From NCBI GenBank assembly GCA_963752475.1, contig CAVVYR010000008.1:288001-352000 (forward strand): a DNA stretch of 64,000 bases, read 5' to 3'. Both the position numbers and the translations under genes were made by a program. The notes beneath the pieces were generated by a model that made no database searches, was not told the DNA's origin, and saw only the letters and a program-made list of their open reading frames with translations. The stretch comes from an uncultured Chloroflexia bacterium (GTDB taxonomy: Bacteria; Chloroflexota; Limnocylindria; Limnocylindrales; CSP1-4). Shown here one piece after another: positions 1-64,000 of the stretch. Numbering within the stretch: the stretch's first letter is position 1; every line of letters begins with the position of its first letter.

Positions 1-62
1 ACCGCCGCTAGAGCGCCGAAGACCAACAGCACCCCGACGACGAAGATCGCGAGTGGTCTCAA
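1..62 (-). CDS. 5' fragment of an exported/membrane protein, next gene of the TelA-VWA operon (runs off window)
   Basis: GGAG RBS right after the VWA gene stop, TTG start at 62, reads MRPLAIFVVGVLLVFGALAA (signal-peptide-like). Confidence 0.55.
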   Translation of the reverse strand, partial: MRPLAIFVVGVLLVFGALAA

Positions 63-71
63 GTGGTCTCC

Positions 72-1772
72 CTAGACTCCGGCGTTGAAGAGCGACACCA
101 GCTTGAACTCCACGTCGCCCTCGCTGGCGTTGAAGCTGGCGGCCTCGACCAATGAGGCCAGTCGGCCCAACTCATCGAGGTTGGCCTCGAAGCCCACGGT
201 GAAGACCGGGATCCGCGCTCCCGCGATGGCCTCGTCGACCTTGTCGAAGCCGAGGCCCTCGTTGGTCTCGCCGTCGGTCAGCACGACCAGCATGAACTTG
301 CCACTGGGGTCGAGCTGTCGTTGCTCGGCAAGCATCTGCAGTCCCAGCACGATGCCGTCGTACATGGCTGTGCCGCCGACCGGATCCATGTCCTCGATCG
401 CGGCCTGGAAGCTGGCCTGCTGGTTGAGGTCGAAGGGCGCCATGTCGAGGACCTTGCGCGTGGTGTCGTCGAACTCGACCAGGCCGATCGAGGCCTCCGG
501 ATTGATGAACTCCCGCGCTGAGCCCAAAGCCTGCTGCACGGCCGCGACCCGGGATCCGGCCATGGAGCCGCTGGTGTCGGCCACGAAGACGGCGTAGACG
601 GGACGACCCGCGTCCTTCTTCTCCTTCCATAACTGCTGAGCCTCGATGAGCGTCTCGCCCGAGGGCAGGGACACGTCGGAGACATAGTCGGGAGGGTCGA
701 AGCCGAAGTCGCCTGCCGTGCGCCGCAACTCATCACTCTCGAGGTGAGCGGCGAAGAGCTCGAGGACCTCGCGCTCCTCCGGCGGAGCTGCATCGAACGC
801 GTACAGCGGGTTGTCATGCCTGATGCCGAAGGGGATGAACTCGAAGCCCGAGCTCAGCGACTCGGTCTTGTCGTACGTCTGCCACTCCATCACGAAGGCA
901 TCGAGCGTGCCGTTGTCCTTCTCCACGGACTCACGCATCTGCAGCGTGGTGAACGCCACGAACGGCACTTGCTCCTGGAACTCCTCGAAGACGCTCGCGA
1001 CATCGGGCGCAACCAGGCGCGCTTCGTCGCCCGCGGCAAAGTCGTCGAGCACGGTGAGCAGGAAGTTGAGACCGGTCGAGGAGGCGAAGGGGTTGGTGTA
1101 GCCCATCACCAGCTCGCCGGCGATGACCGCCTGGATGAGTGCCTTGGTGTCGAGCGTGCCGTACTTCTCGCGAAGCTGGTCGGCAGTCTCGTCCTTCATG
1201 ACGATGCCAGCCACGTTGGGCACGGTCTGCTCGGTCACCAAGGTCATCGGGCTGTGGGCGTTGGCCATCTGGATCCAGAGATGGTTCGAGGGGCTGAACC
1301 CGGCCGGCAGGTCGTCACCGGCGGCGATGAACTGGTAGCCCGTTCCCGAGGCAATGCGACGGATCGCGACTTGGGCGTCGCGCCCATCGGCAGTCTTGGC
1401 TCCCGAGCGGTTGAACGACTCGGCGGCCTCGACCATCCAGCCATCGGTGCCGGAACCGGATTTCTCGGTGGAGGCGAACACCTCGGCAACGACCTGGTCG
1501 GCCCGCTGGCCCGGATCCACCGAGAGTTCGAACGTGGAGATGTCGGGCAGCGTGTCTGCCAACTCCTTCTCCGGGAGCGAGACGGCTGCCTTGCGCGTCA
1601 CCGGCGCGTCGATCCAGTCGATATCATCGACCAGCTCGCTGATGCGTTGCTCCGCAGTGGCCTGGTCGAGCGGCTCGGACTGACCTCCGAGGTCGCCGCC
1701 GCAAGCCGCCACGATGACGGCCAGGCCAGCGAGCATGGCGATGAGGAGAGGGAGTCGGTGGCGGGTGGTCAT
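72..1772 (-). CDS. Lipoprotein with extracellular solute-binding domain and C-terminal VWA domain
   Basis: Lipobox VAAC; MIDAS motifs DTSGSM and LTDG; GYTNPFASSTG SBP motif; start MTTRHR chosen from GGGAG RBS. Confidence 0.85.
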   Translation of the reverse strand: MTTRHRLPLLIAMLAGLAVIVAACGGDLGGQSEPLDQATAEQRISELVDDIDWIDAPVTRKAAVSLPEKELADTLPDISTFELSVDPGQRADQVVAEVFASTEKSGSGTDGWMVEAAESFNRSGAKTADGRDAQVAIRRIASGTGYQFIAAGDDLPAGFSPSNHLWIQMANAHSPMTLVTEQTVPNVAGIVMKDETADQLREKYGTLDTKALIQAVIAGELVMGYTNPFASSTGLNFLLTVLDDFAAGDEARLVAPDVASVFEEFQEQVPFVAFTTLQMRESVEKDNGTLDAFVMEWQTYDKTESLSSGFEFIPFGIRHDNPLYAFDAAPPEEREVLELFAAHLESDELRRTAGDFGFDPPDYVSDVSLPSGETLIEAQQLWKEKKDAGRPVYAVFVADTSGSMAGSRVAAVQQALGSAREFINPEASIGLVEFDDTTRKVLDMAPFDLNQQASFQAAIEDMDPVGGTAMYDGIVLGLQMLAEQRQLDPSGKFMLVVLTDGETNEGLGFDKVDEAIAGARIPVFTVGFEANLDELGRLASLVEAASFNASEGDVEFKLVSLFNAGV

Positions 1773-1801
1773 GGTTTCGGTCTCCCTGCTGAGTCCGATG
1801 A

Positions 1802-2989
1802 TCAAGCCTCGCTCTTGACGTCGAGCGAGGTTTCGTTGGCGCGTCCGCGCTCGTGCTTCTCGATCGACTTCTCGGCCTCGCTGGTGAGCTGGTCGAGCTC
1901 GACGATCTGGCTGGCCATCTGCGGCAGCGCCTCGTGGCGATAGCGCGAGATCTCATCGAGGGCGATGTCGATGTCCGCAAACGCCGACTTGAGCGACTCC
2001 ATGTCGAGCATCGTGCTCGTGGCCTGCTGGTGGATCTGCGTCCCCTGAGTCTTGAGGCGCGACGCCGTCCCCGCGATGAGGTCGGAAGTCGTGCGATTGA
2101 GCGCTTCGACCTTGTCGAGCACGACCTTCTGGTGGGCCACGGCCATGGCTACTGCGACGGCGACCTGGAGGGCGCTGACGGTCACGTCGATGGCGCGCTC
2201 GACGCCGCGCACGAGCTCACGGTTGTTGCGGATGATGAGCGCGGTGGCCAACACACCCTGCTGGTTCACCGCAAGCTGCTGCTGCAGGTCCATGGTCCGC
2301 TGGCGGAGCGCGAAGACCAGCTCCTCCTCGATGAACTGACGTCGCGGATCGCCCTCGGGGATCTCCTGGTCCAGCCGCTCGTTGACGGCGGCGTCGAGCG
2401 CTCGGGCAAGCGCGATCTGGTCGGATAGCGTGAGCGTCAACTCACGCATGTTCTTCTGATCTTCGTTGAGCGTGACGTTGTCGCGCTTGAGCTGGTCTCG
2501 ACCACTCTCGAGCGAACGGATGACAGCGTCGATGACGCCCTGCGACGACTCGAACTGCATGAAGTAGCGCTGCAGTGGCGTACCGACCCCGGGGATCATG
2601 CCCAGGAGCTTATTGAAGGAGCTGGGCTCGAGCTCGAGTCCGCTGGGGTCGAGCTTCTCGACCTGGATGCGCAGGTCAGTGAGCGACTTGGCGACGGGCC
2701 CGCCCTCCTCACTTTCGCGCGCGAGGTCGCGCAGCGGTGCCTGGAGCAAGCGACTGCGGGTCGCGGAGCGACGCTGCAGATCGCGGCCCATGCCGTCGAC
2801 CGCCTCGAGGCTGGTGACGCGGGCATCCTGGTCCTCGGGATCGAAGGCGACCAGTCTGGTTGCGTACTCAGCCGCCTTGGCGGCCACGGCCTCGTCGACC
2901 GTCGGCTCGACCGCGACGACCTCAGCCTTGGTCTCCTCGACGTTCAGATCGAGTTTCAGGGCGGGGACCTTGTCCGTCTCACTGGTCAT
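1802..2989 (-). CDS. telA: Toxic anion resistance protein, TelA family
   Basis: Coiled-coil protein with RQRTMDLQQQLAVNQQG and IIRNNRELVRGVERA motifs; typical context with VWA lipoprotein. Confidence 0.85.
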   Translation of the reverse strand: MTSETDKVPALKLDLNVEETKAEVVAVEPTVDEAVAAKAAEYATRLVAFDPEDQDARVTSLEAVDGMGRDLQRRSATRSRLLQAPLRDLARESEEGGPVAKSLTDLRIQVEKLDPSGLELEPSSFNKLLGMIPGVGTPLQRYFMQFESSQGVIDAVIRSLESGRDQLKRDNVTLNEDQKNMRELTLTLSDQIALARALDAAVNERLDQEIPEGDPRRQFIEEELVFALRQRTMDLQQQLAVNQQGVLATALIIRNNRELVRGVERAIDVTVSALQVAVAVAMAVAHQKVVLDKVEALNRTTSDLIAGTASRLKTQGTQIHQQATSTMLDMESLKSAFADIDIALDEISRYRHEALPQMASQIVELDQLTSEAEKSIEKHERGRANETSLDVKSEA

Positions 2990-3025
2990 CGGTTCACTCC
3001 TTGGCGGGATTGGCTTGGTACCCGG

Positions 3026-3778
3026 TCAGGCGCTGGCGTACTTGCCGGCACGGTCGGCCAGCTCCTCGAGAGCCTCCATTGCCGCCTCCGCATCTTGCGG
3101 TGCGAGGCCGATGGGCGCGTCGGCGAGCGCGGTGGAGGTTCGGTCAAGCAGCGTCATCGCCGACTCGTTCTGGGCCAGCAGATAGGTCGTCTTGGCCTGC
3201 TGCGTGATAGCGAGGGCGCGTCGATCCTCGAGTGACCGGATCTCGGGCGCTGCCGAAGCGGCGCCTTGCTCCTTCAGTTGTTCGAGGCGGTTGTCGATGT
3301 AGTCCGGGTCGATGGTGCTAATGCTACCCATGGCGACCACGACCTCACGAAGGTTGCTGATCACCGCGAGATAGACCTGCTGGGCTGTCGAGAGGTACCG
3401 GGCGTAGGTCAGCTCCCCGGCCTCGAGACGTCGGTCGAGCATGGTCACGAGGTTGTCGCGCTTCTCACCGATGGCCTGCAGTTGGTAGGCGGGGCGCTCG
3501 TCCCCCAGCCGGTCCAGATCGCGTTTGAGCGCCCCCAACTCTGCCTCGCTGACGTAGGGCAGCTCAGGCGTCTCGAACTGCAGCTTGCGCAGCGTTCCGG
3601 TGGCGGACAGCGTCAGTGGCCACATGACGATGGCGATGATGCCGACGGCGACAACAACGATGGCCAGCAGCGTCGGCGGCTCGAGGACGACGAGGATGCT
3701 CACCACGGCCAGCGCGACCGCAGCCACCGCGATCCATGACGGCGGATAACTCACCACCGCCTTCCACCAAGTCTTCAT
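3026..3778 (-). CDS. Two-TM membrane protein, first gene of the TelA operon (XpaC-like position)
   Basis: Two N-terminal hydrophobic helices then a helical domain (GELTYARY); co-oriented upstream of telA. Confidence 0.7.
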   Translation of the reverse strand: MKTWWKAVVSYPPSWIAVAAVALAVVSILVVLEPPTLLAIVVVAVGIIAIVMWPLTLSATGTLRKLQFETPELPYVSEAELGALKRDLDRLGDERPAYQLQAIGEKRDNLVTMLDRRLEAGELTYARYLSTAQQVYLAVISNLREVVVAMGSISTIDPDYIDNRLEQLKEQGAASAAPEIRSLEDRRALAITQQAKTTYLLAQNESAMTLLDRTSTALADAPIGLAPQDAEAAMEALEELADRAGKYASA

Positions 3779-4004
3779 GGCATCATTCTCCTACGACCAC
3801 AGGATGGTGCCAGAGTGGAAATGAGGGTGCCTCTATGAGTCCACGCAAGGCAAGAGCCATCGGGACCGGTGCCATCCGGTCATGCTTCTGGACACTCCTT
3901 CGCCTGCCGCAGACAGGCAGGTCACCCGAGTCGTGTGGACCCCAGCGGCTCAGCCGTTCTTCTCGGCGGGCGAGGTCGTCCCTGATGACTCAGGCGCGTT
4001 GTTG

Positions 4005-4081
4005 TGGCGCCCCCAAGGGGATTCGAACCCCTGATCTCCACCTTGAAAGGGTGGCGTCCTAGGCCTCTAGACGATGGGGGC
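4005..4081 (-). tRNA. tRNA-Glu(TTC)
   Basis: Acceptor stem GCCCCCA/TGGGGGC, anticodon arm CCACC-CTTTCAA-GGTGG, GGTTCGAATCC T-loop, encoded CCA. Confidence 0.97.
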
Positions 4082-4122
4082 CAGCGACCGAAGGAGTGTA
4101 CCCGACCCGCGGAGAGTGTCCG

Positions 4123-4419
4123 TCAAGCGCGGATGAAGGTGAAGATCGAGGCCGCTGCGAGGCACCCGGCAGCCGCCAGCGCGAAGAGCCCGCCCATGGC
4201 TGCACCGAGCAGCGAACCGGCCGCTCGACCCCAACGTGCGTCGTTCAGCGCACGTGAGAGGAACCAGGCCGAGGTGAAGGCGAAGGTGAGCCCGAGCACG
4301 GCAAGGCCAGCCACGGTGAAAGCGATGTTCTGGCCTGAGCGGTCGAGGATGAGCCCGTACAGGACGACGAGTCCCGCCAGCACCATGACGACCACGACCG
4401 CGATGCGTACGAGCGCCAC
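4123..4419 (-). CDS. Small three-TM hypothetical membrane protein
   Basis: 98 aa, three hydrophobic segments, directly downstream of the GH13 gene. Confidence 0.65.
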   Translation of the reverse strand: MALVRIAVVVVMVLAGLVVLYGLILDRSGQNIAFTVAGLAVLGLTFAFTSAWFLSRALNDARWGRAAGSLLGAAMGGLFALAAAGCLAAASIFTFIRA

Positions 4420-4461
4420 GGCCCGAGTATAGGTACGACCGCCGAAGCCGGTTTCCAGGGG

Positions 4462-6000
4462 CTAGGACAATCGAACGACCATCCCGGCGCGACCGGGCAG
4501 ACCGATGCGCAGTATCTCGCCATCGATCGCGGCTGAGCCCTCCCCTGCCGCGCTGCCGCGAAGGGGCACGATCGACGCTTCGGTGGCACGCATCGGCAGC
4601 GGCACCTCCCAAGCAAGGCTGTCGTCGCCGGCATTGGCCACCACGGCGAAGGCGTCGTCGCCATTCCGCCGCAGGTAGGCGACGGCGGGCCCCTTCGTGC
4701 CCAGCAATGCCAGGTCGGCATCGCGGAACGCCCGGCTCGAGTGGCGTAGCGCTGCCAGGTCCGCGACCCAGGCGGAAGGCTCGCCAGCCCACTCGGCAGG
4801 GTCAACCGGGAACGCCCGCCGACAGTCTGGGTCGGCCGAGCCGGCCATGCCGATCTCGTCGCCGTAGTAGATACAGGGCGCACCAGGCAGGGTCATCTGC
4901 AGCAGCGTCGCCAGCCTCAGGGCGTCCAGGTCATCGCCACAGAACGTCAGGAAGCGTGGCGTGTCGTGACTGCTGAGCAGGTTCAACTGCACGGCCGTCA
5001 CTTCCGGGGGATTCGTCTCTTCCAGGTCCTTGATCTCCGCCCACAGCCCAGCGCCGTCGTAGGCGCGGATCTTGCCCTCGTACTCGAACGGCAGCGGCAC
5101 GGCGGGGTCCAGCCGATGCTGGGCCGCGAACCCGAGCATGGCCCGGCTCAGCGGGTAGTTCATGAAGGCATCGAACATGTCGCCCTGCAGCCACTCGGGC
5201 TTGTGGTGCCAGATCTCGGCCACGATGTAGGCCTCTGGGTTCGCAGCCCGAACGCGCGGCCGGAACTCACGCCAGAAGTCGGCTTCGATCTCCTCGGGCA
5301 CATCCAACCGCCAGCCGTCGATGCCGAAGCGGATCCAGAACTCCGATGCATCGAGGATGTGCTCCCGCGCGGCCCGGTGTTCCAGCCGGATCTTGGGCAA
5401 TGCCGGCAGATCCCACCAGGCCTCGTAGCCCAGGACCTCACTCGAGACCGAGCCAAGTGACGCTCCGGCCGCGTGTCGCTGCGCGATCTCCGCCATCTGC
5501 TGTTCACTGGGGAACGCCGAGAGCCCCCGTTTCCCGGCACGAACGTCGTCCGAGAAGTAGAACCAGTCGCGATACGGAGACTGCATCCCGTTCTCGAGCA
5601 CGTGGTGGAACGGCCACCACCCCCGCCCACAGTGGTTGAAGACGCCATCGAGCACGACCCGCATGTCACGAGCGTGGGCCTCATCGAGCAGCTCGCGCAG
5701 GGCCTTGTTCCCGCCGAGCAACGGATCCACCGTGTAGTAGTCGTCGGTGTGATAGCGGTGATTCGAAGCGGAGGCGAACACCGGATTGAGGTAGAGCGCC
5801 GTCACACCCAGCCGCTTGAGCCGATCGAGGTGGGCCACGACGCCGTAGAGGTCGCCGCCCTTGAAGCCCTGCGTGGTGGGCGCTGCTTCCCACGGCTCCA
5901 GCTCGCCGGGCGCATCCACGCGTCCACTACGAGCCAATCGGTCGGGGAAGACCTGGTAGAAGACGGCGTCTCGGACCCAGGCCGGAGTGTCGATGGTCAT
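4462..6000 (-). CDS. GH13 alpha-amylase family (neopullulanase/cyclomaltodextrinase-like)
   Basis: YQVFPDR, GGDLYG, DGVFNH and catalytic GWRLDV / AEIWH / SSHD motifs, YYGDEIG. Confidence 0.93.
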   Translation of the reverse strand: MTIDTPAWVRDAVFYQVFPDRLARSGRVDAPGELEPWEAAPTTQGFKGGDLYGVVAHLDRLKRLGVTALYLNPVFASASNHRYHTDDYYTVDPLLGGNKALRELLDEAHARDMRVVLDGVFNHCGRGWWPFHHVLENGMQSPYRDWFYFSDDVRAGKRGLSAFPSEQQMAEIAQRHAAGASLGSVSSEVLGYEAWWDLPALPKIRLEHRAAREHILDASEFWIRFGIDGWRLDVPEEIEADFWREFRPRVRAANPEAYIVAEIWHHKPEWLQGDMFDAFMNYPLSRAMLGFAAQHRLDPAVPLPFEYEGKIRAYDGAGLWAEIKDLEETNPPEVTAVQLNLLSSHDTPRFLTFCGDDLDALRLATLLQMTLPGAPCIYYGDEIGMAGSADPDCRRAFPVDPAEWAGEPSAWVADLAALRHSSRAFRDADLALLGTKGPAVAYLRRNGDDAFAVVANAGDDSLAWEVPLPMRATEASIVPLRGSAAGEGSAAIDGEILRIGLPGRAGMVVRLS

Positions 6001-6053
6001 GGCGCGCAGGGTATCGCCTTCGGCCGATCCGGCGTGCATGGGACAATCAGGCG

Positions 6054-6428
6054 ATGTGGGACGTGATCAAGGCCATGCCGCCGGGCGTGCTGCTGTTCAT
6101 GGGCTACTCGTTGCTCGTGCTATCGGTCCTCGGGCTCGGCATGCCTATCGTCATCGACCAGGCCATCGCGGCGCCGGTCTCCTTCGTCGGGATCGTCTGG
6201 ATGGCCCTGCTGGCCTATCTCATCTTCACCGCCACGCTGGTGCTCCAGAAGAAGCAGGCAGCCTTCGGCCTGGCCATGGGGCTGACGTCGTTGCTGCTCC
6301 CCCTCGCGGTCATCATGCTGTTCGCGCCAGGTGGCTTCGTGGTTTCGATCGCGGCGGTCGTGCTCTTCGTAATCGTCGTCATCGGGCTCCGCCGTCCGCG
6401 CAGCCGGGAGTGGTTCTCGGAGCCCTAG
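6054..6428 (+). CDS. Hypothetical four-TM membrane protein
   Basis: 124 aa, almost entirely hydrophobic, high GC3. Confidence 0.7.
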   Translation: MWDVIKAMPPGVLLFMGYSLLVLSVLGLGMPIVIDQAIAAPVSFVGIVWMALLAYLIFTATLVLQKKQAAFGLAMGLTSLLLPLAVIMLFAPGGFVVSIAAVVLFVIVVIGLRRPRSREWFSEP

Positions 6429-6441
6429 ACCGTGAGCATCG

Positions 6442-7407
6442 CTAACGAGTCGAGGTGTGTGCCAATCCGTCGACCTCATCCCACAGGCGTCGACGCTGTT
6501 GCGCACTGAGCCGTGTGGCCCGGAACCGGTCGAAGGGGCGGGCCCGACGATCGAGGTAGAGCCGCCCGAACGGCCGGTCGACGTCTTGGTCGGTCGCCAG
6601 CCAGGCGATGGTGTCGGCACCCTCGGCCGGGCTCCGCAGCCATGGCTTCATGAACTCGTAGAAACTGGGCAAGGACTCGGCAAGTCCCGGCGTGTCAGCC
6701 CAACCGGGGTGCATGGCATCGAAGCGGACGTGACCCTGGTATCGCCGCGACCACTCGCGCATCAGGGCCGTGGCGGCACGCTTCGCACGCGCGTACGCAC
6801 GAGTACCGTCGTAGGGTCCGCGCTCGAACTGCAGGTCGTCGGGTGGGAGCGGCTGGAAGTACATCCCACCCGACACGACCGTGATGACCCGGCCGTCGCC
6901 ACTCTCCTCAAGCAGCGGCAGGAGTCCCTCGATGAGCGCGAACGGCCCCACCACCATCGTCGCGAAGGTGGTCTCCAAGCCTTCTTCGGTGACTTGGCGC
7001 TCTTCGTTGATGGCTCCCGCGTTGTCGATGAGGACATCAAGGCGGTCCTCGGTTGCCAGCACGTGCGCGATGGCGGCTCGCACGCTTTCGAGTGAAGACA
7101 TGTCTGCCTGCACGATCGGGAAGCGGTCCTCGCCATGCTCGCGCACCAACTCGTCGCGTAGTGCAGCCAGCCTCTCGACACTCCGCCCTGCGAGCACGAC
7201 GCGCGCACCCAGCTCGGCCATCAGATCGGTCGTCGCCCGCCCCAGCCCCGAGGTCGGTCCGGTGATGAGGACCGTTCGACCGACGAGGGCGCCAGGGGGA
7301 GGGTCGTCCCAGCCATAGAGCCTTCGTCGGACGACGTAGCCGAAGGTACTGAAGCTGCCGGCGATGGTCAGCTCGAGCAACCCGTCGATCAGGTCACGCG
7401 CGCGCAT
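6442..7407 (-). CDS. SDR oxidoreductase (DHRS12-like)
   Basis: TGPTSGLG, DNAG, VSGGMY, YARAK, MHPGWADTPG. Confidence 0.9.
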   Translation of the reverse strand: MRARDLIDGLLELTIAGSFSTFGYVVRRRLYGWDDPPPGALVGRTVLITGPTSGLGRATTDLMAELGARVVLAGRSVERLAALRDELVREHGEDRFPIVQADMSSLESVRAAIAHVLATEDRLDVLIDNAGAINEERQVTEEGLETTFATMVVGPFALIEGLLPLLEESGDGRVITVVSGGMYFQPLPPDDLQFERGPYDGTRAYARAKRAATALMREWSRRYQGHVRFDAMHPGWADTPGLAESLPSFYEFMKPWLRSPAEGADTIAWLATDQDVDRPFGRLYLDRRARPFDRFRATRLSAQQRRRLWDEVDGLAHTSTR

Positions 7408-7831
7408 CGAGCTCTCGCTGCATGCCCTCGACCACGCCCGTGCCGATGTTGTCGAAGTAGCGGCCCAGCAACGGCTCGATCAGCCCGAGCAAGCCGTTGA
7501 GCTTGAGCTCGGCCTCGTAGTCCACCCGGGTGCCAGCCTCGGTCTCGGTGAACGTGATGATGTCCTCCGTCCAGACGTATCGGCTCTCGCCCACCAGCAC
7601 CAGTCGCTCGGGCGCGACCAGTTCGGTGATGCGGTACTCCATGGAGAGGGGCGAGCGGAAGCCCTTGACCTCGAGGGCATAGCGAGCTCCGACCTCGGCG
7701 TCGCCCTCGCCGATCCGACTCGCAGAGACGGTGTTAGGGTCCCACTCAGCCTGACGACTCCAGTCGCTGATGTACGTGAACGCCGACTCGCGGTCGACGG
7801 GCGAGACCACCGTCTCGTGCAGCTTGGTCAT
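7394..7831 (-). CDS. SRPBCC (polyketide cyclase/START-like) protein
   Basis: AFTYISDW..AEWDP, GARY, GTRVDYEAEL pattern; GGAG RBS before MTKLHE. Confidence 0.85.
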   Translation of the reverse strand: MTKLHETVVSPVDRESAFTYISDWSRQAEWDPNTVSASRIGEGDAEVGARYALEVKGFRSPLSMEYRITELVAPERLVLVGESRYVWTEDIITFTETEAGTRVDYEAELKLNGLLGLIEPLLGRYFDNIGTGVVEGMQRELDARA

Positions 7832-7859
7832 CTGAGTCTCCTGTGGGGGTTGCGCGGGT

Positions 7860-7887
7860 TGTACAAACATTGTACCATCCCTGTACA
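7860..7887. promoter_or_regulatory. Putative CarH/LitR operator in divergent promoter
   Basis: TGTACA (7860), TGTACC (7871), TGTACA (7882): exact 11-bp period typical of CarH operators. Confidence 0.75.
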
Positions 7888-7914
7888 TTCAGCGCTATTC
7901 GAGGGGAACAAACC

Positions 7915-9195
7915 ATGGACGTCGCCATCATCGGCTCAGGGGTCAGCGGACTCTCGGCCGCGTGGGCGCTGCGCCAGGATCATCGCATCCGCATCTTCGA
8001 GCGAGATCTCCGTCCAGGTGGCCACGTGAAGACCATCACTGTGCCGACGGCAGCCGGCCCTGTGAACGTCGATACGGGTTTCATCGTCTACAACGAGCCC
8101 ACATATCCCTACCTTACCGGGCTCTTCGAGGAGCTCGGTATCGAAACCCAGCCGACCGAGATGTCTCTCGGACACTCCTGTACGTCCTGCGGTCTGGAGT
8201 TCGGCTCTCGGAAGCCCACCAGCATGTTCGCGCAGCCCAGCTCGATCGCCCGCGCCTCGCATTGGCGGATGATCGACGATATCCGGCGCTTCTACCGCAC
8301 GGCGCGCCAGCGGCTCGACGAAGACGCCTGGACACGCGAGACGCTGGCCGAATTCCTCGATGAAGGTGGCTACAGGAATGCTTTCCGCCACCACTTCCTG
8401 GTGCCGGTGGTGTCGGCGGTGTGGTCGACGTCAGCAGCGGAGATCATGGACTTCCCTATCGACTACCTTCTCCGCTTCCTCGACAACCACGGGCTCATCG
8501 GCTTCGGCAACGGCAAGCCGTGGCGCACGGTGGTGGGCGGCTCGATGACGTACGTCGACCGCATCATCGAGCAGCTACCTGATGACGCGCTCGTGGCTGG
8601 CGACCCGGTGGTGGACGTCCGGCGCGACGAGAGCGGCGTGACAGTGGACAACCTGTCCGGTCGCAGTGAACACTTCGATGCGGTGGTCATGGCCACGCAC
8701 GCTGACGTGTCGCTCTCCTTGCTGAACGATGCCGACGCGGCCGAGCGTCAGGCGCTGGGCCTGTTCGAGTACACCACGAATGAGGTCGTCCTCCACACCG
8801 ACGAATCGCTCTTGCCGCGACACCGCCGTGCGCGCGGCTCGTGGAACGTCGAGACCGACGACTGTCGCCAGCCCGGGAAGCAGCTGGTCATGAGCTACTG
8901 GATGAACAACCTCCAGCGGCTTGACACGCCTGCGCAGTACCTGACGTCGGTCAACCCCGGCGATCGCGTCCCCGATGACGAGGTCATCGTCTCGCGCCCG
9001 ATGTCGCATCCCAAGTACACCTTCGACACGCTCGACGGTCAGGCTGCGATCGGCGCGCTGCAGGGCCATCGCATGACGTTCTACGCCGGAGCCCACCTGG
9101 GCTACGGCTTCCACGAGGACGGCTGTCGGTCCGGCTTCCAGGCCGCCGAGATGATCGCCAAATCGGGCGTGCAGCCGATCCCGGTGGCAGCATGA
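7915..9195 (+). CDS. FAD-dependent oxidoreductase (COG2907; UfaD/RSP1091-like)
   Basis: IIGSGVSGL, DTGFIVYN..TYP, RFLDNHGL, GAHLGYGFHEDG. Confidence 0.9.
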   Translation: MDVAIIGSGVSGLSAAWALRQDHRIRIFERDLRPGGHVKTITVPTAAGPVNVDTGFIVYNEPTYPYLTGLFEELGIETQPTEMSLGHSCTSCGLEFGSRKPTSMFAQPSSIARASHWRMIDDIRRFYRTARQRLDEDAWTRETLAEFLDEGGYRNAFRHHFLVPVVSAVWSTSAAEIMDFPIDYLLRFLDNHGLIGFGNGKPWRTVVGGSMTYVDRIIEQLPDDALVAGDPVVDVRRDESGVTVDNLSGRSEHFDAVVMATHADVSLSLLNDADAAERQALGLFEYTTNEVVLHTDESLLPRHRRARGSWNVETDDCRQPGKQLVMSYWMNNLQRLDTPAQYLTSVNPGDRVPDDEVIVSRPMSHPKYTFDTLDGQAAIGALQGHRMTFYAGAHLGYGFHEDGCRSGFQAAEMIAKSGVQPIPVAA

Positions 9196-9950
9196 CAGCC
9201 GCCCCCGGCGGGCGCTCGCACTTGCTCGAGGGCAAGGTGCGCCACCGCCGCACCCAGCCGAAGCCCTACGAGCTGGAGCACGATGTCTTCTACCTCGCGC
9301 TCGATCTTGACGAGATCGACGAGGTCGACGCCCGACTGCGTCTCTTCAGTCGCGGCCGACGCAACGTGCTCTCGCTCCGTGACCGCGACCACTGGCTGCC
9401 AGGGGCAACCGACCTGCGGGCCGCGGTCCACGGCCACCTCCAGGAGGAGGGCTTCGACACCAACGGCTGGCGCATCACCTTCATCGCCACTCCCCGCGTG
9501 CTCGGCTACCAGTTCAACCCGGCCAGCTTCTACCTCTGCCGCGACCGTGAGGGCTTGATGCAAGTCGTCATCGTCGAGGTCCACAACACACACGATGAGC
9601 GCCGGCTGTATACGCTGCGGCCCGAGCGCCGCGGCAAGGCCTGGGTCGACGACATGGACAAGGACTTCTACGTCTCCCCATTCATCGACATGGACGCGCA
9701 CTACACCGTCCGCGTGCAGGACGATCCCGGTCGCGTGCGCATCGCCATCACCGAGACCGAGCGCGGTGAACCCCTGCTCACGGCGACACTCGTGGCCGAA
9801 CGACATCACCTCACCGACCGCAACCTGCTGCGCACGCTCCTGCGCGTCCCGCTGGCCACACAGAAGACGATCGCAGCCATCCACCTGCACGCGTTCCGGA
9901 TGTGGCGGCGCGGCTTCACCTTCCGCAAGCACTCCGAGGTGAGCCGATGA
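9192..9950 (+). CDS. DUF1365 family protein (UfaO/RSP1090-like)
   Basis: GKVRHRR, PRVLGYQFNPASFY, EVHNT, KDFYVSPF; ATGA overlap with upstream gene. Confidence 0.92.
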   Translation: MTAAPGGRSHLLEGKVRHRRTQPKPYELEHDVFYLALDLDEIDEVDARLRLFSRGRRNVLSLRDRDHWLPGATDLRAAVHGHLQEEGFDTNGWRITFIATPRVLGYQFNPASFYLCRDREGLMQVVIVEVHNTHDERRLYTLRPERRGKAWVDDMDKDFYVSPFIDMDAHYTVRVQDDPGRVRIAITETERGEPLLTATLVAERHHLTDRNLLRTLLRVPLATQKTIAAIHLHAFRMWRRGFTFRKHSEVSR

Positions 9951-11188
9951 GCGCAAGCTCCTTGACCACTCGGGCCGCCGGCCCCCTCGATTCCCTGCTG
10001 ACCCAGGTCTCCAGTCGCGTGGCACTGTCGGCCGCGTCACGCATCCAAGTGGGCAGCCTGAAGGTGATCCTGCCCGACGACTCGGTACGGGTCTTCGGCG
10101 ACCGTGACTCGGAGCTGCGGGGCGAGATGCACATCCACGACCTCGAGGCCCTGCGGCGCCTCCTCGTCGGTGGCGAGGTCGGGGGCGGCGAGGCCTACAT
10201 GGACGGGCTCTGGAGCAGTCCGGACCTGGTCGGCCTCATCTCCATGGCCGTGGCCAACCGCGAAGCGCTAGCGCTGTCGAAGGGCTGGTGGCGAACACCG
10301 GCCAAGATCGCCCGCACCATCGGCCATCGCCGCAACCGAAACACGAAGACCGGTTCGCGCCGCAACATCACCGCCCACTATGACTTGGGCAACGACTTCT
10401 ACCGCCTCTGGCTCGACGAGACCATGACCTACTCCTCGGCCGACTTCGAGTCGCCCGACCAGTCCCTCGCCGATGCCCAGCGCAACAAGTACCGCTCGAT
10501 CGCCGCGCGTGCGGGGATCGAGGCGGATGACCACGTGCTCGAGATCGGTACCGGCTGGGGCGGCATGGCGCTGTACCTCGCCGGCGAGCTCGGTGCCAGG
10601 GTGACAACGGTGACCATCTCCCAGGCCCAGCACGACCTCGCACGCGAGCGCATCCTCGAGGCCGGTCTCGGTGACCGCGTCGACGTGCAGCTGCGTGACT
10701 ACCGCGACCTTTCGGGCGAATACGATGCAGTCGTGTCGATCGAGATGCTCGAGGCCGTCGGAGCCGAGTACTACGGCGACTACTTCAAGGCCGTCTCGCG
10801 CTCGCTGAAGCCCGGCGCCCGCGCCAGCATCCAGGTCATCGCCTTCCCCCACGATGCCTACGAGGCCCAGCTGCAAGGCGCCAACTGGATCCAGCGCTAC
10901 ATCTTCCCCGGCGGCGTCCTACCATCCCTCGCGGCCATCCACGAGTCGCTCGAAGGCACCGGCCTGCTGCTCGAAGATGTTCGCGACATCCGTGACAGCT
11001 ACGCACTGACGCTCAAGACCTGGCGAGAGTCGTTCTTCGAACACCTCGACGATGTCCAGGCCATGGGCTTCGATGATCGTTTCGTGCGGATGTGGGACTA
11101 CTATCTCTCCATCAGCGAAGCCGGCTTCCGCACGGGCATGACGCAGGACCTGCAGATCGCCCTGGCCAAGAGCCGCGGACGCCCCTAG
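9947..11188 (+). CDS. cfa: Cyclopropane-fatty-acyl-phospholipid synthase family SAM methyltransferase (UfaM-like)
   Basis: HYDLGNDFY, MTYSS, LEIGTGWG, SIEMLEAVG, YIFPGG, RMWDYYL. Confidence 0.92.
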   Translation: MSASSLTTRAAGPLDSLLTQVSSRVALSAASRIQVGSLKVILPDDSVRVFGDRDSELRGEMHIHDLEALRRLLVGGEVGGGEAYMDGLWSSPDLVGLISMAVANREALALSKGWWRTPAKIARTIGHRRNRNTKTGSRRNITAHYDLGNDFYRLWLDETMTYSSADFESPDQSLADAQRNKYRSIAARAGIEADDHVLEIGTGWGGMALYLAGELGARVTTVTISQAQHDLARERILEAGLGDRVDVQLRDYRDLSGEYDAVVSIEMLEAVGAEYYGDYFKAVSRSLKPGARASIQVIAFPHDAYEAQLQGANWIQRYIFPGGVLPSLAAIHESLEGTGLLLEDVRDIRDSYALTLKTWRESFFEHLDDVQAMGFDDRFVRMWDYYLSISEAGFRTGMTQDLQIALAKSRGRP

Positions 11189-11205
11189 CGACAGGCGGAG
11201 ACAGC

Positions 11206-12645
11206 ATGCGCATCCTCATCGTCGGCGCCAGCGGATACGTCGGCGGCCGGCTGGTCGCACTCCTCGCGGCCGAGGGCCACCAGCTACGCCTCGCCAGCCG
11301 CGATCCGCGCGGCCTCGCCGAGCGGTTCCCAGAGACCGAAGTCGTGCGCGTCGACCTGCTCGACCCGGCGACCCTCCCAGCCGCCCTCGAGGGGATCGAC
11401 ACCGCCTACTACCTGGCCCACTCCATGGCTGGTGGCGAGAAGGGCTTCGAGCTGCGCGACCTGCGCGCGGCTCGCTGGTTCGGTCGGGCCGCCCGTGAAG
11501 CCGGTGTTCGTCATATCGTCTATCTCGGCGGGCTGGGTGACCCCACGAAAGGACTCTCGTCGCACCTCGCCAGCCGCCAGGAGACCGGCGCCGAGCTGGC
11601 CGCACATGGCGTCCCGGTGACCGAGTTCCGAGCCGCGGTCATCATCGGCTCCGGCAGCGCCTCGTTCGAGCTCCTGCGCAGCCTGGTCGAACACCTGCCG
11701 GTGATGGTCACGCCGCGTTGGGTACGCACGCTCTGCCAGCCCATCGCCATCCGCGATGTGCTCGACTACCTGAAGGGCGCCGCCGGACATCCCGAGCGAG
11801 CCGGTGTCGTGGAGATCGGCGGACCGGACGTGCTCTCGTACGCGGAGATGATGCACACCTACGCTCGCCTCAGGGGCATGCGGCGCCTGATGGTGCCGGT
11901 GCCCGTACTGACGCCTCGCCTGAGCTCGTACTGGTGCAACCTGGTCACGCCCGTGCCGGCATCGATCGCACGCCCCCTCATCGAGGGACTACGCAATGAG
12001 GTCGTGGTGCAAGACCCCGAGCCGGCACTGGCATTCGGTGTCCGGACCACGCCGTTCGAGGTCGCGGTCCGTCGTGCCATCGACCGCACCGACCGACACG
12101 CTGTCGAGACCACCTGGTTCGATTCGATGGGGCTTCCCGGTCGACCCGACCTCGCGCGCGACGAGAACCGAGAGGGCATGATCGTGGACCGGCAGCGACG
12201 CGTGGCTCGAGCGACCCCCGAACAGGCGTTCGCTGAAGTGGAGCGGTTGGGCGGGCATGCCGGCTGGCCGTCCGGCAACGCGCTCTGGCGGGTGCGCGGA
12301 CTGCTCGATCGTCTGGTCGGCGGACCCGGGATGCGGCTCGGCCGCCGAGATCCGCAGCGGGTACGCGTGGGTGATGCCGTCGACTTCTGGCGGGTCGAGG
12401 AAGTGCGCCCGGGCGAACTGCTCCGCCTGCGCGCGGAGATGAAGGTGCCGGGACGAGCGTGGTTGCAGTACGAGACGGTCGAAGCACCCGGCGGCTGCCG
12501 GATCGTGCAGACCGCGTTCTTCGAGCCACGCGGCCTGAGTGGCCGCCTCTACTGGTACCTGTTGCTGCCGGTCCACCTGGCCATCTTCAGAAACTCGGTC
12601 CGGGAGCTTGCCCGGCGAGCCGAGGTCGCTGCCGCAGCCGACTGA
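11206..12645 (+). CDS. Atypical SDR with C-terminal DUF2867 (YbjT-like)
   Basis: GASGYVG, YYLAHSM, GSGSASFE, DFWRVE, AEMKVPGRAWL, FEPRGLSGRLYW. Confidence 0.88.
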   Translation: MRILIVGASGYVGGRLVALLAAEGHQLRLASRDPRGLAERFPETEVVRVDLLDPATLPAALEGIDTAYYLAHSMAGGEKGFELRDLRAARWFGRAAREAGVRHIVYLGGLGDPTKGLSSHLASRQETGAELAAHGVPVTEFRAAVIIGSGSASFELLRSLVEHLPVMVTPRWVRTLCQPIAIRDVLDYLKGAAGHPERAGVVEIGGPDVLSYAEMMHTYARLRGMRRLMVPVPVLTPRLSSYWCNLVTPVPASIARPLIEGLRNEVVVQDPEPALAFGVRTTPFEVAVRRAIDRTDRHAVETTWFDSMGLPGRPDLARDENREGMIVDRQRRVARATPEQAFAEVERLGGHAGWPSGNALWRVRGLLDRLVGGPGMRLGRRDPQRVRVGDAVDFWRVEEVRPGELLRLRAEMKVPGRAWLQYETVEAPGGCRIVQTAFFEPRGLSGRLYWYLLLPVHLAIFRNSVRELARRAEVAAAAD

Positions 12646-12651
12646 AGCGAG

Positions 12652-14037
12652 TCAGTCTGCCCTTGTCGCGGCCTTGAAGGCGGCCAAGGCACGTGCTCTG
12701 CCCTCGGCCAGATCAACGATGGGATCGGGGTAGCCTCCGACCGGTACGTCCCACTCCCACGGCGCGTGCACGTAGCGGTTGGGCACGAGCTCGAGCTCCG
12801 GCACCCAGCGGCGCACCCAGCCACCCTCGGGATCGAAGCGCTGACCCTGGCGCACGGGGTTGAGGATACGGAACCAGGGCTGGGCGTCCAGACCCACGCC
12901 GGCGGACCACTCCCAGCCTCCGCGGTTGTTGGCCACGTCGCCATCGATGAGATGCGCCATGAAGTGCCGCTCGCCGATGCGCCAGTCCATGAGCAGATGA
13001 CGTGTAAGGAAGGAGGCCGTGATGAGGCGCGCCCGATTGCTCATCCAGCCGGTGCTTGCGAGCTGACGCATGGCCGCGTCGACCGTCGGGATCCCGGTGC
13101 TGCCTTCGCGCCAGGCCGCGACCGCGGCAGGGTCGTCCGCCTCGGTGCGGAAGGCTGACGCGAGCGGTGAGGGACCGCGTGGCTCGGTCGCCTGATGGTG
13201 CAGATGGTGGTGGTACAGCTCCCGCCAAGCGAGCTGCCGCGTGAAGGCTTCAGCTTCGCTGCCCAGCTCGCTCGCGGCCGACTCGACCTGCAGCGGCGAG
13301 AGCGTCCCGAAGTGCAGATCAGCGCCGAGGTGTGAGCTTCCCGAGCCATCGAGGAGCTCGCGCCCGCTGGCGTAGCTCGCGAGCCCACCAGCGATCCATC
13401 GGTCGAGGCGCAGCGCTGCGTTGGCCTCTCCGGACGCCGGCAGGTCCGGCGATGGCGGGGCCTCCCCTTCCGGCTCGAGCGAGCCACGCAGGTGTTCGGG
13501 AGCCGTGGGCACAGCCGTCGGTGCCGGCAGCAGCTGGCGACGCGGCTCACGCTGCAGCTTGCGCCAGAAAGGCGTGAAGACGGTGTAGGGGCGACCGGCC
13601 CCCGTGCGCACCTGTTCGGGATCGGCCAAGAGGAGGCCATCTCGCAGTTCCAGCGTTCGGCCCTCGCGCTCGAGCGCGGCCGCAACCGCGGTATCGCGCC
13701 TCCGTGCGAACGGCGTCACATCGGCACTCGCCAGCACCGCATCGGCGCCCACGGATCGTGCGACCTCGGGTACGACCACGATCGGGTCGCCGGACCGCAC
13801 CAGCAAGCCGCTCTCGCGTTCGCGGAGTGCGTCATCTAGCGCGACCATCGAACGGCGCAGGAACGAAGTCCGCGCGGGTGCCGCAGTCGCCAGCAGCCGC
13901 TCATCAAGGACATAGAGGGGAACCACGAAGCGGGCCGAAGCGATGGCCTCGGTCAAGGCCGGGTGGTCGGCGAGGCGCAGGTCCCGCCGGAACCAGACCA
14001 CCACGGTATCTCTGGGTCGAACCTTGTACAACGTCAT
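12652..14037 (-). CDS. phrB: Deoxyribodipyrimidine photolyase (class I/III)
   Basis: VWFRRDLRLADHPAL, LHFGTLSP, QLAWRE, VDAAMRQL..TGWMSNRAR, DGDVANN, YPDPIVD; exact start uncertain. Confidence 0.92.
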   Translation of the reverse strand: MTLYKVRPRDTVVVWFRRDLRLADHPALTEAIASARFVVPLYVLDERLLATAAPARTSFLRRSMVALDDALRERESGLLVRSGDPIVVVPEVARSVGADAVLASADVTPFARRRDTAVAAALEREGRTLELRDGLLLADPEQVRTGAGRPYTVFTPFWRKLQREPRRQLLPAPTAVPTAPEHLRGSLEPEGEAPPSPDLPASGEANAALRLDRWIAGGLASYASGRELLDGSGSSHLGADLHFGTLSPLQVESAASELGSEAEAFTRQLAWRELYHHHLHHQATEPRGPSPLASAFRTEADDPAAVAAWREGSTGIPTVDAAMRQLASTGWMSNRARLITASFLTRHLLMDWRIGERHFMAHLIDGDVANNRGGWEWSAGVGLDAQPWFRILNPVRQGQRFDPEGGWVRRWVPELELVPNRYVHAPWEWDVPVGGYPDPIVDLAEGRARALAAFKAATRAD

Positions 14038-14109
14038 GGCCAACATTGTACAACCCCTTGACGCGCACGCCAGAACGCCCTACTATTTGCGGTGTACAAA
14101 CCATGTACA
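14025..14109. promoter_or_regulatory. Divergent promoter with CarH-type operators; sigma70-type promoter for the + strand operon
   Basis: TTGACG (14058)-17 bp-TACTAT (14081); TGTACA at 14025, 14047, 14093, 14104 (spacings of 22 and 11 within the two pairs). Confidence 0.78.
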
Positions 14110-14125
14110 ACCAAGGACTGACCCG

Positions 14126-15565
14126 ATGACGAAGCACATCCTCAGCAGCCGCCACACCATCCCAGCCGATCTCGAGACCGTGTGGGACTTCTTCTCGCGC
14201 GCTGAGAATCTGGGCCGCATCACGCCGCGCCCGATGGACTTCCAGATCCATACCGACGAACCGTCGACCGAGAGTGGTTCGACGATCGACTACACCCTCC
14301 GCCCGCTCTTCGGGATCCCCGCCAACTGGCGGACGCGCATCGAGTCGGTCGACGCTCCCCACCATTTCCGTGACGTCCAGGAGCGCGGGCCCTACAAGTC
14401 CTGGGTGCACGAACATCGCTTCACCGAAGTCGAAGGCGGCATCCGCATGGATGACCGCGTCGAATACGAGATGCCGTACGGCCCCCTCGGTGCCCTCGGC
14501 CACCGGCTGGCGGTCGAGGCCCAGCTGCAGTACGTCTTCGACTTCCGCACCACTGCTGTCAACCAGATCTTCGAACCGGCCCCGCGACGCGACGACGGCC
14601 CTCCCTCCGTCGTCGCCGTCGCCGGTGGCACCGGGTTCGTGGGCGGTGAGATCGCCCGAGAGCTGCGCCGCCGCGGGCGCCGTGTCATCGCCCTTTCCTC
14701 CAGGGGTGAGGGCGCCCGCGGACAGCTCCCCGACGACATCGAGATCCGTGTCGCCGACATCCGCAAGCCCGAGACGCTGCGTGCCGCGCTCGAGGATGTC
14801 GACGAGCTGGTCGTCTCACTGGCCTTCCCGGGTCTTCCCGTGGAGCAGCCCAAAAAGGGCCTGACCTTCGACGAGATCGACGCCGGCGGCACCGAGAACC
14901 TCGTGACTGCCGGCCGTGAGGCTGGTGTCGGCTCCGTGGTCTACATCTCAGGCGCCGGCGCGGCACACGACGCGAAGCGCCATTGGTTCCGAGCCAAGGC
15001 CAGGGCAGAGGACGCCGTCCGTGGCTCTGGCATGCGCTGGACCATCATCCGGCCCACTTGGGTCTTCGGACCCGGCGACGTCTCGCTCAACCGCTTCCTT
15101 GGCTTCGCCCGTGTGCTCCCCGTCGTGCCCATGACCAACTTCGGCAGCCAGCAGCTGGCGCCGGTCTTCGTGCGTGATGTAGCCGAGCTCGCGGCCGACG
15201 CCTTGGTCGACGACGCCGCGGCCGAGCAGATCTTCGATATCGGCGGACCCGAGACGCTCTCGATGCGCGATGTCCTGCATCGTGCCATGGACGTTGCCGG
15301 CACCGGCAAGCTGCTGCTCCCGGCACCAGCCGTGCTCGTCAAGCTCGCCGCTTGGCCGATGCGCTTCCTGCCGAACCCACCGCTGAGCCCGGACGCTGTC
15401 GATTTCGTCAACCAGCCGGCCACCGTCGACGTCGAGCCGCTGATGCGACGCATGCCGCGAACGCTGACATCCCTGGAACAGGGGCTGCGAACGTACCTCG
15501 GTCCCGACCAGACCAGCGTCTCCATCGGGGATGCCACCGCGAAGGAGGCTGGACCGGCCGCCTGA
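14126..15565 (+). CDS. SRPBCC domain fused to an NDUFA9-like NAD(P)-binding atypical SDR
   Basis: VWDFFSRAENL..ITP and DVQERGPYKSWVHEHRF (SRPBCC), then AGGTGFVG, RPTWVFGPGD, IGGPE. Confidence 0.85.
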   Translation: MTKHILSSRHTIPADLETVWDFFSRAENLGRITPRPMDFQIHTDEPSTESGSTIDYTLRPLFGIPANWRTRIESVDAPHHFRDVQERGPYKSWVHEHRFTEVEGGIRMDDRVEYEMPYGPLGALGHRLAVEAQLQYVFDFRTTAVNQIFEPAPRRDDGPPSVVAVAGGTGFVGGEIARELRRRGRRVIALSSRGEGARGQLPDDIEIRVADIRKPETLRAALEDVDELVVSLAFPGLPVEQPKKGLTFDEIDAGGTENLVTAGREAGVGSVVYISGAGAAHDAKRHWFRAKARAEDAVRGSGMRWTIIRPTWVFGPGDVSLNRFLGFARVLPVVPMTNFGSQQLAPVFVRDVAELAADALVDDAAAEQIFDIGGPETLSMRDVLHRAMDVAGTGKLLLPAPAVLVKLAAWPMRFLPNPPLSPDAVDFVNQPATVDVEPLMRRMPRTLTSLEQGLRTYLGPDQTSVSIGDATAKEAGPAA

Positions 15566-15582
15566 GCGTCCATCCGAATCCC

Positions 15583-17760
15583 ATGATCGAAGCCCCTCTC
15601 TACCTCGACGGCGCGCGCCGTGTCACACCTCGCGTCGAGCTCCTGCGGAGCCCTGGAAACCCGGCCATCCAGGTCGCCTCCGCGCTCGACCGGGTACGGC
15701 GCGCGCCGACCATCCTCGAAGCCATGCGCACCCTCCGCGAAGTCACGCCGGTGGTGGACGCTTCGCGGGCCGATGGCGTCGATGACGCGTTGATGCAGCC
15801 CCTCCTCGAGGCCATCGACGACCGCTCCGACACCGTCACCGGGCTGACCGCGGTGCACGCCCTCGCCCGCGTGCCGGGAACCCGCGCTGCCATCGCCCTC
15901 TACGACCTCGTAAGCGACGGTCGACCGGGCTTCGAGGAGCACACACTCTGGGCGCTCAGCGCCCGTCCTACCACCCAAGTGCTGGTCTCGCCGGTCGCAC
16001 GAGCGGTCGGCCGGGGCGGCTTCGGCGGCATGCTCGCACAGCAGGCACTGGCGGCATGGGCCACCACCGACCCTCATCTGGTACTGGCTGCGCTCGAAGC
16101 CGTCCTGACCGAGGTCGAGACCACGTCAGCACGCCGCTACGTGGTGGAGACGATGGGGCTCGTGCCCGGCTTGCTGGCACGGGTGGCGCTCGAGCGGATC
16201 GCGCTTGACCCTGACGAGGCCGGGGCCGTACGACGAACGGCGGTGCTCGCCTTCAGCGAACCACACCGCGGACGACTCCCAGCGGGCCTCGATGGGATGC
16301 ACGGTACCGTCGGCGAAGCGGTCCGGGCTGTTCGCGCCCACCGGCAGCTGCTCCGGCGGGGGCCTCGACGCGCTCCACATCGCGACGGCATGCGCGTGGC
16401 CCAGGTCCACCTCGGCGAGACCGGTGGGCTGTCCACCCTACTTCCGCAGCTCGGCGACGCGCTGGCTGGGCAACAGCGAGTCGCCGAGCCCCTCACCATC
16501 GTCCGCGCCGGGATGGACGTGGCCCCGCTGGCCCCTGACCATCGCGTCGAGGAGCTCTCGCTCGAAAGCGGAGAGGGCGGTACGTTCAACGCACGATGGC
16601 CGGCAACCACGGCCATCGCCCGAGGTGTCCGAGCCGCATTCCTGGCCGGCCCCCTGCCTGACGTCGTCCACGCCCGCATGGCCGACCCCGCGACGTACGC
16701 GGCGGCAGAGGTCGCGCTCTCCTACGGCATCCCCCTCGTCTTCACGTTCGCGCCCGACCCTCACGGACCCATCGACACGGCCGAATCGGCCGGCACGCTC
16801 GATCGACGGACGTTCGCGACACAGGACGCGCAGGCGGCGCTCTGGTTCCGCGCCAGCCTGGTGGAGCGCCTGGCTCACGAGGCACGCGAGCTGGTGCTCT
16901 TCCCTCGCACCGGTCTGCCCGACGAGCTCAAGCGGCTCACCGGCGTGGACCTTCGATCGGGCCCCCCACGTCACACCGTCGTGGCCGAGGGCATCGACCT
17001 CAGCGCGACCGAGCACGCTGCCACGGAGGTGTCGCTCACCGAAGACCGACCAGGAGTCCTCCGCGACCTGCATGACGCCCTCCGCCGGCTGCCCAGCGAC
17101 CGGCATGGCCTGCCTCTCGTCGTCAGTGCGGGCAGGCTCATCGAGCTCAAGGGCATGGCTCGGCTGGTGAAGGCCTTCGCCGACGACGCGACGCTCGGCG
17201 AACGCGCGAACCTCGTGGTCATCGGCGGCGACCTCAACGACCCCTCAGCCGCAGAGGCTGCCGAGCTCGCGCGCATCCAGGGCCACCTCGAAGATCATCC
17301 TCGACTCCGCGATCGGGTGGTCCTGCTCGGACGCCGTTCTCATGAGGACGTGGCACTCGTGCTCGCGGCCGCCCGATGTGGCTGGGGTCCGACCATCGGG
17401 CCCGCCGGAAGCTACGCCTCCGCCTCGACGAAGGAGGAGTTCGGCCTGGCCATCGTAGAGGCGCTGGCGGCAGGACTGCCGGCCACCGCCCCGCTCACCG
17501 GCGGACCAGCCACCTATATCGAGCCGGGTCGGACCGGCACGCTCACCGACACCAGCGATACCGCCGCGCTCGCCAAGGCTATCGACGCGTCCCTCGATCT
17601 GGCCGCGAGGCCAGGCACTGCCGGTCGCGCGCGTGCCACCGTCGAGGATCGCTACACGCTCGAGCGCATGGCCCGCTCGCTCACGGCCGTCTATCGCGTG
17701 ACCGTGGGCGCCTCCACGCTCTCTGCAGCCGTCGTCGAGTCGACCGAGACAGCAGCATGA
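15583..17760 (+). CDS. GT4-type glycosyltransferase with N-terminal HEAT-like helical repeats
   Basis: TGGLSTLL, VSAGRLIELKGM, STKEEFGLAIVEALAAGLP; N-terminal AVHALARV/LWALS helical repeats. Confidence 0.8.
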   Translation: MIEAPLYLDGARRVTPRVELLRSPGNPAIQVASALDRVRRAPTILEAMRTLREVTPVVDASRADGVDDALMQPLLEAIDDRSDTVTGLTAVHALARVPGTRAAIALYDLVSDGRPGFEEHTLWALSARPTTQVLVSPVARAVGRGGFGGMLAQQALAAWATTDPHLVLAALEAVLTEVETTSARRYVVETMGLVPGLLARVALERIALDPDEAGAVRRTAVLAFSEPHRGRLPAGLDGMHGTVGEAVRAVRAHRQLLRRGPRRAPHRDGMRVAQVHLGETGGLSTLLPQLGDALAGQQRVAEPLTIVRAGMDVAPLAPDHRVEELSLESGEGGTFNARWPATTAIARGVRAAFLAGPLPDVVHARMADPATYAAAEVALSYGIPLVFTFAPDPHGPIDTAESAGTLDRRTFATQDAQAALWFRASLVERLAHEARELVLFPRTGLPDELKRLTGVDLRSGPPRHTVVAEGIDLSATEHAATEVSLTEDRPGVLRDLHDALRRLPSDRHGLPLVVSAGRLIELKGMARLVKAFADDATLGERANLVVIGGDLNDPSAAEAAELARIQGHLEDHPRLRDRVVLLGRRSHEDVALVLAAARCGWGPTIGPAGSYASASTKEEFGLAIVEALAAGLPATAPLTGGPATYIEPGRTGTLTDTSDTAALAKAIDASLDLAARPGTAGRARATVEDRYTLERMARSLTAVYRVTVGASTLSAAVVESTETAA

Positions 17761-19106
17761 GGCTGCTCGTCATCACTCCGGACTATCTGTCGCACGCGCT
17801 GCCGATGCTGACCATCGCCGACGCCTGGCAGCGGCGTGGCCATCGCGTGGTCGTAGCCACCGGGCCGGCCATGGCACCGCTGGTGCGCACCACGGGCATG
17901 GAGCATACGGAACTCATCATGTCGCGTGGCTCGAACGCCGGGATGCTGCGTAGCGCGACGGCGCAGGATGCCGAAGCACGCTCGCTCCAGGCCTTCTTCG
18001 CGGCGACTCGCGAGGGTATGGTGCCGACATTGCGCTACCAAGCCGAACAGCGCGCCACCGACCTGCTGTGGCGGCCGGAGCAGGTGGCGCGGCGCGTGCT
18101 CAACATCATGGCTGACGTCCGCCCCTCGGCCGTGCTCCTTGACCACCTCGCATTCAGCGCCGCCATCGGCCTTCGAGCGCTGGGCGTGCCGTACGGTGAC
18201 GTCGTTCTCGGCCACCCGACGGCCCTGCCGGTCGGCAACGAGGTCTACGGGATGCCCTCCGCCTGGCCCCCGGCCATGGGCCCTGATGCGGTCGACCTGA
18301 CCGACCTTCGCGCGGTCACCGAAGGCGTCACCGTCGCCTTCACCCACGCCTTCAACGAGACGCTCCGATCCATCGAGCCCAGCGTGGATGGCGTGGATGA
18401 CGCGTTCGCCGCACACGGCGAGCTCGTCCTCTACTCCTATCCGGCCGAGATGCACGGACCCATCCGCTCGGCGAAGCTGCCGCGCCACGCATTCATCGGC
18501 AGCGCCGTTCGCCAGGAGTCCGCGGACCCGGGCACGATGGCCTGGCTCGCGAAGTCGGACCGCCGTCCGCTCGTGGTGGTCTCCCTGGGCACGTTCCTCT
18601 CCGACCGTGTCGACGTGCTCGGGCGCATCGCGGCCGCACTTCGCAAGGTCGATGTGCGCGTCGCCATGGCCGTCGGCGACAACGACCCGGCCGCGCTGGG
18701 GGAGCTGCCGAGCGATTGGCTCGTCCGCCCTAGCCTGGCCCAGGTGACGCTGCTTGAGCAGGCCTCGGTGCTGATCACGCACGGTGGCAACAACTCCATC
18801 ACCGAGGCGCTGACGTTCGGGGTGCCGATGCTGGTGATGCCTTTCTCGACCGACCAGTTCGACGGAGCCGCCGCGGTGGAGCGGCATCTTGCCGGCATCG
18901 CGCTCGACCCCAACTCGGCCTCGCGTCCCCTCATCGCGGGTGGGGTCAGGGGCCTGCTGCGCAACCCACCACCGCTGCCCGGCAAGCTTGGCGCCCGCCT
19001 GCGTGCGAACCCCGGACCGGAAGTGGCCTTCGAGGCCATGTCCACCCTGCCGGACCTGCGCAGCATCGTCCCTGACTCGCGGGGGCGGACCGTGCTTGCC
19101 TCGTGA
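17757..19106 (+). CDS. GT1 (MGT/UDPGT-like) glycosyltransferase
   Basis: SHALPM, VVSLGT, LITHGGNNSITEALTFGVPMLVMPFSTDQ (PSPG-like box). Confidence 0.88.
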   Translation: MRLLVITPDYLSHALPMLTIADAWQRRGHRVVVATGPAMAPLVRTTGMEHTELIMSRGSNAGMLRSATAQDAEARSLQAFFAATREGMVPTLRYQAEQRATDLLWRPEQVARRVLNIMADVRPSAVLLDHLAFSAAIGLRALGVPYGDVVLGHPTALPVGNEVYGMPSAWPPAMGPDAVDLTDLRAVTEGVTVAFTHAFNETLRSIEPSVDGVDDAFAAHGELVLYSYPAEMHGPIRSAKLPRHAFIGSAVRQESADPGTMAWLAKSDRRPLVVVSLGTFLSDRVDVLGRIAAALRKVDVRVAMAVGDNDPAALGELPSDWLVRPSLAQVTLLEQASVLITHGGNNSITEALTFGVPMLVMPFSTDQFDGAAAVERHLAGIALDPNSASRPLIAGGVRGLLRNPPPLPGKLGARLRANPGPEVAFEAMSTLPDLRSIVPDSRGRTVLAS

Positions 19107-20092
19107 ACGAGTCAGAGCGCGAGTCACTGCCCCCGGTCGAAGAGCTCGAGCCCCCGGCGCACCGTGAGGTGCAGGTGCGTCCATATGACGCCCAGCAGTT
19201 GCTCATCGATCTCGAACCGACAGCCGCGCGCCTGCTCGACCGTCACCTCGGGATCGCCGAGGACTGGCTGCCGCACGAGTACATCCCCTACAGCCAGGGT
19301 CGCGACTTCGACAAGGAGCCCTGGACGCCTGACCAGCCACGCCTCAGTGGTGTGGCTCGCACGTCCTTCGAGGTCAACCTCCTGACCGAGGACAACCTGC
19401 CCTCCTACCACCGCCTCATCTACGGCATGTTCGGCAGCGGCGATGGTGCCTGGATCAACTGGGTCGGGCGCTGGACGGCCGAGGAGGGCCGGCACGCGAT
19501 CGTGCTGCGCGACTACCTCACGGTCACCCGCAACCTCGACCCGGCGGCGCTCGAGCAGTCACGCATGGCGCAGGTCGAGCAGGGCTACGAGCGACCGACC
19601 CTCGATCCACTCCGGGGACTGGCCTATGTGGCACTCCAGGAAGTGGCCACGCGGGCGGCCCATCGAAACACCGGTCGTTACTCCGACGATCCGGTGGCTG
19701 ATCGCATCATGGCCCGCATCTCGGCTGACGAGAACCTCCATGCCACCTTCTACCGCGACGTTCTCGCCGCGGCAGCGGAAGCACATCCATCAGCGACCGT
19801 AGAGGCGGTGACGGCCGAGATCCTGGGCTTCGAGATGCCCGGGGCCGGCATCGCGGGGTTCCGCCGCAAGGCGGCCGAGATCGCCCTCGCGGGCATCTAC
19901 GACCTGCGCATCCACCGCGACGAGGTCGTCATGCCGCTGGTGCGCAAGCTGCGCCTCTTCGAGCTCACTGGCCTGAGCCCCACCGCCGAGGCCGCCCGCG
20001 CCGAGCTGGGCACGTTCCTCGAGGACATGGAGGCCTCCGCCCGCAGGTTGGAAGAACGCCGCGAGCGGACGGCCGCGCGCAAGAGCCACTAG
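19103..20092 (+). CDS. Soluble acyl-ACP desaturase (DesA1-like diiron protein)
   Basis: WLPHEYIP, NLLTEDNLPSYH, WTAEEGRH, LQEVAT, DENLH, FEMPG. Confidence 0.92.
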   Translation: MNESERESLPPVEELEPPAHREVQVRPYDAQQLLIDLEPTAARLLDRHLGIAEDWLPHEYIPYSQGRDFDKEPWTPDQPRLSGVARTSFEVNLLTEDNLPSYHRLIYGMFGSGDGAWINWVGRWTAEEGRHAIVLRDYLTVTRNLDPAALEQSRMAQVEQGYERPTLDPLRGLAYVALQEVATRAAHRNTGRYSDDPVADRIMARISADENLHATFYRDVLAAAAEAHPSATVEAVTAEILGFEMPGAGIAGFRRKAAEIALAGIYDLRIHRDEVVMPLVRKLRLFELTGLSPTAEAARAELGTFLEDMEASARRLEERRERTAARKSH

Positions 20093-21948
20093 GAGACTGG
20101 TGTGAAACCGGCCACTCACGGCCTGAGATAGTCCGGTGGATGGCCTCGCGCCGTGGTGACCGGACCTTCAGCGGGTCGGTCGGAACGGTCCGCCCGTGGC
20201 CCGGCCGGGTCCCCGTGGCGATCAGGGCCGGCCTGGGCGGCCGCAGGGGGTAGCCCCCGGTCACCCGCTCCCCGTCATCGGTGCTCAGCCGGCCTGCGCG
20301 GTCTCGGTCGGTCCTGGACCGAGGACCCCGAGCACCGCGAGACGGGCCAGGTTGACCGCGGCCGCGAGCAGCGAGAAGTCGGCCGCCACCTTCGGTCGAC
20401 CCCGCACCCGGGCGCGACGGCCACCGTGGTGACGACGCACGAGCTGGGCGATGCGACGCTCGACCTTGGGTCGGGTGGCCCGGTAGTCGGCCAGCCAGGC
20501 GGGATCCCGGCGCGCGGCGCGGGCCCGGACGAGCGCGGCCTCGTAGGGTCCCACCGTGATGCTGCGTCCATCCTTCGCGGTCGTGCAGCGGGCCGCGAGG
20601 GGACAGGCGGCACAGGCCGACCCGAAGCTGGCCTCGGCCGCCCGGCGGCGTCGGGCCCGCAGCGGGACGGTCAGCCCGGCCGGGCAGGTGACCGTGGCCG
20701 CCTCGCGGTCGATGGCGAAGTCATCCTTGCTGAAGCGGCCACCCAGGGCGACCGACGGCTGCACCTTGATGCGCGGCTCGGCCCCGGCGGTCTCGAGCGT
20801 CTCGAGCAGTGCGCCACTGCCGTAGCCGGCATCGCCGTAGACGACGGGTGGCACGCCGGGGCCGGGCTCGCGGGCTTCGAGCTCGGCCTCGAGCAGCTCG
20901 GGTGCGACCGCCGCATCGCCGCCGTTGCCCGGCGTCACGGCCGTCGCGGTCACGATCTCGCTGTCGGGGTCGATCGCGACGTGGCCCTTGTAGCCGTCGA
21001 AGCTGCGGGCCTGGGTCTTGTGCCCGTGGCGGGCATCGGGATCGACCGTGCTGACGATCCGGTCGGGCGCCACCCGCCGGGCGATGCGGAAGGTGCCCTC
21101 GCCGTCGGTCTCGAGGTCCTGGCCCAGCAGCGTCGCGAGCAGCGCGGCGGCCTCGGCGAGGGGCGCGTCGATGGCCTCGCCCTCGAGCGCGACGAGCAGC
21201 GCGCTGGCATCGGTCGCGACCGCATCGATGAGGGCCTCGCGCGCTGCGGCGTCCTCCCAGTCGATGGCGGGCTTGCCGCCGCTTCGATAGTCGTCGTCAC
21301 GCCCGAGGAGGGAACGGAGCTCGTCCTCGCGCTCGCCCGCGACCCGGAGCAGGCCGCGGATGCCCGAGCGCAGGAGCGTGACGGTGTCCATCGTGGCCAC
21401 CGCGTCATAGAGCGGCGTCGAGTCGAGCACCCGGCGGCGACCCACGAGGCCGGCCTCGCGGGCCGCGCCGAGGGCGACCTCGAAGATGCGCTCCGGATGT
21501 TCGGAACCCGCGAGGCGGGCACGCATGTCCACGAGCACGGTGTGGCTGAAGCCGGGATGGTCGAAGTCGAGCCCACCGCAGGCGTACTTCCAGCGTACGT
21601 CGAAGCTGAAGCGCTCGACAGCCTCACGGTCGGACAGGCCCTCGAGGCGCTGGAGCACCATCACCACGGCCACGATCATCGGTGGCACCGAGCGCCGCCC
21701 GACGTCGGTGAAGAGGTCCGCGAAGGCCTCGTCGGGGAAGAGTCGGTGGCACTCACGGTGCAGCAGGGCGTAGACCGAGTCGGGTGCGACCCGACCCTCG
21801 CAGTAGCTCGCACTGGAACGGAAGATGTCGGCCTGGGTGGGGCTGTGTCCGAGCGTCATGCCGCCAGATTCCCAGATCCCCGCTCCGATCGCCGACCCAT
21901 CTCGCATCTCCAGGCGGTCAGGACGGCGGCACGAAAGACACCAGTCTC
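20093..21948 (-). mobile_element. IS1182-family insertion sequence
   Basis: Terminal inverted repeats GAGACTGGTGT (20093-20103) / ACACCAGTCTC (21938-21948), flanked by CTAG on both sides (20089-92, 21949-52). Confidence 0.9.
20285..21859 (-). CDS. IS1182-family transposase
   Basis: GRRSVPP, LSDREA, LDSTP, VSTVDPDARHGHK, GYKGH, GDAGYG, TCPAG, CAACPL..CT, RPKVER. Confidence 0.92.
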   Translation of the reverse strand: MTLGHSPTQADIFRSSASYCEGRVAPDSVYALLHRECHRLFPDEAFADLFTDVGRRSVPPMIVAVVMVLQRLEGLSDREAVERFSFDVRWKYACGGLDFDHPGFSHTVLVDMRARLAGSEHPERIFEVALGAAREAGLVGRRRVLDSTPLYDAVATMDTVTLLRSGIRGLLRVAGEREDELRSLLGRDDDYRSGGKPAIDWEDAAAREALIDAVATDASALLVALEGEAIDAPLAEAAALLATLLGQDLETDGEGTFRIARRVAPDRIVSTVDPDARHGHKTQARSFDGYKGHVAIDPDSEIVTATAVTPGNGGDAAVAPELLEAELEAREPGPGVPPVVYGDAGYGSGALLETLETAGAEPRIKVQPSVALGGRFSKDDFAIDREAATVTCPAGLTVPLRARRRRAAEASFGSACAACPLAARCTTAKDGRSITVGPYEAALVRARAARRDPAWLADYRATRPKVERRIAQLVRRHHGGRRARVRGRPKVAADFSLLAAAVNLARLAVLGVLGPGPTETAQAG

Positions 21949-21959
21949 CTAGTCCGACC

Positions 21960-22784
21960 TCCCGACACGCTACCCCTCCGCCATCACGTGAGCGCCCGCC
22001 GCTCCGGCCGGAGTGGATGGAGGACGCCATCTGTGATGGTGATGCGTCCACGCCCTTCCTCGAGACGCCGACGTTCACGGCGGCCGACCGCAGCGCCTGT
22101 GCGATCCCCATGATCGCCTCACTGGCCGCGGCCGGGTTGGGGTCGTCGCTCGCACCCCGCAACTGCTGGGCGGCGGAGAGGTAGTCCAGCAGGGCGCTGC
22201 CGCACGCCCACTGTCGGGTCAGCTGCGGCGTGTCCTTCTTCTTCTGATACTGGTCCCACCCAGTAGAGCATCTGCCCCTCGTCGAAGATCCCGCCACCGG
22301 TGTAGTCGGTCAGTCCGGCGAGCGCGTCGGCGTACCTCTCGTTCGCATAGAGACGCTCGATCATCTTCTTGACCTACTTGTACGTCGCCTTCTTGTCGAC
22401 CTTCGCGGCGAGCAGAGCCGCCACGGTGTCGGCCGGGAAGCCCTCGGCCATGGCTTCCGCGCCTGGCTCCGGCATGGTGTCGGTCTCCGTCGCCGCGGCC
22501 TCGCACGGCCACTCGTATCCGACCGCCGACCGGAACGCATCGATCGCGGCGTGCCCACATGGGAGGGCGAAGATCTCCGGCAACGGGTCGAGCTTGCTGC
22601 CGCTGTAAGCGAACTGCGCACCCAGCGTATCGCCGGTGACACCGTCCGCGACCATCGCCACCTTGCCGGTCTTGCGGTCAGACTTGGCGCGCCGTTGGGG
22701 GGTGGCCGGGTCCACCGGCACGCAGACCGGCTCGGGCGATGCCTCGACAGCTGTCGCAGCGTCAGGCGTCAGTGACGGGGCCAC
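21960..22784 (-). pseudogene. Degraded hypothetical gene (in-frame TAG plus at least one frameshift)
   Basis: KKATYK-TAG(22374)-VKKMIERLY continues in the same frame, then shifts near 22255 into WDQYQKKKDTPQL; both ends uncertain. Confidence 0.5.
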
Positions 22785-22840
22785 GCTCGCATCCAGCGCT
22801 GACTCGGGTACATCGCGACGACTTCAGCTGATGCGGAATC

Positions 22841-22875
22841 AGTCGAGCCGGCCCCGTAGAGGGACCGGCCCGACT
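22841..22875 (-). terminator. Hairpin downstream of the fasciclin gene
   Basis: AGTCGAGCCGGCCCC-GTAGA-GGGACCGGCCCGACT imperfect inverted repeat. Confidence 0.55.
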
Positions 22876-22901
22876 GGCAGAGGGGGGAAGGTAGAAGCTG
22901 A

Positions 22902-23501
22902 CTAGGAGGAAAGAGCCTTGGTGATGGAGGGCGGGATCATCACGCCGTCGATGACGTGGATCTGGAGGTTCTTGGAGCGGATGTTCTTGACGATGACGTT
23001 GGTCGAGTCGATGATCACGCGGTTCTTCTGGCCGCGGAGGATGGTGGGCTCGCCGTCGAGCATCGTGATCTTGGCCGGACGGAGTGACTTGGCCGTGGCG
23101 TAGTTGACCTTGCCGTCAGCGAACACGTGGTGCGAGAGGATCTGGGCCAGCGCGCCGGGGCTCCCCAGGACCGCGTCGACCTGGCAAACGTTGCTCGAGT
23201 TGAGCGGCTTGCCGATGAGGGCCTGGCCGAGTGCGCGGAAGGCCTTGTTGTCGGGGGCGAAGAGCGTCGCGGCCGGGACGGTCTGGAGGGCCTCCACGAT
23301 GCCGGGGGTGCAGACCGCGGCCGTGATCAGCGTCGACAGGCGGTCGTCGTTGTTGGCGCTGAAGTTGACCAGGCGAGTCACGCCGTTGGCGTCGGAGGGG
23401 ACGGTGCCACGACCCTCGATCGCGGCGGAGGCGCCGGGGGCGATGGTGGCGAGGGCGAGGGATGCCAGCAGCGTGCCGGCGAGAAGCTTCTTGAGGAACA
23501 T
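22902..23501 (-). CDS. Secreted fasciclin (FAS1) domain protein
   Basis: Signal peptide; TLFAPDNKAF (H1), ILSHHV, IHVIDGVMIP (H2). Confidence 0.88.
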   Translation of the reverse strand: MFLKKLLAGTLLASLALATIAPGASAAIEGRGTVPSDANGVTRLVNFSANNDDRLSTLITAAVCTPGIVEALQTVPAATLFAPDNKAFRALGQALIGKPLNSSNVCQVDAVLGSPGALAQILSHHVFADGKVNYATAKSLRPAKITMLDGEPTILRGQKNRVIIDSTNVIVKNIRSKNLQIHVIDGVMIPPSITKALSS

Positions 23502-23557
23502 CGGGTTACCTTTCTTTCCTATCGGTTCGTAGTCGAGCGGTGTATCTGCGTGAGTGG

Positions 23558-23599
23558 CCGTGTGAGGCCCGGCTGGGGGGACGCCGGGCCTCACACGGA
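23558..23599. terminator. Strong intercistronic hairpin (terminator or mRNA stabiliser)
   Basis: CCGTGTGAGGCCCGGC...GCCGGGCCTCACACGG, 16-bp perfect stem. Confidence 0.6.
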
Positions 23600-23616
23600 T
23601 GTCAGGAGGCTTCGGG

Positions 23617-24906
23617 TTAGCGGGACGCTTCCTCGACCAGGATCACGTCGAAGGAGTCGGGGAACTGGCCGATGGCGATGGCGCTATAGGCCTTGCCGTC
23701 CTCGAGAGGCAGCGGCGGGATGTCGAACGCCTTGGCACGCTCACCAGCGGCACGGATGTCGAGATCGACCTCACCGGCGGGCACGTTCTTGTAACCCTTG
23801 GCGTCGCCGAACTCGAGGTTCTTGAAGATGGCGGCGTTGCGCTTCGAGCCGTCCGGCGCGATGTCGACCTTGGGCGCGTTGGCGCTGAGGTGGACGACGC
23901 GGACCTTGGCGCCCTCGGCGCGCGGCGTGACGCGCTTGTCGTTGATGACGACCGGGGTGATCTGGGCCAGCTCGTTCGTGGCCGCGACCGTGGTCAGCGT
24001 GCCACCGTCGAAGTCCAGGTCGACCGGGCCGATGACGGCGCCGTCGGCCGGGTCAGCACCAGCGGCCACGACTTCGATGGTGTAGGTGCCGGCCGGCACG
24101 AACAGGTAGTCGGACAGGGCGCCGAAGGGCACGTCCGAGAGGATGGCGCCGCCGTTGGCGTAGACGTCCACGTTGGGGGCATCAGCGCTGAAGTGGCCGA
24201 CGCGCACACCGGCGACGGAGGCGTCGACGGCAGGCAGGACGGTGAAGGAGCCGTCGGCCAGGGAGCCGATGGCGAAGACGCTGTAGCTGATGCCATCCGT
24301 GAGGGTGATCTCGGGGATGTCAAAGGCCACGTCCTCGGTGCCCGCAGCGCGGATCTCGAGGTCGTACTTGCCGCCGGGAAGAGCGAGGTACTCGGTGGCG
24401 TTGGGGTAGGACAGGTCGGTGATGAGCGCATCGCCGCCGTCGGGAGCGATATCCACGGCCGGCGCATCAGCGCTGAAGTGGACCACGCGCACCTGAGCAC
24501 TGTCGCCCGCAGGCATGGGCTCGTCGGCCAGCACCTGGGCCTCGATGTTCTCGAGGGTGTTGGTGGCCGCGACGGTGGTCATGGTGCCAGCGGCGAAGTC
24601 GAGGTCGACCGGGCCGATGACGGCGCCGTCCGCGAGGTCCGCACCAGCGGCCACGACGGCGATCGAGTAGGTACCACCGGGGACTTCGAGGTACTCGGAG
24701 AGCACGCCGAAGGGCACGTCGGTGAGGATGGCGTCGTCGCCGGCGTAGACGTCGACGGCCGGGGCGTCGGGGCTGAAGTGGCCGACGCGGACCTTGGCGG
24801 TCTCATCCTGGGCTGCGGTGGCGAAGGGAACGGCTACGGTGGCCGCGAGCGCGACTGCGGTGCCGAGAAGACCAGCCTTGCGGCGGATCGAGAGTTGCTG
24901 AGTCAT
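23617..24906 (-). CDS. Secreted protein with repeated DUF4397 modules
   Basis: Signal peptide; four VRV(G/V)H(F/L)SxxAPxVD repeats and YLxVPxGxY motifs. Confidence 0.88.
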   Translation of the reverse strand: MTQQLSIRRKAGLLGTAVALAATVAVPFATAAQDETAKVRVGHFSPDAPAVDVYAGDDAILTDVPFGVLSEYLEVPGGTYSIAVVAAGADLADGAVIGPVDLDFAAGTMTTVAATNTLENIEAQVLADEPMPAGDSAQVRVVHFSADAPAVDIAPDGGDALITDLSYPNATEYLALPGGKYDLEIRAAGTEDVAFDIPEITLTDGISYSVFAIGSLADGSFTVLPAVDASVAGVRVGHFSADAPNVDVYANGGAILSDVPFGALSDYLFVPAGTYTIEVVAAGADPADGAVIGPVDLDFDGGTLTTVAATNELAQITPVVINDKRVTPRAEGAKVRVVHLSANAPKVDIAPDGSKRNAAIFKNLEFGDAKGYKNVPAGEVDLDIRAAGERAKAFDIPPLPLEDGKAYSAIAIGQFPDSFDVILVEEASR

Positions 24907-24994
24907 TGTGGGGTCCTCTGCGTGAGAAAGCGGGTGAGCTGGCGGCCCTACCAGGTTGGGTAGGCGCCGCCAGCGTGTGGGAAGTCGGGGAGCG

Positions 24995-25741
24995 TTACTC
25001 CTCGGTCATCTCCTCTTCGGCCATGTCCTCTTCGGCCATCTCGTCATCCATCATCTCGACAGAAGCGTCGAGGGCGGGAAGGACGGTGAAGGAGCCGTCG
25101 GCGAGGGAGCCGATGGCGAAGACGGTGAAGCTGTTGCCGCCGGCCAGATCGAGCGGATCGATGTCGAAGGCCACGTCCTCGGTGCCCGCAGCGCGGATCT
25201 CGAGGTCGTACTCACCCTCGGGCAGATCGAGGTAAGCCTCGGTCGCGTTCGGGTACTCGAGGTTCTCGACGACCACGTCGCCGCCGTCGAGGGCGATGTC
25301 CACGGCCGGCGCGTCAGCGCTGAAGTGGACCACGCGGACCTCGGCGATGCCGTCCTCAGGCATGGGCTCGTCGGCCAGCACCTGGGCCTCGATGTTCTCG
25401 AGGGTGTTGGTGGCCGCGACGGTGGTCATGGTGCCGGCGGCGAAGTCGAGATCGACCGGGCCGATGACGGCGCCGTCCGCGAGGTCCGCACCAGCGGCCA
25501 CGACGGCGATCGAGTAGGTACCACCGGGGACTTCGAGGTACTCGGAGAGCACGCCGAAGGGCACGTCGGTGAGGATGGCGTCGTCGCCGGCGTAGACGTC
25601 GACGGCCGGGGCGTCGGGGCTGAAGTGGCCGACGCGGACCTTGGCGTTCTCGTGGCCGTCAGCGGCGACGAAGGTCGGGATGGCCATGACCGCGGCGAGA
25701 GCAGCGGCGGCGCCGATCATGTGGATCTTGGTGTTGCGCAT
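24995..25741 (-). CDS. Secreted DUF4397 protein with acidic Met-rich tail
   Basis: Signal peptide; two VRVxHFSxDAPAVD repeats; C-terminus EMMDDEMAEEDMAEEEMTEE. Confidence 0.88.
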   Translation of the reverse strand: MRNTKIHMIGAAAALAAVMAIPTFVAADGHENAKVRVGHFSPDAPAVDVYAGDDAILTDVPFGVLSEYLEVPGGTYSIAVVAAGADLADGAVIGPVDLDFAAGTMTTVAATNTLENIEAQVLADEPMPEDGIAEVRVVHFSADAPAVDIALDGGDVVVENLEYPNATEAYLDLPEGEYDLEIRAAGTEDVAFDIDPLDLAGGNSFTVFAIGSLADGSFTVLPALDASVEMMDDEMAEEDMAEEEMTEE

Positions 25742-25910
25742 TGGTCGTGAGTCCTTTCGGGAGTCGTCTCAGTTGGGGTCGTAGTGGCGAGCTTTCGTCT
25801 CGCCTCGGGAGTGGTGGGGTATGGCGTTCTACGCCTTGTCGGGGGTCGTTAGGCGGACCACCGTTGGGTCATCTCTTGGCCTCCTCGCTCACTGCGTGTC
25901 GTTCGTGGTG

Positions 25911-26028
25911 TGTCAACGGTTTGTTCACCTGATGCGTCGAAGACTACCGGGCTGTACAAGGCTTGTCAACCCCTATTCGGCGAAAACAGAGTCTGCTATC
26001 ATCGACAAACCATGTACAGCATTAAACA
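25911..26028. promoter_or_regulatory. CarH-type operators between the regulator and the DUF4397 operon
   Basis: Pairs at 11-bp spacing: TGTCAA/TGTTCA (25911/25922), TGTACA/TGTCAA (25953/25964), TCGACA/TGTACA (26002/26013, overlapping the regulator start codon). Confidence 0.68.
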
Positions 26029-26929
26029 AGCTTCTATCCGCTCAGGCGTCAGCGTTCCACTCATCCGAGCGTGGGAACGCCGCTACGGCGTTGTCAGTCC
26101 CAAGCGCACGGCCTCGGGCTATCGGATGTACGACGACCAGGCCATCGCCACGCTGATGCGCGTGCGCGAACTGACAGAGAGCGGCTGGACTGCGAGCGAG
26201 GCCAGTCGCGCGGTGCTCGAGGGTGAGGTCGCGGTCCCCGCGCCCAGGCCGCAGCCCGTCACGGCCAGCACCACCGAAGTGAGCCACGCTGAGGCCGCGG
26301 ACCTCATCACCCGCTTCGTAGACTCCGCCACGGACATGGACATCGCCGCCACCGGTGCCGCGCTGGACGAGATCTTCGCGCGCGGCTCCTTCGAGGCCAT
26401 CGTCGACGACCTGCTCATGCCCGCCCTCATCGCCCTCGGCCAGGCCTGGAGCGAGGGCCGCGTCGACGTCGCGGCCGAGCATGCCGCCAGCGCCGCCGTC
26501 CACCGTCGCCTCTCCGCGCTCTACGAGGCCGCCGCCACGCTCGCGGATCCGCTCGTCGTAGTGGGCCTGCCGCCTGGCTCACGACACGAGCTGGGCGCGC
26601 TGGCCTTCGCGGTCGCGTTGCGCCGGAAGGGCGTCGGTGTCCTCTACCTGGGGCCGGATGTGCCGGTCGCCAGCTGGGTCCACGTCATCGGCCAGAACCG
26701 CGCGCGCGTTGCCATCATGTCGGTCGTCCAGGACGTCGACCGTATCTCTGCGCTCGAGGTCGCCACGGCGCTCCGGGACATCGGTAGCAACCCGACCCTC
26801 GCCGTCGGCGGCGGTAGCTCGGACTGGGCCGGCGCTCGGGAAGCCGGTATGGTGGTCCTCCCCAACCGCATCAACGAGGCGGCGGGCGTCGTCGCCAGTC
26901 TGGCGAAGGGGACGACCACGAGCAGCTAG
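26012..26929 (+). CDS. MerR-family cobalamin-binding photoregulator (CarH/LitR)
   Basis: MerR HTH (IRAWERRYG, RTASGYRMY), W-x9-EH (WSEGRVDVAAEH), RHELG and LYLGPDVP B12-binding motifs. Confidence 0.9.
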   Translation: MYSIKQASIRSGVSVPLIRAWERRYGVVSPKRTASGYRMYDDQAIATLMRVRELTESGWTASEASRAVLEGEVAVPAPRPQPVTASTTEVSHAEAADLITRFVDSATDMDIAATGAALDEIFARGSFEAIVDDLLMPALIALGQAWSEGRVDVAAEHAASAAVHRRLSALYEAAATLADPLVVVGLPPGSRHELGALAFAVALRRKGVGVLYLGPDVPVASWVHVIGQNRARVAIMSVVQDVDRISALEVATALRDIGSNPTLAVGGGSSDWAGAREAGMVVLPNRINEAAGVVASLAKGTTTSS

Positions 26930-26973
26930 ACAGGGAGCAGGGACATGATCCACGGCGTGCCTCTCTGTTCGAC

Positions 26974-27741
26974 GTGAGCCTGAAGCTCACGATCCTCGGT
27001 TCCTCGGCCGCCTGGTCGGAGCGGCCGGGACGACCATCCTCCTGCTACATGGTGGAGACCGGCGAGCGGGCTATCTTGCTCGATCTCGGTCAGGGCTCGC
27101 TCGGCTCACTCTTTCCTCATCGCGACCCGGCCTCGCTCGAGGCCGTCGTCATCAGCCACATGCACGGCGACCACCACGTCGACCTGATCCCGCTGCGCAA
27201 CCTGCTCTACTACCACTACGGCGACCCGCGTGGCATCGGCCTGCACGTACCCGCCGGCTTGCGCGGGCGCTACGACGCATTCATGGGCGAGGATGGGTTC
27301 CTCGACTTCATGGAGGGCCACGACGTCTACGAGGGCACCTGGCCCGTGGGTCCCTTCACGGTCCAGGCCCATCCGGTCACCCATTCCGAGAACAGCCATG
27401 CCTACCGGGTCACCGACACGGCCGATCCGGATGGACCGGGGCTCGTCTACAGCGGTGACTGCGGCAAGGCGGACGACCTCCTGCCGCTGATCCGCGGAGG
27501 CGATACCGTGTTGTGCGAGGCCTTCTGGTCCACGCTCGAACCGATCCCCAGTGCCAAACACCTTTCGGCCGAACAGGCGGCTGATGTCGCCCGACGCGGA
27601 GGAGCCGCTCACTTGCTGTTGACCCACATCCTTGAGTCATACGATCCCCAGGCCGCGTTGGCGGTCGCCAGGGAGGTCTTCCCCGGACCGGTCGAGCTGG
27701 CCGAGCCGGAGATGGACGTGTCCATCGGAGCCACGCTTTGA
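26974..27741 (+). CDS. MBL-fold metallo-hydrolase (RNase Z/YhfI-like)
   Basis: LTILGSS, LLDLGQG, SHMHGDH, YSGD, HLS, LTH. Confidence 0.85.
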   Translation: MSLKLTILGSSAAWSERPGRPSSCYMVETGERAILLDLGQGSLGSLFPHRDPASLEAVVISHMHGDHHVDLIPLRNLLYYHYGDPRGIGLHVPAGLRGRYDAFMGEDGFLDFMEGHDVYEGTWPVGPFTVQAHPVTHSENSHAYRVTDTADPDGPGLVYSGDCGKADDLLPLIRGGDTVLCEAFWSTLEPIPSAKHLSAEQAADVARRGGAAHLLLTHILESYDPQAALAVAREVFPGPVELAEPEMDVSIGATL

Positions 27742-29414
27742 CCGCGGTCCGCTCCATCCGCGCCCGGGTCCACGGGCTCATCGAGGAGGCTTGGGAAGCG
27801 GCCACCGCGTCGGGGGCGCTGCCGCAGGTCGAGGCCGATGCGCGCCCCGAGTTCGAGATCGAGCGCCCGACGAATCCCGACCACGGTGACCTTGCCGCCA
27901 ACCTGGCCATGAAGCTGGCCCGGCCGATGCGCCGATCTCCCCTGCAGATCGCCGAGGCGCTCGCCGAGGCCATCCGTAGCGTGCCCTCTGCCGGTGCGCT
28001 CAGCGAGGTTACGGTGGCGCCACCCGGCTTCATCAACATGCGCCTCTCGGCCGCCTGGCTCGAAGGCCTGCTCGACGAGGCTCGAGCCGCTGGTGACGAC
28101 TTCGGACGCGTCGAGCCCGAGTCACCTCGTCACTTCAACGTCGAGTTCGTGTCGGCCAATCCCACCGGTCCCCTGCACGTGGGCAATGCCCGAGGCGCCT
28201 TCGTCGGCGACCTCCTGTGCCGAGTGCTCGAGGGCGCCGGTCATCGCGTCACGCGCGAGTACTACTTCAACGACGCCGGCTTGCAGATCCGCAACCTCGG
28301 TGTCTCGGTCATCGCGCGCAAGCTGGGCCAGGACATCCCGGAGGACGGTTACCACGGTGCCTACGTGGATGACCTCGCCCAGGAACTCCCCGACGATGTC
28401 TGGGCGATAGCCAACGAGGACGGCGCCGACCGAGAGGCCGTCATAGCCGATTGGGCCCAGGAGCGCGTCCGCTCAGGCATCGAGCGGAGCCTCGAACGGC
28501 TTGGCGTGCATTTCGACGTATGGAAGAGCGAATCGAGCCTGCACACCGAGGGCTGGGTCGGCCGATCGGTCGAACGGCTGCAGGAGGCGGGTCACATCTA
28601 CGAAGAGGACGGCGCTACCTGGTTCCGCTCCACGAACTTCGGGGATGACAAGGACCGCGTGGTCTACCGCTCGGGTGGCCAGCCGACCTACTTCGCTTCG
28701 GACATCGGCTACGTGACCGAGAAGTTCAGTCGCGGCTTCGACAAGCTCATCTACATCTGGGGTGCCGACCACCACGGCACGGTGGCTCGCGTGCGCAACG
28801 CGGCACAGGCCATGGGCCTGCCCGTGAACGAAGTCGAGATGCTGCTCGTGGCCTGGGTCCGCTTCGTGCGAGATGGCGAAGAGATCCCCATGAGCAAGCG
28901 CTCGGGCGAGTTCCTCACGCTCGACGAGCTGCTCGAGGAGCTGGGTGTCGACGCGGCCCGCTGGTCATTCGCCTCACGCGCGCCCAGTTCGCCCATCGAC
29001 GTGGACCTCGAGCTGGCCAAGAAGCAGTCGTCCGAGAACCCGGTCTACTACGTGCAGTACGCACACGCGCGCATCAGCTCGATCCTGGCCAAGGCTGCTG
29101 CAGCCGGGCTCGCTCCCGCTACGGAGTTCGCCGGCATGCTGGAGGGCGATGACGTGGCCACGGGGCTTGCCCGCGAGGTACTGCGACTGCCGGAGGTCGT
29201 CGAGGACGGCGCTCGTGACGAAGAGACACATGGCATCACCACGTACGCCATGGAGCTGGCCACGACGTTCCACGCCTTCTACCGCGATCGCCGCGTCGTC
29301 GACCCTGAGGACCCCGCGACGTCGGCCGGCCGTCTCGCGTTGGTCGGCGTGACACAAGAAGCCATCCGCAACTCGCTGGCCCTGCTCGGTATCTCCGCCC
29401 CGGAATCGATGTAG
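27738..29414 (+). CDS. argS: Arginine--tRNA ligase
   Basis: EFVSANPTGPLHVGNAR, WGADHHG, MSKRSG, NPVYYVQYAHAR, C-terminal APESM. Confidence 0.97.
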   Translation: MTAVRSIRARVHGLIEEAWEAATASGALPQVEADARPEFEIERPTNPDHGDLAANLAMKLARPMRRSPLQIAEALAEAIRSVPSAGALSEVTVAPPGFINMRLSAAWLEGLLDEARAAGDDFGRVEPESPRHFNVEFVSANPTGPLHVGNARGAFVGDLLCRVLEGAGHRVTREYYFNDAGLQIRNLGVSVIARKLGQDIPEDGYHGAYVDDLAQELPDDVWAIANEDGADREAVIADWAQERVRSGIERSLERLGVHFDVWKSESSLHTEGWVGRSVERLQEAGHIYEEDGATWFRSTNFGDDKDRVVYRSGGQPTYFASDIGYVTEKFSRGFDKLIYIWGADHHGTVARVRNAAQAMGLPVNEVEMLLVAWVRFVRDGEEIPMSKRSGEFLTLDELLEELGVDAARWSFASRAPSSPIDVDLELAKKQSSENPVYYVQYAHARISSILAKAAAAGLAPATEFAGMLEGDDVATGLAREVLRLPEVVEDGARDEETHGITTYAMELATTFHAFYRDRRVVDPEDPATSAGRLALVGVTQEAIRNSLALLGISAPESM

Positions 29415-29451
29415 ACGACCCGGCTCACGGCCGGAGACACTCGAACATGAT

Positions 29452-29480
29452 CGAAGGCCGGGCTCGTGGCCCGGCCTTCG
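29452..29480. terminator. Hairpin between convergent argS and the PASTA gene
   Basis: CGAAGGCCGGGC-TCGTG-GCCCGGCCTTCG, perfect 12-bp stem. Confidence 0.7.
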
Positions 29481-29511
29481 ATCTCTCTGTCGTGGCTCGC
29501 GGGCCGGATGC

Positions 29512-32500
29512 TCAGCGCGGAACGGCGACCGCCACGCCCAGCCCATCGGCTACTGACTGGAGCGTCTCGGCACTGTCAGCGATGAGCACCAACGCCGGGT
29601 TCGAGACACCGCTCGAGACATCGACCGGAGCGACCAGGCCGACACCGTCGAGGCCGGCGACGACCGCGTTGGCGGCATCGCCGAACTGCTCGATGTCCTG
29701 CTCGGTATCCCACTTGGTCTGCCACACGATGGCCCAGCTGCCGTCAGGCCCGTCGAGGCTGACGAGGCGATCACCGCCCCAGCCGGCCGCGGCGTTGGCC
29801 CTCGGCAGCTTCACCGCCGCCTTGGGGCCGGTCTGCTCGCCGGCAGCGCCGTCAGCCAGCCATACGCCGATGCGCAGCTCGCCCATGGTCTGCTGCCACT
29901 TCTCCGACCAGCCGTTCCCAAGACGCGCGGCGATGCCGTCCATGACGATCGTCGTCGGTCGCTCGTCGGGATACTTGGCGGGGTGCAGGATCTGTTCGGT
30001 CGACTCGGGCAAGCGGCCCCAGGCACCGTTGACACTGCCCCAACCGCCGTCACTCTTGAGCCGATCGACGAAGATGCGGCCCTCGAGGAACGGGAACGAG
30101 TACTCACGCTGGAGGATCAGCGGCATGGAGGCGTAGATCGCGTCATCACCAGGAACGGTGATGCCGTTGGTCTGCGCGTCGTTGCCGTACTGCGCCGACC
30201 ACTCGATCATGGCCGAGGTTCCGTCGCCCAGCTCGAGAGCATATGCCGCGAGAGCCTGATCACCTCGGGTCTTGTCGCCCACGCGGGCGGCTTGAAGCCC
30301 GAAGTTCTGGTCGACCAGCGCCCGATCCAGCTCACGCGCAGCCTCAGATCGCTGGGAAGCGTTGAGCTTGTCGTTCGGCTCCAGCACTGACAGATGGCCT
30401 TCGTCCTCGAAGTACGCGACCGGCAACGCCTGTCCGTAGAGCGTCTCGAGCAGCGCGGCCAGGTCGGCGTTGCCCTCGAGCAGGCCCAGCCGCTTGAGCG
30501 CACGCTCCTCGGCCTTGATCGCACCGGTGTCGCGAAGGATGCCGATGCGCTCGGCCAGACCGAGCTCGTGCTGGCGGGCATTGCTGCCGTCATACGGCGT
30601 GTTGCCCAGGTCGAGCCCTCGGATCTGCTGGATCCGAGCGGCGATCGAGTCGAGCTGCGAGGCGACCTCAGCACTGGCGAGGTCTCCACCGGTGCCCATC
30701 TGCTCGATGGCCGGGCCGGTCGAGAACGTGTAGTCGACGGTGCTGTTCTTGTCGAGCGTGGTACCGGCGGCCGGGCTCTGATCGATGACGGTGCCGGATG
30801 GCGCCGCGTTCTCGGCGGGGGTGTTGGTGCCGACGGTGAGCTCGGCCTCCTCGATGGCGGCCTGCGCCTGACCCTGGCCGAGGCCGACGATGTCGGGCAC
30901 CGTGACCTGCTTGGGGCCCTTGCTTATCGTCAGCGTGACGGTGGAGCCGACATCGACCACCTCGCCGGCGACGGGCTCGGTCTTGACGGCGTTGCCAGCA
31001 GCCACGCTGCTGTTCGTCCGCTCCTGGATCTCCACCACGAGCCCGAGGTTCTCGAGATCGTTGACGGCCCGGGCCTGGGACGAGTCCTTGACTGCGGGGA
31101 TCTCCACCTGGGGTGGACCCGCGCTGATGGTGAGGTTCACGGCCGAACCGGTCGGTACCTCGCTCCCAGCGGCAGGATCCTGGCTCAGGACCGTGCCCTG
31201 GGGCGCGTTGTCGTCGGCAACGCTGACGTCACCGACGACGAGCTTGGCGTCCGTGATGGCCGCTTCGGCCCTGCCACGACCGTCACCGACGACATCGGGC
31301 ACGATCGCGGGCTTGGGGCCCTTGCTCACGTTCATCGTGACGGCCGAGCCGACATCGACGACCTCGCCTGCGGCAGGCGTGGTCTTGATGGCGTCACCGG
31401 CCGCGACGTTGGCGTGATGGACTTGCTTGGTCTCGACCACCAGGCCGAGGCCTTCGAGCGTCGACTGCGCTTCGGCAGCCGGCACGTTCTTGACTGCGGG
31501 GATCTCCACCTGGGGTGGACCCGCGCTGATGGTGAGGTTCACGGCCGAACCGGTCGGTACCTCGCTCCCAGCGGCAGGATCCTGGCTGAGGACAGTGCCC
31601 TGGGGGGCGGCGTTCTCCACGCGGTCGTCGGTGCCGACCACGAGGCCGGCATCGGTGATGGCCGCAGAAGCGGCGCCCTTCCTGGAGCCAACGACATCGG
31701 GCACGACCGCAGGCTTGGGACCCTTGCTGACCGTCAGCGTGACGGTCGAGCCGATACCGACCACCTGACCGGCGGCGGGCTCGGTCTTGACGGCGTTGCC
31801 GGCCTCGACCGAAGCGTTGCTTCGTTCCTGGGCCTGGACCACGAAGCCGAGTCCCTCGAGGGCAGCCTGCGCATCGGCGGCGGGCGAATCCCTGACCTCC
31901 GGGATCTCAGCTGTGGGCGGCCCCGAGCTGAGCGTGAGGTTGACGGCCGATCCCGTCGGCACCTCGGCATCGGCAGGAGGGTCCTGCGCGATGACGGTGT
32001 TCTTGTCCGTGGCGTCCTCCACAGACGTCTCCTCGCCGACCACGAGGCCGGCATCGCTGATGACCGTGGAGGCGGCGCCCTTCTTCGAGCCGACCACGTT
32101 CGGGACGACCACCGGCTTGGGGCCCTTGCTGATGGTCAGCGTGACCTCCGAGCCGACATCGACCGGCGAGCCGGCAGCGGGCTGGGTCTTGACGGCGTTG
32201 CCCGCGGCCACTTTGGCGTTGTGGGCTTCGCGGGTGACGACCGAGAGACCTTCGGCCTCGAGGCTCGCCTGCGCGTCGCCAGCGGCCACGTCCCTGACCT
32301 CAGGGACCACGATCTGTGGCGGACCCGAGCTCAAGGTGATGTCCACGGCCGAGTTCTTGTCGGCCTGACCACCGGGAGGGGGGTCCTGCGCGACGACGGT
32401 GTTCTTGGCGGCAGTATCCTCCACCACCGCTTCGGCACCGACCTTGAGCTCGGCGCCGGCGAGGGCGGTCTCAGCCTCGCTCAGCGTCATGCCGACGACA

Positions 32501-35500
32501 TCAGGGATGTCGACCTGCTTGGGGCCCTTGCTCACGATGAGCGTGACCTCGGCGCCGATCTCGGCCTCGGTTCCGGCGGCGGGCTCGGTCTTGACAGCCT
32601 GTCCAGCCGGGTACTTGGCGTTGGTGCGCTCGACGGGCATGACCACGAGGTCTGCGGCCTCGAGCGCGGCCTGAGCGGCGGCGGCCTCCTGGCCGGCGAC
32701 GTCCGGGACGGTGCGGAACTTGGTGCCTGTCGAGATGAAGAGCTTCACGGACTCGCCGAGCAAGATCTCCTCACCCTCGGCCGGGTTGGTCTTGATGGCG
32801 TCGCCGGCTCCGACCTTCTCGTGCGTCTGCTGTGTGATCTCGCCGACCACCAGATCGGCGCCCTCGATCGCTGCCACTGCGTCGGCCTCCGGCAGATCGC
32901 GAACGGCAGGGACCTGGACGAACGGCGTGGGACCATCACTGATGACGAAGTCGACCGCCGAGCCCATGTCGACCTCCATCCCGGCGGACGGGGACTGGCT
33001 GACGACGTTGCCGGCGACGATGGTCTCGTCGTAGGCGTCGGTGATAGCGCCGACACTGAGGCCGGCGGCCTCGATGGCAGCGGCTGCGTCGGCTTCGGGG
33101 CTATCGACCACGTCCGGTGCGGCCACCTGTTCGACCCCGAGGCTGATGACGTAGTCGACGGCCGAAGCGGCGTCGACGGTGGTGTCGGCGGAAGGGCTGG
33201 TGCTGGTGACGTTGCCCGCGACGATGGTGTCGCTGAAGGCCTCGGTGCGGTTGCCCGCGGCGAGGCCGGCGTCGTCGATGGCGGCGAGCGCGTCGGCCTC
33301 GGCCATCTCGACGACGTCGGGCACCGTCGACCTGCTCGGGACCGATGCTCATGAAGAGGGAGACGGCGGAACCGATATCGACCATCTCACCGGCTCCTGG
33401 ATCCGTGCGTAGGGCGGCTCCGGCGGGCACGTTGGCATGGTTGCGCTCGAGGACCTCACCGACGGTCAGGCCGGCGGCTTCGATGGCACTCGTGGCGTCC
33501 TCCTGGGACAGCTCACGCACCTCGGGCACGGCGGCCTGCTCCACGCCGAGGGACTCGACGTAGCTGACGGCGGTGCCGAGCTCGACCTCGGTGCCGGCGC
33601 TCGGCGACTGGCTGATGACGTCGCCCGCGGCGACGGTGTCGCTGTATGCCTGGGTCGCGTCACCGACGCTGAGGCCGGCGGCGCTGATGGCATCGGGGGC
33701 ATCGGCGGCGGGCCCCGCGAGATCGGGCACGGCCACGGTCTCGACCCCGAGGCTGATGACGTAGTCGACGGCCGAAGCGGCGTCGACGGTGGTGTCGGCG
33801 GAAGGGCTGGTGCTGGTGACGTTGCCCGCGACGATGGTGTCGCTGAAGGCCTCGGTGCGGTTGCCCGCGGCGAGGCCGGCGTCGTCGATGGCGTCGAGCG
33901 CGTCGGCCTCGGCCAGGTCGACGATGTCGGGCACCGTCGACCTGCTCGGGACCGATGCTCATGAAGAGGGAGACGGCGGAACCGATATCGACCATCTCAC
34001 CGGCTCCTGGATCCGTGCGTAGGGCGGCTCCGGCGGGCACGTTGGCATGGTTGCGCTCGAGGACCTCACCGACGGTCAGGCCGGCGGCTTCGATGGCACT
34101 CGTGGCGTCCTCCTGGGACAGCTCACGCACCTCGGGCACGGCGGCCTGCTCCACGCCGAGGGACTCGACGTAGCTGACGGCGGTGCCGAGCTCGACCTCG
34201 GTGCCGGCGCTCGGCGACTGGCTGATGACGTCGCCCGCGGCGACGGTGTCGCTGTATGCCTGGGTCGCGTCACCGACGCTGAGGCCGGCGGCGCTGATGG
34301 CATCGGGGGCATCGGCGGCGGGCCCCGCGAGATCGGGCACGGCCACGGTCTCGACCCCGAGGCTGATGACGTAGTCGACGGCCGAAGCGGCGTCGACGGT
34401 GGTGTCGGCGGAAGGGCTGGTGCTGGTGACGTTGCCCGCGACGATGGTGTCGCTGAAGGCCTCGGTGCGGTTGCCCGCGGCGAGGCCGGCGTCGTCGATG
34501 GCGTCGAGCGCGTCGGCCTCGGCCAGGTCGACGATGTCGGGCACCGTGACCTGCTCGGGACCGATGGAGATGGAGTAGTGCGACCTCGGAGCCGACGGCG
34601 AGCCATCTCACCGGCTGCCGGGCTCTCGTGCGTAGGGCGCTCACCGGCCGGGACGGTGTCGCATGGTTACCTCGAAGGGGTGCCGACGGCGAGGCCGGCG
34701 GCGGTCGATGGCACTCGTGTCGGCTTCATCGGCGGGCCCCGCGAGGTCCGGCACGGCGGCCTGCTCCACGCCGAGGGACTCGACGTAGCTGACGGCGGTG
34801 CCGAGCTCGACCTCGGTGCCGGCGCTCGGCGACTGGCTGATGACGTCGCCCGCGGCGACGGTGTCGCTGTATGCCTGGGTCGCGTCACCGACGCTGAGGC
34901 CGGCGGCGCTGATGGCATCGGGGGCATCGGCGGCGGGCCCCGCGAGATCGGGCACGGCCACGGTCTCGACCCCGAGGCTGATGACGTAGTCGACGGCCGA
35001 AGCGGCGTCGACGGTGGTGTCGGCGGAAGGGCTGGTGCTGCTGACGTTGCCCGCGACGATGGTGTCGCTGAAGGCCTCGGTGCGGTTGCCCGCGGCGAGG
35101 CCGGCGTCGTCGATGGCGTCGAGCGCGTCGGCCTCGGCCAGGTCGACGATGTCGGGCACCGTGACCTGCTCAGGGCCGATGGAGATGGTGTAGTCGACCT
35201 CGGAGCCGACGGCAGCCATCTCACCGGCGGCCGGGCTCTGGTCGTTGACCTCACCGGCCGGGACGGTGTCGCTGTTCACCTCGAAGGTGGTGCCGACGGC
35301 GAAGCCGGCAGCGGTGATCCTCGCGTCGGCTTCATCGGCGGGCCCCGCGAGGTCCGGCACGGCGGCCTGCTCCACGCCGAGGGACTCGACGTAGCTGACG
35401 GCGGTGCCGAGCTCGACCTCGGTGCCGGCGCTCGGCGACTGGCTGATGACGTCGCCCGCGGCGACGGTGTCGCTGTATGCCTGGGTCGCGTCACCGACGC

Positions 35501-38500
35501 TGAGGCCGGCGGCGCTGATGGCATCGGGGGCATCGGCGGCGGGCCCCGCGAGATCGGGCACGGCCACGGTCTCGACCCCGAGGCTGATGACGTAGTCGAC
35601 GGCCGAAGCGGCGTCGACGGTGGTGTCGGCGGAAGGGCTGGTGCTGGTGACGTTGCCCGCGACGATGGTGTCGCTGAAGGCCTCGGTGCGGTTGCCCGCG
35701 GCGAGGCCGGCGTCGTCGATGGCGTCGAGCGCGTCGGCCTCGGCCAGGTCGACGATGTCGGGCACCGTGACCTGCTCAGGGCCGATGGAGATGGTGTAGT
35801 CGACCTCGGAGCCGACGGCAGCCATCTCACCGGCGGCCGGGCTCTGGTCGTTGACCTCACCGGCCGGGACGGTGTCGCTGTTCACCTCGAAGGTGGTGCC
35901 GACGGCGAAGCCGGCAGCGGTGATCCTCGCGTCGGCTTCATCGGCGGGCCCCGCGAGGTCCGGCACGGCGGCCTGCTCCACGCCGAGGGACTCGACGTAG
36001 CTGACGGCGGTGCCGAGCTCGACCTCGGTGCCGGCGCTCGGCGACTGGCTGATGACGTCGCCCGCGGCGACGGTGTCGCTGTATGCCTGGGTCGCGTCAC
36101 CGACGCTGAGGCCGGCGGCGCTGATGGCATCGGGGGCATCGGCGGCGGGCCCCGCGAGATCGGGCACGGCCACGGTCTCGACCCCGAGGCTGATGACGTA
36201 GTCGACGGCCGAAGCGGCGTCGACGGTGGTGTCGGCGGAAGGGCTGGTGCTGCTGACGTTGCCCGCGACGATGGTGTCGCTGAAGGCCTCGGTGCGGTTG
36301 CCCGCGGCGAGGCCGGCGTCGTCGATGGCGTCGAGCGCGTCGGCCTCGGCCAGGTCGACGATGTCGGGCACCGTGACCTGCTCAGGGCCGATGGAGATGG
36401 TGTAGTCGACCTCGGAGCCGACGGCAGCCATCTCACCGGCGGCCGGGCTCTGGTCGTTGACCTCACCGGCCGGGACGGTGTCGCTGTTCACCTCGAAGGT
36501 GGTGCCGACGGCGAAGCCGGCAGCGGTGATCCTCGCGTCGGCTTCATCGGCGGGCCCCGCGAGGTCCGGCACGGCGGCCTGCTCCACGCCGAGGGACTCG
36601 ACGTAGCTGACGGCGGTGCCGAGCTCGACCTCGGTGCCGGCGCTCGGCGACTGGCTGATGACGTCGCCCGCGGCGACGGTGTCGCTGTATGCCTGGGTCG
36701 CGTCACCGACGCTGAGGCCGGCGGCGCTGATGGCATCGGGGGCATCGGCGGCGGGCCCCGCGAGATCGGGCACGGCCACGGTCTCGACCCCGAGGCTGAT
36801 GACGTAGTCGACGGCCGAAGCGGCGTCGACGGTGGTGTCGGCGGAAGGGCTGGTGCTGGTGACGTTGCCCGCGACGATGGTGTCGCTGAAGGCCTCGGTG
36901 CGGTTGCCCGCGGCGAGGCCGGCGTCGTCGATGGCGTCGAGCGCGTCGGCCTCGGCCAGGTCGACGATGTCGGGCACCGTGACCTGCTCAGGGCCGATGG
37001 AGATGGTGTAGTCGACCTCGGAGCCGGGCGCGACCTCGGCGTCGGCGGCGGGATCGGAGCTGCTGACGTTGCCCGCGACGATGGTGTCGCTGAAGGCCTC
37101 GGTGCGGTTGCCCGCGGCGAGGCCGGCGTCGTCGATGGCGTCGAGCGCGTCGGCCTCGGCCAGGTCGACGATGTCGGGCACCGTGACCTGCTCAGGGCCG
37201 ATGGAGATGGTGTAGTCGACCTCGGAGCCGGGCGCGACCTCGGCGTCGGCGGCGGGATCGGAGCTGCTGACGTTGCCCGCGACGATGGTGTCGCTGAAGG
37301 CCTCGGTGCGGTTGCCCGCGGCGAGGCCGGCGTCGTCGATGGCGTCGAGCGCGTCGGCCTCGGCCAGGTCGACGATGTCGGGCACCGTGACCTGCTCAGG
37401 GCCGATGGAGATGGTGTAGTCGACCTCGGAGCCGGGCGCGACCTCGGCGTCGGCGGCGGGATCGGAGCTGCTGACGTTGCCCGTGACGATGGTGTCGCTG
37501 AAGGCCTCGGAGCGGTTGCCCGCGGCGAGGCCGGCGTCGTCGATGGCGTCGAGCGCGTCGGCCTCGGCCAGGTCGACGATGTCGGGCACCGTGACCTGCT
37601 CAGGGCCGATGGAGATGGTGTAGTCGACCTCGGAGCCGGGCGCGACCTCGGCGTCGGCGGCGGGATCGGAGCTGCTGACGTTGCCCGTGACGATGGTGTC
37701 GCTGAAGGCCTCGGAGCGGTTGCCCGCGGCGAGGCCGGCGTCGTCGATGGCGTCGAGCGCGTCGGCCTCGGCCAGGTCGACGATGTCGGGCACCGTGACC
37801 TGCTCAGGGCCGATGGAGATGGTGTAGTCGACCTCGGAGCCGGGCGCGACCTCGGCGTCGGCGGCGGGATCGGAGCTGCTGACGTTGCCCGTGACGATGG
37901 TGTCGCTGAAGGCCTCGGAGCGGTTGCCCGCGGCGAGGCCGGCGTCGTCGATGGCGTCGAGCGCGTCGGCCTCGGCCAGGTCGACGATGTCGGGCACCGT
38001 GACCTGCTCAGGGCCGATGGAGATGGTGTAGTCGACCTCGGAGCCGGGCGCGACCTCGGCGTCGGCGGCGGGATCGGAGCTGCTGACGTTGCCCGCGACG
38101 ATGGTGTCGCTGAAGGCCTCGGAGCGGTTGCCCGCGGCGAGGCCGGCGTCGTCGATGGCGTCGAGCGCGTCGGCCTCGGCCAGGTCGACGATGTCGGGCA
38201 CCGCGACCTGCTCGGGACCCTGGCTCACCACGAGGTCGACGGTGCTGCCCTCGGGCAGCTCGGAATCGGTGACAGGATCGGTGCTGATGACACCCCCGGC
38301 GGGGACGTCATCGTCGTAGACGTAGTCGATGTTGCCGACCGCGAAGCCGGACTCGTCGAGGACGGTCTCGGCGTCTTCTTCGCTCAGACCCGACACGTCG
38401 GGCACAGAGCCGGTGGGCACCGCCTGTGCCACTGATAGGTCGATGGTGGAACCTTCCTCGACCGGCTCTCCGGGCTCGGGTTCCTGCGAGAGGACGGTCC

Positions 38501-39197
38501 CGGGTTCGGCGTCGTCGGTGTTGACGGTCTCGACACGGATGACCAGGCCATAGTCGCCGGCCGTCGCTTCCGCCTGCTCGAGCGTGAGGCTGACGAAGCT
38601 CGGCGTGTCGACGATCGTGATGCCGGGGCTTTCGCTGGCTTCTTCGGTCGCGGCCGGGCTGGGCGAGAGTGAGGCGTCGACGTCGCTCAGGTTGTCGAAC
38701 GGGCGGAAGAGGATGAGCACGATGGCCAAAGCCACGATGAATGCACCCACGAGGATGCCGCCCACCAGCAGCACGGGCGTGCCCTCGTCCTCGGGCTCTT
38801 CGCCGGGCGGGATGGGGGGTGTCTCAGGCGGCTCGAGGGTGACCTCGGGCTTGGCGGCGAGTGCGGCGAGTGCAGCCTCAGTGGCCTCGGGATCCGGTGC
38901 CACGGGCGTCGTCGTCCAAGCAGCTCCGGCAGCAGCGGCGTCAGCTGCCTCGGCCTCGGTCTCGGCGACGACGTCTGCGGCAGCCTCCTCGTCCGCGGCA
39001 GGCGCGTCACCGACCGGTTCTGCGGGCTCGCCCTCCTCGGTCATGCCTGCGGACTCTTCGGCCGCTTCGGACTCTCCGGCCGCTTCGGCCTCCTCGGGCT
39101 GCTCGGTCGCCATCTCGGCCTCCTCGGGCTCGGGCGGCGTGCTCTGGGGATCGGTGGACATGTTGTCGTCGCCGGCGTCCGGCCTCTTCTCTGTCAT
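29512..39197 (-). CDS. Giant membrane-anchored PASTA-repeat protein (~39 PASTA domains) with C-terminal inactive zinc-metallopeptidase-like domain; three frame breaks as assembled
   Basis: ORFs 34641-39197, 33660-34544, 33101-33934 and 29512-33324 join into acidic N-terminus, TM helix, VPD(V/I)...VxLxxSxG repeats and a peptidase-like tail. Confidence 0.85.
33130..38200. repeat. Hierarchical tandem repeat within the PASTA gene
   Basis: Marker gacgatgtcgggcaccg recurs every 204 bp (6 units, ~38188 to 36964), then at 606, 606, 606, ~616, ~610, ~610 bp (three-domain units). Confidence 0.92.
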
Positions 39198-39337
39198 GGC
39201 AGGCGGACCTTATGCCAACCCGAGTGGGTCTGTGGGGCGATCCGGGAACCCATCTGGGTCTTTCCCGACGCAAGTGTCCGTTTCTTCATCGTCCGCCGCT
39301 CCTCGCTTCACTCGCAGGCGGCTCGCGATGTCAGAGG

Positions 39338-40603
39338 TCAGAGACCGAGGGTGTCCTTGAGAGTCCCCAGGGTCGCGTCGCTGTCGGCCACCAGGACGAG
39401 TACTGGAGAGGATAGTCCTCCAACGACATCGGCATTCGTCGCGCTATGCGCCCCAGGCAGGTCATTCATGGCCTTCCGAGCCGTGGAGCGGAACTCCTTC
39501 TGGTCCGCCGTGCTATCCCAGGCCGTCTGCCACACCACGGCCCATGCCCCGTCAGGTCCGTCGAGGCTCACGAGCCGGTCTCCACCCCAGCCGGCCGCGG
39601 CGTCGGCGTTGGGCAACTGCGCAGGCAGCGCCGGGAACAGCGATCGCGTCTTCTTGCCGTCGGCGAGCCAGATGTGTGTCTGCATCTCACCCATCGTCTG
39701 CTCGTAGCTGGAGACCCAGTCCGCACCGAGCGCCGATGCGATGTCGGGCAACTCGATCTCGACGGGCAGTTCCTTGGGGTAGAGCTCGGGGTGCAGGATC
39801 TGCTCCGTCGAGACGGGCGGGTCAGCGAAGGCGGCGTCGACCGCACCCCAGTCACCCTGGCCACGGAGCGCATTGACGAAGGTGTAGCCGTCGATGTAGG
39901 CGAACTCGAGCGGGCGCGTGACGATGTCCGGGAGGCGATCCAGCTTGTTTGCATCCTGTTGCGTGAGCGCCTGCGCCGAGACCGAGATGAGGTCGCGGAG
40001 CTTGAGCTCGCGCGCGGCCCAGTCGTACATCACGGCCGTGGCGTCCCCCTCGACCAGTGCCGCCTCGGCCCAGATGCGATCGGCCATGTCTGGGTCCTCG
40101 TCGTAGAACGTGTCGAGATCGAAGGCCTGATCCTGCAGGGCATGGCCGTACTCGTGAGCCACGATGATCTTCTCGGTGGGGCCGATCTTCTCGACCGGGC
40201 CGATGATCGAGAACGTCTCGGTCTCCGGATCGTAGGCCGCGAGCGCCTGCTGGTCGTAGAGCTTGAGGGTGAGCTTCTCGAGGTCCTGGTTCGGACCGAT
40301 CAGCCCGAGGCGCTTGTAGGTGTTTTCCTCGGCCTCGATGAACTCGGGCGGGTATTCCTCTAGCAGAGACTCCTTGAGCCCGGTCAGGAACGCCTCCGAG
40401 TCGATGACCTCATAGGTCACCCCCTCGGCCGCCGGCAGGCGGCGGATCGCAGGGACCGCGTCCGTGACCTCGGCCACGCGGTCGGCCATCTTCTGGGTGA
40501 AGCCTTCGGGCAGCTCGGACGCTTCCTCTTGTGCCGCGGCGGGCGTGACGACGAGCGTCGTGAGCAGGAGGGCAGGAGCGAGGGTGTGTCGGAGAGATGC
40601 CAT
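39338..40603 (-). CDS. Secreted putative zinc metallopeptidase (HEXXH), paralogue of the PASTA protein tail
   Basis: Signal peptide ..PAAA-Q; AHEYGHALQDQ, ALVEGDAT, PPVSTEQILHP, AAAGWGGDR. Confidence 0.8.
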   Translation of the reverse strand: MASLRHTLAPALLLTTLVVTPAAAQEEASELPEGFTQKMADRVAEVTDAVPAIRRLPAAEGVTYEVIDSEAFLTGLKESLLEEYPPEFIEAEENTYKRLGLIGPNQDLEKLTLKLYDQQALAAYDPETETFSIIGPVEKIGPTEKIIVAHEYGHALQDQAFDLDTFYDEDPDMADRIWAEAALVEGDATAVMYDWAARELKLRDLISVSAQALTQQDANKLDRLPDIVTRPLEFAYIDGYTFVNALRGQGDWGAVDAAFADPPVSTEQILHPELYPKELPVEIELPDIASALGADWVSSYEQTMGEMQTHIWLADGKKTRSLFPALPAQLPNADAAAGWGGDRLVSLDGPDGAWAVVWQTAWDSTADQKEFRSTARKAMNDLPGAHSATNADVVGGLSSPVLVLVADSDATLGTLKDTLGL

Positions 40604-40872
40604 TGCCGCATTCTGCCAGCCCTTCGCCCAAACACCAGCGGGACGAATGGGTCGTTTCGCCGAACGTGCACCAGATGTGCGTTTCTTCATCATTCGGGGT
40701 CTGGTGCCTTCACGCTCGATGTCTACTCTTCTCGATACGGAACCGCGAAGATGATCTTCACAGTTCCCTCTCCCTCCCTCTTGGAACGAGGGGCGCTGAT
40801 TGGGCAGGCGTCCCTCGTTCCTTCTTTGTGTGCCTCCGGTGGGCCGCGCGCGCCTGTGGCACCATCGGATTC

Positions 40873-41559
40873 ATGGAAATCACCTGGTTCGGCGGCTCAT
40901 GTGTTCGTCTCAAGGGACGTGAGGGGGTCGTCGCCGCAGACCCGTTCCGGTCCATCGCTGGGCCCACGGGCCGTGGCCTCACCGCAGATATCGTCTCGTA
41001 CGGCCACCCCGACGAGTCGGTCGTGACCGGGCGTGGTTCCAAGGCCAAGGCCGGTGTGACCTCACACCAGCTCGGTGTGCCGCTGCCGACGAGCCTGGAG
41101 AGGGCCTTCGTGCTCGACTCCCCCGGAGAGTACGAGGTCCACGACGTGATGGTCGTGGGTGTGCGCACGTTCCGGGACAACGAGCAGGGTGCCGCCCGCG
41201 GGATGAGCACCTCGTTCGTATACGAGCTTGACGGGATCTACGTCGCTCACCTGGGCGAGGTCGGGCATCTGCTGGACCAGGACACCGTCCGCGAGATGGG
41301 CCACGTCGACGTGGTCTGCCTTGGCGTAGGGCCGCAACTGAGCGCCCCTCACGCGGCTGAGATCGTGGGGCAACTCGATGCCCACATGGTGGTGCCGATG
41401 CCGCTGACCGAAGCCGCTGCCGCGCCGGGGGGCGACCTCGAGAAGTTCCTCAACGAGATGAGCGCGACCGAGGCCCAGCCAGTGCCCAGCCTGAAGGTGA
41501 CCATCTCGACCGTGCCCAACGAGACCACGGTCGTGCTGCTGGAGCAGCGCGGACGCTAG
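40873..41559 (+). CDS. MBL-fold Zn-hydrolase-like protein (Lactamase_B_3 type), metal motif degenerate
   Basis: MEITWFGGSCVRL, DPF, PGEYEV, HLG, VVPM; several usual His ligands absent. Confidence 0.75.
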   Translation: MEITWFGGSCVRLKGREGVVAADPFRSIAGPTGRGLTADIVSYGHPDESVVTGRGSKAKAGVTSHQLGVPLPTSLERAFVLDSPGEYEVHDVMVVGVRTFRDNEQGAARGMSTSFVYELDGIYVAHLGEVGHLLDQDTVREMGHVDVVCLGVGPQLSAPHAAEIVGQLDAHMVVPMPLTEAAAAPGGDLEKFLNEMSATEAQPVPSLKVTISTVPNETTVVLLEQRGR

Positions 41560-41581
41560 CAGCCGCTCCTGCGGACGCCAG

Positions 41582-42556
41582 TCAAGACCGCTCTCGTGCC
41601 TGTTCCAGCCTGACCTCGAGGACCATGCTCGGGTCGTAGCGCCTGATACGCAGCCATGAAGCTGCCTCCAGCAAGCGCTGCTCGGCGGTGTGGAACGAGG
41701 CCGAGCCGATGTGATCGGCTACCGCCACCAGCGCCGCGGCAGGCATCAGACCGATGAGCTCCGAGTCGAGCAGGCTCACGCCTTCCTCGGCGGCCAATCG
41801 CTCCGCCTCTTCCCACACCCGCCAGAGCGGGCTCACCTCGTGGTCGAGGATGTTCATCGAGAGCTGTGCACAGCCTTGCGAGACGAGGTCGATGCCGAGC
41901 GCCTGAACGGCCTCGAGTCCGCCATCACTGGCTCGGATCCGTGTCGCGATGCGCCGAGCGACGGCCACGTCGGCGGTCGAGAGCTGGATGTTCCAGGCGA
42001 TGAGGAACGGGCGGGCACCGACGACGGCGGCGCCGGCCGTGGGATGCGGTCGGGCCGGCCCGAAGTCGGGTGCACCACCAGGCTGTGCCATGGCTTTGGC
42101 CAGGCCCTCATAGCGTGGGCGCCGGACGTCGGCGAGGTTCGCGCGCTCCGGCGAGCGGGCGGCGCGAGCGTAGAGGTAGACGGGGAGTTCGAAGCGATCG
42201 GCGATGCGCTCGGCGAACTCACGGGCACCGGCTACGCACTGCGCCATGGTGGTGTCACCGAGGGGCACGAAGGGGATGACGTCGACAGCGCCGATGCGCG
42301 GGTGGCGTCCGACCTGTCGGTTCATGTCGATACGCTCGATGGCCACCTCCAGCGCGGCCTCCATGGCCCCCATCACGCGACCGGGGAATCCGGCCATCGT
42401 GAACACCGCTCGGCCGTGATCGACGTCGGCGCTGCGATCGAGGAGCCAGCAGCCAGCGTGCCCTTCGACCGCGTCGGCGATGGCGTCGAGCGTCTCGCTG
42501 TCGGCGCCCTCCGAGATGTTGGGCACGCACTCGACGAAGCTTTCCATGGGGTCCAT
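41582..42556 (-). CDS. ftcD: Glutamate formimidoyltransferase
   Basis: VECVPNISEG, HPRIGAVDVIPFVP, PDFGP..HPTAGA..VGARPFLIAWN, QLSMN, SELIGL. Confidence 0.93.
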   Translation of the reverse strand: MDPMESFVECVPNISEGADSETLDAIADAVEGHAGCWLLDRSADVDHGRAVFTMAGFPGRVMGAMEAALEVAIERIDMNRQVGRHPRIGAVDVIPFVPLGDTTMAQCVAGAREFAERIADRFELPVYLYARAARSPERANLADVRRPRYEGLAKAMAQPGGAPDFGPARPHPTAGAAVVGARPFLIAWNIQLSTADVAVARRIATRIRASDGGLEAVQALGIDLVSQGCAQLSMNILDHEVSPLWRVWEEAERLAAEEGVSLLDSELIGLMPAAALVAVADHIGSASFHTAEQRLLEAASWLRIRRYDPSMVLEVRLEQARERS

Positions 42557-42571
42557 GAAAGCGATGCTAGC

Positions 42572-43708
42572 TCAGCGAGACGAGCGGCTCGGAGCGGGTT
42601 CGGCAGCGGTGGCCGTGTCGATCACGCTGCCCGCGGGCTCTGGCGCACGCCGCCCGAAGGCGACGGTCTCGATCTCGCGCAGCGTGACCCGGACGTGGTC
42701 ACCGATGCCGAGGTGGCGGACCCGGCCGCCGGCCTCCACCCACAAGCGCTCGCCATCGTCGGCGCGCACCTCGAGCAGGATCTCCGAGCCGGAGAAGCGC
42801 CGGGCGATGACCTCCCAACCGTCGTCCTCGGCCGGGCCGTCGGGCGCCTCGGCGATGGCGAAGTGCTCAGGACGCAGTAGCACCAGACCGTGGCCCGACA
42901 GCTGACGACGGCCGGGGTCGATGAGCGGCACCGGCCCGAAGCGTGTGTCGGCGGCACCTGGGCGTACGTCGCCGGGCACGAGGTTGGCCACGCCCACGAA
43001 GGTGGCCACGTATGGGGTCGAAGGCTCCGCGTAGATGAGTTCCGGTGGCGCCACCTGCAGGACCCGGCCGCGCGTCATGACCGCGACCCTGTCGGCCACC
43101 GTCAAGGCCTCGCCCTGATCGTGGGTCACGAAGATGGCGCTCTGACGCGCCGCACGCAGGATCTCGCGCACCTCGGCCCGGAGCTGGGTACGCATGGCCT
43201 GGTCGAGCGAGGAGAAGGGCTCGTCGAGCAGGAGCACATCCGGTCGCGGCGCCAAGGCTCGTGCCAACGCGACACGCTGTTGCATGCCACCCGAGAGTTC
43301 GTGGGGCATGCGTTCGCCGTCGCCCGCGAGGCCGACCATCTCGAGGAGCTCATCGGTGCGCACGCCGTGGTCGGGTTCGCGCCGGATCCCGTAGGCCACG
43401 TTGCCGCTGACCGAGAGATGCGGGAAGAGTGCCAGGTCCTGGAACACCAACCCGATGCGACGCCGCTCCGGTGGCACCATCGCGGTCGACGAGGCCACGC
43501 GGCGGCCGTTGACCTCGATCGTGCCCTGGTCCGGACGCTCGAAGCCCGAGATCAGGCGCAGTGCGGTGGTCTTGCCGCAACCCGACGGTCCGAGCAGGGC
43601 CAGCACGGTGCCGGCCTCCAGCTCGAGGCTTACGTCGTCGAGCGCCAGGACATCGTCGTAGGACTTGCTGATGCCGTCGAGACGGACCGCGGGCGTGACC
43701 TCGGTCAT
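42572..43708 (-). CDS. Fe3+ ABC transporter ATP-binding protein
   Basis: GPSGCGKT, LSGGMQQR, LLLDEPF, TOBE-like tail; operon with permease and SBP. Confidence 0.88.
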   Translation of the reverse strand: MTEVTPAVRLDGISKSYDDVLALDDVSLELEAGTVLALLGPSGCGKTTALRLISGFERPDQGTIEVNGRRVASSTAMVPPERRRIGLVFQDLALFPHLSVSGNVAYGIRREPDHGVRTDELLEMVGLAGDGERMPHELSGGMQQRVALARALAPRPDVLLLDEPFSSLDQAMRTQLRAEVREILRAARQSAIFVTHDQGEALTVADRVAVMTRGRVLQVAPPELIYAEPSTPYVATFVGVANLVPGDVRPGAADTRFGPVPLIDPGRRQLSGHGLVLLRPEHFAIAEAPDGPAEDDGWEVIARRFSGSEILLEVRADDGERLWVEAGGRVRHLGIGDHVRVTLREIETVAFGRRAPEPAGSVIDTATAAEPAPSRSSR

Positions 43709-45297
43709 GTCTCGAGCTCTCCACGTCGGACGAGGAGCCCGACCGAGATGAAGGAGACGACGAGCAGCAGCGCGGCCGGGACCGCGGCTTGGGCGTAGAA
43801 GGCCTCGCGCGCGGCGTCCCACAGCTCGGTGGCGAGGGTGGAGGTGCCCGGCGGGGCCAGCAGCAGGGTCAGCGGCAGCTCCTTGAGACCCGACAGCAGC
43901 ACGAGCATGGCGCCGGCGACGATTCCCGGCCGCAGCAGCGGGATGGTCACGGTCCGAAGCACACCGAGGTTCCCCTCACCCAGCGAACGAGCAGCTTCCA
44001 CCGTGCGCGGCGAGACCTGCATCATCGGGCCTCGCAGGGCCCCGACGGCCTGCACCAGATAGCGCAGGCCGATAGCCATCACCAGGGCGAACAGCGTCTG
44101 ATACAGCACGGGCACGCCGTTCAGCGTGAAGAACACGATGGCCAGAGCCAGGCTCACAGCGGGGATGGCGTAGATGGCGTAGAGGAGGCGATCGGTGAGC
44201 ATCGACGCTCGACCCGGGAAGTGGCTGATGAGGCGAGCGAGCGGTAGCGCCAGTGACACCGCCAGAAGAGCGGCGGCAGCGGCGATGACGATCGAGTCGC
44301 CGAGGGCGTCGAGGCCGAACGCGAGAGTCTGATCCGCGCGCAAGCCATCGAGGACCCAGAGACTGATCGTAGCCACTGGGATACCGAGCGCGAGCGCGGC
44401 CACAGCGAGGCAGAAGAGGACGGCCGGGATGCGCCAGGGCCCGAGACGGACCGGAGCCGGCACGCGACGCCGACCGTGTGGCGTGGCCAGCGCGACGCGT
44501 CGTCGGATGCGTCCTTCAGCCCATACCAGGACCAGAGCCAGGACCAACAGCAGGAGCGCAAGCGCGGCCGCGCTGGACCGATCGAAGGAGAAGCGGTACT
44601 GCGAGTAGATGGCCGTGGCCAATGTGTCGTAGCGCAGGATCGACACAGCTCCGAAGTCGCTGATGGCATAGAGGCAGGCGAGGAGCGCTCCCGCACCGAT
44701 GGCCGGCACCAGCACGGGCAGGACGGCCGTTCGTGCCGCCGCCCACGGGCCGCGACCGAGCGAGCGAGCCGCCTCTTCGGTCGCTGGATCCAAGCGCATG
44801 AGCGCTGCGCGCGTGGCGATGACGACGTAAGGCATCGTGGCCAGGCTCAACACCAGCGCCGCGCCCCAGAAGCCGTACACCGAGGTCACGCCCAGGCCGG
44901 CAAGCCAGCCGCGCGGCGCGAAGGCCCCGACGAAAGCGAACGCGAGCAGGTACGAGGGCACGGCCAGGGGCGCGATGGCGAGCACGGATAGGACACGCCG
45001 GCCCGGCAGGTCCGTACGCACGGTCAGCCACGCCAGCGGGACGCCGAGGGAGACGGCGCCAGTGATCACGGCGCCGGCAAGAGCCATCGTCGAGATGACG
45101 AGCTCGACAGTGCGCGGTCGTGCCAGCGCCTCGAGCGCGTCGGTGCCACCGTCGACGGCCCGTAGCACGAGGTAGATGAGCGGCAGCAGGGCGAGTACAG
45201 CCACCGTAGCGGCCACGGCCAGCAGCGGCCACGGCGGAGCCGCCCGTCGCGAGGACGGGTGGACCAGGGCGGCGCGGATGCTGGCGAGGCTGGTCAT
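43705..45297 (-). CDS. Fe3+ ABC transporter permease (FbpB-like)
   Basis: Two EAARSLG loops, TDLPGRR, SDFGAVS, KELPLTLLL. Confidence 0.9.
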   Translation of the reverse strand: MTSLASIRAALVHPSSRRAAPPWPLLAVAATVAVLALLPLIYLVLRAVDGGTDALEALARPRTVELVISTMALAGAVITGAVSLGVPLAWLTVRTDLPGRRVLSVLAIAPLAVPSYLLAFAFVGAFAPRGWLAGLGVTSVYGFWGAALVLSLATMPYVVIATRAALMRLDPATEEAARSLGRGPWAAARTAVLPVLVPAIGAGALLACLYAISDFGAVSILRYDTLATAIYSQYRFSFDRSSAAALALLLLVLALVLVWAEGRIRRRVALATPHGRRRVPAPVRLGPWRIPAVLFCLAVAALALGIPVATISLWVLDGLRADQTLAFGLDALGDSIVIAAAAALLAVSLALPLARLISHFPGRASMLTDRLLYAIYAIPAVSLALAIVFFTLNGVPVLYQTLFALVMAIGLRYLVQAVGALRGPMMQVSPRTVEAARSLGEGNLGVLRTVTIPLLRPGIVAGAMLVLLSGLKELPLTLLLAPPGTSTLATELWDAAREAFYAQAAVPAALLLVVSFISVGLLVRRGELET

Positions 45298-45340
45298 GAA
45301 GGGCCGGGACCGTTGGGGCCGCTAGTCGATGGCGGGGCCG

Positions 45341-46348
45341 CTAGTCGATGGCGCCGACCTCGCGCAACAGCTCGACCGTGCCCTGCAGGTCGGCCAGTGC
45401 CGAGAGGTCGACCTCGGGAGCCTCGATGGAGTCGATGTGCGGGAGCCGAGGATCGGCCCCGACACCCTCGACGAGCGGGAACTCGTACGTCGACTCGCTG
45501 AAGTACGTTTGAGCCTCATCGCTGAGCAGGTACTCGATGAACGCCAGTGAGTCCTCGGGCTGATCGGTCGAGGCGATCTGACCGACACCGGCGACGTTCA
45601 CCAGCGAGCCCGGATCACCGCCGCCGAAGAACCGCTGGGCGACGGGGTAGTCCTCACCGTGCTCGGCCTGCAAGCGCAGCAGGTAGTAGTGGTTGACGAA
45701 GGCGACGTCGACCTCGCCGGCCGCGACGCCTTCGACAGCGGCCGTGTTCTTGGGGTAGACCACGGGGTCGTTGACCAGGATGCCTTCGAGCCACTCACGG
45801 GCGACGTCCTCACCCTCGATCACCCGTAGCGCGGTGACGAAGGCCTGGAAGCTGCCGTTGGCCGGAGCCCAGCCGATTCGGCCGGCCCACTCAGGGTCGG
45901 TGAACTCGAGGATCGACTCGGGCAGCTCCAACTCCTCGGTCGTGGTGTAGGCGGCGGTGCGAGCGCGGCCGCTGACGCCGGCCCACTCGCCATCGACATC
46001 GCTGAACCCGGCTGGCACGGCCGCCAACACGTCCTCGGGCAGGGCGGCCAGCAGACCAGCGCCAGCCACGGCGCCAAGGGCACCGGCGTCCTGTGCGAAG
46101 TAGACGTCGGCCGGGGATCGGTCGCCTTCCTCGAGAAGAAGGGCTGCCAGCTCGGCGGTGTCGGCGTACTTGACCTCGACCTCGACACCCGTGGACTCGG
46201 TGAAGGACTCGATGACGGGGCCGACCAGCGATTCGCTACGGCCGGAGTAGACGGTGAGCGGCTCATCGGCATCCTCGGCCAGCGCGACCGAGGGTACGAC
46301 GAGGACGGCAGCGAGCACGGGCGCTGCCAGGGTGCGAGAACGGAACAC
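45341..46348 (-). CDS. Fe3+ ABC transporter substrate-binding protein (FbpA/FutA-like)
   Basis: YSGRSE, SPADV, SGRAR, NGSFQ, VNHYY iron-binding Tyr pair. Confidence 0.9.
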   Translation of the reverse strand: MFRSRTLAAPVLAAVLVVPSVALAEDADEPLTVYSGRSESLVGPVIESFTESTGVEVEVKYADTAELAALLLEEGDRSPADVYFAQDAGALGAVAGAGLLAALPEDVLAAVPAGFSDVDGEWAGVSGRARTAAYTTTEELELPESILEFTDPEWAGRIGWAPANGSFQAFVTALRVIEGEDVAREWLEGILVNDPVVYPKNTAAVEGVAAGEVDVAFVNHYYLLRLQAEHGEDYPVAQRFFGGGDPGSLVNVAGVGQIASTDQPEDSLAFIEYLLSDEAQTYFSESTYEFPLVEGVGADPRLPHIDSIEAPEVDLSALADLQGTVELLREVGAID

Positions 46349-46422
46349 AGGCTTTCTCCGAGGGGATGGAGCTGGGAGCCGGGTGGCGAGAGGCCGGATA
46401 TCTGACCTTCCGGCTCAGCGAT

Positions 46423-46483
46423 AGCCTGTGCAGGCTACGTCAGTGCGACGGCTTGCGTCAACTCGACATGCAACTCAGTCTCA
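46423..46483 (-). promoter_or_regulatory. Candidate promoter and metal-regulator sites of the iron operon
   Basis: Minus-strand TTGACG -35; palindrome TAGCCTG-TG-CAGGCTA (46423-38); Fur-like TGCAACT-C-AGTCTCA (46469-83). Confidence 0.4.
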
Positions 46484-46502
46484 AGTTACCTTGATACAGG
46501 AC

Positions 46503-47258
46503 TCAAGCGAGTTCGCGACGCATGACCGGGAAGCGCTCGTCGGAGGCGACCAACTCGAAGCCGTGTGCCTCCCAGAAGGCCGGAGACGCCGTTGACGCCT
46601 CATCTGGTGCGAGCGTCAGGTCAGGATAGACCTCGATGGCGGAGAAGCCGCGGCCCTCGAGGTCGTGGATGACCTCATCGATGAGCCGGCTGGCAAGACC
46701 CTGGCCCCGGGCGTCGGCTGTGGCGGCGACGCAGGTGATGACCGCGGGCAGCGGTGCACTCGGGAGCCGGGGGTAGAGGTCACGCACGTGCTGTGCGCGT
46801 GGATACGCCGACAGCGGCCCGAACTGCGCGTAGACCGCAGGCTGACCGTCGATGGTCAGGACCTTGGCGTAGGACCCGAAGACGGTTCGGCCGCGCTGGA
46901 GCAGCCGCAGCTTGGTCGGCGTGCGGGGCTCGCTGGTGATGGACTCGACCTCGGGCTCGGGGGCGAAGGGATTGACGGCCGGCTCGGCCTCGGACGCGGA
47001 TGGGTCGAAGGGATTGAAGGCGACGTCGTCCTTCGGGGCCGGCGCGAAGGGGTTGTCGGATCGCGGCGGACGCTTGGGTGCCGCTGCGGGCTTGGCCGGC
47101 TGCCACCAGGCAGGGCGAGAGGCCTTGGAGCCTCGCACCTCGTCCTCCCAGTAGTCGCAAGAACGATGATCGAAACGCGGGTCAGCGCACGGAGGCAGCC
47201 GGCCAAAGGTCGCTGGATCGGTGACGTCGAGGATCTCGACAGCGGCGTCGTCGTTCAC
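46503..47258 (-). CDS. GNAT-family N-acetyltransferase
   Basis: YAQFGP, ITC, ARGQGLASRL, GFSAIEVYP, FWEAHGF. Confidence 0.8.
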   Translation of the reverse strand: MNDDAAVEILDVTDPATFGRLPPCADPRFDHRSCDYWEDEVRGSKASRPAWWQPAKPAAAPKRPPRSDNPFAPAPKDDVAFNPFDPSASEAEPAVNPFAPEPEVESITSEPRTPTKLRLLQRGRTVFGSYAKVLTIDGQPAVYAQFGPLSAYPRAQHVRDLYPRLPSAPLPAVITCVAATADARGQGLASRLIDEVIHDLEGRGFSAIEVYPDLTLAPDEASTASPAFWEAHGFELVASDERFPVMRRELA

Positions 47259-47277
47259 GCCACAGAGTGTAGGTCGC

Positions 47278-47988
47278 TCAGGCCCCGAACTGAAGGCTGT
47301 CCTGGATGGAGTCGAAATCCGGGGCCGCAGCGTCGGCCAGATCGGCGGAGGCCACGAAGTTCACGAGGTAGACCGTCTTGCCGAAGCGGAAGAGGTAGGA
47401 GCGGACGCGGATCTCACCGAGCGCCGGGTCGGAGATCATGTAGTCATAGCGCACGCCTCTAGCCTTGGGCAGCCGGACGTCGTGGGGTGCCAACCCGCCG
47501 CTCAGGCCGGGCAGATCACTGATGCGCGCGTAGACGTCGTCCTTGATGGCGTGGTTCTTGCGACCCGCGACCGGCTCAGCCAGCACCAGCAGCACTGGCG
47601 CGACCTTGCCCTCGATCACGCCCCTGGCGGCGATGGCGCTGACGTGCACGTCACGGCCGCCGATGACCTCGTCGATGCGCTCACCGAGGCCGGCGTTTGC
47701 GTCGTCCACGGCACTGATGACCTCGTCGGTCTGGTCTGGGTCCACGGCCACGCCCGACCAACCGGCGGGCAAGACCATCTCGTAGCCGCTCGGATGCTGC
47801 CACCACGTCGAGGCCTCGCTGCCATCGGCAACGCCATCGGCGGGGTCGGCCTCCGGCGACGACACGGCGGTGCCGCTGGGGTCGACCAGAGCTTGGAACA
47901 CGGCAGCCGTCGGGGCGCTGCAGCCAACTGCGATGAGGCCTGCCAGCGCGAGGACAAGGATGCCGACTGGGGTCGTCCGGCTCGTCAT
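47278..47988 (-). CDS. Hypothetical lipoprotein
   Basis: Lipobox LIAVGC; GYEMVLPAGW and FDSIQDSLQF (PsbP/LpqN-like pattern). Confidence 0.65.
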   Translation of the reverse strand: MTSRTTPVGILVLALAGLIAVGCSAPTAAVFQALVDPSGTAVSSPEADPADGVADGSEASTWWQHPSGYEMVLPAGWSGVAVDPDQTDEVISAVDDANAGLGERIDEVIGGRDVHVSAIAARGVIEGKVAPVLLVLAEPVAGRKNHAIKDDVYARISDLPGLSGGLAPHDVRLPKARGVRYDYMISDPALGEIRVRSYLFRFGKTVYLVNFVASADLADAAAPDFDSIQDSLQFGA

Positions 47989-48114
47989 TCGGCTCACAGC
48001 ATGCCCCAGAACCGGGGAACCTGCAGGCGATCGTTCGGCCCTCCGCGACGGTGACCAACGCCCCATGGGTGGGTCCGCTAGGCACTGCTATAGTCGAGGA
48101 ACATTCGCATACAA

Positions 48115-48262
48115 GCCTCGCCTTCGGGGTCGGGTGAAATCCCCTACCGGTGGTCGGTGGAACCGCTCCGCCAGCCCACGACCCGCGCACCATTTCGAGT
48201 CGCGGTGGATTCCCTCGCAGGGAGCCGACGGTCATAGTCCGGATGAGAGAAGGAGAGAGGCG
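48115..48262 (+). ncRNA. FMN riboswitch (RFN element)
   Basis: CTTCGGGGTCGGGTGAAATCCCTACCGGTGG...AGCCCACGA...GAGCCGACGG..ATAGTCCGGATGAGAGAAG; extended -10 TGcTATAGT upstream. Confidence 0.95.
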
Positions 48263-48387
48263 CCACCGATGCGCCAGCCGCGTCGGTGTGTGGTCGCTCG
48301 TCGAGCGCGACCGACCCGTTTCGACGGGACCAGTCCGCTCGCTTCTCTTCTTGATGCCTCGATGGTGTGGCCGGAGGTCACACGTAG

Positions 48388-49164
48388 TTGGACGCCATCG
48401 AGCTCCACGACATCTCGCGCAGTTTCAGCATCGACGGTGCGCCGCTGCATGTCCTCGATCGACTCGACCTTCGCGTAGCCGAGCGCGAGATCGTATCGAT
48501 CGTCGGACCGAACGGCTGTGGCAAGTCCACGCTCTTGCGCGTCATCAGTGGCTTGCTCGCACCCGACCACGGCAGCGTCCTGGCTTTCGACTCCACGGTA
48601 GCCGGCCCAGAGCCACGCATCGGGCTGGTGTTCCAGGAACCCCGCTTGCTGCCTTGGCGTGACGTGCTGACCAACGTGGCCTTCCCCCTGGAGTTGGCCG
48701 GTGTCGCGCGCGCAGAGCGGGAGGAGCGTGCGCGAGAGGCACTACGGCTGACGGGCCTCGACGGCTTCGCCGCCGCATACCCGGACCAACTGTCGGGTGG
48801 GATGGCCCAACGTGCGGCCCTCGCACGTGCGCTGGCCCCTGAGCCTGATGTGTTGCTGCTCGACGAGCCCTTCAGCGCGCTCGACGCCATGACCCGCGAG
48901 CGGCTCGATGACGAGTTGCTGCGCCTGTGGGGCGAGACCGGCTCCACGATCGTGCTGGTGACGCACAGCATCTCCGAAGCCGTGTTCCTGTCGGATCGCG
49001 TCTTGGTGATGTCGCAGCGACCGGGTCGCATCGTGGCCGAAGTGGCGGTCGAGGCAGAGCGGCCGCGCAGCCTGTCGGGCAGCGGTGCCACGATGTTCAG
49101 CGCCGCCGCTGACGAGGTGCGAGCACTCCTGGGGCGAGCCGACGAGCGAGAGGTGGCAGCGTGA
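48388..49164 (+). CDS. ABC ATPase of riboflavin uptake system (NitT/TauT type)
   Basis: GPNGCGKS, FQEPRLLPW, LSGGMAQR; downstream of FMN riboswitch. Confidence 0.88.
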   Translation: MDAIELHDISRSFSIDGAPLHVLDRLDLRVAEREIVSIVGPNGCGKSTLLRVISGLLAPDHGSVLAFDSTVAGPEPRIGLVFQEPRLLPWRDVLTNVAFPLELAGVARAEREERAREALRLTGLDGFAAAYPDQLSGGMAQRAALARALAPEPDVLLLDEPFSALDAMTRERLDDELLRLWGETGSTIVLVTHSISEAVFLSDRVLVMSQRPGRIVAEVAVEAERPRSLSGSGATMFSAAADEVRALLGRADEREVAA

Positions 49165-49988
49165 CCACGGCTTCGCCTGAGGCCGCCACGACGACCCCGC
49201 GTTCGGACGAGGTCCGGACCCGTCCTCGCTGGCGAGGATTGCTGCAGGACATCGCACCGGTGGCCGGGGCCGCTCTCCTCTTCGTGGTCGCGTGGCAGGC
49301 CCTCGTGCTCATCGGCGACTACCCGTCCTACATCCTGCCGGGTCCCGCGGTCGTGGCCGAGCGCTTCATCAGTGGCTGGACCGACGGCATCATCGGGCCG
49401 CATTTCTGGACCACGCTCAGCGAGGTGCTACTGGGGCTCACGCTCGGTGGCATCGCCGGCATCCTGACCGGCATCCTGCTGGCTCGTTCGCGCCTGGCTG
49501 CACGCATGCTCTCGCCCTACATCGTGGCCGCGCAAGCCACGCCCATCCTGGCACTGGCACCACTCATCGCACTCTGGTTCGGGACCGGGCTCGGCAGCCG
49601 CGTGCTCATCTGCGCGCTCATCTGCTTCTTCCCCATCGCGGTCGGCACGATGGTCGGCATCCGCTCGGTCGACCCCAAGCTCATCGAGCTCGGCCGCAGC
49701 TTCCGTGCCTCTCGTCGGCAGCGGCTGATGCGGATCGAAGTGCCCTCGGCATTGCCGCAGATCCTGGGCAGCCTGCGCATCGGCGTCACGCTCGCGGTCG
49801 TGGGTGCCATCGTCGCCGAGTGGGCCGGGGGCGACTCAGGTCTCGGCGTGCTCATCAACCTCGCGCGCGGATCGATGTTCGACATCCCACTGATGTTCGC
49901 GACGCTCACGACCATCGGACTCATGGGCATCGCGCTGTACCTCATCGTCGTCGCCATCGAGCGACGACTCATTCGCACACCCTCCTGA
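49161..49988 (+). CDS. ribX: ABC permease, RibX-like
   Basis: YILPGP, QATPILALAPL, FFPIAV, GAIVAEW; riboswitch context. Confidence 0.8.
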   Translation: MTTASPEAATTTPRSDEVRTRPRWRGLLQDIAPVAGAALLFVVAWQALVLIGDYPSYILPGPAVVAERFISGWTDGIIGPHFWTTLSEVLLGLTLGGIAGILTGILLARSRLAARMLSPYIVAAQATPILALAPLIALWFGTGLGSRVLICALICFFPIAVGTMVGIRSVDPKLIELGRSFRASRRQRLMRIEVPSALPQILGSLRIGVTLAVVGAIVAEWAGGDSGLGVLINLARGSMFDIPLMFATLTTIGLMGIALYLIVVAIERRLIRTPS

Positions 49989-50010
49989 TCGCAGAAAGGA
50001 CCGACTTCCG

Positions 50011-51033
50011 ATGTCTCGTGTCTCCATCCCGCTTCGCCGGCTCCTTCCCGCGCTGGCCCTCACCGCCAGCCTCGCCGTCGGCGCCATCGGTGCGACGACG
50101 GGCCAGGAGGACGCGGCCGAGCCGACCCCGTTGACGGTCGGGCTGGGCTACATCCCCAGCGTCCAGTTCGCACAGTTCTATCTGGCCGATGAAGCCGGCT
50201 ACTACGCTGATGCGGGGCTGGAGGTGGTCTTCCAGAACAAGATCGACCCCGAGCTCATCACCCTGCTCGCCCGCGGTGCGGTGGACATCGGCATGGCCGA
50301 TGGCACCAGCGTCATCCCGGCGGTCAGCCAGGGCATCCCCGTGCGCTATGGGGCGACCATCTACGGCCGTGACCCCAACGTCGTCTTCTCCCTGGCCGAG
50401 ACCGGGATCGAACGCGCTGAGGACCTTGCCGGGGCCAGCATCGGTATCCCCGGTCGCTATGGCTCGTCATGGGTGGCGCTGCAAGCGCTGCTGTCGTCGG
50501 CCGGGCTCACCCCCGACGACGCCGAGATCGCGACGTACCCAGACTTCGGACAGGCTGTCGCCGTGGGTGCCGGTCAGGTCGACGCGGCCACCGGCTTCAT
50601 CACCAACGAGCCGGTGCAGCTCGGCCTGCGCGGCCAGGAGGTGAACGTCTTGCGCGTCGCCGATGTGGCGCCGCTCCCCGGCCCCGGTCTGGTCGCCGGC
50701 GTGGACACCATCGAGCAGAAGGGTGAGGCGCTGGCTGCCTTCACCGCGGCCACCATCCGGGCCATGGAAGAGATCACGGACGACCCGCAATCCGGTCTCC
50801 GGGCGGTCTTCGCACGCGTGCCTGAGCTGGCTGAAGACCCCGAGACGCAGCTGGCCATCCTCGAGGCCACCATCGAATCGTGGACGGGTGACTACGCGGC
50901 CGAGCACGGGCTCGGTGCGGTCGATCCGGCTGCCTGGGAGTCGGGCCTGGAGATCATGCGCTCGCTGCCGGACTCGACCGTGAGCGATGAGCTCACGGTC
51001 GATGATCTCCTGACTGACGCGCTGGACTCCTGA
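50011..51033 (+). CDS. ribY: NMT1/THI5-type substrate-binding protein, RibY-like
   Basis: GYIPSVQFAQFY, IGIPGRYGSS, NEPVQL; riboswitch context. Confidence 0.82.
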   Translation: MSRVSIPLRRLLPALALTASLAVGAIGATTGQEDAAEPTPLTVGLGYIPSVQFAQFYLADEAGYYADAGLEVVFQNKIDPELITLLARGAVDIGMADGTSVIPAVSQGIPVRYGATIYGRDPNVVFSLAETGIERAEDLAGASIGIPGRYGSSWVALQALLSSAGLTPDDAEIATYPDFGQAVAVGAGQVDAATGFITNEPVQLGLRGQEVNVLRVADVAPLPGPGLVAGVDTIEQKGEALAAFTAATIRAMEEITDDPQSGLRAVFARVPELAEDPETQLAILEATIESWTGDYAAEHGLGAVDPAAWESGLEIMRSLPDSTVSDELTVDDLLTDALDS

Positions 51034-51053
51034 CGATGGCCGATACTGGGGCC

Positions 51054-51230
51054 ATGTCCGACGCAGAAACCACCCACGCCCCGGCCGACGGGCACGATGA
51101 GGGTCACGGCCACGCTCAGACCGGCGCGGCACTGGGTCCCATCGACTGGGAAGCTTGGGCCTACGCCATCGGCGGTGGCGTGCTGGGCGCGCTGGTAGCG
51201 CTGGCACTCTACATCGCCAGCGGGGTCTAG
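51054..51230 (+). CDS. Small His-rich single-TM protein
   Basis: HAPADGHDEGHGH..LGPIDWEAW followed by a TM helix. Confidence 0.55.
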   Translation: MSDAETTHAPADGHDEGHGHAQTGAALGPIDWEAWAYAIGGGVLGALVALALYIASGV

Positions 51231-51239
51231 CCTCGAGGG

Positions 51240-51902
51240 CTACTCCCCTTCCGGTCTTCGGAGCGTGCCCTTGGCCACGCGCTCGCGTGCCCGATCGGCT
51301 GTGCTCTGGATCTTCTGCAGCCGCTGGTCGAGTTCGGCCGTGACAGCGCTGGCGAAGCCCTCGTCACCGATGGACGGGAGGTTCACACGGACGTTGGCTG
51401 CCGCTGCGCGCGCGGCGCTATCAAGCAGGAGCGCGGCTACCTCGAGATCGCTGGCCACGTAGAGGTTTGTCCGTCCGGCGCAGCGGTCGATCAGCTCCAT
51501 CTGCACATGACAGGCCTTGACCGTTGCCAGTGGCACCTTGGTCGCGACGCGGGCAGCGTCTCGGGTGGCCGCTTCCCGCACCTCCTTCTCTGCCTCGGTG
51601 TCCCTGGGCATGCTGCGCGCGGCACGGTAGGCCGCGTAGGCCGAGGCGTCTTCGTCAGCGAGCTCCAGGAACCGGGTACGCGAGGCATCCGAAGCAGTGA
51701 GGGCCTCGGTGTGCAGATCGGCGAAGTCTGCGTACTTGGGTCGGTCGAGCGAGAGCCTCACCACCATGGCCGTGAGGCTCGAAGCGAGTGCGGCCGAGAC
51801 CGCGGCGGCGGCCCCGCCGCCAGGCACCGGCTGCTCGGATGCGAGGGCTTCGAAGAAGTCGCCCAGGCGTTGGTCGGCGACGGGATCGGTCGGTGCGGTC
51901 AT
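51240..51902 (-). CDS. Formiminotetrahydrofolate cyclodeaminase / methenyl-THF cyclohydrolase (FTCD_C)
   Basis: LASEQPVPGGGAAAA, MVVRL, ATKVPL, SDLEVA, NVRVNL. Confidence 0.88.
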   Translation of the reverse strand: MTAPTDPVADQRLGDFFEALASEQPVPGGGAAAAVSAALASSLTAMVVRLSLDRPKYADFADLHTEALTASDASRTRFLELADEDASAYAAYRAARSMPRDTEAEKEVREAATRDAARVATKVPLATVKACHVQMELIDRCAGRTNLYVASDLEVAALLLDSAARAAAANVRVNLPSIGDEGFASAVTAELDQRLQKIQSTADRARERVAKGTLRRPEGE

Positions 51903-51944
51903 GGCTCGCATTCTCGCACGCGCCCGACTCCCCAGGTGGGAGCT

Positions 51945-52220
51945 CTAGGCCGCCGGTGCCAGGACCACCGCGTGGCCATCGAGGTCCTCGATCGTCCAGC
52001 GCCGATCATCCAGCTCATGGGTGAGCCGGAAGCGACGACCGGCGGCATACACGACGAAGACCGTGCGGGGACCGGACTCGAGCGGGTAGGCGGACGTCTC
52101 ATCACGCACCGACTCGAGGCCTGTGACAGCCAGGCGCTGTCCGTCAGTGCGGATCTCTCGGGGCCGGCCTGTCGCGTTGTCGACGGACACGGATGTGAAG
52201 GCGGGGATGAGGTTGAACAC
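51945..52220 (-). CDS. Small SOS-regulated hypothetical protein (DUF6504-like)
   Basis: GAGGAG RBS and GTG start; VRDETSAYP, GPRTVFVV, W near C-terminus; two LexA boxes upstream. Confidence 0.65.
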   Translation of the reverse strand: MFNLIPAFTSVSVDNATGRPREIRTDGQRLAVTGLESVRDETSAYPLESGPRTVFVVYAAGRRFRLTHELDDRRWTIEDLDGHAVVLAPAA

Positions 52221-52273
52221 GTGCGGGCTCCTCTTTCGGCGACGCGTCCGAGTGGCACGGTTCGGACCAATGT

Positions 52274-52330
52274 CGAACATCTGTTCTGTTACGGCTCAGG
52301 CAACGTATCGAACATCTGTTCGATTGTCAA
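52274..52330 (-). promoter_or_regulatory. Promoter with two LexA boxes
   Basis: GAAC-ATCT-GTTC at 52275 and 52310; minus strand TTGACA-17 bp-TACGTT with one box in the spacer. Confidence 0.85.
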
Positions 52331-52401
52331 GCCCTGGCCGCGATCTGGTCGCAGAGTGAGGTGCGACCGTGCCACCTCACTTGTCACACTCCCGCTGGAC
52401 C

Positions 52402-53649
52402 TCAGCGATCGGGAGGGTCCTCCTCGCGACCGCGCCCGATGCTGCCACCCTCGGGCGCGGTCATCGGGTCACGTTCGAACGGCTCGGCCACGCCGCTCTC
52501 GATGAGCCGGGCGCGCCTGATGGCCTTGGAGCCGTAGCGCTTGCGGATGGCATCGGCCGCGGCGGTGGCCTTGCGGCGACGCTCGTCCTTGGCCGCGAAG
52601 AGCCCCATCTGCTCGCCCTCGCCCAGGTGTGAGGCACCCACGCCGAGCAACCGCACACGGATGCCCTTGAGCTCCGGGCGAGCCAGCTCGAGCGCCGCCG
52701 CGAAGATGACCTCGGTCTGGTCGGTCGGTTCGGACAGGGTCCGCTGCCGCGAGACCGTGCGGAAGGACGAATCGCGTACCTTGACCGCGATGGTTCGGGC
52801 CTTTACGCCGCCGTTGCGCAACCGCCCGGCCACGCCCTCGGACAGCGCCAACAGCGTGCGCTCGAGCGCTTCGGGGTCGGCCGTGTCGACGTGGAAGGTG
52901 TGCTCGTGGCTGACCGATCGGGCCGGCTCGGCCCCGGAGACCGATGAGGAGTCGATGCCTCGGGCGCGCAGGGCCAGGACCGGCCCCATCTTGCCGAAGC
53001 GGCGCGCCAGCAGGTCGTCGGGTAGTGCCGCGAGGTCCCCGATGGTGCGCACGCCGAACTCGCTCAGCACGGCTGCGGTCTTCTCGCCCACACCCCACAG
53101 GCGCGAGATGGGCAAGGGCGCGAGGAAGGCGGCTTCGGTGCCGGGGGCGACCACCACGAGCCCGTCGGGCTTCTCCAGGTCGGAGGCGACCTTGGCCACG
53201 AGCTTCGTCGCGGCCACGCCCACCGAAGCGGTCAGTTCGAGCTCGCCGGAGATGGTCGACCTGATCGATCGCGCCATGTCGGACGGCGTGCCGTGGAGAG
53301 CCTCCGAGCCATGGACGTCCAGGAAGGCCTCGTCGATGGAGATCTGCTCGACCGCTGGGGTGTAGCGGCGCAGGATCCCCATGACCTGCTTGCTGACGCG
53401 GCCGTACTTGCGTCCGTCGACGGGCACGAAGACGAGCTCGGGGCAAAGGCGCGCGGCAGTACGCAGGGGCAGCGCCGAGTGGACGCCAAAGCGGCGGGCC
53501 TCGTAGGAGGCAGCTGAGACGACGCCGCGGTCGTTGGCGCCCCCACCCCCGACCGCTATGGGTCTCCCGCGCAGCTCAGGACGGTCCCGCTGCTCGACGG
53601 CAGCGAAGAACGCGTCGAGATCGACGTGCAGGATAGTGGCGCGGCTCAC
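52402..53649 (-). CDS. dinB: DNA polymerase IV
   Basis: HVDLDAFFAAVEQ, ASYEARRFGV, SIDEAFLD, AKVASDLEKPDG, LWGVG, VRLLGV. Confidence 0.96.
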   Translation of the reverse strand: MSRATILHVDLDAFFAAVEQRDRPELRGRPIAVGGGGANDRGVVSAASYEARRFGVHSALPLRTAARLCPELVFVPVDGRKYGRVSKQVMGILRRYTPAVEQISIDEAFLDVHGSEALHGTPSDMARSIRSTISGELELTASVGVAATKLVAKVASDLEKPDGLVVVAPGTEAAFLAPLPISRLWGVGEKTAAVLSEFGVRTIGDLAALPDDLLARRFGKMGPVLALRARGIDSSSVSGAEPARSVSHEHTFHVDTADPEALERTLLALSEGVAGRLRNGGVKARTIAVKVRDSSFRTVSRQRTLSEPTDQTEVIFAAALELARPELKGIRVRLLGVGASHLGEGEQMGLFAAKDERRRKATAAADAIRKRYGSKAIRRARLIESGVAEPFERDPMTAPEGGSIGRGREEDPPDR

Positions 53650-53688
53650 CGCACCATGATGTCTTGGCAGGCAACCCTGCCGGCTGGA

Positions 53689-54135
53689 CTAGCCCTTGGG
53701 CTCGACCTCGACGGTGACCTCGGAGACCGTGTCCTGGTACACCTTGATCGCGACCTTGTAGGTGCCCAGCTGACGCAGTGGCTCCTCAAGGTCGATCTTG
53801 TGACGGTCGATCTCGATGCCGCGGCGCGCGAGCGCGTCCGCGATGTCCTTGGCGGTGATGGAGCCATAGAGCTTGCCGCCCTCGCCGACCTTCACGCCCA
53901 TCGTGAGCGTGGTGCTGCTGATGCGAGTGGCGTTGATCTCGGCTTCCTCGCGCTCCTTCTTGCGCTGCTCCTCGCGACTGGCGATGTCATGCAGCCAGGC
54001 GCGGTAGGTGCCGCCGGCAGCCGGGACAGCCAGATTGCGCGGGATGAGGTAGTTGCGGGCGTAGCCGTGAGCCACGTCCTTGAGCTCACCGCTCTTACCG
54101 AGCGGATCGACATCCGCTGTGAGGATGACCTTCAC
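53689..54135 (-). CDS. rplI: 50S ribosomal protein L9
   Basis: KVILTADV..LGKSG, GYARNYLIP, GKLYGSIT. Confidence 0.97.
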   Translation of the reverse strand: MKVILTADVDPLGKSGELKDVAHGYARNYLIPRNLAVPAAGGTYRAWLHDIASREEQRKKEREEAEINATRISSTTLTMGVKVGEGGKLYGSITAKDIADALARRGIEIDRHKIDLEEPLRQLGTYKVAIKVYQDTVSEVTVEVEPKG

Positions 54136-54629
54136 GCTGAGATTGCCTCCTTGTCCTGTTCTGTGATCTCGAGATAGCCGCGTGCTTCCAATTCACCACG
54201 GACGACATCGGCGCTGGCCTCGATGAGTGCCGGCAGTCGTCGCGCGAGTGAGCGGATGGGCAGCGGGAGGAAGCGTCGAGCGGCCTCCATGTCGCGCTCC
54301 AGTTCACGGCCGTCGATACCAAGGGTATACATCTTCTGGATCATGAGCTCTCTGGGCACTCCTTCGAGGAAGAGGTCGAGCGCGATGATCGTGACCATGA
54401 CGTCGTCGATCCTGCTGATGAAGGGGACGAAATCGGGGATGAGGTCGATGGGTGATACGACGTATGCCACCGCCATCCCCAGGATCGCCTTCCTGGACCA
54501 GGGCACCCTCCGGTCGATCGCGAGCTCGTAGATGAGCCGGCCATAGACAGGCGCACGCGAGGCGATCGGTAGGAATGGCCAGAAACTGAGCGCGGTCAGT
54601 CCCAGCCTGAAGGTGCTTCTCAGGGCCAT
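54132..54629 (-). CDS. YkvA/DUF1232 family protein
   Basis: DRRVPW, AYVVSPIDLIPDFVP...DD. Confidence 0.85.
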   Translation of the reverse strand: MALRSTFRLGLTALSFWPFLPIASRAPVYGRLIYELAIDRRVPWSRKAILGMAVAYVVSPIDLIPDFVPFISRIDDVMVTIIALDLFLEGVPRELMIQKMYTLGIDGRELERDMEAARRFLPLPIRSLARRLPALIEASADVVRGELEARGYLEITEQDKEAISA

Positions 54630-54712
54630 CGGGAGCGCGAGTCTAGCATCCGAGGGCCCTTGGCCACGTGCGCGTCCGCGCTCCACACCAGCGTTGGCTC
54701 AGCGTGTCGCCC

Positions 54713-54741
54713 TTGACAACCGAACAGGTGTTCGGTACTGT
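54713..54741 (+). promoter_or_regulatory. lexA promoter with LexA box
   Basis: TTGACA-AC-CGAACAGGTGTTCG-G-TACTGT (17-bp spacer). Confidence 0.9.
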
Positions 54742-54760
54742 CCATGCGACAGGAGGTCCC

Positions 54761-55411
54761 GTGACCAAGCACGACGCACTGCGCAAGCAGCGGATCATCG
54801 AGTACATCGCCACCACCGTGCGCGAGAGCGGCTACCCGCCGTCCGTGCGGGAGATCGCCGCCGCCGTCGGGCTGGCTTCAACCTCGGCCGTGCACCACCA
54901 CCTCTCGGCCCTGGAGAAGGAGGGCCTGCTCGAGCGTGACGCCACGCAGTCGCGCGCGATCCGCCTGACGCCCGCCGCCTTGTTGTCCAGTGGCGCCGGC
55001 GGGGACGTGCTCACGCGCGGCGCGGAGCCGCTGGCCAACGCCATCCCCGTCATCGGCGAGATCGCCGCCGGTGGTCCGATCGAGGCATATCAGGACGCCA
55101 GCGAGTCCGTCAGCGTTCCGGATCTGATCAACACCAGTGCCAGCACGTATGTGCTGCGTGTACGCGGCGATTCGATGGTCGACGCTCACATCATGGATGG
55201 CGACCTCGTGGTCATCCGCGAACAGCAGACCGCCCGTGACGGTGACATCGTCGTGGCCCAGGTGGAGGAGAACTCGGTCACCTTGAAGCGGTTCTTCAAG
55301 GAGCGGAACCAGGTCCGCCTGCAGCCGGCGAACGAAGCCTACGAGCCACAGTTCTATGACGACGTTCGCATCCAGGGCAAGCTCGTCGGAGTCATTCGCC
55401 GGGTCGATTAG
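54761..55411 (+). CDS. lexA: SOS repressor LexA
   Basis: GYPPSVREI, IAAG cleavage site, VRGDSM (Ser), TLKRF (Lys); AGGAGG RBS and GTG start. Confidence 0.96.
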   Translation: MTKHDALRKQRIIEYIATTVRESGYPPSVREIAAAVGLASTSAVHHHLSALEKEGLLERDATQSRAIRLTPAALLSSGAGGDVLTRGAEPLANAIPVIGEIAAGGPIEAYQDASESVSVPDLINTSASTYVLRVRGDSMVDAHIMDGDLVVIREQQTARDGDIVVAQVEENSVTLKRFFKERNQVRLQPANEAYEPQFYDDVRIQGKLVGVIRRVD

Positions 55412-55436
55412 GAACGTTCACGCCTGTCCTGTGCGT

Positions 55437-55456
55437 TTGTCCACGGGTTATCCACA
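55437..55456 (+). promoter_or_regulatory. DnaA boxes upstream of dnaB
   Basis: TTGTCCACG (55437) and consensus TTATCCACA (55448). Confidence 0.65.
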
Positions 55457-55579
55457 GAAATGGTGGAGAGAATGGGTCAAACCGTGGAGATGCGTATTGC
55501 GGGAGCGCTCCCACACCCGCGAACATCGGAGGCAGCCCCTCGGCAGCCCCTGTGAACCCATGCCTTAGCCCCGGAGAAC

Positions 55580-56945
55580 TTGCGCGTGTCCATCGACCGT
55601 CTGCCACCGCAATCCGTCGAAGCCGAACAGTCGGTGCTGGGCGCGATGCTCATCGACAAGGACGCGGTGACCGAAGTCGCAGAGATCCTGAAGCCGGAGG
55701 ATTTCTACCGCGGACACCACGGCACCATCTATGCCGCCGCTCTCGAGCTCTACGAGAAGCGCGAGCCGGTCGACATCATCACCATCAGCGAGGTCCTTGA
55801 GCGACAGGGTCGGCTGGATGAGATCGGCGGGTCGGCGTACCTCACGAGCCTGATGAACCTCACGCCCACTGCGGTGAACGTCGTCCATTACGCCCGGATC
55901 GTCGAGCGGAAGGGCGTGTTGAGGAACCTCATCAGCGCGGCAGGGCGGATCGCTGGCTACGGCTACGAAGAGGACGGTGAGGTCGGTGAGGTCATCGACA
56001 AGGCAGAGTCGGAGTTGTTTGCGGTCTCTGAGAAGCGCGTGCAGTCCGGCTTCTCACCGCTCGACTCGCTATTGCATAGCGCCTGGGACCGGCTCGACTA
56101 CCTCCACCAGCACAAGGGTGAGATCAGCGGCATCCGCACCGGGTTCACCAAGCTGGACTCGCTGACCACCGGACTGCAGAAGTCAGACCTCGTGCTGGTG
56201 GCGGCACGCCCCTCGGTCGGCAAGACCAGCCTGGCGCTGAACTTCGCCGAGCACGCGGCCGTCAACGAGGGCAAGGTCGTGGGCGTGTTCAGCCTAGAGA
56301 TGAGCAAGGAGCAGCTCGTGCTGCGCCTGCTGTCGTCGGTGAGCGGCGTGGATTCCAACCTGCTGCGAACCGGCTGGCTCGAGGAGATCCACTTCGCACG
56401 CCTCGCGCCCGCCATGAGCAAGATGGCGGCGGCGCCGATCTTCATCGACGACACACCCAACATCAGCGCCATGGAGCTGCGCACCAAGGCGCGCCGACTC
56501 CAGGCTGAGTCAGGCCTCGACCTCATCCTCGTCGACTACCTGCAGCTGATGCAGTCGGGTGTCACGTCCAAGGACGCCAACCGCGTACAGGAGGTCAGCG
56601 ACATCTCCCGGTCCCTGAAGGCGCTCGCACGCGAGCTGCAGCTGCCGGTCGTGGCGCTCTCGCAGCTCTCCCGCCAAACCGAGAACCGCGGCGAGAAGGG
56701 CGAGCCTCGCCTCTCTGACCTGCGCGAGTCGGGAGCCCTGGAGCAGGACGCGGACATGGTCATGTTCCTGTGGCGCGACAAGGAGCGCAGCCCCGAGGAA
56801 GACGACGCGGAAGGCGAGATCATCAACCTGAAGCTGGCGAAGCACCGTAACGGCCCCACCGGCGAGATGCAGCTGTACTTCAAGAAGCGCCAGACCCGCT
56901 TCGAGAACGTCGAGGAGGACCATTACGCGGAGAGTGCATACGCAG
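55580..56945 (+). CDS. dnaB: Replicative DNA helicase; native stop missing, ORF reads on to 57235 through IS DNA
   Basis: [60 protein letters not shown]. Confidence 0.95.
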
Positions 56946-57590
56946 TTGAGCACCGACCCCGCCCTCGAGGCCAAGATCCGCGACGTCGTGGGCCTCTACC
57001 TCGACCCGCCCGAGGGCGCGGTCGTGCTGTCGGTCGACGAGAAGACCCAGATCCAGGCGCTCGACCGCACCCAGCCGATGCTGCCGATGCGCCCGGGCCA
57101 GGCGGAGCGCCATACCCACGACTACGAGCGCCACGGCACGACCTGCCTGTTCGCGGCACTCGAGGTGGGCACCGGGCAGGTCACGACCGACCACCGCCGT
57201 CCGCCACACCGGGGCCGACTTCCTCGCCTTCATGAAGCGGGTGGCGAAGGCCTACCCGGAGGGCGAGCTCCACGTCGTGCTCGACAACGTCAGCAGCCAT
57301 ACGACACCCGCTGTCCGCAAGTGGCTGAAGCGGCACAAGCGCATCACCTTCCACTTCACGCCCACGAGCGCGTCGTGGATGAACCAGATCGAGACCTGGT
57401 TCGGCATCCTCACCCGTCAGGCCATCCGCCGCGGCAGCTTCAAGAGCGTCAAGGAACTCATCGCCATGATCGACGCCTTCACCCACCAGTGGAACGAGGG
57501 CGCCAGCCCCTTCACCTGGGTCAAGTCCGCCGACCAGATCCTCGCCAAGGCGGTCCGCAAGCCGCCAGCAACAGTGAATACTAGGGACAC
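56946..57590 (+). mobile_element. Truncated, frameshifted IS630-family transposase (C-terminal half)
   Basis: [38 protein letters not shown]; shift near 57200; [24 protein letters not shown]. Confidence 0.88.
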
Positions 57591-57591
57591 T

Positions 57592-59037
57592 CCCCGTGCA
57601 TTGATGCTCCAGGGCACGGGCTCCGACGTCGGCAAGTCCGTGCTCGTGGCAGGGCTTTGTCGTGCGCTGGTCGACCGCCGGCTGACCGTCCGTCCCTTCA
57701 AGCCCCAGAATATGTCCAACAACGCGGCGGTCGCGGTCGAGGGTGGCGAGATCGGCCGGGCGCAATGGCTCCAGGCGGTGGCTTGTCGGGTGCCACCGAG
57801 CGTTCACATGAACCCCGTGCTCATCAAGCCGGAGAGCGACATCGGGGCGCAACTCGTCGTGCAGGGCCAAGCGGTCGGCACATCCATGGCGGCCGACTTC
57901 AACCGCAAGAAACCCGAACTGTTCGCGAAGGTGCTGGAGTCGTTCGAGACGATCGCATCCGAGGCGGACATCGTCGTGGTCGAGGGCGCCGGCAGCCCTG
58001 CCGAAGTGAACCTGCGCGAGGGCGACATCGCCAACATGGGCTTCGCCTTGCCCACGCAGACCCCGGTCGTGCTCATCGGCGACATCGACCGCGGAGGGGT
58101 CATCGCGTCGCTCGTGGGTACGCACGCGATCCTGCCGCCAGAGGAGCGTGCGCTGGTCCGCGGGTTCATCGTCAACAAGTTCCGCGGTGACGCCGCGCTG
58201 TTCGACGAGGGCATGCGCATCATCGAGGACCGCACCGGTTGGGCCGGCTTCGGCGTCGTGCCCTTCCTGCCGACAGTGACGCGTCTGCCGGCGGAGGACG
58301 CAGTGGTCCTGGAGGGCCCTCGGGCGCGCGGGGGTTCGCGCTACGTGATCGCGGTCCCGATGCTCTCGCGCATCGCCAACTTCGACGATGCCGACCCGCT
58401 TCGTCTACACCCGGAGATCGACCTTCGGTTCATCCCGCCCGGCCGGGCCATTCCGTCAGAGGTGGACCTCATCATCATCCCCGGCACCAAGTCCACCATC
58501 GCCGACCTGCGATTCCTTAGGGCGCAGGGCTGGAGCGCGGACATCGCGGCCCACCACCGGGCCGGCAAGCCCGTCATCGGACTCTGTGGTGGCTATCAGA
58601 TGCTGGGCACGGTGGTAGCCGATCCAGAGGGTACTGAGGGCCCGCCCGGTGAGGAGCCGGGTCTGGGGTTGCTGGCGGTGAAGACGGTATTGGAGTCCCC
58701 CAAGACCGTGCGTACCGTCAGCGCGCTCGAGGCGGACTCGGGTCTCGAAGTGCCGGGCTACGAGATCCACTGCGGGCGGACCGAGGCCATCGGGGCGATC
58801 GAGCCGTTCCTCAGTGTCGACGGGGAGGTCGTCGGTCTGCGCTCCGCTGATGGTTTGGTCTACGGCGCCTACGTGCATGGCCTCTTCCTCGACGACCGCT
58901 TCCGGAGCGAGATGCTCGCCCGGCTGGGGATGCCGGTGGCCGCGGGGCTGTCCTATCAGGCGTCGGTCGAGACCGCACTCGACGAGCTGGCGGCGGCGCT
59001 GGAGGAACATCTCGACATCGAGGCCATGCTCGGCTGA
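57592..59037 (+). CDS. cobQ: Cobyric acid synthase; 5' end fused in frame to the IS630 remnant
   Basis: ALMLQGTGSDVGKS, PFKPQNMSNN, EGAGSPAE, DIDRGG, NKFRGD, GLCGGYQMLG, GYEIH, YVHG. Confidence 0.95.
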   Translation, partial: PRALMLQGTGSDVGKSVLVAGLCRALVDRRLTVRPFKPQNMSNNAAVAVEGGEIGRAQWLQAVACRVPPSVHMNPVLIKPESDIGAQLVVQGQAVGTSMAADFNRKKPELFAKVLESFETIASEADIVVVEGAGSPAEVNLREGDIANMGFALPTQTPVVLIGDIDRGGVIASLVGTHAILPPEERALVRGFIVNKFRGDAALFDEGMRIIEDRTGWAGFGVVPFLPTVTRLPAEDAVVLEGPRARGGSRYVIAVPMLSRIANFDDADPLRLHPEIDLRFIPPGRAIPSEVDLIIIPGTKSTIADLRFLRAQGWSADIAAHHRAGKPVIGLCGGYQMLGTVVADPEGTEGPPGEEPGLGLLAVKTVLESPKTVRTVSALEADSGLEVPGYEIHCGRTEAIGAIEPFLSVDGEVVGLRSADGLVYGAYVHGLFLDDRFRSEMLARLGMPVAAGLSYQASVETALDELAAALEEHLDIEAMLG

Positions 59038-59094
59038 CCGCCCTACACTCGGGGCTAACCACTGGGACATCACATACGACAGAGGAGACGCGCG

Positions 59095-59301
59095 ATGGGC
59101 GTCATCATCATCCGGGAGATGGTCGGCAGCAGCCCCGAGTCATGGAGCGCAGCGGCCGCCGATGCCGTGGCGCGAGCGGCTTCGACCGTTCGCAATATCC
59201 GCCAGGTGGAGGTCGTGCGCCACACGGCGCGGGTCGACGAGGATCGCATCACCGACTACGAGGTCGAACTGAAGATCTTCTTCGAGTACGAGGGCACCTG
59301 A
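59095..59301 (+). CDS. Dodecin family (flavin-binding) protein
   Basis: 68 aa; EMVGSSPESW, TVRNI, YEVELKIFF; GAGGAG RBS. Confidence 0.85.
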   Translation: MGVIIIREMVGSSPESWSAAAADAVARAASTVRNIRQVEVVRHTARVDEDRITDYEVELKIFFEYEGT

Positions 59302-59332
59302 CCGCACTTTTCCACACCCTGGTAAGCGTGGG

Positions 59333-62300
59333 ATGAGTAGGCATCGCGATGATGCGGCCATGCCCTATCAGTCGCTGACTCCCGAACAAGATCGAGCACG
59401 TCCAGAGGCGCCTCCGGCGACGGTGCCTGGGCTGAACACGCCCGAGCCACACCCGTCCGGCTTCGCCATCATCGGCAGCAAGATCGGTCCGGCTGCGCCA
59501 GCGCGCTCGATCCTGGCTCGACCCAGGTTGGTCGACTGGTTCGACCAGCACGCGCGAGCGCGCGTCGTGTTCGTCTCGGCAGAGGCCGGGTACGGCAAGA
59601 CCACGCTCCTTGGCGAGTTCGCGAACCACACACGGGACCGGGTCGTCTGGTATCGGCTGGAACGCTCGGACGGCGACTGGATCACGTTCCTCAGCTACCT
59701 CGTCGCCGCGCTACGCGACGTCTGGCCGGAGTTCGGCAAGTCGACCGAGGCGCTTCTGCGCAACGTCGCGGCGATGGGCTCCTCGCGCGAGGTCGTCCTC
59801 GCACAGTTCCTCGCGGATCTGAGCTCGGCAGAGGCCAGTCGCGTCGCCGTGATCCTTGACGACTACCACCTCGTCGGCGAGTCGCCGGACGTGCGCATGA
59901 TCGTGAGCCGGATGCTGGAGCGCGCGCCGGAGGGCATGTACTTCGTCCTCTCCGGCCGCAGCGTACCGATGCTGTCGGTCGGCCGTCTACGGGGACAGGG
60001 TCGCGTCAACGGCCTGAACATCGATGACCTGCGGTTCACGCTGTCGGAGATCGAACAACTGTTCGCGACGACGTATGGGCTACCCCTCGACGGTCGAGCG
60101 TGTCGCCTGATCGCCGAGAAGACGGAGGGATGGGCGGCCGGACTACAGCTTGTGGCTGCGTCGATCGCGGTCAGCCAACCTGATGAGGTCGCCGAGTTCC
60201 TGGCTGCGCTCAATGGTGCGACTGGTCCCATCTATGACTTCCTCGCCGAAGAGGTCCTGACGCGTCTCGCGCCGGAGACGCAGCGGGTGCTGATGCATGC
60301 ATCGTTGGTGGAACGCGTGCAGACGGACTATGTCGCCGTCGCTCTCGAGGCAGGTGGCACGCCAGTGGAGTCATCCGTCATCCAGGCCTCCCTGGATAGG
60401 GCTGAATCGCTTGGATTGCTCGGCGTGCGCAGTGAGGCCGCTCGCGGAATGCGGATGCAAGCGCTGTTCCGCGAGTTCCTCGAGGTCCACCTGGAGCGGG
60501 AGGTGGCGCCCAAGACCATCCGGCAGATGCACCAAGCGATCGCGCACGCCTCCGAACAGGACGACTGGCTGATGGCGGCGCGTCACTTTGCCAAGGCGGG
60601 TTGCCACGACGATTCGATGCGCGTCATCGGCTCGGCCGCGGGCGAGGCACTTGGAACTGGTGCCTGGGGAGCTGCGGTCGAGATCGTGGACTCCATGCCG
60701 GCGACGGAGCCGCCACCGGCCGTGAAGGTCATTCAGGCTCGCGCACTCATCAGTGATGAGCACCCGGAAGCCGCGGTCGAGGTCCTGTCGAGCATCGATC
60801 GCACGAACCTGAGCCCCGAAGAGCGCGGCCTCGTCGGTCTCACATGGGCTGCCATCCACCACATCAACGGCGAGACCGAGTTGCACAAGGGTGAGATTGT
60901 CCCAATCGCAGATGACGAGACGGTTCCGGCGTTGTTGAGAGACGTTGGTCATTGTTGGCAGCTGATGCTCGAAGCGGCAACCGGGGAAAGCATCTCGGAC
61001 GCCGTGACTGCACTCCGGCGTATGGCCGTTGAGCAATCCAAGCATGACCTCCACTACTTCGCAGGCGTCACCCTGCACAATGCTGCGACCGGCGAGCTCG
61101 CCCGCGGCAACTACGGTGATGCACAAGCATTGGCGAAGGACTCGGTGGCACACCTGGCGCGAACTGACGAGGGTGCCTCAATCAGCTCGTCTACTCGATC
61201 GTTGCAGGCGCTCGTAGTCGCGGAGCTCGGAGATCTGGAGGAAGGGCTTCGGCTTTCCAGTGCGGCCGCGACCGGTCCGGAGGCGGCCGCCGACGCCCTA
61301 GCGGACGCCGCGTATCTCCACGCAGTGTGCGGCAGAGGACACCAAGCCCGGACTCTGCTGTCCAGGTTCGAGCGCGGCGACGCGAGATGGGCTCGAGACC
61401 TATCGAGCAAGGCCGCCGGCTGCTATGCGAGGTTCGCGCTGGCGATGAGCGACGGCGCTACAGGCGACGCAGACCGAGCGCTAGCCGACCTCGACGAGTT
61501 GACGCCGGTCGACTTTGACACTGAGACGCGTCGAGCAGTGCTTGCTGCAACGCTGGCGGTGGCCGCACAGGACCCGGCTGCGTCAACCATCCTGCACACC
61601 GCCAAGGAGGTTGTCGCACGCCAGAACGCATGGCGCTGGATGATGCGCGTACGCCTTCTCGACGCCGTTCTTCAGCGTGACGGCAAGAGTCTCGCCCTCT
61701 GGATCACGGAGGCTGAGACCAATTCCGCACTGTCGGTTCTTGAGCTCGCTGACGCGATTGTCACGGCGGTGGGTGCTCTGGCTTCGATTCCGGAAGCTCT
61801 CGAACGGTCGGTCTTGCGAGAGCCCAGACGGTGGATAGGAGCTCTGACGCGGCAGGTGCAGGGACCTCCGAGTGAGGATGCTGGAGCAGCGGCAGCCATG
61901 ATCGCCAAGTTCGGTACCGCCGAGGACGCTGCCGTCCTTCGTGACTACGAGCGAACTGCAACCGGAAGGCCGCGTCGGCGAGGACTGGCGACGCAACTCA
62001 TCCGGAGAGTCAGCCCGACAGTCCGCGTGCACGACCTCGGCCTAACGAGCTACGAAGTTGGCGAGCGCATCGTTCGGCTGACGCAGACACGCCGGAAGAC
62101 AGCTGCGCTCCTCCTCTACTTGGTGACACGCCCGGACCTGGCCGCGAACCGGGAACAAGTGATGGAAGCTCTCTGGCCTGACCAAACGCCGAAGTCTGCT
62201 CTCAACAGCCTCCACCAGACCATCTTCTTCCTTCGCCGTGAGCTTGAGCCCTGGTACGAAGACGGTGCGACTGCCGACTACGTGCACATGGACACCGAGC

Positions 62301-62758
62301 TCGTGTTGCTCGACCCAGACCTGTTCCAAGTCGACAGTGTCGCGTTCGCTCGCCAGTCTGCCGACATCGTTGGAACAACGAGTGCCGGGAGCCGAGGCCC
62401 CGAGATGCTTGCCCTATATCGAGGCCACTTCGCGCCAGAGTTCGAGTACGAAGAGTGGGCTAGCGAGTGGCGAACGCATCTCCACACGAGCTACCTCCAC
62501 TTGGCTCACGCTACCTCAACCGCCCTGATCCACGAGCGCCGATACGGCGAGGTAGTCGAAGTGTTGACGCCTGTTGTTGCACTGGATCCGACTGCATTTG
62601 AAATCCGAGGGGCCCTCGTCGGATGCCTTGCGGTAGCTGGTGCGCGCGATGCCTCGGTCGCGCACTACCGAAGCATGGCGGCGGCCCACGAGCGCGAGCT
62701 CGGGCTGCCCGCGCGCCCGTACGATGAACTTGTCAGATCCGTCAGTTCTATGCCCTAA
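59333..62758 (+). CDS. Large STAND regulator: MalT-like NTPase, TPR-like region, C-terminal wHTH-BTAD (SARP)
   Basis: RPRL, AEAGYGKTT, LDDYH, TEGWAAGL, FLAEEV; then LLLYL, REQVMEALWP, VD, YRGHF..EEW; start may be 59360. Confidence 0.88.
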   Translation: MSRHRDDAAMPYQSLTPEQDRARPEAPPATVPGLNTPEPHPSGFAIIGSKIGPAAPARSILARPRLVDWFDQHARARVVFVSAEAGYGKTTLLGEFANHTRDRVVWYRLERSDGDWITFLSYLVAALRDVWPEFGKSTEALLRNVAAMGSSREVVLAQFLADLSSAEASRVAVILDDYHLVGESPDVRMIVSRMLERAPEGMYFVLSGRSVPMLSVGRLRGQGRVNGLNIDDLRFTLSEIEQLFATTYGLPLDGRACRLIAEKTEGWAAGLQLVAASIAVSQPDEVAEFLAALNGATGPIYDFLAEEVLTRLAPETQRVLMHASLVERVQTDYVAVALEAGGTPVESSVIQASLDRAESLGLLGVRSEAARGMRMQALFREFLEVHLEREVAPKTIRQMHQAIAHASEQDDWLMAARHFAKAGCHDDSMRVIGSAAGEALGTGAWGAAVEIVDSMPATEPPPAVKVIQARALISDEHPEAAVEVLSSIDRTNLSPEERGLVGLTWAAIHHINGETELHKGEIVPIADDETVPALLRDVGHCWQLMLEAATGESISDAVTALRRMAVEQSKHDLHYFAGVTLHNAATGELARGNYGDAQALAKDSVAHLARTDEGASISSSTRSLQALVVAELGDLEEGLRLSSAAATGPEAAADALADAAYLHAVCGRGHQARTLLSRFERGDARWARDLSSKAAGCYARFALAMSDGATGDADRALADLDELTPVDFDTETRRAVLAATLAVAAQDPAASTILHTAKEVVARQNAWRWMMRVRLLDAVLQRDGKSLALWITEAETNSALSVLELADAIVTAVGALASIPEALERSVLREPRRWIGALTRQVQGPPSEDAGAAAAMIAKFGTAEDAAVLRDYERTATGRPRRRGLATQLIRRVSPTVRVHDLGLTSYEVGERIVRLTQTRRKTAALLLYLVTRPDLAANREQVMEALWPDQTPKSALNSLHQTIFFLRRELEPWYEDGATADYVHMDTELVLLDPDLFQVDSVAFARQSADIVGTTSAGSRGPEMLALYRGHFAPEFEYEEWASEWRTHLHTSYLHLAHATSTALIHERRYGEVVEVLTPVVALDPTAFEIRGALVGCLAVAGARDASVAHYRSMAAAHERELGLPARPYDELVRSVSSMP

Positions 62759-62961
62759 CCACCCGTACGTACTAGTACTTATAGGGAGCAGACCACCCCG
62801 TACCTAACCTTGCCGAAGCATCAGTCGGATGACTGAGGCTCGAGGTCACGGGGCAACAGCCGTGAAGACTCAGAGGGCTCGAGAGAGGGGACCTCCGAGT
62901 TCACGATTTGCCCCCAAGCACACCGGGCCGCCACCCGGCGGCACGAAAGAAGGGGTAAGAC

Positions 62962-62994
62962 ATGGATCCCATCGCCCACACGAAGCCCTGGTAG
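62962..62994 (+). CDS. Ten-codon ORF MDPIAHTKPW, or frameshifted 5' end of the next peptide
   Basis: Purine-rich RBS GAAAGAAGGGG immediately upstream of ATG 62962. Confidence 0.35.
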   Translation: MDPIAHTKPW

Positions 62995-62999
62995 CTGAG

Positions 63000-63092
63000 A
63001 TGCCTCGCATGTTGATGTCGAGGCTCACGTTGCTTTCGACTCTCGTACTCACTCTGGTAATCGCGGGCAGCGCGGGCATCCGGCCCATCTGA
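63000..63092 (+). CDS. Small hydrophobic peptide, putative signalling-peptide precursor
   Basis: MPRMLMSRLTLLSTLVLTLVIAGSAGIRPI: basic N-terminus, hydrophobic core, AGSAG, short tail; directly upstream of a membrane sensor. Confidence 0.6.
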   Translation: MPRMLMSRLTLLSTLVLTLVIAGSAGIRPI

Positions 63093-63127
63093 AGGGACTA
63101 GCGCACTCCTAGTACATATGTTGGATG

Positions 63128-63166
63128 GGGAGTTGTCGGTATCAATCGTGATACTGACGACTACCC
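63128..63166 (+). other. Long RNA hairpin between peptide gene and HD-GYP gene
   Basis: GGGAGTTGTCGGTATCA-ATCG-TGATACTGACGACTACCC; deviations from the perfect inverted repeat are G-U pairs plus one bulge. Confidence 0.65.
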
Positions 63167-63191
63167 AGTTGGGACTCAGGAGTCGCGACCT

Positions 63192-64000
63192 TTGTCGAGA
63201 AACCTTCGGATACTTCTGACGGTCGTACCGATTACGGCTGTCGCGTTGCTCGCGGTTAGCCTGCGAGCTTGGCCCGTCGACTTCGGCGGGTCAGTTTGGG
63301 TTTGGTCAGGCCAAGGCGGTACCGTCGCTGTACTGCTCTTCTGGATCGCGACTACCCTCGTCGCTTCGATGTTTCCGGTGCATATGCCGCGTGGGCCAGT
63401 TGTCAGCGTGGCGACGGCCCCAATCATCGCTGCAGCAATCCTCGGGGGCCCGAGTTCGGCCGCCATCGTTGCCATCCTTGGAACTATTGAGCTGCGCGAG
63501 CTTCAAGGACGTGTACCTTGGTACGGCGTGGTGTACAACCACACATTCCCGGCGATTGCTGCGGTTCTGTCAGGAGTCCTGTTCCTCTTCCTCAGCGGTG
63601 ATGAAGGAATCGCAAGTCCAGTAGGCCTCGCTGCGGGTGTTGCGGCTGGAATCGTGTTCGTTGGGGTAGACACTGGCATGTCGTCGCTCGCCGTTGCCCT
63701 TCGCGAGGAGCGGCCGTTCGGCGCCGTCGTGGCCAGCGACTTCCGGTCATTCGGGATGAGTCTGGTCGGCCTTACGCCAATGGCGTGGCTCATGGCGCTG
63801 GCATACATGTACATCGGACCCCTCGTTGCGCTCGTGTTCGCTCTGCCTCTCTACACGACACGGGCTGCCTACAAGGCGGTCGTGGATATCCGCGAGATGT
63901 TCACGCAGACCGTCAAGGCACTCGCGTCGGCCATCGACGCCCGAGACCCCAGCACGAAGAAGCACTCGGAACACGTCTCGGGCATCGCCGTCGAGATCGG
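63192..64000 (+). CDS. Multi-TM membrane sensor (MASE9-like) with HD-GYP domain, truncated by window end
   Basis: Not in the ORF track; CAGGAG RBS and TTG start; MSRNLRILL.. with several TM helices, then TVKALASAIDARDPSTKKHSEHVS. Confidence 0.85.
   Translation, partial: MSRNLRILLTVVPITAVALLAVSLRAWPVDFGGSVWVWSGQGGTVAVLLFWIATTLVASMFPVHMPRGPVVSVATAPIIAAAILGGPSSAAIVAILGTIELRELQGRVPWYGVVYNHTFPAIAAVLSGVLFLFLSGDEGIASPVGLAAGVAAGIVFVGVDTGMSSLAVALREERPFGAVVASDFRSFGMSLVGLTPMAWLMALAYMYIGPLVALVFALPLYTTRAAYKAVVDIREMFTQTVKALASAIDARDPSTKKHSEHVSGIAVEI

Follow-up and report, generated by a model that had tools for sequence, protein, structure and literature searches.

PASTA domains, each about 3 nm in length, classically bind peptidoglycan or muropeptides and are usually present in 1–5 copies on Ser/Thr kinases and penicillin-binding proteins (PBPs). 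Dead enzymes can act as partners of live ones: the catalytically dead LytM factors EnvC and NlpD activate amidases. LapA/LapG is an example of a giant adhesin controlled by a protease, and adhesins are usually encoded by variable accessory genes. The available part of PMC3601408 describes a linear arrangement of PASTA domains in PknB and PrkC, with contacts between neighbours only, and muropeptide binding by these domains. Periscope proteins are marked by DNA repeats of high identity, by short linkers and by a variable repeat number (available text of PMC8201768). Hvo_1808 is a haloarchaeal lipobox protein, which the accessible portion of PMC2945643 describes only as a cell-associated Sec substrate that is processed.

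Here, we analyze a stretch of 64,000 nucleotides (the window) from an uncultured soil and freshwater bacterium, in which a secreted DUF8230 protein and a giant PASTA protein are encoded on the minus strand in the same orientation (Table 1). The giant ends in a second, dead DUF8230 domain. This pair is conserved in related species and was previously undescribed; a literature search found neither the architecture of a giant PASTA array with a dead DUF8230 domain nor any mention of DUF8230 or PF26686.

Table 1 Features of the DUF8230/giant-PASTA locus, in window coordinates.
Feature	Position	Strand	Description or basis
Secreted DUF8230 (PF26686) zincin-like gene	39338..40603	-	Upstream member of the pair; putative metallopeptidase
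Predicted Sec signal peptide	40532..40603	-	MASLRHTLAPALLLTTLVVTPAAA, then QEE; read from the sequence: hydrophobic core, then an Ala-x-Ala-type site
HEYGH zinc-binding/catalytic motif, intact paralogue	40142..40156	-	Family alignment
VEGDAT segment with putative third zinc ligand E215	40037..40054	-	Family alignment
Spacer between the two genes	39198..39337	-	140 bp
Giant PASTA protein gene	29512..39197	-	~3,227 aa; three break zones in the assembly; ORFs and Pfam
ORF pieces of the giant gene	34641-39197 (1,518 aa), 33660-34544, 33101-33934, 29512-33324 (1,270 aa)	-	ORF list
Acidic low-complexity N-terminal tail, predicted cytoplasmic, residues 1-139	38781..39197	-	41 D+E vs 3 K+R; no Pfam family
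Conserved juxtamembrane motif, predicted cytoplasmic	38826..38963	-	ETEAEAADAAAAGAAWTTTPVAPDPEATEAALAALAAKPEVTLEPP; orthologue alignment
Single TM helix, residues 141-164	38706..38777	-	PVLLVGGILVGAFIVALAIVLILF; read from the sequence; almost invariant among orthologues
Array of 39 PASTA domains	30712..38603	-	Pfam and own HMM
Break zone 1	34557..34718	-	Scrambled PASTA copy where two repeat variants meet; mosaic of variants A and B
Break zone 2	33938	-	One extra G, GTCGACGG vs GTCACGG or GTCGCGG in in-frame copies; repeat alignment
Break zone 3	33328	-	Same extra G as break zone 2, one 610-bp unit on; repeat alignment
C-terminal DUF8230 paralogue without zinc site (pseudo-peptidase head)	29515..30699	-	40% identity to the secreted protein
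ARELDRALVDQ, former HExxH position	30307..30339	-	AHEYGHALQDQ in the secreted paralogue
ALELGDGT, former third-ligand position	30217..30240	-	ALVEGDAT in the secreted paralogue

The locus and its conservation

We collected 23 loci whose dead domain is 55–75% identical to that of the window, all from Limnocylindrales or Chloroflexota metagenome-assembled genomes (MAGs). The checks proposed in the sequence-only reading of this DNA favoured it wherever we ran them. The gene pair is conserved, being present in the same gene order in 18/18 related Limnocylindrales loci whose sequence extends upstream of the array. The flanking genes (ArgS, MBL, MerR-B12, two DUF4397 and fasciclin) are syntenic in 18–23 of the first 25 loci, which points to vertical inheritance in a core region. 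A weak consensus scan of the minus strand from 29300 to 41000 revealed no terminator-like site, and no mur, PBP or ftsW genes were found among the window ORFs scanned.

Adjacency and strict co-conservation of the two genes would also suit a scheme in which the secreted peptidase matures or releases the stalk by a hypothetical cleavage of the giant protein, with the dead head irrelevant to enzyme targeting, by analogy with LapA/LapG. The cleavage region could be the Ser/Pro-rich linker that joins the transmembrane (TM) helix to the first PASTA domain. However, cleavage leaves unexplained why the tip should be a conserved paralogue of the protease, and we rate this scheme as highly improbable.

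The secreted DUF8230 protein

The secreted protein comprises 421 residues from an internal ATG, or 451 from an upstream ATG at 40693; most homologues among the 120 matches listed have 421–450 residues. The family name DUF8230 was taken from Atlas clusters, and the assignment is based on these clusters together with precomputed PF26686 labels, carried by 120/120 of the matches listed (794 homologues in total at E ≤ 0.001) and by 5/5 intact orthologues of the giant protein. Our Pfam search of the secreted protein gave no family, the PF26686 model apparently being absent from the Pfam copy searched. The NF038145 model (Hvo_1808 family) scored 147.1 bits against the secreted protein, under the curated cut-off of 200, indicating a related protein and not an equivalog. 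The C-terminal domain of the giant protein scored 101.6 bits, also under this cut-off, and both matches span model positions ~23–381 of 432.

The secreted protein contains HExxH and a downstream Glu, a feature of zincins of the gluzincin type, as H180, E181, H184 and E215. Comparison of 99 diverse family members indicates that E181, E215 and G216 are invariant and that H180, H184 and D217 are at least 90% conserved. HExxH is kept in all 15 adjacent secreted copies and in all 55 other secreted copies aligned. Given this intact HExxH...E site, we regard the secreted DUF8230 protein as a putative zinc metallopeptidase.

The AF2 model of the secreted protein (pLDDT 88.5) was most similar in fold to 3cmn from the PDB (E 8.7e-4, probability 1.00, 20% identity, TM of 0.33 on the query and 0.47 on the target), the sole match at E ≤ 0.001. 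Weak fold matches followed to M9 collagenases, lethal factor (M34), IrrE (M78) and M1 (E 4e-3 to 0.3, TM <0.35). A profile search returned 3cmn as a weak match spanning the VEGDAT segment (E 0.074), and IrrE aligned on HExxH (E 0.39).

The PASTA array and its break zones

Four minus-strand ORF pieces cover the 9,686 nt from 39197 to 29512, and reading through them yields the giant protein, with the length of ~3,200 residues, acidic N-terminal tail and one TM helix that had been read from the sequence beforehand. Pfam counts 19 + 3 + 3 + 13 = 38 intact PASTA domains in the four pieces, our own HMM also finds 38, and a 39th copy is scrambled (~34557–34718). An earlier manual count of ~39 (2+6+18+13) thus stands as 38 intact plus one scrambled, a number that is not reliable to the unit inside the 100%-identical 606-bp repeats. 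The two large pieces score 659.5 and 515.9 bits against PF03793 (E 1.5e-203 and 1e-158), relative to a cut-off of 23.2, and neither a kinase nor a transpeptidase family was detected by Pfam in any piece, consistent with the first description.

The array begins with two unique domains, followed by six identical or near-identical single units (204 bp), six 3-domain units (606–615 bp) and 13 distal domains, which are more divergent and have a two-domain period of 402 bp. The 606-bp units differ from each other at 0–1 positions. Domain envelopes are separated by 3 residues (own HMM). Repeated 40-mers make up 62% of the array in the window and 36–91% of the orthologous full-length arrays. Across the 18 full-length loci, which come from different species, the number of PASTA domains varies from 29 to 48; the amplified unit is one, two or three domains depending on the species, yet the totals are similar.

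The giant gene is not one open frame in the window, and its three break zones all lie inside near-identical DNA repeats and resemble mixed-consensus assembly errors. We consider it improbable that the gene is a true pseudogene in the source genome, or that the array is an assembly construct, leaving no functional 39-PASTA protein in the window. The existence of three break zones, the 100% identity of the 606-bp units, which is beyond reliable placement by assemblers, and the recurrence of an identical extra G one unit apart all speak for such an artefact or loss. Against it, every break falls within near-identical repeats, and break zone 1 mixes variants A and B base by base, together with several isolated indels of 1 nt. 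The extra G lies exactly at the site where in-frame copies differ, A vs G. Among the MAG loci retrieved, the number of frame switches in orthologous arrays runs from 0 to 18, and four full-length loci (L006, L012, L014 and L020), whose giant ORFs are uninterrupted, have none. Furthermore, all domains outside the breaks are intact, and the repeats are laid out as in P0270, an intact orthologue. In the protein database, five intact giants of 2,760–3,231 aa carry both PF03793 and PF26686 and have 32–39 PASTA domains. Thus, relatives have intact single ORFs with many PASTA domains, neither the few copies nor the separate genes that the sequence-only reading had named as grounds for its refutation. 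Judged from these sequences, the giant gene is real.

The C-terminal DUF8230 domain

The last ~390 residues of the giant protein share 40% identity with the upstream protein of 451/421 aa in a 333-aa alignment (E 2e-77), in agreement with the original observation, and the motif changes quoted at that time are exact in the window. HExxH and the downstream Glu are both absent: the domain has RELDR at the former, and L at the E215 position. Comparison of 24 dead domains reveals that the first zinc His is Arg in 24/24, so that this change passes the test of conservation proposed in the sequence-only reading, and no close orthologue retains HExxH. The second zinc His is replaced by Arg (16) or Gln (8). 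The third-ligand position holds Q (15), E (7), A (1) or L (1, the window copy), and the GDGT after it is invariant. In 23/24, the window copy among them, the general-base Glu of HExxH is retained. Taken with the Glu at the third-ligand position in 7/24, this means that a non-zinc activity is still conceivable.

The 24 dead domains form a monophyletic clade (SH-aLRT 100). In eight genome pairs, dN/dS was 0.16–0.28 for the dead domain and 0.14–0.32 for the active copy. The dead domain thus matches the active copy in this respect, and the purifying selection acting on it shows that it is functional. More distant relatives include PASTA-anchored DUF8230 proteins with an intact HExxH and a shorter PASTA anchor (P0124-P0126). 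The dead giant is therefore a derived form within a wider PASTA-anchored DUF8230 family.

These relatives bear on a reading in which the giant is a wall-embedded scaffold or regulator: the 39 PASTA domains would bind peptidoglycan multivalently in or along the sacculus, and the dead domain would position or activate the secreted paralogue on wall peptides, by analogy with the dead LytM factors. An intact DUF8230 domain on a PASTA anchor in P0124-P0126 indicates that the ancestral enzyme probably worked near the wall. Muropeptide binding by the PASTA domains of PrkC and PknB (available part of PMC3601408), the strict co-conservation of enzyme and dead paralogue, and the core-genome neighbourhood of the module also fit. 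However, DUF8230 is found in haloarchaea (NF038145) and in many Gram-negative phyla, and is therefore not obviously a peptidoglycan enzyme. In addition, ~39 domains with 3-residue linkers far exceed the thickness of a wall. We regard this scaffold as possible, though doubtful.

The cytoplasmic tail and transmembrane helix

The acidic tail differs in sequence from one orthologue to the next; only its first ~10 residues and the juxtamembrane motif do not. This TTTP-containing motif of 46 residues (ETEAEAADAAAAGAAWTTTPVAPDPEATEAALAALAAKPEVTLEPP) is nearly unchanged in 15 of 17 orthologous N-termini, the other two (L008 and L023) ending before it. With residues 80-175 as the query, all 31 database matches belonged to Limnocylindrales-type proteins, either PASTA-bearing or fragmentary, and none had another architecture. 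A Ser/Pro-rich linker separates the TM helix from the first PASTA domain. The conservation of the motif and the TM helix goes beyond what an anchor would require, which hints at a role involving the cell interior, beyond passive anchoring.

Such a role would be accommodated by a trans-envelope tether, ruler or mechanosensor, in which the head joins an outer layer, the length sets a spacing, and the TM helix and TTTP-containing motif couple to a cytoplasmic partner. The TM helix and motif are nearly invariant while other parts of the tail vary, the motif is restricted to the giant-PASTA family (31/31 matches), the totals stay at 29–48 despite different amplified units per species, and the gene resides within a conserved core neighbourhood. 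On the other hand, 29–48 domains is not a very tight range, the outer layer and the cytoplasmic partner are both hypothetical, and the available part of PMC10608941 gives no description of the Limnocylindria envelope. We view this reading as unlikely.

A proposed function

We propose that the two genes form a conserved envelope module in a lineage of Limnocylindrales (Chloroflexota). The first gene would encode a Sec-secreted, soluble, putative zinc metallopeptidase. The second would encode a type-II (N-in, C-out) membrane protein, comprising the tail, TM helix, Ser/Pro-rich linker, ~39 PASTA domains and dead DUF8230 domain. By analogy with PknB and PrkC, the PASTA array may have the shape of a linear rod. 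Most likely this rod would be extended and fairly stiff, of the order of 100 nm at ~3 nm per domain, and would behave as stalks do in periscope proteins or fibrillar adhesins. Recurrent intragenic amplification keeps the membrane-proximal and central array near-identical. The head is incapable of zinc catalysis. Since it is under purifying selection nonetheless, its substrate groove is most likely retained as a binding site. The head might then be a ligand-binding substrate trap or adhesin, which docks the secreted active paralogue or shares its ligand.

In this proposal, a rigid, periscope-like PASTA stalk bears a non-catalytic binding head that is coupled in function to the enzyme encoded alongside. 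We place about even confidence in it; the function is what we infer. The sequence-only reading had arrived at a similar picture. Its long stalk with a dead tip is upheld by the anatomy and the conservation, whereas its adhesin or scaffold role is a matter of interpretation. The array may also run in or along the wall, as PASTA is classically a peptidoglycan binder, and a conserved core neighbourhood is atypical for adhesins.

A bolder version is a rather speculative one: an unrecognised core envelope system of Limnocylindrales, in which a length-controlled rod of ~30–48 PASTA domains (~100 nm), rooted by the TM helix and TTTP motif, carries a head that docks or regulates the active peptidase or grips an outer layer. 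It would be a ruler, tether or mechanosensor and not an ordinary adhesin. If true, PASTA would be a new class of stalk domain.

Comparison with known systems

We compared the two proteins to the families they most resemble. Both match the model of the DUF8230/Hvo_1808 surface proteins (NF038145) over nearly its full length, but the C-terminal copy has neither zinc histidine and is joined to a PASTA array. The best structural and best profile-sequence match of DUF8230 is 3cmn, a putative hydrolase of novel fold from Chloroflexus aurantiacus, for which our literature search found no characterisation.

Like the PASTA Ser/Thr kinases (PknB, PrkC) and PASTA class B PBPs, the giant has an N-in/TM topology, as predicted, with extracellular PASTA domains in series. 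Unlike them, it has no kinase or transpeptidase, its cytoplasmic part being a 139-residue acidic tail, and it has 29–48 PASTA domains and a C-terminal DUF8230 domain. The dLytM factors EnvC and NlpD with their amidases are likewise conserved envelope pseudo-enzymes genetically linked to an enzyme. Here, in contrast, the dead protein is a paralogue of the active one, both belong to a zincin-like family, and their interaction is hypothetical.

The giant also resembles the periscope proteins and fibrillar adhesins (SasG, Sgo_0707, Rib; PMC8201768, PMC8286594), which likewise have an anchor at one end, a stalk of tandem domains with short linkers, near-identical DNA repeats in variable number, and a different, non-repeated domain at the distal end. 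Two of their features recur in the giant gene: long tandem repeats of very high DNA identity (the 606-bp units and six 204-bp units), and repeat numbers that vary between related genomes, here as 29–48 across different species. The stalk domain is PASTA, which is not mentioned in the main texts and one supplementary file each of PMC8201768 and PMC8286594. Anchoring relies not on LPxTG but on an N-terminal TM helix accompanied by a conserved cytoplasmic motif, and the tip is a dead zincin-like domain instead of a known adhesive domain. Finally, the gene is core and syntenic and not accessory, and it is encoded together with an active paralogue of the tip.

A giant PASTA gene beside a gene for a secreted paralogue

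Two co-oriented genes occupy the minus strand from 29512 to 40693, in a window with a G+C content of about 68%. The giant gene takes up about 0.4% of a roughly 2.4-Mb genome. Passages of PMC10608941 give averages of 68.9% G+C and 2.39 Mb for Ca. Limnocylindria, with which both the G+C of the window and the names of the hits agree. Read from its sequence, the upstream protein has a signal-peptide-like N-terminus, a HEYGH motif and a VEGDAT segment. The length of the giant gene is no multiple of three, and Pfam assigned 19, 3, 3 and 13 PASTA stretches to its four pieces and nothing else of substance, with neither a kinase nor a transpeptidase domain in any of them. A hidden Markov model (HMM) made from the window's own units again returned 38 domains. 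One further unit is scrambled, so the total of 39 (2+6+18+13) counted in the sequence-only reading was right, as was its statement that both enzyme types are missing.

Residues 1-139 of the giant protein contain 41 Asp and Glu vs 3 Lys and Arg and are followed by a single hydrophobic helix, matching the acidic N-tail and single transmembrane (TM) helix described from the sequence. Over its final ~390 residues, the giant protein aligns with the upstream one (40% identity across 333 residues, E 2e-77), carrying RELDR in place of HEYGH and ELGD in place of VEGD. The paralogy and motif loss claimed earlier are both borne out, and the observation is confirmed.

Across 29300-41000, a scan returned no sigma-70-like promoter sites, and a weak consensus scan for terminators gave three sites, all on the plus strand and at chance level. 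No Rfam match lies within or adjoining the two genes, and no mur, PBP or ftsW gene turned up among 40 further ORFs scanned in the window.

Features of the gene pair and of the rest of the window
Feature	Position	Strand	Remarks
Secreted DUF8230 gene	39338-40693, or to 40603 from an internal ATG	-	internal ATG fits the usual homologue length, 421 aa
Giant PASTA gene	start 39197, end 29512	-	9,686 nt, four ORF pieces
Conserved cytoplasmic segment	38826-38963	-	46 residues, near-invariant; contains WTTTPVAPDPEATEAALAALAA, WTTTP core
Cytoplasmic segment and TM helix	within 38706-38963	-	both near-invariant across orthologues
Break 1	~34557-34718	-	final copy of one repeat variant, before the second variant starts
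Break 2	33938	-	extra G
Break 3	33328	-	extra G, identical to break 2
DUF4397/fasciclin cluster	22902-25741	-	two DUF4397 proteins and a fasciclin-domain protein
FMN riboswitch (RF00050)	48116-48258	+	79 bits; directly upstream of the ABC transporter operon
ABC transporter operon	48388-51033		ATPase, permease, NMT1/THI5-like binding protein
FA_desaturase_2 gene	19103-20092	+
ASdes sRNA match (Rfam)	19484-19551	-	59 bits; antisense within the desaturase gene; may be merely conserved desaturase coding sequence
DDE transposase	20285-22297	-	670 aa, DDE_Tnp_1 and DUF772 domains
DDE_3 remnant	57232-57470	+	in-frame fusion with the beginning of a CobQ-like ORF
VWA-domain protein	72-2989	-	adjoins a TelA (toxic anion resistance) homologue; left edge of the window
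tRNA gene	4008-4081	-

The pair is conserved in related genomes

We searched 1.84 billion representative sequences with the dead domain, the zinc-less C-terminal DUF8230 copy, in a profile-free search and retrieved 6,185 relatives at E<=0.001. The nearest of them, all sharing the dead motif, are fragments fused to PASTA domains (database proteins P0121, 77% identity; P0122, 57%; P0123; P0135). The protein database also contains five intact, unnamed proteins of 2,760-3,231 aa that combine PF03793 with PF26686 and carry 32-39 PASTA domains by our own HMM. Fragments of these genes bear only generic names in public records, such as 'PASTA domain-containing protein, partial [Candidatus Limnocylindrales bacterium]'.

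A scan for loci, restricted to one genome per species, yielded 80. In the best 23 of these, the dead domain is 55-75% identical to that of the window, and the metagenome-assembled genomes (MAGs) are titled Limnocylindrales, Chloroflexota or 'uncultured Chloroflexia'. Conservation of the pair in relatives, which the sequence-only reading had left to be checked, was found throughout: the secreted paralogue lies directly upstream of the array in all 18 loci that hold DNA there, with 29-48 PASTA domains per locus. Frame switches are absent from four of these loci (L006, L012, L014 and L020) and from the partial loci L009 and L018 (at least 48 domains); the remaining loci have 1-18 of them within the array, like the window. 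Giant PASTA proteins of this type reach 2,700-3,700 aa and carry neither a kinase nor a PBP enzyme.

On one flank, ArgS, an MBL-fold protein, a MerR/B12 regulator, two DUF4397 proteins and a fasciclin protein are syntenic in 18-23 of the first 25 loci; on the opposite flank an MBL-fold gene recurs in 11 of them. Thus, the gene pair was probably inherited vertically within a core region. In 18-20 related loci the DUF4397/fasciclin cluster itself keeps its synteny with the PASTA gene, and the ArgS, MBL-fold and MerR/B12-binding regulator genes stand between the two on the opposite strand. In two loci of more distant species, L024 and L025, identity between the secreted copy and the dead domain of the window is 38-41%, and the gene pair recurs, with 48 and 29 PASTA domains, so the module is older than the 55-75% identity group.

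Frame breaks fall in the most repetitive part of the array

All three breaks of the giant gene lie within the most repetitive stretch of the array, where three consecutive 606-bp units of three PASTA domains apiece differ from one another at 0-1 positions. Aligned base by base, break 1 shows a variant-A backbone with variant-B patches and about ten isolated, scattered single-base indels. Breaks 2 and 3 have the identical extra G in GTCGACGG. The in-frame copies read GTCACGG or GTCGCGG at this site, and the two breaks are therefore exactly where the copies vary. This pattern resembles what a consensus drawn from mis-placed reads of near-identical repeats would look like.

Programmed frameshifting or phase variation was rejected as the source of the breaks, since the extra G is outside any homopolymer or slippery run and break 1 contains some ten scattered indels. 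In six further MAG loci (L005, L011, L013, L017, L022 and L023), the non-repetitive secreted gene is also in 2-4 frame pieces (locus ~300-3000), so these assemblies hold indel errors beyond the repeats too. The frameshifts of such giant genes in related MAG contigs are probably artefacts. We consider it quite improbable that the giant gene is a true pseudogene in this genome. An explanation by a pseudogene or an artefact peculiar to this genome, which would be compatible with the other readings below, seems to us similarly improbable.

The anchored domain has lost its zinc site

The catalytic site was compared in 24 dead domains, from the window and 23 loci that cover it (L022 and L024 do not extend to it). 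The first zinc His is Arg in all 24; the Glu of HExxH is retained in 23. The second zinc His has become Arg in 16 domains and Gln in the other eight; at the third-ligand position, 15 have Gln, seven Glu, one Leu (the window) and one Ala. HExxH and EGD are retained in 15 of 15 adjacent secreted copies and in all 55 other aligned secreted DUF8230 copies. The His-to-Arg change noted in the window is therefore shared by every orthologue compared; no orthologous dead domain has kept HExxH, and the secreted copies have.

Among 25 dead-clade sequences, R122, the GDGT past the lost ligand, VPG(D)D, STEQILHP and GWGGDR are invariant or nearly so, VPG(D)D being specific to the clade. Pairwise dN/dS over eight genome pairs ranged from 0.16 to 0.28 in the dead domain and from 0.14 to 0.32 in the secreted enzyme, rough values given a dS of about 1 in some pairs. 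Because of these conserved blocks and the low dN/dS, the dead domain is taken to be under selection and functional, though not as a zinc enzyme. A complex prediction with secreted residues 56-451 and the dead domain returned 0.00 in two runs without controls, a value that speaks neither for nor against binding. A reading in which the secreted enzyme processes the giant protein itself we regard as highly improbable.

DUF8230 is a putative zinc metallopeptidase family

The Pfam models used included none for the domain of the secreted protein. Precomputed annotation places PF26686, named DUF8230 in the Atlas, on 120 of 120 secreted-protein homologues among the matches listed, and the family has thousands of members in many phyla. 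Neither 'DUF8230' nor 'PF26686' occurs in the literature searched (open-access papers and bioRxiv preprints). E181 and E215 never vary across 99 diverse aligned members, and H180, H184 and D217 are conserved in at least 90% of them (secreted-protein numbering), an HExxH...E conservation that we take to be the gluzincin pattern. One relative, P0154 (1,336 aa), has a complete DUF8230 domain at each end with an intact HELTH in both.

We modeled the structure from the 99-sequence alignment (pLDDT 88.5) and dropped an earlier model from 33 close homologues (pLDDT 53). The sole match in the PDB at E<=0.001 was 3cmn, an uncharacterized Chloroflexus 'putative hydrolase with a novel fold'; the weaker structure matches were zincins, namely M9 collagenases, lethal factor, IrrE and M1. 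A profile-sequence search of the PDB found 3cmn over the E215 region (E 0.074) and IrrE on HExxH (E 0.39), and a PDB search with the single secreted sequence found nothing beyond spurious matches of repeats in designed kelch-like proteins. Given the HExxH...E conservation and the weak zincin matches, putative zinc metallopeptidase is a reasonable label for the secreted protein. The NCBIfam model NF038145 (Hvo_1808 family surface protein) spans both window proteins over nearly the whole model length, scoring 147 bits (secreted) and 102 bits (dead domain), under the cut-off of 200. Passages of PMC2945643 present Hvo_1808 only as a haloarchaeal Sec substrate that bears a lipobox, is processed and is mainly cell-associated.

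In a quick, unrooted maximum-likelihood tree (88 rows, SH-aLRT support only; even-numbered loci above L060 and domain pieces <300 aa omitted), the dead domains (24 rows, stem length 1.06) and the adjacent secreted copies (14 rows, stem 0.79) each formed a clade with support of 100. Both are within one superclade (SH-aLRT 100) that also includes PASTA-anchored proteins with intact HExxH (P0124-P0126), an intact TM-anchored protein (P0128) and other dead versions (P0139, P0147 and P0156). Outside it is a second clade, larger (43 rows) and made up of secreted DUF8230 proteins. Most simply, duplication of an active enzyme anchored by PASTA domains would have produced a secreted enzyme free of the anchor and a dead copy that stayed anchored, the stalk of the latter expanding afterwards.

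The other dead versions are PASTA-anchored and have lost the site differently (e.g. AAGEAGK, AAGQADT). They carry only ~11 PASTA domains, Pro/Thr-rich linkers of 13-23 residues and Pro/Gly/Tyr-rich cytoplasmic tails. Catalysis may have been lost more than once among PASTA-anchored DUF8230 proteins.

Stalk, cytoplasmic end and possible function

The acidic tail varies freely among orthologues except in its first ~10 residues and the 46-residue segment. We compared 17 orthologous N-termini, of which 15 reach the segment; those of L008 and L023 are shorter. With residues 80-175 as query, all 31 database matches under 833 aa were fragments of the same PASTA family, which lends no support to a cytoplasmic motif common to other protein types. 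As speculation, the Thr run of the WTTTP segment could be a phosphorylation or FHA-binding site. A conserved segment and TM helix are beyond the need of a passive anchor, so we keep as an alternative a trans-envelope tether, ruler or sensor, with the rod coupled to a cytoplasmic partner, although we think it unlikely.

PASTA domain envelopes are spaced three residues apart throughout the window array and in five intact orthologues; the shorter relative P0147 has linkers of 13-23 residues. In the window array, 62% of the 40-mers occur more than once, as do 36-91% in orthologous full-length arrays (74-91% in uninterrupted ones). The amplified unit differs by species, being one domain x22 (P0271, P0272), two x9 (P0274) or three x4-6 (P0270 and the window), and yet the total in intact genes stays at 32-39. 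Divergence is greater among the ~12 distal domains, in which two types alternate. As a PASTA domain is about 3 nm long, an array of 39 would reach a length of the order of 100 nm.

As textbook sensors, PASTA domains sit on kinases and PBPs in a handful of copies. In passages of PMC3601408, those of PknB and PrkC are linear, with contacts between neighbors only, and bind muropeptides; no figure for domain length was found there. A wall-embedded, peptidoglycan-binding scaffold that regulates the secreted enzyme is accordingly a possibility, which we hold to be rather doubtful. We propose, at about even confidence, that an exported, rigid stalk of PASTA domains presents the non-catalytic DUF8230 head as a candidate ligand binder, and that this head would work with its co-transcribed, soluble and putatively active paralogue, either as a docking site for it or through a shared ligand.

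The architecture is real and conserved, and undescribed in the literature searched: neither a PASTA stalk nor a PASTA-anchored pseudo-peptidase turned up in open-access papers and bioRxiv preprints. It fits best among stalk-plus-head surface proteins, here joined to an enzyme/pseudo-enzyme pair. The giant protein is a core gene product across an abundant, uncultured order of soil and freshwater Chloroflexota. An uncharacterized zincin-like DUF8230 protein and its natural zinc-less paralogue offer an active/dead pair from which to learn what the family binds or cuts. Repeat homogenization, with different units amplified to a similar total length, makes the importance of stalk length directly testable.

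PASTA is absent from the main text and one supplementary file of both the fibrillar-adhesin survey PMC8286594 and the periscope paper PMC8201768. Periscope proteins are recognized, in passages of the latter, by highly identical repeats, short linkers and variable repeat number. The PASTA stalk has these marks, with near-identical DNA repeats, short linkers and a variable number of domains, and in this it resembles the periscope proteins.
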